Part shown: positions 1 through 34,388 of the stretch, piece by piece
Layout of the letters: the number at the start of each line of letters is the position of its first letter
How positions within the stretch are numbered: position 1 is the first letter of the stretch
Assembly (NCBI GenBank): GCA_035221665.1
Contig: JAVHYY010000485.1
Location: 62,001 to 96,388, forward strand
Reading direction: 5' to 3'
Source of the DNA: Okamejei kenojei
Lineage: Eukaryota
DNA length: 34,388 nucleotides
Translations under genes and position numbers: made by a program
The notes under the pieces: model-generated
What the model was told of the DNA's origin: nothing
What the model saw: the letters and a program-made list of their open reading frames with translations, nothing else
Database searches by the model: none

Positions 1-3000
1 ATACTTTTGCAAGCCACTGTACGTGTAACTTGACCTCACCAACGTTTTATACCACTGCAACATGGCCTCCCAACCTCCATACCCAATACTCTAACTGAAG
101 AAGGCGAATGTGCCAAAAGCCTTTTTGACCACCCAATCTACCTGCGACTCCATCTTCAGGAAACTATGCACATAGACTCCTATATTAATCTACTCTACAA
201 CACTACCTAGAAGCCTACCATTCAATAGACAATAGACAATAGACAATAGTAGGTAGTGCATGAGTAGGTCATTAGGCCCTTCGAGCCAGCACCGCCTTTC
301 ACTGTGTAGGTCATCCCCATGTTGGACTTCCAAAAATGTAACAGCTCTCATTTATCTGCGTTAAATTACATCAAACAATCCTCAGCCCACTTGGCCAATT
401 GACCAAGTTACTACTACTTTTTTTCACAACCATCTGCACTACAGGCAAAGCCGCCCACTTTTGCATCATCTGCTAATCTTGCTCTGAAAGTTATCGTCTA
501 AATCATTCATATTGATCACAAGCAGTAACGGGCCCAGCACCGAGCCTTGAGGTATACCACTTGTCAGAAGCCTCCAGTCTGATAAGCTACCTTCCACCAT
601 CACCCTCTGCTTCCTTCCTTGAAGCCAATTTTCTATCCATTCTTCTACCTCTCCTTGGACCCCATGCGATCTAATCTTCCAGGACAGCATACCATGAGGA
701 ACCTTCACGAATGCTTCAGTGAAGTCCATATATACAACATCTACAGCTCTGCTCTCATCGACATTTTATGTCACATCTACAAAAACCTCAGAGTTGTGAG
801 CCATTGCCTCCCAAGTACAAAACGATGCTGGCAATCCCTAATCAGCCCGTGTCCATCTAAATGTTTGTATAGCCTATCCTTCAGAATACTCTCTAGTAAT
901 TCTCCAACGGCATGTTAAGCTCACTGACCAAGTTCCAAGCATTTTACTTGCAGACTTATCCCACTTGAATAAACGCACAACATTTTCCACCCTGCTGATG
1001 TCCTCTACCGTTGACCTCCCTAACATTTGCACATATAAGTCTCCTGGCACCAGTCATGTATTTAAAGTCGACTCGTAAATGTCAACCAGTGCTCCCGCAA
1101 TTTCCTCTCCGGTTTCCCACCATGTCCTCGGAAATATATATATATATGAGCAGGCTCTATAAATGTGTCTACCTTCATATAAGATATTGCCTTCAGCACC
1201 TCTTCCACCATAACACTTGTGTGCAGTTCTGGTCACCCCCTTTACAAGATGGATGTGGAGGCTTTGGAAAGGTTGCAGAGGAGGTTTACCAAAATGTTGC
1301 CTGGATTACAGGGTTTCAGCTACAGGACGATATTGGTTTGCGAGCAAATAAAGTTCATCAGAATGCTGCCTGGATTTGAGTGCTTAACCTACAGTGAGAG
1401 GTTGGATAGGGTGCAGAGGAACGCTGCCTCAATTAGGATGTTTGAGCTTCACGGAGATATTGAAGAACACTGCTGTAATAGGGATGAATTGCAAATGCTG
1501 GTTCATACCAAAGACACACATTGCTGGAGTAACGCAATGGATCAGGCAGCATCGTAGGAGAAAAAAGGATAGTTGACTTTTCACGGCATGACTATTCTTC
1601 AGACATGGATTGTTTTCACTGGAACATCGGAGGTTGATGGGAGATCTGATAGAAGTGTATGAAATCAGGAGGGGCATACATACGGAAAAAATCAGCAAAG
1701 GTTTCCCTCTGGGTAGAGGGAAAGGGGAACAATAGAGCGAGGAGAGACTAAGACGTCTAGAATTTAACGTACATGTTCAAATGTAAGGGAGGTCAACGAT
1801 AGAGGAAATAGAACGTTAATGGCAAGATCCATAACAGCATCAATGTACAGAAGGATCTTGGGATTCAGGCCCACAGCTCCCTGAAAGTGGCAACGCAAGG
1901 ATATTGAGCATTATCAAGATGTATGTGGTCATGGACCGCGAAGCAGACTGACATACGGATTATAGACGGGCAGAAAATGGCAGATGGAGATTAATCTGAC
2001 CACTTTCATATAGATAAATATGAGATGTTGCATTTGGGTGCAAAATCGGCAGAACTTACAGTTAATGGTAGGGTTCTGGTGAGCGTTGTGGAGATCTAGG
2101 AGTACAGTACATAGTTTGGTGTATTTGTCATAATAGGTATATTGGGTGGTCATACATGCTTTTGGCACATTGACCATCATTAGTCAGAGCACTGAGCATA
2201 GAATTTGGCAGGACATGTTGCAGTTGTGTAAGCGCAGGAGGATGAGGGGTGATCTGATAGAGGTGTACCGCATTATGAGAGGAATAGATCGGAGAGACGC
2301 ACACATTCTATTGCCAGAGTAGGGGAATAAAGAACCAGGGACACAGGTTTAAGGTGAGACTGGGAAGGAATTAGTAGGGAGCTGAGGGTAACGTTTCCAC
2401 ACAAAAGATTGTAGGTGTATGGAAGAAGCTGCCGGACGAGGCAGATGAGGCAGGGACTATCGCAACGTTTAAGAATCATTTGGACAGGTTTAGAGGGAAA
2501 TAAGTAAATTGCAGGGAGGTGTTACTAGTGTAGATGGAACATGTTAGCCGGCGTGGGGAAGTAGCGCGAAGGGCTTGTTTTCGCGCTGCAGTACTCAATG
2601 ACCATAATTCTAAGAGTGTGAGGTGTAGCACTTTGCGAGGTCGAATGTAAGGGGAAAGTCTACAGTTAATGGCAAGACCCCTAACAGCATTGATGTAAAG
2701 GGGAATCTTGGAGACGAAGTCCACAACTCCCTGAAAGCACTAACATAAGTTTAGTTTAGTTTATAGTCACGTATCATGAAGAGCAGTGAAAATGTTTTAT
2801 TGCGTGCTAACCAATCAGTGGGAAGAATATACAAGATTGCAATCGAGCCTTCCACATTGTACAGATATTTGATAAATGGAATAACGTTTAGTGCAGTAGA
2901 TTCAGCGGTAAAGGCGGTGTCCCGTATGTTTGCTTTATCAGGCGGTGCATTGAGTACAAGGGTCAGGAAGTCACAATGCAGCTTGATCAAACTTTGATTA

Positions 3001-3084
3001 GGCCGCATTTAGAATATTACGTGCAGTTCAGGTCACTCCCATTACAGGAATAATGTGGAGGATTTAGAAAAGGTGCAAAGGAGA
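1..3084. mobile_element. Mosaic of old CR1 LINE ORF2 fragments (minus strand to about 1000, mostly plus after about 1215)
   Basis: ORF 466-729(-) reads GIPQGSVLGPLL...NDLD (RT); repeated ERxQRRFTxMLPG fragments; (ACAATAG)n tail at about 223-249. Confidence 0.8.
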
Positions 3085-3099
3085 TTTATTAGAATGCTG

Positions 3100-5152
3100 G
3101 GGGGTTACACAAAAAGCTGGAGAAACTCAGCGGGTGCAGCAGCATGTAAGGAGCGAAGGAGATAGGCGACGTTTCGGGTCGAGACCCTTCTTTAGACAGA
3201 TAAAGAACAATGAATGAAAGATATGCAAAAAGGTATCGATGATAAAGGGAACAATCCATTGCAAGCTGTGTGTGGTGTAAAAATGAGAAGGTAGTGCGAC
3301 TAGGGTGGGAGAGGGAGATAGAGATAGAGGGATTGCCAGGGCCCAAGGTTTGAGTGAGAGGTGGGAAGGGGAGGAGACAGCAAGGGTTAGCAGAATTGAG
3401 AAAATTCAATGTTCAAGCCCAAAGGATGCAGACTCCCCAAGCGGAATATGAGGTGCTGTTCCTCCAACTCGCGGTGTTGCCCACTCTGGCCGTGGAGGAG
3501 GCCCAGGACCGAGAGGTCGGATACGGAATGGGAGGGGGAGTTGAAGTGCTGAGCCAGCGGGAGGTCGGGTTGGTTTTTGCGGACCGAGCGGAGATGTTCG
3601 GCGAAACGATCGCCAAGCCTCTGCTTGGTCTCACCGATATAGATCATCTGGCATCTGGAGCAGCGGATGGTGTAGATGAGGTTGGAGGAGGTGCAGGTGG
3701 ACCTCTGTCGGACCTGGAAGGACTGCTTGGGTCCCTGAAAGGAGTGGAGGGGGGAGGTGAAGGGACAAGTGTTGCATTTCTTGCGGTTGGAAGGGAACGT
3801 GCCCGGAGAAGGGGTAGAGCGGGAGGGGAGGGAAGAATTGACAAGGGAGTCGCGGAGGGAGCGGTCTTTGTGGAAGGCAGACAGGGGGGGAGATGGGAAG
3901 ATGTGGTGGGTGGAGGTGTCACGTTGGAGGTGGCGAAAGTGGCGGAGGACTATGTGTTGTATTTGCCGGCTGGAGGGGTGAAAGGTGAGGACCAGGGGGA
4001 CTCTGCCCTGTTTGTGAGTGGGGGAATGGGGAGAAAGGGCAGTGTTGCGGGGTATGGAGGAGACCCTGGTGCGAGCCTCATCAATAGTGGGGGAGGGAAA
4101 TCCCCGTTCTCTGAAGAATGAGGCCATTTGTGATGACCTGGTGAGAAACACCTCGTCCTGGGAGCAGGAGGAATTGGGAATAGGGGATGGAGTCCTTACA
4201 GGAAGCAGGGTGGGAGGAAGAGTAGTCCAGGTAGCTGTGGGAGTCAGTTGGTTTGTAGTGGATGTCGGTCAGGAGTGTATCACCTGCAATAGAGATGGTG
4301 AGGTCAAGGAATGGTAGGGAAATGTCGGAAATGGTCCATGTGTATTTGAGTGCCGGATGGAAGTTGGTGGTGAAATGAATTAAGTCAGTCAGTTCTGTGT
4401 CGGTGTAGGAGGTGACACCAAAGCAATCGTCGATGTAACGGAGGTAGAGGTCGGGGATGGGGCCCTGGTACGCCGAGAACAATGATTGTTCGACGTACCC
4501 AACAAAGAAGCAAGCATAGCTGGGGCCCATGCGTGTGTCTATAGCTACGACTTGTGTTTGGAGGAAATGGGAGGAATCAAAAGATATGTTATTGAGGGTA
4601 AGGACCAACTCCGCTAGGCGGAGGAGGGTGTCCCCCCCTCCCATTCCGTATCCGACCTCTCGGTCCTGGGCCTCCTCCACGGCCAGAGTGAGCAACACCG
4701 CAAGTTGGAGGAACAGCACCTCATATTCCGTGTGTATGAGTCTGCATCCTTTGGGCTTGAACATTGAATTTTCTCAATTCTGTTAACCCTTGCTGTCTCC
4801 TCCCCTTCCCACCTCCCCCTCAGCCCTCGGGCCCTGGCATTCCCTCTATCTCTATCTCCCTCCCCCACCCTAGTCGCACTAGCTTCTCATTTTCACACCA
4901 CAAACAGCTTACAATGACTTGTTCCCTTTATCATCGATACTTTTTTGCATATCTTTCATTCATTGTTCTTTATCTCTCCAAATCATCGGCTATATCTCTC
5001 GTTTCCCTGATCCCTGACCAGTCTGAAGAAGGGTCTCGACCCGAAACGTCGCCTATCTCCTTCGCTCCTTAGATGCTGCTGCACCCGCTGAATTTCTCCA
5101 GCTTTTTGTGTAACCCTCGATTCTCCAGCATCTGCAGTTCCTTCTTTAACAC
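3100..5152 (-). mobile_element. Penelope-like element (RT plus GIY-YIG endonuclease), 5'-truncated, with an inverted copy of its 3' end
   Basis: Minus-strand ORFs carry RT motifs (MGPSYA, RYIDD, FLD, YKPT) and GIY-YIG (LIYTIRCSRC..IYIGET). 4631-5152 is an inverted copy of the 3' region. 15-bp TSD tttattagaatgctg at 3085-3099 and 5153-5167. Confidence 0.9.
5023..5050 (+). ncRNA. Minimal type I hammerhead ribozyme motif in the PLE 3' repeat
   Basis: CTGAAGA-A-GGGTC-tc-GACCC-GAAAC-GTC: CUGANGA core, 5-bp helix II, GAAA, palindromic ACGT helix III and a GUC cleavage triplet. Confidence 0.6.
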
Positions 5153-5461
5153 TTTATTAGAATGCTGCCTGGATTACAGTGTCTCAGTTACAGGGGAGAT
5201 GGGAGAGCGTGCAGAGGTGCTTTGCCAGACCGCTGCATGGATTAGTGGTTTCAGATACAGGGGGAGGATGAACAGACCTGGAGTAAAAGGAACGAACTGC
5301 ACATGCTGGTTTATTCCAACGATAGATATAACGTGATGGAGTAACTCAACGGGTTAGGCAGCATCGCTGGAGAAAATAGAATGGGTGACTTTTCGGGTAG
5401 GGCATTACATGCAGTATATGGAGCATTTGGTGAGGGTGCAGAGGAGATTTACCAACATGAT

Positions 5462-5910
5462 GGTACACAAAAAGCTGGAGAAACTCAGCGGGTGCAGCAG
5501 CATCTAAGGAGCGAAGGAGATAGGCGACGTTTCGGGTCGAGACCCTTCTTCAGACTGGTCAGGGATCAGGGAAACAAGAGATATAGACGGTGATGTGGAG
5601 AGATAAGGAACAATGAGTGAAAGATATGCAAAAAAGTATCGGTGATAAAGGGAACGAGCCATTGTAAGCTGTTTGTGGTGTGAAAATGAGAAGCTGGTGC
5701 GACTTGGGTGGGGGAGGGAGATAGAGATAGAGGGAATGCCAGGGCCCGAGGGCTGAGGGAGAAGTGGGAAGGGGAGGAAACAGCAAGGGTTAACAGAATT
5801 GAGAAAATTCAATATTCAAGCCCAAAGGATGCAGACTCCCCAAGCGGAATATGAGGTGCTGTTCCTCCAGCTTGCGGTGTTGCTCACTCTGGCCGTGGAG
5901 GAGGCCCAGG
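5462..5910 (-). mobile_element. Short 5'-truncated Penelope-like element of the same family
   Basis: Nearly identical to 3105-3510 and to the reverse complement of about 4665-5112. 11-bp TSD accaacatgat at 5451-5461 and 5911-5921. Confidence 0.88.
5526..5553 (-). ncRNA. Minimal hammerhead ribozyme motif, second intact copy
   Basis: Exact reverse complement of 5023-5050, lying on the sense strand of PLE 5462-5910. Confidence 0.6.
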
Positions 5911-6582
5911 ACCAACATGATACCTGGATTAGAGAGAATTGGCTACAGGGAGAGGTGGGAGAATGTGCATAGAAGGTTTACCAGAATTCAACACGTATGC
6001 GAGAGGTAGTCTACAGGGAGAGGTTGCGCAAACTTGGAATGTTTGTTTTCGGAAGGAGATGGGAGGCTTGGTAGAAGTATATACAATTATGACACGTAGA
6101 GATAGGGTTTACCTTACCCTCCCCACTCCTCGAGGGTGGAAAGGTGAAAGACTAGATGGAATATCATTAAAGTGAGCGGGGCAAAGTTTAAAGATGTTTT
6201 GTTTGCCCAGAGTGCAGTGGGGGCTTTGAACGCAATGCCAGGAGCGGTAGTGGGGGCAGATACGTTAGTGGTGTTTAAGAGGGTTTTAGATAGGCACATG
6301 GAAGTGCAGGGAATGGGGGACTATTGATCACGTGTGGACAACAGTTTAAATTTGTGATCGGCATGGTCATTTTGGGGTTGAAGACGTGTTCCTGTGCTGT
6401 ACTGTTCCGTGTTATATTTCCAAATTTATTCTGGGTGATACATGTGTCGCTTTGAACCATTGTTGTTGAATATTCTTGCGCCCTCAATCAAATTTATTGA
6501 TGCAATATATCTTTATTTTTAATATTCTAGTATGAATCAGGGTATCTACAGGACAAAGAAAGCTGGAAGGAGTGAGAACGAT

Positions 6583-6726
6583 NNNNNNNNNNNNNNNNNN
6601 NNNNNNNNNNNNNNNNNNNNNNNNNNNNNNNNNNNNNNNNNNNNNNNNNNNNNNNNNNNNNNNNNNNNNNNNNNNNNNNNNNNNNNNNNNNNNNNNNNNN
6701 NNNNNNNNNNNNNNNNNNNNNNNNNN
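6583..6726. other. Assembly gap
   Basis: Run of N. Confidence 1.
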
Positions 6727-7230
6727 AAAAATAATTTCCAAAAGCAGAATTAGGCCACCCAGCCCATCTAGACTATGGGGGGCTGTTCTATCTATCCTTA
6801 TCAACCCCATTATCCCGTCTTCTCTCCATATCCCCTGGCACACATTCTAAACGTGAATCTATTAGAAGAAGGGTCTCGTCCCGAAACGTCACCCATTCCA
6901 GCTATCCAGAGATGCTGCCTGCCCCAGTGAGTTACTCCAGCAATTTGTGTCTATCTTAAGAATGTATCAAACTCTGCCTTGTTTCATTTAACTTTGCATC
7001 CGCTGCCATCTGTGGCAATGATTTCCATGGATTCACCGCTCTCTGGCTAAACAAAATCATCCCCATCCTTTTTACGACACAGCCTTTTATACTGAGGCTG
7101 TGCCATCTTTCCCTAGATTCTCCCACTAATGGAAACATTATCCCCACTTCCACTCTATTCAAAAGCATTAGAAGCTGTACTATTCGGTTCTACTATAACA
7201 AATGCGATCTAACTGTGTTTTTATCCCACT

Positions 7231-7235
<5 letters not shown>

Positions 7236-7326
<91 letters not shown>

Positions 7327-7653
7327 GCCCTTTCTCTCTCCCTTTATCTATCGGCATTCCTCCATCTCCTTCTCCCTCCATCTTTCTTTCTCTCCCTCGA
7401 TCTTACCCTCTCCCTATTTATTTCCCCAATCCTCCTATTTTTCTCCTTCTTTCTTTCTCTCTCCTCCTATCTATCTCCCCATCTTCCTCTTTGTCTCTCC
7501 GCCTTTCACTCTTCCTCCTTCTCGCTTCATCTTTCATTCTCCCTCTGTCCGTTTCCCACTTACCCTCTTCCTCTTTCATACTCCCTCTTTCCCTCTCCAT
7601 CCCCCAATCCCCCATCCCCCCTCCTCTCTCTCCCGTTTTCCACTCCCTCTTTC
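7236..7653 (+). repeat. (CT)n microsatellite continuing as a long polypyrimidine tract up to the EX1 acceptor
   Basis: Pure (CT)n at about 7236-7321, then C/T-rich sequence to 7653. Confidence 0.95.
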
Positions 7654-7655
7654 AG

Positions 7656-8006
7656 ATCCGAAATTGAAGCTGAGATCTCCCCAAGTTACAATTCTCCAGC
7701 CGTCTGACCGTGAACTTAAAAACAACGGCAAAGCCACTGTGGTTTGTCTCATCACTGATTTTTACCCGGACAACATACAAATTCAATGGATTGTCGATGA
7801 CGTTGGACAACCCAAAGATAGTCCTAACATCCATACAGATCCTAGCTCCCAAAGCGAAGACGGAGGGAAGACCTTCAGTATCAGTAGTCGCTTTAGATTG
7901 GACGCCCGAGATTACGCAAAGGCCAAGAAGGTCGTCTGTCAAGTAGATCACTACAGGAATGGATCTACGCCACAAACTGAACAGGAAACCCACATCATCA
8001 AACACG
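7656..8006 (+). CDS. TRBC: T-cell receptor beta constant region exon 1 (Ig C1-set domain)
   Basis: Acceptor ...ctctttcag|AT CCG and donor CAC G|gtgaaa; 351 nt, phase 1 at both ends. Translates (D)PKLKLRSPQVTILQPSDRELKNNGKATVVCLITDFYPDNIQIQW...IHTDPSS...FSISSRFRL...VVCQVDHYRNGS...IIKH. Contains the C1-set Cys, Trp and Cys plus Cbeta-type motifs (KATxVCL, FYPD, TDP, SSRxR). Confidence 0.95.
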
Positions 8007-8313
8007 GTGAAATTTCTAACCGTAATGTCTTGTAAAGTTGTAGCATGACATCCCAACGTCTACACTTGATGCTCTCACTGATGATGGTCAGTGTGCCAAA
8101 AGCCTACTTAACCACCCTATCTACTTGTGATGCCACTTTTGAAGATCATCTTCCCAATAACAGGGTGACCAAAACGTTACAAAATATTCCATATGTGTCC
8201 TCACCAATATCGTGTGCAACTGTAATATGGCCTCCCAAATTATATTTTTACTTCTAATTTGTTCTTGGTCTTCATCAGTCAGGGTATTGGGTATATTTAT
8301 GTTCTTTTAACAG

Positions 8314-8406
8314 AAGCTGAATTTCAAACAATGGAAGCTGACTTATCTGATTCTCATTTGTAAAACTATCGTCTGTGAAATAATTGTTTCTGCTTTAGCT
8401 TGCAAA
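8314..8406 (+). pseudogene. Degenerate duplicate of the TRBC transmembrane exon (pseudo-exon or alternative exon) in intron 1
   Basis: Aligns with 14631-14731, including the acceptor (tttatgttcttttaacag vs tttatattcctttaacag). An 8-nt deletion after ACA ATG shifts the frame. The shifted frame reads KLTYLILICKTIVCEIIVSALACK. The gtaagt donor is absent. Confidence 0.88.
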
Positions 8407-8645
8407 AGTGCCACAACAATCCCTCTGTCTCCAGTGGAATAACAACCATGGTTTTAGTATCTGGAAGGGATGCCAAAACCCATAAGGGCATATGATAGGA
8501 GCAGAACGAGGCCATTATGCCCATCAAGTCTACTCCGCGATTTAATCACGGCTAATCAAAATCTTCCTCCTAAAATCATTCTCCTAACTTCCCCCTATAC
8601 CTCTTGACACCCGTACCAATCGGAAATCTATGTCTGCCTTCAAAA

Positions 8646-8680
8646 TAATTGTTATATGGTTATATGTTATATGGTTATAT
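8646..8680 (+). mobile_element. Tail-only micro-insertion of the young CR1 family, (TTATATGG)n
   Basis: taattgttatatggttatatgttatatggttatat matches the extreme 3' end at 28974-29002 and interrupts an older antisense CR1 fragment. Confidence 0.7.
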
Positions 8681-9474
8681 TCATTGAAAGTCGTCACAGC
8701 CGTTGCATAATTCCACACATTCACCACTCTGTGAAAAAAATACTGTCCTCCTCCCTTCCTTCTTAAATGAACGTCCATTAATTCAAAGAGGCTGTAACCT
8801 TTGGTCTTAGACTCTCCCACTAGTGGAAACATCCTCTCCGCAGCCACTCGTTGCAAGCCATTCGCTATTCTGTATGTTTAAATGACCCCCCTCCCCCCTC
8901 TAAACTCCAGCGCCATCAAACGCCCAGCCTATGTGTGATTCCTGGGATCATCCTTGTAAATCTCCTCTTCATCCTCTCCAGAGCCAGCACATCCTTCGTT
9001 GAATATGGTGCCATAAACTGGGCACAATCCACCAAATGCAGCCTGACCTATGTATTTTCACCGCTCAGTATATAGATTTTGACATAATATAACTTTATTT
9101 ATCCCAGGAGGCTTGTAAATGATTTCAAGAAATCGTATCCAAGGTCCCTAGTGTCAGAATATCTACCCCACTCCTTGGGATGCCTGTAGCACACTGCCAG
9201 GACAGGTGGTGGAGACAGATATGACTAGCGTTTATGTGGCTGTTAGGTAGACACATGGAAGTGCAGGGAATCGAGGAATATGGATCACGTACAGGCAGAT
9301 AAGGTTAACAAGGAAATGCAAAAACCGGTAAACACATGAAAGTACACAAACGTGGTTTACGAGAATGATCCTGGGGATGATTGTTAACGTTCGATGAGCG
9401 TTTAATGGCGCCAGAGCCTGTTCTCGCTGTTTAGAAAGATGAAGGGAGACCTAGATGAGGCACGGGTAGATTAG

Positions 9475-12290
9475 ATAACCATATAACCATATAACAATTA
9501 CAGCACGGAAACAGGCCCTCTCGGCCCTTCCAGTCCGTGCTGTAGTCCCCTAGTCCCATCTACCTGCGCTAAGACCATACCCCTCCATTCCCTTCACGTC
9601 CATATACCTATCCACTTTACTCTTAAATGTTAAAATCGATCCTGCCTCCACCACTTCTGCTGGAAGCTGATTCCACACAGCCACCAGAGTAAAGAAGTTC
9701 CCCCTCACGTTACCCCGAAACCTCTGTCCCTTAATTCTCATGTCATGCCATCTTGTTTGAATCTTCCCTACCCTCAATGGGAAAAACGTATCCACGTCAA
9801 CTCTGTCTATCCCTTTCATCATTTTAAAGACCTCAATCAAGTCCCCCCTTAACCTTCTGCGCTCCACAGAATAAAGACCTAACTTGTTCAACCTTTCTCT
9901 GTAACATAGTTGCTGGAACCCTGGCAACATTCTAATAAATCTCCTCTGTACTCTCTCTATTTTGTTGACATCATTCCTATAACTAGGCGACCAAAATTGT
10001 ACACCATACTCCAGAATTGGTCTTACCAGTGCCTTGTACAATTTTAACATTACTTCCCTACTCCTATATTCAATGCTCTGATTTATAAAGGCCAGCACAC
10101 CAAAGGCTTTCTTTACCACCCTATCTACATGCGATTCCACCTTCAGGGAACTATACACAGTTATTCCTAGATCCCTCTGTTCCACAGCATTCCTCAATTC
10201 CCTACCATTTACCATGTACGTCCTATTTTGATTTGTCCTGCCAAGATGTAGCACTTCACACTTATCAGCATTAAACTCCATCTGCCATCTTTCAGCCCAC
10301 TTTTCCAAATGGCCCAAATCTCTCTGTAGACATTGAAAATCTACTTCATTATCCACAACACCACCTATCTTAGTATCATCTGCATACTTACTTATCCAAT
10401 TTTCCACCCCATCATCCAGATCATTGATGTACATGACAAACAACAGTGGACCCAACACAGATCCCTGAGGCACCCCCACTGGTCACCGGCTTCCAACCTG
10501 ACAAACAGCCATCCACCATTACTCTCTGACATCTCCCATTCAGCCACTGTTGAATCCATCTTGCTACTCTGCCATTAACACCCAAAGATTGAAGCTTCTT
10601 AACCAACCTTCCATGGGGAACCTTGTCAAAGGCCTTACTGAAATCCATATAGACAACATCCACTGCTTTACCCTCATCAATTTCCCTAGTTACCGCTTCA
10701 AAAAATTCAAGAAGGTTTGTCAAATATGACCTTCCAGGCACAAATCCATGTTGACTGTTCCTGATCAGACCCTGTTGATCCAGATGCTTATATATATTAT
10801 CTCTAAGTATCCTTTCCATTAATTTGCCCACCACTGATGTCAAACTAATAGGTCTATAATTGCTAGGTTTATTCTTTGAACCCTTTTTAAACAATGGAAC
10901 AACATGCGCAGTACGCCAATCCTCCGGCACTATTCCCGTTTCTAATGACATCTGAAATATTTCTGTCATAGCTCCTGCTATTTCTACACTAACTTCCCTC
11001 AATGTCCTAGGGAATATCCTGTCAGGACCTGGAGACTTATCCACGTTTATATTTTTCAAAAGTGTCAGTACTTCCTCCTCTTTGAATCTCATAGTTTCCA
11101 TAGCTACTCTACTCTTTCCCCTCAACTCACCGAGTTCAATATCCTTCTCCTTGGTGAACACCGAAGAAAATAAATTGTTCAATATCTCCCCCATCTCTTT
11201 TGGCTCTGCAGATAGCTGTCCATTCTGGTTCTCTAATGGTCCAATTTGATCCCTCGTTATCCTTTTGCTATTAATATAGCTGTAGAAACCCTTTGGGTTT
11301 ACTTTCACCTTTCTTGCCAAAGCAACCTCATATCTTCTTTTAGCCTTCCTAATTTATTTCTTAAGATTCTTTTTACATTCTTTATACTCCTCTAGCACCT
11401 CATTTACTCCATGCCTCCTATAATTATTGTAGATATCTCTCTTTTTTCGAAACAAGTGTCCAATTTCCCTTGAAAACCATGGCTCTTTCCAATTTTTACT
11501 ATTTCCTTTCAACCTAACAGGGACATAAACATTCTGTACTCTTACAATTTCCCCTTTAAATGTCCTCCATTTCTCTTCTACATCCTTCCCATGAAACAAA
11601 GTGTCCCAATTCACTCCTTTAAAATCCTTACGCATTCCCCCAAAGTTAGCCTTTCTCCAATCAAAAATCTCTACCCTAGGTCCAGTTCTGACTCTCTCCA
11701 TAATTATATTGAAACTAATGGTATTTGTGATCACTGGTCCCGAAGTGCTCTCCAACGCATACCTCCGTCACCTGACCTGCCTCATTTCCTAACAGGAGGT
11801 CCAGCACTGCCCCTTCTCTGGTCGATACCTCTATGTACTGCTGCAAAAAACTATCCTGCACACATTTTACAAATTCCAAACCATCCAGCCCATTTACAGA
11901 ATGTGTTTCCCAGTCTAATTTTGGAAAATTGAAATCTCCCATAATCACTACCTTGTGCTTACTACTAATATCTGCTATCTCCTTACATATTTGCTCTTCC
12001 AATTCTCGCTCCCCATTTGGCGGTCTATAATACACCCCTAAAAGTGTTGCTACACCGTTACCACTTCTCAGTGCCACCCAAATAGCTTCCCTAGACGAGC
12101 CCTCTAATCTATCCTGCCAAAGCACTGCTGTAATATCTTCTCTGACAAGCAATGCAACACCTCCCCCTGTGGTCCCTCCAATTCTATCACATCTGAAGCA
12201 ACGAAATCCTGGAATATTTAGTTTCCAATCACAGCCCTCCTGCAACCATGTTTCACTGATTGTCACAACATCATATTTCCAGGTGTCAAT
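9475..12290 (-). mobile_element. Young CR1 LINE, 5'-truncated in the APE endonuclease, ORF2 frameshifted
   Basis: ORFs 11715-12266 (ETWL, GDFN), 11354-11755, 10421-11320 (KSPGPD, NYRPISL, DFSKAFD) and 9550-10479 ([14 protein letters not shown]); (CCATATAA)n tail at 9475-9495; closely similar to 26160-29002. Confidence 0.95.
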
Positions 12291-12519
12291 AGATGTGGAT
12301 ATAATGGTTCCATTCGTGGGAGAGTCTTGGACCAGATGCCATAGCCTCAGAAAAAAAGGATAAACCTTTGGAAAGGAGATGAAGGGGAATTTCTTTAATC
12401 AGAGGGTGGTGAATCTCTGGAATTAATTACCACCGAAGGCTATGGGGGTCATCAATTTATATTTTAAGGCCATCGACCATAATCACCCGTACTTTATTTT
12501 GTTTTTATTTAGATTAGTT

Positions 12520-12780
12520 TAGTGATACAACTTGGAAATAGGCCCTCCTGTTCAATGAGTCCAGGCCAACCAACAACCCCCATCCTGCATACTGGGGATA
12601 CTGGCAATTTTACCCAAGTCTATTATCCTACAAACCCGCACTTCGTTGGACTGTGGGAGGAAACCGGAGCACCGGAGGAAACCCACGAAGTCACAGGGTG
12701 AACGTGCAAACTCCGTACAGACAGCACCCATACTCATGATCAACTGGCGCTCTAGGGCAGCCACACCAACGCTGCACAAC
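12520..12780 (-). mobile_element. tRNA-derived V-SINE-like element
   Basis: gggaggaaaccggagcaccggaggaaacccac...gtgcaaactcc is the antisense of the V-SINE-type central domain; homologous to 21720-21865. Confidence 0.65.
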
Positions 12781-12952
12781 TGTTTGGCCCTCACCCGAGA
12801 ATATTGTGAAGTGTATATGGAGTCAATGGTGGGAAGCCTGGACTGTGCGAAGGACTGGGGTTCATACAAAACTCTGCAATGTTTTGTAGCTTCGTTTCGT
12901 AAATGGGTATTTATGAAACCACTTAACGCATTTTCCATATTTCTTCTTACAG

Positions 12953-12973
12953 AGACTTGTGGCTTGAGTAAAG
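12953..12973 (+). CDS. TRBC: TRBC exon 2 (connecting peptide with the interchain Cys)
   Basis: ttcttcttacag|AG ACT TGT GGC TTG AGT AAA G|gtgagt; 21 nt, phase 1/1; encodes (E)TCGLSK, comparable to mammalian Cbeta EX2 DCGFTS. Confidence 0.9.
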
Positions 12974-14630
12974 GTGAGTGGCTCTACTTAAATAAGTATA
13001 CCGTCATTATTTTAAGACTGTTTACCCTTTCTGTGAGTTAAAACTTAATAGCCTCACACAGCAATATATAGAGTGCATAAATACACTTCAGCCAAACCTG
13101 CCCGCGCCAACCCACATGCCACATCTACACTATTACCGTCTGTCCGTTGTTGGCCCACATCCCTCTAATGCTTTCCTATCCAGCTAAATGTCCAAACGTT
13201 AATTAAACGTTGTGATAGTGCTTGCCATAACTACCCCCCCCCCCGCCCCCCCCACCCCCCCCCCCCATCCCACGGCAGCATGTTACATACAGTCACTGTG
13301 TAGTGAACATTGTCCCTCAGGTTCCTATCAAAACTTTCTCCCGCTCATCCCCCTCACCGTACACATATGGCCTCTGGTTCTCGATGCTCCATACTCTGGG
13401 CAAAAGACTGTGCATCTTCTTGATCTCTTCATCGCGTGATTTTGGAAAGCTCTATAAGATAACCCTCATCCTCCTACATTACAAGGATTCAAGTCCTAGC
13501 CTGACTCAACTTTTCCCTGTAGCTCAGGCCCTTGAGTCATGGCAACATTTATGTAAATATTCTTGGCATCCTTTCCCGCTTAACAACATCTTTCCATAAA
13601 TAGTGTGACCAAAACTGAACAAAATACCAAAAATGTGGCCTTACCGATGTCTAGTACAGCTGCTATATTACCTATGGCCTCTGGGTATTGATTCCCCTAT
13701 CGTGGGGGTAAAAGACTGTACATTTACCCGATCTATTCCCCTCATGATTTTATGCAATATCAGATCACATCCTCCTCCTGCGCTCCTAAGAATACATGTT
13801 TAGCCTACCCAAACTATCCATATAGCTCAGACACCCGAGTCCTGGCAACATTCTCTTAAAGCTTATCTGCACAATTTCCCGCACATCAACATATTTCCTA
13901 TAACATGGTGAATATAGTCCAAATGTGGCCTCACCAAAGTCTTCCTGTAACATGCGTTCCAAATGTCTAAACTGAAACTCTGAATAATGAAGGTAATGTG
14001 CCTCAGAAGACGGCTATGGGAATGCATCTGCCGACTCCAGCCAGCAGGAGATACAGAGCCTCGGCCGCAGGGGGGCAAATCTGACCAGTCAATCCGCCGC
14101 GGAAGTCCCGATGAGGTCGAGATTAGCACCCACACTTGGCCTCAGCGTCGCATTTTCGAGGCGGATTTCCGGGAGGGATTTCAAGTATGCTCTCGTAGCA
14201 TGTTTGAGCTAAAGGATGAGCCAGACCCCGAGTTGCTGGAAAAACAGTGGCGGTAATGTATATGTGTGTTCCCACTTTCAGGGAATTATGTACTTGGACC
14301 ACACGATCCCTCTGTACATCGATGCCGTTAAGGGTATTAGCAATAACTATAGAATTCCCCCTTGCATACGACCTCCCAAAGTGCAACATCTCGCACATGC
14401 TCAGATTACAGTCCAACCGCCATTTTTCTACCCATTTATGTAGCTGATCTCTTTTCCACTGAATACTTTGACATCTTTCTTCACAGTCCGCAACCCCAGC
14501 GTTTGTTCATTCATAAATATCCGTTATGTTAAAGTGCCTATACTACTTCAGCAAGTAAGAAGTTATTTTTTAATAAACTTTATTCTTCACTCTAGATGTT
14601 ATTTACCACATCTTTATATTCCTTTAACAG

Positions 14631-14737
14631 AAGCTAAAGTTCAGACAATGCAAACTGCGAAACTGACTTACCTGATCCTGATTTGCAAGAGTATTATTTA
14701 TGGAATAATTGTTTCCGTATTAGCTTGCAAAGCCAAG
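14631..14737 (+). CDS. TRBC: TRBC exon 3 (connecting peptide plus transmembrane)
   Basis: cctttaacag|AA GCT...GCC AAG|gtaagt; 107 nt, phase 1/0; encodes (E)AKVQTMQTAKLTYLILICKSIIYGIIVSVLACKAK, with the antigen-receptor TM pattern Y-x-I-L-x-x-K-x-x-x-Y including the intramembrane Lys. Confidence 0.93.
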
Positions 14738-15934
14738 GTAAGTCTTTCTGTAGATAAAAAATCCAGATATATATCCAAGATATATATTGTTGAGTATAGA
14801 AGTTGTGATAGCCTGCTGCAGTTATATGAGATGTCGGGGAGGCCACAGTTAGAGTATTGTGTTCCACTTTTGTCACTATTATAGGAACGATGTTGTCAAA
14901 CTTGAAAACATCAAAGAAACCTCAAAGGGATTTGCCACGACGTTGCCAGGACTCGAGGGACTGAGATGTAGAGAGAGATTGAGCAGGTTATGGCTTTATT
15001 CCTTGGAGCTCAGGGGGGCGAGAGATGATCTTATAAAGGTTTACAGAATATGAGAGGAATAGATCGGGTAGTCTTTTGCCCAGAGTATGGGAAACGAGAA
15101 CCAGAGAACAAAGGTTAAGGTGGAAGGGGAAAGATTTAATGATAACCTGAGGAATAACTGTCTTATACATAGGGTGGTGGATGTGTGGAATGAGCTGCCA
15201 CAGGAGATGTTTGAGGCAGGTACTATCGCACCGTTTCAGAAATATTTAGACAGGTGCATCGAAAGGGTAGATTTAGAAGGATGGGTACAAACGCCGGCAG
15301 TTGGGACAAGTGTAGATTGGGCATGTTGCTCGGCATGAGCCTGTTTCCATGCTGTATGACTCTATGTCCACCTATCAGGGTAATTGGACCAATTTTGCAT
15401 TCTGGGAATCATTGAGTCGTCGAGTCATACCACACGGAAACACGCCCTTTGTCTCAACATGCCTATGACGAGCAAGATGCACCATCCCGCGTGCACCATC
15501 CCACCTGCCCGCGTTTGGCCCATATCCCTCTCAAACTATCTTATCCATATACCTGTCGACAAAATATTGTGATAGTAACTGCTTTAACTACTTCCTCTAG
15601 CAGCTCTGTCCATATACGCACCTCCGACTGTGTGAAAAAGATGCCCCCCCCCCCTATGTTCATTAATCATTCCCCCATCCCCCCTCACTTTAAAGAATTT
15701 CCTTTGGTTCTCGATTCCCCAGCCCTGGATAAAAAACTCTGCGCTTTGAACCTATCTATTCTCCTCTGGTTTTTATAAAACTCCATACGATCACAGCTCA
15801 TCCTCCACCCCTTCAAGGCAGAAAGTCGTAGCCTGCGCAACCTCTCCCTGTAGCTCGGGCATTTGAGTCTTGGCAATGTCCTTATAAATCGTCCCTGTAC
15901 TCGTTTCAATATTAAACAAAGGGACACAAATTGC

Positions 15935-18900
15935 TGCAGTAACTAACCCGCTGATCCCTTTAGCCACAAGGGCAACATCTAACTCACTCGTAAATATAGC
16001 CCATGAACTGGCCTCAACTACATTCTGTGGCAGAGAATTCCACAGATTCACCGCTCTCTGTGTGAAATGTTTTTTTTCTCATCTCGGTCCTAAACGACAT
16101 CCCCCTTCATTCAAACTGTGACCCCTTGTTCTGGACTTCGCCAACATCGGGAGCAATCTTCCTGCATCTAGCCTGTCCAACCCCTTAAGAATGTTGTACA
16201 TTTCTATAAGATCCCCTCTCAATCTTCTAAATTCTAGCGAGTACAAGCCGAGTGTATCCAGTGTTTCTTCATATGAAAGTCCTACCTTCCCAGGAATATG
16301 TCTGGTGAACCGTCTCTGTACTCCCTCTATGGCAAGAATGTATTTCCTCAGATTAGGAGACCAAAACTGTACACAATACTCCAGGTGTCGTCTCACCAAG
16401 ACCATGTAAAACTGCAGTCTCCATGCTCTGATAGTCAAATCATTTTACCATGAATGCTAACATACAATTCGCTTTATTCAATGCCTGCTGCACCTGCATG
16501 CCTACTTTCAATGACTGGTGTACCATGACACCCGGGTCTCGTTGCATCTCCCATTTTCCTAATCGGCAACCATTCAGATAATAGTCTACTTTCCTGTTAT
16601 TGCCACCGAAGTGGACAACCTCACAATAAATCACATTATACTGCATGTGTCATACGTTTTCCCACTCAGCCAACCGATCCAAGTCACCTTGCAGCCTCCT
16701 AGCATCTTCCTCACAGATAACACTGCCCCCCCAGCTTCGTGTCATCCGCAATCTTGGAAATGTTGCATTCAATTCCCTAATCCAGAACATTAATGTATAT
16801 TGTAAATAGCTGTTGTCCCAGCACTGAGCCTTGCGGTACAGCACTTGTCACTGCCTGCCATTCTGAAAAGGACCCATTTACTCATACTCTTTGCATCCTG
16901 AATGTCAGCCAGTTCTCTATCCACATCAATACTGACGCCCCAATACCGTGTGCTTTAAGTTTCCATTCTAATCTATTATGTGGGACCATGTCGAAAGCCT
17001 TCTGAAAATCCAGATATAACAAATTCACTGGATCCCCCTTATCCACTCTATTAGTTACATCAAACGTTCTATTAGTTACATCAAACATTCTTTAAGATTC
17101 GTCAGACATGAGTTACCTTTCATAAATCCATGCTGGCTTTGTCCAATGATTTCTCGACTTTCCAAATGTACCTGCTATCCAATCTTTAATAACTGACTAG
17201 CATTTTCCCCACAACCGATGTTAGACTAACTGGTATGTAATTCCCCGGTTTCTCTCTCCCTCCCTTTTTAAAAATGGGTTACATTAGCTACGCTCCAATC
17301 CTCAGGAACTATTCCAGAATCTAAAGAGTTATGAAACATTATCACTAATCCATCCACTATTTCTGGGGCTACTTCCTTATTTACTCTGGGATGCAGCCTA
17401 TCTGGCCCTGGGGATTTATCGGTCTTTAATCCATTCAATTTAGCTAACACCACTTCCCGGCTAACCTGGATTTCACTCAGTTCCTCCATCTCATTTGACC
17501 CACGGTCCCATGCTATTTCCGGCAGATTATTTATGTATTCCTCAGTGAAGACTGAACCAAAGTAATTATTCAATTGGTCTGCCATGTCCTCGTTCCCCAT
17601 GATCAATTAACCTGTTTCTGACTGCAAGAGACCTACATTTGTTTTAACTAATATTTTTCTCTTCACATTACTATAAAACGTTTACATTCAGTTTTTATAC
17701 TCTCTGCCAGTTTTCTTTCATAATCTATTGTCCGTTTCATAATTAAGCCCTTTGTCCTCCTCTGCTGTCCTCTGAATTTCTCCCAGGCCTCTGGTAGGCT
17801 GTATTTTTCTGGCTAATTTGTATGCTTCATCTATTATTGTGATATTATCTCTGATTTCCCTTGTTATCCACGCATGCGCTACCTTCCCTGATTTATTATT
17901 TTGCCAAACTGGGATGAACAATTATTGTAGTTCATCAATACAATCTATAAATGCCTTCCATTGCATATCCACCGTCAACCCTTTACGAATGAATTGCCAT
18001 TCTGTTGGCCAATTCACGTCTCATACCCGCAAAGTTACCTTTATTTAAGTTGAGAACCCTTGTTTCTGAATTAACAATGTCACTCTCCATCCTAATGAAG
18101 AACTCAAACATATTATGGTCACTTTTGCCCAAGTGGCCATGCACAACAAAGCTGCTAACTAACCCTTCCTCATCACTCAATACCCAGTCTAGAATAGCCG
18201 GCTCTCTCGTTGGTTCAACTACATGTTGGTTTAGAAATCTATCCCGCATACCAAGAAATCCTCTTCCTCAGCACCTCTGCCAAATTGATTTACCCAATCT
18301 ATATGTAGATTGAAGTCACACATTATTACTGTTTTAACTTTGTTGCACGCATTTCTCATTTTCTGTTTGATGCCATCCCCAATTCCACTACTACTGTTAG
18401 GTCGCCTGTACACTACTCCCACTAGCGTTTTCTGCCCCATCGTGTTTCGCAGCTCTACCCATATCGTTTCTACATCCTCGAAGCGAATGTACTTCCTTTC
18501 TGTTGCGTTAATCTCCTCTCTAACCAGCAACGCTACCCCACGTCCTTTTCCTTTCTGTCTATCCCTCCTGAATATTGAATATCCATCGATGTTCAGCTCC
18601 CAGCCTTGGTCACCCTGTGGCCATTTCTCCGTGATCCCGACTATATCACATTCATTAATTATTAACTGCACATTAAACGTCCATCTTATTACGAATGTTC
18701 CTTGCATTGAGACACAAAGCCTTCAGGCCTGTTTTTACAACACTCTTGCCCCTAATACAATTATGTTGAAAAGTGGCCCTTTTTGATTTTTGCCCTGGAG
18801 TTGTCTGCCTGCCACTTTTACTTTTCACCCTGCTACCTATTGCTTCTACACTCATTTAACACCCCTCGGTCTCCCTGCTCATGCTCCCATCCCCCTGCCA

Positions 18901-20000
18901 CATTAAAATCCTCCCCGATAGTATTAGCAAACACTCATATAACCATATAACCATATAACATATAACCATATAACAATTACAGCACGGAAACAGGCCCTCT
19001 CGGCCCTGCCAGTCCGTGCCGACCGTTTGTTTTCCCCTAGTCCCATCTACCTGCAATATAACCATATAACAAAGTGAGTTGTATATACTCCCCCAAGGAC
19101 AATGGTTCCATTCCAGCCCACGTGCAGACCGTCCTGTTTGTACTGGTCCACCTCCCCCAGAACTGGTTCCAAGGCCCTAGCTATTTGAATCCCCCCCCCC
19201 CTTGCACCATTTTCAAGCCACGTATTAATCTGTAATATCCTCCTATTTCTACTCTGACTGGCACGTGGCGCTGGTAGTAATCCAGAGATTATTACCTTTG
19301 CCATCCTACTTTTAAGTTTATCTCCGATCTCCCTAAATTCACCTTGTTGGACCTCATCCGGTTTTTTACCTATATAGTTGGTGCCAATATGCACCACGAC
19401 AACTGGCTGTTCACCCTCCCCCTCCAGAATGTTCTGCAGCCGTTCTGTGACATCCTTGACCCTTGCACCAGGGAGGCAACTTACCATCCTGGAGTCACGT
19501 TTGCGCCCTCAGAAACTACTATTTGTTCCCCTTACAATTGAATCCCCTATTGCCATAGGACTCCACTCTCCCCCCCCCCCCCTCCTGTGCAGCGGAGCCA
19601 CAATGGTGCCATCAACTTGGCTGCTGCTGCCTTCCCCTGTAGAGCCATCTCCCCCAATAGTATCCAAAATTGTATATCTGTTTAGGAGGGAGATGACTGC
19701 AGGGGACTCCTGCACGACCTGCCTTCTACTACGCTGGCTAATGGCCACCCGTTCCCTTTTCTGTCCGCTTAACATTTACCTGTGGTGTGGCCAACTCACT
19801 GTACTTTTTCACGACTTTTCAGCATCGTGGATGCTCCAGTATTAATGCAATCGCAGCTCCAATCATTCAATGCGGTCTGCTATGAGCTGCAGCTGGACAC
19901 ATCTCCTGCAAACGTAGTCAACAGGGACACCGACCATATCCCTGATCTCCCACATTTTGCAGGATGAGCAACCCATGGGGCCGATCTCAACCGACATGGC
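15935..20000 (-). mobile_element. Older near-full-length CR1 LINE (ORF1 zinc finger plus SGNH esterase; ORF2 APE plus RT), degenerate
   Basis: ORF1 ATG at about 19997, followed by CSSC...CRRC, GDSIVRG, VVVHIGTN and DGLH; ORF2 fragments (LCLNAR, KSDH, KSPGPD, DFQKAFD, QRRFTR) with many frameshifts. Confidence 0.9.
18938..19072 (-). mobile_element. Young CR1 3'-end insertion nested in the older CR1
   Basis: (CCATATAA)n tail plus 3' UTR matching the young family; a second tail copy lies at 19056-19072. Confidence 0.85.
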
Positions 20001-20214
20001 TTATCCCCAAATTAGATCAACTCACTCACACTATAACAATCTTAATCCTTTAAACTATACATTTACTAAAGAGCACTGTGTCCTTAACTCACTGTACCCT
20101 TAACTCACTGAAACCTTAACTTTGTTAAGTACCCTTAGTGAAAATTACCCAAATAATAAATATTGAAGTCCAATAAAATCTGATTAAAGGTAGTTCAGCT
20201 ATTTTAAATGAGGT

Positions 20215-20620
20215 AGACGGGAGATCAGGTCGGCTCTCTAGTTGGTGAGATTGCGGTTTAGTTGTCTGATAATAGCTGGGATGAAACACTCCCGGAATCG
20301 TGAGGTATGCGTTTTCAAACTTCTGTAGTTCGTCCCCGATGAGAAAGCGGAGAAGAGGCAGTCGCCGGGGTGAGAACGCTCCTTGATTATGCTGGTGGCG
20401 TTGCCGGGACAGCGTGGTGTGGATAGATTGAATGTTTTGATTGCATGATTGTCTGTCCTCTCTATGATTGCTTGCGGTCTTGAATGGAGGTCCCAAAATA
20501 TGTTGCGATGCATCCCGACAAAATGTTTTCTACGGTACATCTTTTGAACTTGGTGAGGACTGTTGGGGACATGGCAATATCAAATATTCAGAGGAAGTAG
20601 AGGTATTGGTGTTTTTACCT
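20215..20620 (-). mobile_element. Rex1/Babar-like LINE 3' fragment
   Basis: ORF 20238-20540 reads IIKERSHPGDCLFSAFSSGTNYRSLKTHTSRFRECFIPAII, resembling the Rex1-type ORF C-terminus. Confidence 0.6.
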
Positions 20621-20892
20621 GAGATATGGGCCAAACACTGGCAGGTGGGACGAATGCAGGTGGGACGGGTACATATGGAACACCTTGATTGGCATGGGCA
20701 AGTAGTCAAATATCCAGTTTCGGTGCTGTATTAACTGAGACCCACTATGCCGCTACCCTCTCTGCTTCTCTCTCACTCACTCTCCTTCCACACCCCCGCT
20801 CCCCTCCTCCCTTGCTTTCTCTCTTCCCGTTGACTTCATATCAGGACCCTGCTGCATACTCAACTATTAATTTTGTATCTTTCTTATTTCAG

Positions 20893-20919
20893 ACATCTTA
20901 CAGCAAGAGGTTTGATTGA
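20893..20919 (+). CDS. TRBC: TRBC exon 4 (cytoplasmic tail plus stop)
   Basis: ttcttatttcag|ACA TCT TAC AGC AAG AGG TTT GAT TGA = TSYSKRFD*. Phase 0 matches the EX3 donor. A separate cytoplasmic exon is the TRBC pattern rather than the TRGC pattern. Confidence 0.85.
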   Translation, partial: TSYSKRFD

Positions 20920-21719
20920 TGGACCAAGGTGATTTGACAACAATGGTACAACAGTAAGACATGTATCACGCATTTTATCAATTCGGATAGTTAAAACTGA
21001 AGAGTAGAGCACTGGAATAAGCCATTCAGCCCGCAACAATGTGCCAGAAACAATGCCAAATTTAACTGATCACCTCTGCATGCGTGTGATCCATATCCCT
21101 CCATGCCGTGCATATTCATTTGCCTACCTAAAATCCTGTTAATCGCCACTATCGTACCTGCGTCCACTACCGCCCCCGGGAGCACGTTGCAGGCCGCCAC
21201 CCCCTCTTGAGTAAACAATAATTGCTCTGGGCACCTCATTTAAAATTTACCCGTTTTAAATCTATCATATCTCATAATGTTATAAATGTCCATCATGTGT
21301 CCCCTCAGTCTCTGGCATTTCAGAGAAAACAATCCAAGTATGTCCAACCCCTCCTTGTACTTTAAACCCTCTAATACAGGCAGTATTCTGAAAAACATCC
21401 TCTGCTCTCTCCTCAACCTCTCCCTGGCATGAACAATGTTTTATAAAGCTGCATCGTGATATCCTAACTCATATACCATGCCCCGGCTGATGAAGGCAAG
21501 CACACCGTATGACTTCTTTACCACTCGATCCACTTGTGTTGGCATTTTCAGGGAGCTGTGGACTTGGAACAAACTCATACCGTAAATCGATGTCTTCACG
21601 GGTATTGCCATTAACTGTACACGGTCTTCTTACATTCAACTCCCCCAACGTGCAAAATATCCCACTTGCTCAGCTTAAGATCTATCTGACCTTTCCACGG
21701 CCATTTATGTAGCAATGAG

Positions 21720-21865
21720 CGCCACAGTGGCGCAGCTGATAGAGCCACTGCATCACAGCAGCAGAGACCCAGGATAGATCCTGAACCTTGGTTACTGTCG
21801 TTCTGGAGTTTGCATATTCTCCCGGTGACAACGTGGGATTCCTCCGAGTGCTCTGATTTTATCCA
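21720..21865 (+). mobile_element. tRNA-derived V-SINE-like element (head plus core)
   Basis: A-box-like tggcgcagctga, degenerate B box, then a ggagtttgca..ttctccc.gtgac..cgtggg.tt core. Confidence 0.65.
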
Positions 21866-21949
21866 ATGTCACGATTTTCTGATAATTGATTTTATATGAA
21901 TGTTTCTTGATTTTATTGATGTGCTAGACCGTGCAGACTCGTTATGTCT

Positions 21950-22297
21950 GCTCAGCATCATCAAGGCCCCACACCACCCTGCCCACACACCCTGGTACCT
22001 TCGGGTAGACGGTACATGAGCCTGAGAACTGCACCGACCCGGTTCAGGAATAGCTACTTCCCCACAGCCATCAGGGTATTAAACCTGGCTCGGACAAAAC
22101 TCTGAACAATAATATCCCTCCATCTGTTATTTACACTTTATTAATTTATTAATTAATGTCCGTATTCACGTATATAATTGTAGTCAATGCCTACTATGTT
22201 CTGTTCTGCTAAGCAAATAAATAATTCCATCTTCCTGTCAGGGACACATGACAATAAACTCTTTTGACTTTGACTCTTTTGACTTTGACTTTGACTC
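21950..22297 (+). mobile_element. Rex1/Babar-like LINE 3' end with (TTTGAC)n tail
   Basis: Remnant encoding SIIKAPHHP..PSGRRY..RFRNSYFPTAIRVLN, then AATAAA and tttgac repeats at 22263-22296. Confidence 0.6.
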
Positions 22298-22809
22298 TCC
22301 CAACGCACCCGTTCCATACCTGTAGCCCCCACGGGAGGCGTGGTTCTCCAACTCAATACTTTGCCCAACATAAGATTCCAGCACCTCTTCCTCCCCAGCA
22401 CTGGACTTGAAAGACAAAATCCCAATTGCACTTGCCCAATTGCAATACCAATTGACCCTCCCCCCCCGTCCTGCTGGGAGCTATGAAGAAAGCTGTGTTG
22501 CAAATGTCGGCTGCACTTGTTGTGATATGCCATTGAGTTGAAAAGTTCAGAGTGTTCCTGATTGCAACTTTAAAATGGAAGTGCGTTGGAAGCTGTGAGA
22601 TATCATTTTAACAGTAAAATCGTTGTTAATCTTTACGTTTTGAAACTTTATTCGAAATAATTCGATAAATAAAGCATGAAATGTTAACATAATGTGATTC
22701 CGGCCTCGACGGGAAAATGTCAACCGGAATATATAAAATTAAATTATCGTTTCCACGTTGTTTTTTTTGTGACGATGTAAACACAAGCACATATACACAC
22801 TCGTGCAAG

Positions 22810-23920
22810 ATCAGAGTATATGATGTTTATGATAGTATATGATGTCGTTTCATGCTCTCGCGACTTTTTTACATTATGAATCCATTAATTATATTAATTA
22901 TTCCATAATGTCATAACATCAAGATTACATGATTCCTATTTAGTCATTTTGATCTATGATTCCAGAATGTCATGATTTTATAAGTTGTTAAGTTACTGGA
23001 GAGAATTCTGAGGGATAGGATATACAAGCATTTGGATGGACAAGGGCTGATTAGGGGCAGTCAGCATGGTTTTGTACGTGGGAGGTTAGGTAGGCTGGCT
23101 CTCTATTCCATGGAGCGCAGGAGGATGAGGGAAGATCTTATAGAGGCATATAAAGTCATGATAGGAATGGATCGGGTAGATGTACAGAGTATTTTACACA
23201 GTGTAGAGGAGTCGAAGACCAGAGGACATAGGTTCAAGATCAAGCGGAAAGGATTTAACAGGATATCGAATGGTAAATTCTTCGCACAGAGGGTGGTGGG
23301 TGTATAGAACAAGCCACCAGAGGAGGTTGTTGAGGCTGGGAATATTCCATCGTTTACGAAACAGTTGGACAGGTACATGGATAGGACAGGTATGGAGGGT
23401 TATGGACCAAGGGCAGGCAAGTGGAACTAGTGTAGCTGGGTCATTGTTGACCAGTGTGTGCGAGTTTGGCAGAAGGGCCTGTTTCCGCACTGTATCACTC
23501 TATGAGGATGAGTCTACAATATCTTCAATTTCATAATGTATCCATTCGTGGCACCATGATTTTAATGATTTTGTGGCTTTATCATTTCATGTTTCCATGA
23601 TATATCTGATATCAGAATTAATCAACTTCGCGATATCTTTGCTTTCAAGATTGTATAACTTTATTGTTCCGTGATATCCCTTATTTCAAGATTGCATAAT
23701 TTTATGACACCATGTTTCCAATTTCAACATTATATGACCATGATTTCGATGATTTTGTGACGTATTGACTGTGATTCCATGATGTTCATGATTTCAGAAT
23801 TGAATAATTTAGTAGTTCTAAGATACATCTAATTTCAGTTGTGTATAACTTTATAATTCCATGATATCTCTGATTTCAGGCCTGCATAACCACGATCCCG
23901 TGATTTCAAGATTATACGAA
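22810..23920. repeat. Degenerate AT-rich tandem repeat (catgat/gatttcaagatt units) split by a CR1 fragment at about 22995-23510
   Basis: Recurrent ccatgat and gatttcaagattg.ataa.ttat motifs on both sides of a plus-strand CR1 3' piece. Confidence 0.55.
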
Positions 23921-24272
23921 CCTAACTTTCATTGGATTTGAAATCATGTTTGAATATTAATTCGCTTTGCTGCGTTAGTTAGGTGCGTTTGCTCATGAAC
24001 TGTTACCTGTTTCACTCGGAAATCAATTTTCTTGTGATCCGGATAGTTAGTTTTCCGACGATGGACATCAAACTAAAATCTGTGCAGAGGCCTTTGAATT
24101 CACCAGAGATCTTGCAATCTGCATTGTTTATGTACATGGTCATATCTTAATCAATAAAGAGAGCGTTGCTGCAAATAAATCTCTCGTTTCTCATTTACTT
24201 ATGTCATAGTTGCATAAAACGGAAATAGTAGAAATTCAAGGGGCCTGAGCTACAGAAAGTTCATAAATTATG

Positions 24273-25090
24273 TAAGTGTGAAGTGCTACATCTTGGCAGG
24301 ACAAATCAAAATAGGACGTACATAGTAAATGGTAGGGAATTGAGGAATGCTGTGGAACAGAGGGATCTAGGAATAACTGTGCATAGTTCCTTGAAGGTGG
24401 AATCGCATGTAGATAGGGTGGTAAAGAAAGCCTTTGGTGTGCTGGCCTTTATAAATCAGAGCATTGAATATAGGAGTAGGGAAGTAATGTTAAAATTGTA
24501 CAAGGCATTGGTAAGACCAATTCTGGAGTATGGTGTACAATTTTGGTCGCCTAGTTATAGGAAGGATGTCAACAAAATAGAGAGAGTACAGAGGAGATTT
24601 ACTAGAATGTTGCCAGGGTTCCAGCAACTATGTTACAGAGAAAGGTTGAACAAGTTAGGTCTTTATTCATTGGAGCGCAGAAGGTTAAGGGGGGACTTGA
24701 TTGAGGTCTTTAAAATGATGAAAGGGATAGACAGAGTTGACGCGGGTAAGCTTTTCCCATTGAGGGTAGGGAAGATTCAAACAAGAGGGCATGATATGAG
24801 AATTAAGGGACAGAAGTTTAGGGGTAACGTGAGGGGGAACTTCTTTACTCAGAGGGTGGTGGCTGTGTGGAATGAGCTTCCAGCAGAGGTGGTGGAGGCA
24901 GGATCGATTTTAACATTTAAAAGTAAAGTGGATAGGTATATGGACGTGAAGGGAATGGAGGGGTATGGTCTGAGTGCAGGTAGATGGGACTAGGGGAAAA
25001 CAAATGGTCGGCACGGACTGGAAGGGCCGAGAGGGCCTGTTTCCGTGCTGTAATTGTTATATGGTAATATGGTTATATGGTTATATATGG
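24273..25090 (+). mobile_element. Young CR1 LINE, 5'-truncated 3' end
   Basis: Open ORF2 C-terminus (24283-24993), 3' UTR and (TTATATGG)n tail. Confidence 0.95.
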
Positions 25091-28000
25091 GACGTACACA
25101 TCTGCGCCAGGTGTGTCGAGATGGGGCTCCTAAAGGATCGTGTTAGGAACCTGGAGCAGCAGCTCGACGACCTCCGTCTGGGCAGGGAGAGTGAGGAGGT
25201 AATAGAGAGGAGCTACACGGAGGCAGTCACTCCCAGACCACAGGAGGCAGACAAGTGGGTCACGGTTAGGAAGGGCAAGGGGCAGAGGCAGGGGCTAGAG
25301 AGTACCCCTGTGACCGTTCAACTGGAAAATAGGTACTCAGGTTTGAGTACGATTGGAGGAGACAGCCTAGCTGGGGGCAACAACAGCAGCCGGGCCTCCG
25401 GCACAGAGACCGGCCCTGATGCTCAGAAGGGTAGCAAAAAGAGGAGGGCAATTGTAATAGGGGACTCTATAGTTAGGGGGTCGGATAGGCGATTCTGTGG
25501 ACGCAGTCGGGAGACCCGGATGGTAGTTTGCCTCCCTGGTGCCAGGGTCTCGCATGTGTCAGAACGTGTCGAAAAGATTCTGATACGGGAGGGAGAGGAG
25601 CCTGATGTTGTGGTACACATAGGTACCAATGACATAGGCAGAAAAAGTGACGAGGTCCTGAAGGGAGAATTTAGGGAGTTGGGGGGAAATTTAAAGAGAA
25701 GGACCAAAAGGGTAACGATTTCAGGATTACTGCCTGTGCCGCGTGACAGTGAGAGTAGGAATGAAATGAGGTGGAGGCTAAATGCGTGGCTGAGGGACTG
25801 GTACAGTGGGCAGCGATTCAAGTTTCTTGATCACTGGGACCTCTTTTGGGGAAGGCATGATCTGTACGCAGAGGACGGGTTGCACTTGAACCCGAAGGGG
25901 ACCAATATCCTGGCAGGGAGATTTGCAAAGGCTACTGGGGAGATTTTAAACTAGAAAGGCTGGGGGGAGGGACTCGGGTAGAGGGGGCTAGGGGACAGGG
26001 TGTTGGGCAAGAGGCAGAGAAGGGAAGCACTCGGACCCAAAATGTAGGCGAGAAAGATGAAAAAGATAATAGACAGAGAATAAAGGATGGTGGGTTTATA
26101 AAATGTGCATATTTTTAATGCTAGGAGCATTGTAAGTAAGGTGGATTAACTTAGAGCCTGGATTGACACCTGGAAATATGATGTTGTGGCAATCAGTGAA
26201 ACATGGTTGCAGGAGGGCTGTGATTGGAAACTAAATATTCCAGGATATCGTTGCTTCCGGGGTGATAGAATTGGAGGGACCAGAGGTGGAGGTGTTGCAT
26301 TGCTTGTCAGAGAGGATATTACAGCAGTGCTTTGGCAGGATAGATTAGAGGGCTCGTCTAGGGAGGCTATTTGGGTGGAACTGAAAAGTGGGAACGGTGT
26401 AGCAACACTTTTAGGGGTGTACTATAGACCGCCAAATGGGGAGCGAGAATTGGAAGAGCAAATATGTAAGGAGATAGCAGATATTAGTAGTAAGCACAAG
26501 GTAGTGATTGTGGGAGATTTCAATTTCCCAAAAATAGACTGGGAAACACATTCTGTAAATTGGGCTGGATGGTTTGGAGTTTGTAAAATGTGTGCAGGAT
26601 AGTTTTTTGCAGCAGTACATTGAGGTACCGACCAGAGAAGGGGCAGTGCTGGACCTCCTGTTAGGAAATGAGGCAGGACAGGTGACGGAGGTATGCGTTG
26701 GTGAGCACTTCGGCACCAGTGATCACAATACCATTAGTTTCAATATAATTATGGAGCGAGTCAGAACAGGGACCTAGAGTGGAGATTTTTTGATTGGAGA
26801 AAGGCTAACTTTGAGGGAATGCGTGAGGATTTTAAAGGAGTGAATTGGGACACTTTGTTTCATGGGAAGGATGTAGAAGAGAAATGGAGGACATTTAAAG
26901 GGGAAATTGTAAGAGTACAGAATCTTTATGTCCCTGTTAGGTTGAAAGGAAATAGTAAAAAATTGGAAAGAGCCATGGTTTTCAAGGGAAATTAGACACT
27001 TGTTTCGAAAAAAGAAAGATATCTACAATAATTATAGGAGGCATGGAGTAAATGAGGTGCTAGAGGAGTATAAAGAATGTAAAAAAGAATCTTAAGAAAG
27101 AAATTAGGAAGGCTAAAAGAAGATATGAGGTTGCTTTGGCAAGAAATGTGAAAGTAAATCCAAAGGGTTTCTACAGCTATATTAATAGCAAAAGGATAAC
27201 GAGGGATAAAATTGGCCCATTAGAGAACCAGAATGGACAGCTATCTGCAGAGCCAAAAGAGATGGGGGAGATATTGAACAATTTCTTTTCTTCGGTATTC
27301 ACCAAGGAGAAGGATCTGGAACTCTGTGAGGTAAGGGAAAAAAGTAGAGTAGCTATGGAAACTATGAGATTCAAAGAGGAGGAAGTACTGACACTTTGAA
27401 AAATATAAAGGTGGATAAGTCTCCAGGTCCTGACAGGATATTCCCTAGGACATTGAGGGAAGTTAGTGTAGAAATAGCAGGAGCTATGACAGAAATATTT
27501 CAAATGTCATTAGAAACGGGAATAGTGCCGGAGGATTGGCGTACTGCGCATGTTGTTTCCATTGTTTAAAAAGGGTTCAAAGAATAAACCTAGCAATTAT
27601 AGACCTATTAGTTTGACATCAGTGGTGGGCAAAATTAATGGAAAGGATACTTGGAGATAATATATATAAGCATCTGGATAAACAGGGTCTGATCAGGAAC
27701 AGTCAACATGGATTTGTGCCTGGAAGGTCATGTTTGACAAACCTTCTTGAATTTTTTTGAAGCGGTAACTAGGGAATTGATGAGGGTAAAGCAGTGGATG
27801 TTGTCTATATGGATTTCAGTAAGGCTTTTGACAAGGTTCCCCATGGAAGGTTGGTTCAGAAGGTTCAATCTTTGGTGTTAATGGCGGAGTAGCAAGATGG
27901 ATTCAACAGTGGCTGAATGGGAGATGTCAGAGAGTAATGGTGGATGGCTGTTTGTCAGGTTGGAAGCCGGTGACCAGTGGGGTGCCTCAGGGATCTGTGT

Positions 28001-29002
28001 TGGGGTCCACTGTTTGTTTGTCATGTACATCAATGATCTGGATGATGGGGTGGAAAATTCGATAAGTAAGTATGCAGATGATACTGAGATAGGTGGTATT
28101 GTGGATAATGAAGTAGATTCTCAAAGTCTACAGAGAGATTTGGGCCATTTGGAAAAGTGGGCTGAAAGATGGCAGATGGAGTTTAATTGCTGATAAGTGT
28201 GAAGTGCTACATCTTGGCAGGACAAATCAAAATAGGACGTACATGGTAAATGGTAGGGAATTGAGGAATGCTGTGGAACAGAGGGATCTAGGATAACTGT
28301 GCATAGTTCCCTGAAGGTGGAATCGCATGTAGATAGGGTGGTAAAGAAAGCCTTTGGTGGGGCTGGCCTTTATAAATCAGAGCATTGAATATAGGAGTAA
28401 GGAAGTAATGTTAAAATTGTACAGGGCATTGGTAAGACCAATTCTGGAGTATGGTGTACAATTTTGGTCGCCTAGTTATAGAAGGATGTCAACAAAAATA
28501 GAGAGAGTACAGAGGAGATTTACTAAGAATGTTGCCAGGGTTCCAGCAACTATGTTACAGAGAAAGGTTGAACAAGTTAGGTCTTTATTCTTTGGAGCGC
28601 AGAAGTTTAAGGGGTGACTTGATTGAGGTATTTAAAATGATGAAAGGGATAGACAGAGTTGACGTGGATAAGCTTTTCCCATTGAGGGCAGGGAAGATTC
28701 AAACAAGAGGGCATGACATGAGAATTAAGGGACAGAAGTTTAGGGGTAAACGTGAGGGGGACCTTCTTTACTCAGAGGGTGGTGGCTGTGTGGAATGAGC
28801 TTCCAGCAGAGGTGGTGGAGGCAGGATCGATTTTAACATTTAAAATTAAAGTGGATAGGTATATGGACGTGAAGGGAATGGAGGGGTATGGTCTGAATGC
28901 AGGTAGATGGGACTAGGGGAAAACAAATGGTCGGCACGGACTGGAAGGGCCGAGAGGGCCTGTCTCCGTGCTGTAATTGTTATATGGTTATATGGTTATA
29001 TG
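25091..29002 (+). mobile_element. Young near-full-length CR1 LINE (ORF1 esterase open to 25954; ORF2 frameshifted, ends 28916)
   Basis: ORF1 has HICARC, a coiled coil, GDSIVRG, VHIGTND and DGLHL; ORF2 has APE and RT motifs with many 1-nt indels; tail at 28980-29002. Confidence 0.95.
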
Positions 29003-32000
29003 AGCAGTATTAGTCAAGTCTTGAATCATGGCTGATCTACATTTCCCTCTCAGCTACATTGTCACGCCTTTACCCCATAACACCTGAATCCTGTACTAAT
29101 CAAAATGTTTTCAAACGCATACCTTTATCCATTGACCTGGCCTCCACAGCTCTCTGTGGCAATAAATCCCACGGATTCACCACCCTCTGGCTAAAGAAAT
29201 TCCTCCACATCTACATTCTAAATGAATATTATTTTATTCTTACTCTGTAGCTTGTGGTCCTAGAATCTCCCACGAATCATAAAAACATATCCACATCCAC
29301 TCTATCCAAAACTTATACTATTTTGTACGTTTCTATGCGGTCCCCCACACATCCTTCTAAACTGCAATGAGTATCATCAAATGCCAATGAATTCATCCAA
29401 TAATCCTTGGATCATTCTTGTAAACCTCTGCTGGACACGCTCCAATCTGGGTGAGGGAGAGGTTGAGCAGGCTAGGCATGTATACCTTGGAACACTGTAG
29501 AAGTTGTACATATGGATTCCAGCAAGGCATTTGACAAGGTTCCGCATGGTAGGCTGCCCAGGGTGGTTAGATGGCATGGGATCCAGTGAGAGAGAGTTGA
29601 ATGGATAGAAAATTGAGTTCATAGAAGCAAGCAGAAGGTGATGTTGAAATGTATTTTTTCGGACTGCAGGCCTGTGACTATTGGTGTGCCTCAGTGTTCG
29701 TTGCTGGGCCAATTGCTGTTTGTTATCATATGAATGATTTGGATGAGAACATACAAAGCATGTTTAAGGTCTTAAAGTAAGGAATAGGAGCAGAGTTTGG
29801 CAATTCAGCCCATCTAGTATACTCAATCATTGCTGATATATCTCTCCCTCCTCAACCCATTCTCCTGCCTTCTCTCCATAACCTCTGACATCTGTACTAA
29901 TCAAGAATCTACCTATGCGTGCCTTAAAAGTATCCACCTAGATGGCCTCTACAGCCTTCTGTGGCAGATAATTCCACAGATTCACAAACCTCTAATTAAA
30001 TAAATGTCTCAGCATCTCCTTCCTAAAATAACGTACTTTAATTCTGAGGCTATAGCATCTAGTTCTACACCCTCCCGCCAATGAAAACATCCTTTCCACT
30101 TCCACTATATCCAAACTGTTCATTATTCTTTATGTTTCAATGAGGTCCCCCCTCATTGTTCCAAATTCCAGCGAGTAACCATATAACCATATAACATATA
30201 ACAATTACAGCACGGAAACAGGCCCTCTCGGCCCTTCCAGTCCGTGCCGACCATTTGTTTTCCCCTAGTCCCATCTACCTACACTCAGACCATACCCCTC
30301 CATTCCCTTCACGTCCATATATCTATCCACTTTACTCTTAAATGTTAAAATCGATCCTGCCTCCACCACTTCTGCTGGAAGCTCATTCCACACAGCCACC
30401 ACCCAACAGGTGCAGTGCCGACACTGGTACAAGTACAGTGCCGACAAAAGCTCATCATAGGTTAACGTACGTATTCCTGGGATCATTCTTGTAATCCTCC
30501 TCTGGGCCCCCTCCTGAAACAGCACATCCTTCCTCAGATCTGGTGCCCAGATTTACTCACAATATTCCAAATGCGGCCTTACCAGCGCTTTATAGAGTCT
30601 TGACAATTCATTCATGTTGTTGCATTCTAGCCCTCTTGAAATACTTGCTAGTATTTAGTCTGCTTGCTTTACTCCCGATTATACTTGCCGATTAACATTT
30701 TGGAAATCCTACTCCTGCACTGCCAAATCCAATTTCTCCTCCGATTTCTGATTCCCACCCCCCATTTAGAAAATAGTCTAAACGCCTTTATTCCTATTAT
30801 TACCAAAATGCGATTACTCCACATTTTGCAGCACTATGTTCCATCCGCCACTTGTCTGCCACACTCCCAACCGTTCAATAATACCCTTCTGCAGAGTTCC
30901 TGTTTTCTCTACACTACCTGCCCCTCCACCTATTTGCGTATCAACCGCGAATTTTAACTCAAATTCTTCAATCCACTCGTCCAAATTATTAGTATACAAT
31001 GCGAAGAGTAGCGCCCCCCGCACCGACCATTGCGGAACTCCACCAGTCACTGGCAGTCAACCAGAAAAATACCCCATTATTGCCAGCTCTTTGTCTTCTG
31101 CCATCCAGCCAAGCCGATATCCATGTATACGCCCTTTGATACCGTGGGCTCTCATCTTCCAAAGCAGCATAATGTGCGGCACCGTATCAAAGGCTTAATA
31201 TAAGTAAATGCCATCTCCTTTGTCTGTCCTGCCATTTACTTCCTCAAAGAATTCCAGCCGATCTGTCAAGGAAGACCTCCCCTTTAAAAAGCCATGCTGA
31301 CCTCGGCCTATTCTATCGTGAACATATCAGTATTCTGAAACATCATTTTTAATGATCTTTAAAATCTTACCCAACCACTGAAGTCAGATTAACCGACCTC
31401 TAGTTCCCACTGATATGCCTTGCTAGATTTGTTACCATCTGACGCTCACCAATCCTATGGCTTCCCGTTACCTTTTGCACTGTTATACACTCTCTCTTTT
31501 ACGTTTATACTGTCCTTGACTTCCCTTGTTAGCCACGGGACGCGGTTGTCACCCCCACGAATCTTTCCTCCGCTTTGGAATGAAATGATCCTGCATTTTC
31601 CGGATTATTCCCTAAAATTCCTGGTCTACCGTTATCCCTGCTATGGTCCCATTCCAGTCAACATTGGCCAGCTTCTCCCTCTTGTCTCTGTTATTCCTGT
31701 TGCCAAGCTGCAATGCCGACACATCTAATTTCACCTTCTCCCTCTCAAATTGCATATTAAAACTTATCATGTTGCGATCGCTACCTCCTAATGGTTCGTT
31801 TAACTTGAGTTCCCTGATCAAATCCGGTTCATTACATAATCCTAAATGCAAAGTTACACTTTCCTTGGTAGGCTCCATCACAAACTGCTTTAAGAATCCA
31901 TTTCGTAGGCTATACATATTCCCTTTCTTGTAAACTAATACCAGCCTAATTTTCCCAATGTATCTGCATATTGAAATCTCCCATGACCACCGTAGCATTT

Positions 32001-32990
32001 CTCTATTTGCATGCCAATGTTATCTCCTGATGTACCCTATATCCTGGATACTGTTTTGCGAGCTGTAAATAACTCCCCTTAGGTCCTTTCAGCCATAATT
32101 TTTCAGCTCAAGCCACAAAAATTCTACATCATCTGATCCTATTTCACCCTCATCGCCACACCCTATGCCCACATTCCTGTCATTCCGATATGAAGTATAA
32201 CCCTGAATATTAAGCTCCCAGCTCTGGTACTCTTGTAGCCACGTCTTCTGAAATTGTTTGAAGATATAACTAGGAAAATGGTCAAGGGATAGGCAGTGGA
32301 TGTAGTGTACCTGGACATTCTGAACACATTTGCTAAGGTCCCACATAGGAGATTAGTGGGCAAAATTGGGGCACATGGTATTGGCGGTAGAGTGCTGACA
32401 TGGATAGATACATGGTTGGCAGACAGGAAAAAAAGAGTAGGAATGAACGGGTCCCTTTCCGAATGGCAGGCAGTGACTAACGGGGTACCGCAAGATTCGG
32501 TGCTGGGATCACAGCTATTTTCAATATATATCAATGATTTGGGATTCAAGGTAACATTAGCAAATTTGCAGATGAAACTAAACTGGGTGGCAGTGTGAAC
32601 TGTGAGGATGCTATGAGAATGCAGGGTGACTTGGACAGGTTGCGGGAGTGGGCAGATGCATGGCATCTGAAGTTGAATGCAGATAAATGTGAGGTTAACC
32701 AGTTTAGTGGCTAAAACAGGAAGGCAGATTACTATCTAAATGGCGTCAAGTTCGAAAAAGGGGAAGTAGAACGGGATCTGGGAGCCCTTGTTCATCAATG
32801 TATGAAAGCAAGCAGTGAAGAAAGCGAATGGCATAAGGCTCTTAAACATAGCGGAGTCAGGGGATATGGGGAGAATGCAGGAACGGGGTACTGATTGGGG
32901 ATGATCAGCTATGATCACATTAAATGGCGGTGCTGGCTCGAAGGGCAGAATGGCCTACTCCTGCACCTATTGTCTAGTGTCTATTGTCTA
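29003..32990. mobile_element. Mosaic of old CR1 fragments (mostly minus to about 32245, plus 32247-32990 with a (CTATTGT)n tail)
   Basis: GGVPQ/FAVDT, GSD and NGVPQDSVLG remnants in the ORF track; tail at about 32967-32990. Confidence 0.8.
30176..30403 (-). mobile_element. Young CR1 3'-end insertion nested in an older CR1
   Basis: (CCATATAA)n tail plus 3' UTR and ORF2 end (WNELPAEVVEAG...RWD). Confidence 0.9.
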
Positions 32991-33039
32991 TGTAATTCCC
33001 ACAACATCATGCCTAACAATCTCTAACTGTGCTAAAAGC

Positions 33040-33632
33040 TCATCCACTGAATATCTTATGGTACGCACATTCTAATACAACACTTTAATTCAGTAGTGAC
33101 CTGTGACACCACTTTCGGGGAACTATGCACCTGCACAGTTACATCCCACTGCTCCACAACACTCCCTGCCTACATGATACGCCACTTTCAGGGAACAATG
33201 TACCTGCATTCCTCGATCCCTCCGCTCAAAACAATCCCTGTCTTCCTGTGACACCAATTTAAGAATCAATATACCTGCACTCCTAGATCACTCAGCTCTG
33301 AAGCACTCACCATCTACCTTTGACGGTACTTTCAGTGAACTACTGTATGGACCTGCAGTTCTAGATGCCTCTGTTCTGCAACACTCCATGATTACGTGTG
33401 ACTCCGTATTCTAGGAACTATGACCTGCACCTCTAGATACCTCTGCTCGAGAGCACTCCATCTACACCTAATACACCACTTTCAGGGAATTATGCACCTG
33501 CACCCCAATATCCCTCTGCACTGCAATACCACCTGCCTACCTGTGACGCCCATTTCATGGAACTATTTACATTCACTCCAAGATCCCACTGCTCTTCAAC
33601 ACTCCCTGCCTATATGTGATACTACTTTCAGG
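33040..33632. repeat. Degenerate tandem repeat of about 73 bp, about 8 copies, derived from antisense CR1
   Basis: ccactttcagggaactatgcacctgcac..ctagatccctctgctc..caacactccc recurs at about 33109, 33182, 33255, 33327, 33404, 33476, 33550 and 33622. Confidence 0.8.
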
Positions 33633-33639
33633 AAAAGGA

Positions 33640-33970
33640 GGTAGGGTTGACGCGGAAAGTGGGAAAACATCACATGTTAGTTTCTGACTTGCATAGTTTT
33701 TGCTTCCGTTGCTTCCGTAAATACTAGTCAAACGGAAAAAAAACGGACAGAATCGAACGACGCAGGCGAGTCGAGAAAACAAGTAGCAGTGCCTGAGAGG
33801 AGTGCGGCAGAACTTGCGGATGTGGTTGAACAACATTGCTGTTCCACTACAACGTTCCTGTCAAAGTAGGTCACACCCTCCCGGCCCGGTTTGTGGTCGA
33901 ACAAGTTCCGACATTTGATCCTTAGGTTGCCTCGTAGGGGCAGGGTGTCGCTTGGTGCTAGGCACACTGT
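33640..33970. promoter_or_regulatory. Candidate TCR beta 3' enhancer (Ebeta-like) or neighbouring promoter
   Basis: Non-repetitive, CpG-containing island with CGGATGTGGTT (ETS-RUNX composite, 33817-33827), TGTGGTC (33892-33898), tandem GCTTCCG ETS cores (33702-33717), E-box CACATG (33671-33676) and a TGACG half-CRE (33648-33652). Confidence 0.45.
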
Positions 33971-33979
33971 TTTATTTGT

Positions 33980-34209
33980 CTTTCTCCTCACTCTCTCCCT
34001 CCCCTATCCCCCTCTCTCCTCTCTCGCTATCTCTCTCTCCCTACCGGTTTCTGGCCCCCACTCTCTCTCTCTCACGTCCCTATCTCTCCCCTCTCATCAT
34101 CTCTCTCACCCTCTCCTCTCTCATCTCTCTCTCTCTCTCTCTCTATCTATCTGTCTCTCTCTCTCTCCTCCCTCTCTCTCCTCCTCCTCTCTCTCACTCA
34201 CCGCTCTCC
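33980..34209 (+). repeat. CT-rich low-complexity tract
   Basis: Degenerate (CT)n running into the assembly gap. Confidence 0.9.
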
Positions 34210-34346
34210 NNNNNNNNNNNNNNNNNNNNNNNNNNNNNNNNNNNNNNNNNNNNNNNNNNNNNNNNNNNNNNNNNNNNNNNNNNNNNNNNNNNNNNNNNNN
34301 NNNNNNNNNNNNNNNNNNNNNNNNNNNNNNNNNNNNNNNNNNNNNA
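34210..34346. other. Assembly gap
   Basis: Run of N. Confidence 1.
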
Positions 34347-34388
34347 GTATCACCCCACCAAAACAAGCGGGGTGGTTTGGCATAATAC

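Follow-up and report, generated by a model that had tools for sequence, protein, structure and literature searches.

Gene layout at the locus

The window, a stretch of 34,388 nucleotides of skate DNA, carries the exons of a T-cell receptor beta constant (TRBC) gene, here EX1 to EX4, together with a duplicate of the transmembrane (TM) exon EX3 that lies within intron 1 (Table 1). At the protein level, EX1 shares 83% identity with P0002 and 73% with a TCR-beta-like protein of Leucoraja erinacea. The LINE-derived mosaic between EX1 and the EX3 copy is made up of a short tandem repeat of a LINE piece and a fold-back inverted piece at about 8263-8294, as judged from repeat depth and opposite-strand joints. 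EX2-like sequence was looked for in this interval (8024-8294), and none was found.

Table 1. Features of the TRBC gene in the window (window positions)
Feature	Position	Strand	Remarks
TRBC EX1	7656-8006	+	Ig C1-set domain (Pfam E 4e-17); phase-1 donor GT at 8007
LINE-derived mosaic	8024-8294		between EX1 and EX3 copy
Copied 3' end of EX3 intron	8293-8313	+	pyrimidine tract (13/18) and AG at 8312-8313
Duplicate TM exon (EX3 copy)	8314-8406	+	frameshifted; ends 6 nt short of the donor
8-nt deletion site	8335-8340	+	single AAGCTG vs two such hexamers 2 nt apart in the TRBC2 copy
TAA of shifted frame	8361-8363	+	CAA in organism E
Read-through tail, old TM frame	8407-8442	+	11 codons, TAA 8440-8442; homologous to TRBC2 tail
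Donor-like site after 8467	8465-8473	+	GT in C35 allele and organisms B, C and E; GG (dead) in window allele
LINE insertion	9477-12289	-	missing from C35 copy; holds the first AATAAA signals after the EX3 copy (9870, 9934)
EX2	12953-12973	+	21-nt hinge exon bearing Cys; supported by spliced contigs
EX3, working TM exon	14631-14737	+	matches C-terminus of P0002 and P0003
EX4, coding part	20893-20919	+	cytoplasmic tail up to stop; X15 loose end behind 8406 reads EX3 end into EX4

The surroundings of these exons hold several further elements. An inverted piece resembling EX4 and the 3' UTR lies at 6432-6512 on the minus strand, 1.1 kb upstream of EX1 and 74% identical over about 80 nt; the C35 allele described below has one too. 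Two LINE-rich insertions, at 9477-12289 (about 2.8 kb) and 24271-28995 (about 4.7 kb), are found in the window and not in the C35 copy, contain long RT and endonuclease frames and are likely polymorphic. Several LINE copies in the window carry at their ends a short repeat (TATATGGTTA-type units), e.g., at 8646-8680 and 18945-18979. Upstream of the window are four J segments (45525, 46077, 48800 and 55955 of the source contig) with heptamers reading CGCTGTG, the usual recombination-signal heptamer being CACTGTG.

A duplicate of the transmembrane exon in intron 1

The sequence at 8293-8406 is a duplicate of TRBC exon 3 including its acceptor. When aligned to EX3 and its acceptor (14610-14731), it agrees in 93 of 122 columns (76%, E 1e-21) with a single gap of 8 nt, and the codon alignment of the copy contains no gaps beyond this deletion. 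The coordinates of the original prediction hold. It had placed an EX3 paralogue starting 307 nt past the EX1 donor, out of order before the Cys-bearing EX2 and with a same-phase acceptor: the phase at the AG does match that of the EX1 donor. Only about 20 nt of the EX3 intron were copied along with the exon; the acceptor tract of the copy is as pyrimidine-rich as EX3's own, and the branch-like motif at -26 of EX3 is not among the copied sequence.

A splice from EX1 to 8314 would produce the 16-residue tail exactly as originally written, ending at the TAA at 8361-8363. The original TM frame is broken by the 8-nt deletion and is out of reach from the 8314 acceptor, and the donor is lost. Rescue of the TM frame through other acceptors can be rejected from a reading of the sequence, as the AGs that end at 8316 and 8337 stay in the shifted frame, and a start from the AGs at 8278 and 8282 soon meets a stop. 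The prediction was also right that no canonical AATAAA follows closely, the first being at 9870, about 1.5 kb away; variant poly(A) hexamers start only at a distance of 400 nt or more. A genome search with 8396-8476 returned no match besides the allele, and a Pfam search with the TM peptides returned no match. An inverted EX4-like piece behind the copy was considered and is not claimed: TRBC2 has a 12-nt match, a level reached in 5 of 500 shuffles, and the window has none (393 of 500 shuffles).

The 8-nt deletion and the alleles

A 97% identical copy of the window is present at C35:3.609 Mb; it bears the same 8-nt deletion and is likely the other allele. A third gene at C35:3.61 Mb is an unlikely alternative, because some 30 kb of this region align with the window in the same order at 92-97% and because run X3 contains two contigs spanning the EX3 copy, both with the deletion, that have 0 and 3 other letters, respectively, and 0 gaps. 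The deletion is also found in organism B (X8 contig 8081-8497, 21 other letters, 0 gaps), organism C (X9 contig 8168-8520, 21 other letters, 0 gaps) and organism E (X12 contig, 622 letters over 623 places, one gap), while the X16 contig ends at 8294 and the X15 contig starts at 8347, so neither covers it. With the deletion present in the C35 copy and in contigs of X3, X8, X9 and X12, an assembly error as its source is ruled out. From the hexamers at the site, it likely arose by slippage between two AAGCTG units.

The window and the C35 allele have two replacement differences inside the 16-residue tail. Their coding sequences also diverge considerably: EX1 has 8 differences in 351 nt, which leaves 95% amino-acid identity, and EX3 has 4 in 107 nt, three of them replacements. 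Organism C additionally has a 45-nt deletion in intron 1 at window positions 8123-8167 (runs X16 and X9).

A second TRBC gene with an open copy

A second, inverted TRBC gene (TRBC2) lies about 300 kb away, with its EX1 at C35:3310297-3309947 (minus strand) showing 76% amino-acid identity; runs X9 and X15 contain spliced contigs of both TRBC genes. TRBC2 spans C35:3310297-3295052 (minus) and points away from the first gene, with a J segment at 3330680. Its intron 1 also contains an EX3 copy, which begins 501 nt past EX1, is preceded by the LINE flank known from the window and is followed by a homologous 70 nt. In a tree of the copies and EX3 exons (7 rows, two short psiB stubs being left out), the three intron-1 copies and the four EX3 exons fall on separate sides of a branch with support 99/95. 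Because the copy occupies the same place with the same flank in both genes, and because of this split in the tree, the EX3 copy is older than the TRBC duplication.

The TRBC2 copy (C35:3309445-3309306, minus) does not have the 8-nt deletion and has instead its own in-frame 6-nt deletion, which removes two TM codons. It remains open for 46 codons, with an AG acceptor, a TM lysine and a 14-residue tail, and its best 19-residue hydropathy is 2.14 as compared to 2.28-2.44 for EX3, whereas the window copy has no open TM segment. An ATTAAA is located 314 nt behind its acceptor, and a donor-like AAG|GTA is present at the place matching the window's 8467 site. Both intron-1 copies are without the second TM tyrosine, which is kept in all four EX3-bearing proteins retrieved; tyrosines in the TM segment are needed in mammals according to the titles of references 55-56 of PMC13107469.

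Further EX3-type debris is found around TRBC2. A 40-nt EX3 stub with the same LINE flank, psiB, sits between EX2 and EX3 of TRBC2 (C35:3299589, minus), and a second such stub, also between EX2 and EX3, is at about C35:3273390 (minus) in a block that has no EX1; psiB stubs were not found in the window's gene. This EX1-less block is arranged EX2-psiB-EX3-EX4 (C35:3274711-3268728), about 27 kb behind TRBC2, and its EX3 is frameshifted by a 2-nt deletion. The wider EX1-less duplicate of the 3' part of TRBC2 (C35:3279573-3266749, minus) is 77-87% identical, and the splice sites of its EX2 and EX4 look intact. All three other broken EX3-type copies of the locus (the two psiB stubs and the block EX3) have kept their AG. 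As such, the intact acceptor that the original prediction had stressed does exist in the window's copy, but its retention says little about use.

In their non-majority states, the LINE units that follow EX1 agree with the flank of the psiB stubs, and the two units of TRBC2 are joined without a scar. Since the units trace to one LINE copy and join scarless, EX2 was likely already absent between EX1 and the copy when the two genes split, a reading of sequence states for which the yardstick of LINE origin comprises only 6 and 25 unrelated copies. Separate loss of a former EX2 in each gene through recombination between two different LINEs is disfavoured, given that all units come from one LINE copy by this weak yardstick.

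Trace of past selection on the transmembrane frame

The copies of the two genes differ at 11 of the 87 shared columns, as opposed to 276 of 1107 in the neighbouring introns (Fisher p 0.009), a signal that consists of these 11 changes and a test that was chosen after inspection of the alignment. The same deficit is seen relative to the immediate flanks (82 of 334, p 0.02) and relative to the upstream LINE flank alone (59 of 265, p 0.06). Read in the TM frame, the differences comprise 6 synonymous and 5 replacement changes (dS 0.36, dN 0.08, ratio 0.22); for comparison, the live EX3 pair gives ratios of 0.27-0.38 and EX1 gives 0.47. The other two frames of the copy have ratios of 2.2 and 1.15, and the frame behind the deletion shows no constraint. 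Under neutral simulation at three rates, no rate gave five or fewer replacements in more than 0.5% of 4000 runs, and p was 0.007 when synonymous sites of the live EX1 and EX3 served as the yardstick; the synonymous share of changes alone gives p 0.02-0.04.

Synonymous divergence between the copies (pS 0.28) lies within the range of introns and live-exon synonymous sites (0.22-0.30), and replacement divergence is 0.08. Inspection of the codon alignment shows that nine of the 11 differences occur in a single copy only, on which basis copying from the present EX3 exons was rejected as the cause of the low dN. The read-through tail behind the TM segment is unconstrained (pN 0.28, pS 0.25). The frameshifted EX3 of the EX1-less block, when compared with a live EX3, has 4 replacement and 5 synonymous changes with pN below pS, so broken copies at this locus can also show pN < pS; in that pair, one side is a live exon. 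Taken as a whole, the substitutions between the two copies, though few, bear a trace of past purifying selection on the old TM frame.

Splicing seen in transcript contigs

Eight of the 24 runs listed were compared; X21-X24, which carry the same species label and have next to no shared words, and four S1 runs were left out. Four of the runs are RNA-like: X18 is labelled "RNA?", and X6, X9 and X15 are small, unlabelled runs in which contigs depart from the genomic sequence at the EX1 donor, the basis on which they were classed. Canonical EX1-EX2-EX3 joins are present in three of these four (X15, X18 and X9). For instance, contigs of X18 and X15 join 8006 to 8334 with 49 letters between, which are EX2 (21) and 28 nt of EX3, and the remaining letters shown of these contigs match EX3. 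In X9, the two contigs that go beyond 8006 likewise run into EX2-EX3, and so does a second X15 contig. This holds for the TRBC2-type contigs leaving 8006 in X9 and X15, which were compared with TRBC1 sequence only, at 80% likeness. In the fourth run, X6 (organism A, small), the match of two EX1 contigs breaks off at 8006 and nothing covers 8298-8473; it was not counted among those with joins.

The 8006^8314 junction proposed in the original prediction was found in the contigs of none of the four RNA-like runs, contigs being a form of data that drops rare forms and the tissues being unrecorded. An X9 contig (8168-8520) passes unspliced through both the acceptor and the donor-like site, and an X15 contig is unbroken across the donor-like site. 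Protein searches yielded four relatives, one among 3 candidates and three among 50, each with a canonical EX2-EX3-EX4 end, two Mustelus isoforms among them differing at the N-terminus only. The peptide of the TRBC2 copy had no match among 8 candidate proteins in what was a weak search.

Origin and fate of the copy

We consider it reasonably probable that the EX3 copy, which predates the TRBC split, was formerly a second coding membrane anchor and has been put out of use in the window's gene by the 8-nt deletion. Under this model, the TM exon with about 20 nt of its intron would have been duplicated together with a rearranged LINE piece and have landed 17 nt plus LINE behind EX1. The copy would then have been under TM-frame selection for much of the time since the genes split, and splicing from EX1 to it would have given a hinge-less, Cys-less, membrane-bound beta chain with the read-through tail; the direct EX1-to-copy splice is inferred from TM-frame selection with no EX2 in front. 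As the TRBC2 copy has no frameshift, the former product was likely membrane-bound and not soluble. Slippage at AAGCTG would have killed this gene's copy in a common ancestor of organisms A, B, C and E, and today the copy would drift and be removed within intron 1. The copies of the two genes each have a deletion of their own and lack a donor. The isoform would be one that was live in the past, and neither copy is part of any transcript seen in the contigs. Among the three options offered in the original prediction, that of a dead relic fits this gene, with its frame broken, its donor lost and its contigs using EX2-EX3. It is rather improbable, on the other hand, that a hinge-less, non-disulfide-linked beta chain with the 14-residue tail is a second, mutually exclusive anchor in skates that is still used at a low level from TRBC2.

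The copy could instead have been dead on arrival, as debris of repeated local duplications of 3' exons that was never used, with the low replacement rate due to chance or a short conversion between the two genes. The locus is rich in such debris (the two 40-nt psiB stubs, the EX1-less block and the inverted piece at 6432-6512), the copy came with neither a donor nor the branch-like motif of EX3, its tail is unconstrained and no transcript with the copy was seen in the contigs. However, conversion would lower synonymous and replacement divergence alike, whereas pS is 0.28 as in introns and dN is 0.08, and the signal is confined to the TM frame; we regard this account as unlikely, although it deserves serious consideration. 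Use of the copy as a poison exon would require a 154-nt cassette (8314-8467) that is sometimes included and whose early stop leads to nonsense-mediated decay, trimming TCR-beta output. Compatible with such a cassette are the GT that the C35 allele and organisms B, C and E have at 8468-8469, the donor-like AAG|GTA in TRBC2 and an acceptor tract as pyrimidine-rich as that of EX3. Yet the GT is lost in the window's own allele, the X9 contig crosses both sites and the X15 contig the donor-like site without a break, constraint is missing outside the old TM frame and broken copies elsewhere keep their AG as well, making this possibility very unlikely.

The option foremost in the original prediction, an exapted terminal exon through which the beta chain would become soluble and end in 16 acidic-tail residues in the manner of secreted IgH, is the least compatible with these data, and we hold it to be extremely improbable. 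Its acceptor is in phase, its tail is hydrophilic (mean hydropathy -0.66) and the deletion that creates its frame is common to organisms A, B, C and E. Against this, the stop reads CAA in organism E, two replacements separate the alleles within only 16 residues, and the C35 allele has no AATAAA or ATTAAA from the copy to EX2, the window's first such signal being in an allele-specific LINE; that is, neither a nearby poly(A) signal nor a conserved tail and stop, as expected of a secreted form, was found. The frameshift is absent from the paralogue, the shifted frames are unconstrained while selection is seen in the TM frame only, and all joints seen are canonical, with no 8006^8314 among the contigs. 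The prediction of a TM-less soluble Cbeta is therefore not upheld. The element is a decayed duplicate of the TRBC TM exon that is real and old, and soluble TCR-beta cannot credibly be expected from it.

Comparison with known systems

Intronic pseudoexons arising from tandem exon duplication are exon-like sequences that have kept their AG, lost their donor, become frameshifted and are skipped in mRNA. The skate copy resembles them in its kept AG, lost donor and frameshift and in the canonical skipping in the contigs seen, and differs from the usual case in having a measurable trace of past selection in the original frame and an open counterpart in a paralogous gene. Mouse C-beta-0, an optional exon between J and EX1 that is not known to derive from a TM exon, is similar in being an optional exon in a TRBC transcript and different in place and origin. 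In IgH, the secretory tail directly continues the last C exon and is served by a poly(A) site of its own. The skate arrangement is like IgH in that a second 3' ending lies directly behind the last Ig domain, but this ending is a separate TM-derived exon that lacks both a canonical signal close by and a conserved stop and was seen in no transcript. Ferret long reads, in the part of PMC11998538 drawn on here, give secreted and membrane forms for IgH and one form for TRBC, other splice events being rare, and a review describes the TCR as always membrane bound (PMC6795676).

The part of PMC10464911 on trout TRBC genes gives them four exons. The skate gene is like these in having a C domain in EX1 followed by EX2, EX3 and EX4, with phase-1, phase-1 and phase-0 splicing to which the contigs seen conform. 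Unlike trout TRBC, the skate locus has extra copies resembling EX3 in its first two introns, as well as a 3' block without EX1; nothing of this kind is reported for trout in that part of the paper. Exon duplication within a TCR constant gene, and a chain without the interchain cysteine, have a parallel in human TRGC2, where exon 2 is duplicated or triplicated and the cysteine is absent, as described in PMC7349638. There, however, it is the hinge exon that is duplicated, the copies are in order and included, and Cys was lost by substitution (PMC7349638); the skate copy is a TM exon placed before the hinge exon, usable only instead of EX2-EX4 and frameshifted in this gene. A literature search by title and start of abstract, mostly outside subscription literature, found neither a duplicate TRBC TM exon nor a soluble TCR-beta splice form in cartilaginous fish.

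For annotation, the EX3 copies and the EX1-less block could mislead gene models at the TRBC locus. As a dead relic, the copy in the window changes nothing in models of T-cell biology, and it would record that a TCR-beta gene once had a selected second TM exon ahead of the hinge. Its interest lies in this trace of past selection and in the open TRBC2 copy, which is the best candidate for a live alternative anchor. If the TRBC2 copy is still spliced, it would provide a naturally occurring beta chain that has no interchain cysteine and whose CD3-facing helix is altered, made through alternative splicing, a device known from IgH and not from TRBC in the portions of the cited papers used above. If true, this would offer a natural test, in a jawed vertebrate of an early-branching lineage, of the roles played by the disulfide of the hinge and by the second TM tyrosine.

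Follow-up and report, generated by a model that had tools for sequence, protein, structure and literature searches.

In mammals, the cis-elements through which antigen-receptor loci become open to RAG have been well defined. E-beta, which acts as the enhancer of TCR-beta, is defined by two composite ETS/RUNX sites (PMC13639285, PMC7696796), and the human E-beta site is given as CAGGATGTGGT (PMC2787013). Mutation of both RUNX sites is reported to abolish the activity of mouse E-beta (PMC5288706), and RUNX1 is described as the functional partner, with ETS1 stabilizing binding (PMC7696796). The sequence GGATGYGGY corresponds to the published motif and register of cooperative ETS1-RUNX1 binding (PMC10681739; compare PMC2787013). 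The GATA and kappaE2 sites are described as fully conserved between the human, mouse, and cow E-beta, the latter being located 8.7 kb 3' (PMC2685407), and E-alpha, the enhancer of TCR-alpha, is reported to have one composite (PMC7696796). Zebrafish runx1 mutants are reported to retain V(D)J recombination in T cells (PMC6070721), so a dependence on RUNX1 is not assured in fishes. Inverted V genes and EPHB5/6 are described as the 3' neighbors of TRB in amniotes and in a newt (PMC11754216, PMC12698447). For elasmobranchs, we found no statement in the literature naming the 3' neighbor of TRB, and our search, which was thin on subscription papers, turned up no report describing an enhancer of TCR-beta for sharks or skates.

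We looked into the whole stretch of DNA available to us (34,388 bp, termed the window) and analyzed its TCR-beta constant gene (TRBC). An Ig C1-set exon (positions 7656 to 8006, + strand), recognized by Pfam and protein matches, showed a 52% match to TCR beta from Mustelus asterias, 73% to a protein from Leucoraja erinacea, 50% to TCR beta from Rhincodon typus, and, in a protein comparison, 83% to one unnamed protein. Protein alignment and splice ends placed three further exons on the same strand: exon 2, encoding a connecting peptide with a Cys (12953 to 12973), exon 3, encoding the transmembrane part (14631 to 14737), and exon 4, whose coding part up to the stop codon spans 20893 to 20919. 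The four exons have AG/GT ends and, once joined, form an open frame of 167 aa, which is identical at 123 of 167 positions (74%) to the Leucoraja erinacea protein and at 93/158 to the Mustelus asterias TCR beta, with identity to both proteins extending through the transmembrane and cytoplasmic parts. Together, the four spliceable exons, the 167-aa frame, and the identity to the relatives' proteins indicate that the gene is an intact four-exon TRBC of a skate-like cartilaginous fish, which bears out the Cbeta assignment of the original prediction.

We found no V domain, J segment, or recombination signal sequence (RSS) in the window. Over the 7.6 kb preceding the C exon (1 to 7655), which contain one gap at 6583 to 6726, there is neither a J segment nor an RSS, and the J-C intron must therefore be long. 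Intron 1 carries, just past the C-domain exon (8315 to 8420, + strand), a degenerate copy of the transmembrane exon of TRBC together with the intron sequence that flanks it upstream; this copy has an 8-bp deletion and is without a matching donor, and either a partial duplication or a shorter ancestral layout of the gene may have left it behind. Intron 2 contains a 186-bp, GC- and CpG-rich, non-repeat island (13994 to 14179) with four CGGA words and no RUNX site. Downstream of the stop codon, two AT-rich, non-repeat islands (21865 to 22983 and 23941 to 24259) have raised CpG contents (observed/expected, 0.77 and 0.90, respectively) and several AATAAA/ATTAAA signals, with two GATA matches in the first, and they are probably the 3' end of TRBC.

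About 85% of the window, and about 82% of the flank 3' of TRBC, is recognizable repeat, low-complexity DNA, or gap, in line with the predicted dominance of repeats. From their domain content, on which the family labels rest, we take these repeats to be mostly pieces of CR1 LINEs, with some Penelope-like elements. Two CR1-type LINEs are near full length (24974 to 28980, + strand, with an esterase [GDSL-like] ORF1, and 9470 to 12400, - strand), and a tail shared by the CR1-type LINEs occurs in five copies in the window. A Penelope-like element with GIY-YIG and reverse transcriptase (RT)-like frames, in an inverted and tandem arrangement, lies upstream of the C exon (3354 to 5900).

Within the 3' flank, window self-comparison and composition delineated a non-repeat, CpG-rich island of 343 bp (33636 to 33978), a candidate regulatory element, with 49% GC and 20 CpG dinucleotides (observed/expected, 0.98 versus 0.48 for the window). 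Its left flank is a tandem array of about seven diverged 73-bp copies derived from a CR1 LINE RT segment (33099 to 33635), as established by self-comparison; three of these copies carry CACCTG E-boxes (33128, 33495, and 33530) and adjoin an island without such a box. To the right are a (TC)n-rich tract (33979 to 34209) and then an assembly gap (34210 to 34345). Past the island, the window extends for another 410 bp, gap included, and a better candidate or a neighboring gene may therefore sit just outside. Comparison of the island with the remaining window DNA, down to a word size of 6, yielded no similar stretch (best E value, 4.6), so the predicted uniqueness holds only within the window. No terminal repeats bound the island, the two long open frames that cross it gave no Pfam match, and neither an Rfam search of positions 28000 to 34388 nor an ARAGORN tRNA search of the window returned a match. 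A viral scan with a 16-mer from the island gave 31 loci, none of which aligned over more than 27 bases, and these were taken as chance. A metagenome scan with an island 24-mer gave 0 matches, as did a control 24-mer with four exact copies in the window, and was thus uninformative.

We then analyzed the motifs of the island. The original prediction had listed CGGATGTGGTT with its ETS-RUNX composite (33817 to 33827, + strand), a TGTGGTC, two tandem CGGAAGC cores, a CAGGAAC, an E-box, and a half-CRE, and a motif scan recovered all of them where they had been placed. The composite proper, CGGATGTGGT (33817 to 33826, + strand), contains an exact GGATGYGGY (33818 to 33826) in the cooperative ETS1-RUNX1 register. 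It lies 12,898 bp (12.9 kb) beyond the TRBC stop codon, which agrees with the predicted distance of about 13 kb, and 25,811 bp beyond the end of the C-domain exon. A second RUNX core, TGTGGT (33892 to 33897, + strand; TGTGGTC, 33892 to 33898), begins 71 bp after the first (33821). It is preceded by GTT instead of GGA and so has no ETS core in the composite register and does not form another composite. Both RUNX cores lie in a common context, TGTGGTYGAACAA, with 12 of 13 bases matching between 33892 to 33904 and 33821 to 33833, a degree of sharing reached in 17/500 shuffles; one module may have been duplicated long ago, or this context may be a RUNX word combined with an HMG-type word. The 71-bp spacing recalls the 73-bp period of the neighboring array, yet we rejected a continuation of the array since the island has no similarity to it.

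The island contains eight MGGAW cores, six of which have the CpG-containing CGGA form. Two tandem CGGAAGC cores on the - strand (33702 to 33708 and 33711 to 33717) are 9 bp apart and are overlapped by a MYB-type CAACGG (33706 to 33711). Two AACGGA words follow (33731 to 33746, + strand), the first of which forms an inverted repeat with 33698 to 33710. The region from 33648 to 33676 (+ strand) combines a half-CRE (TGACG, 33648 to 33652), a CGGAAA, a TGGGAA of the RBPJ/Ikaros type, and an E-box (CACATG, 33671 to 33676). Each of these is frequent by chance, and the E-box and half-CRE, while present as predicted, are common across the window (284 matches for CANNTG and 21 for TGACG). Likewise, the CAGGAAC (33854 to 33860, - strand) is in place but is a weak ETS-like core, as no G follows the GGAA. 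A possible splice donor, AAA|GTAGGT (33863 to 33871, + strand), matches 7 of 9 consensus positions. The interval from an ATG at 33820 to this donor, at 33866, measures 46 nt and would thereby equal an Ig leader exon in length; since the encoded peptide lacks hydrophobicity (GRAVY, 0.05), a V-gene leader was rejected. We found no WGATAR and no CAGGTG/CACCTG in 33636 to 33985, such matches being confined to the flanking repeats; the island also lacks an exact TCF/LEF CTTTG core, a full CRE, and CCAAT, NRF1, YY1, and TATA matches, and it has no GC box of note.

How far these motifs exceed chance depends on which of them are considered. The GGATGTGGT composite occurs once in the window and appeared in 29/100 window shuffles; alone, it is not beyond chance in 34 kb. 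Across the window, RUNX and ETS cores are not clearly enriched, the observed counts being reached in 9/100 and 7/100 shuffles, respectively. A cluster comprising the composite, a second TGYGGT within 150 bp, and at least two further MGGAWG, as defined after the sequence had been seen, was found in 27/500 whole-window shuffles and in 8/500 shuffles of the 3' flank and thus modestly exceeds chance. The island has the highest count of ETS plus RUNX motifs per 300 bp in the window (6, against 5 in the next region) and also the highest CpG count per 300 bp (20, the next being 19 in the Penelope-like element, at 3426). The window has 12 non-repeat islands of at least 150 bp, and the composite occurs in this island alone; 4 of the 12 belong to the 3' flank (1946 bp), where again no other island has a TGYGGT. 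A composite anywhere in these four islands was obtained in 163/2000 shuffles. Other candidates for an E-beta (21865 to 22983, 23941 to 24259, and 25952 to 26116) were rejected, having no composite and no TGYGGT, as was the only other GGAWGTGGY of the window (17449), which lies within repeat sequence.

We also shuffled the island against its own dinucleotide content, again with criteria chosen after seeing the sequence, so that the resulting values are optimistic. Under these conditions, GGATGYGGY arose in 26/5000 shuffles, the composite with two TGYGGT in 11/5000, and two TGYGGT alone in 411/5000, while eight MGGAW arose in 8/5000, six CGGAW in 4/5000 (1.0 expected), and the tandem CGGAAG in 70/5000. 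For a regulatory element, the evidence from the ETS surplus is fairly strong; for a lymphoid one, that from the RUNX pair is modest. As judged from these motifs, the island is probably a real, ETS-driven regulatory element, which we treat as a candidate.

The proposal that the TCR-beta locus has in this island a T-lineage enhancer, working like mammalian E-beta, has in our estimation about an even chance of being correct. By analogy with mammals, the composite at 33817 to 33826 would be loaded cooperatively by RUNX/CBF-beta and an ETS1-type factor, and RUNX would also occupy the second site, at 33892 to 33897. The additional ETS sites (CGGAA), and perhaps the MYB, RBPJ/Ikaros, and bHLH sites, would contribute further activation. 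Once opened, the element would reach D-beta/J-beta promoters located upstream of the window by a loop spanning some 26 kb or more, filled with transposons, and this contact would promote germline transcription and RAG access and, later, the upkeep of the rearranged gene. The sites and their position are observed; binding, looping, and tissue specificity would follow if the analogy holds.

The E-beta logic put forward in the original prediction was retained in part. The island does lie 3' of TRBC, the side on which E-beta is situated in mouse, human, and cow, its composite has the exact cooperative register and is the only one among the non-repeat islands, and there are two RUNX sites (33821 and 33892). 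However, the island contains one composite instead of two, and it has neither the GATA site (betaE1/Tbeta2) nor the kappaE2 E-box (betaE3). For the CRE of E-beta (betaE2/Tbeta2), the possible counterpart is the half site TGACG at 33648, one of 21 in the window. As two defining features of E-beta were looked for and found to be absent, we do not file the island as E-beta. That it is nonetheless the cartilaginous-fish orthologue of E-beta, with a RUNX-ETS switch inherited from the common ancestor of jawed vertebrates, is a tentative idea that we consider somewhat doubtful. An orthologue of this kind would have kept the composite core, would be without three things present in the mammalian enhancer (the GATA module, the kappaE2 module, and a second ETS half-site), and would survive as a small island within a flank consisting of more than 80% repeats.

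The same ETS sites could instead belong to a neighboring gene, an alternative already raised with the original prediction, which had mentioned a CpG promoter. The island would then be a TATA-less, ETS-driven (GABP-type) promoter with the noncoding first exon of an unseen + strand gene that runs into the gap and past it. The CGGA form of ETS cores, found in six of the eight cores of the island, is tied mostly to housekeeping promoters (CCGGAAG), while the CAGGA form is tied to enhancers (PMC2787013), and duplicated GGAA motifs are described as typical near TATA-less start sites (PMC3101357). In the first of these studies, the enrichment reported for CCGGAAGC is 23-fold at redundant promoters, compared with 1-fold at ETS1-specific enhancers; the ACGGAAGC of the island does not figure in its table (PMC2787013). 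Distal Ets1 sites of thymocytes that lie outside CpG islands are, however, reported to contain CGGAAG motifs as well (PMC4856961), and the presence of such motifs is therefore compatible with an enhancer. A promoter would agree with the top CpG count and the excess of CGGAW cores and tandem CGGAAG over shuffles, and the possible donor at 33866, which would end the first exon, is followed by a pyrimidine tract resembling those before TRBC exons 1 and 4. That donor has no G at position -1, though, and a second 7/9 match at 33676 indicates that such donor matches are cheap. Moreover, no downstream exon is visible within the window, the promoter-type CCAAT, NRF1, and YY1 matches and a notable GC box are missing, and the GC content is only 49%. 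A promoter also does not predict the exact GGATGYGGY with a second RUNX core; the RUNX sites would have to be incidental or a lymphoid tuning, or else the promoter could double as an enhancer. We regard a neighboring promoter as rather unlikely, yet as a rival to be kept. ATAC-seq of little skate fin, H3K4me3 HiChIP, and methylomes have been published (PMC10115646).

In such a repeat-laden flank, the island could also derive from a transposon, or from another kind of repeat, as a piece without a second copy in the window, or it could be neutral sequence, its motif cluster being a coincidence or the element's own promoter. The island adjoins CR1-derived sequence, the Penelope-like DNA at 3426 comes within one CpG of its count, and whole-window shuffles reproduced the cluster at the frequency given above. 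Against this origin stand the lack of any similar sequence in the remaining window, of bounding terminal repeats, and of Pfam, Rfam, or tRNA matches, as well as an ETS content exceeding the dinucleotide expectation (8/5000). Since copy number was judged within the window and transposon DNA can be nearly as CpG-rich here, we hold a repeat or chance origin to be unlikely but not negligible. The finding would be an ordinary one if the island turned out to be either a promoter or a repeat.

We thus propose the island as a good and cheaply testable candidate for a T-lineage enhancer, as distinct from a demonstrated one. Should it prove to be an orthologous E-beta, the cis-regulatory logic that controls V(D)J recombination of TCR-beta would date to the origin of RAG-based immunity. 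A candidate of 343 bp with two mutable RUNX cores allows the age of the RUNX-ETS switch to be tested against that of the TCR-beta locus, and it bears on which modules of E-beta (GATA, kappaE2, and the second composite) were later additions.

Compared with redundant housekeeping promoters driven by ETS factors (GABPA/ELF1/ETS1), the island is similar in its CpG retention, its tandem CGGAAG, and its lack of a TATA box and different in the flanks of its ETS cores (ACGGAAGC, versus CCGGAAGT in the promoters), in its GC content of 49%, in its RUNX pair, and in having neither a start site nor a downstream exon in view. With E-alpha and the genome-wide class of ETS/RUNX T-cell enhancers (PMC2787013), it shares the presence of one composite, which is of the GGATGTGG type. 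E-alpha belongs to another locus, and the island is without the exact TCF/LEF CTTTG core or full CRE. With respect to mammalian E-beta (mouse betaE1 to -6, human Tbeta2 to -4), the comparison relies on published site descriptions, unaligned, and on this basis the island differs by its one composite versus two, by CGGATG in place of CAGGATG, by its lack of a GATA site and of a kappaE2-type E-box, and by being CpG-rich with a tandem CGGAAG. It resembles E-beta in its location 3' of the constant gene, at 12.9 kb versus 8.7 kb in the cow, in its GGATGTGGT ETS-RUNX composite, in having a pair of RUNX cores no more than a few hundred bases apart, in its E-box, and possibly in its half-CRE.
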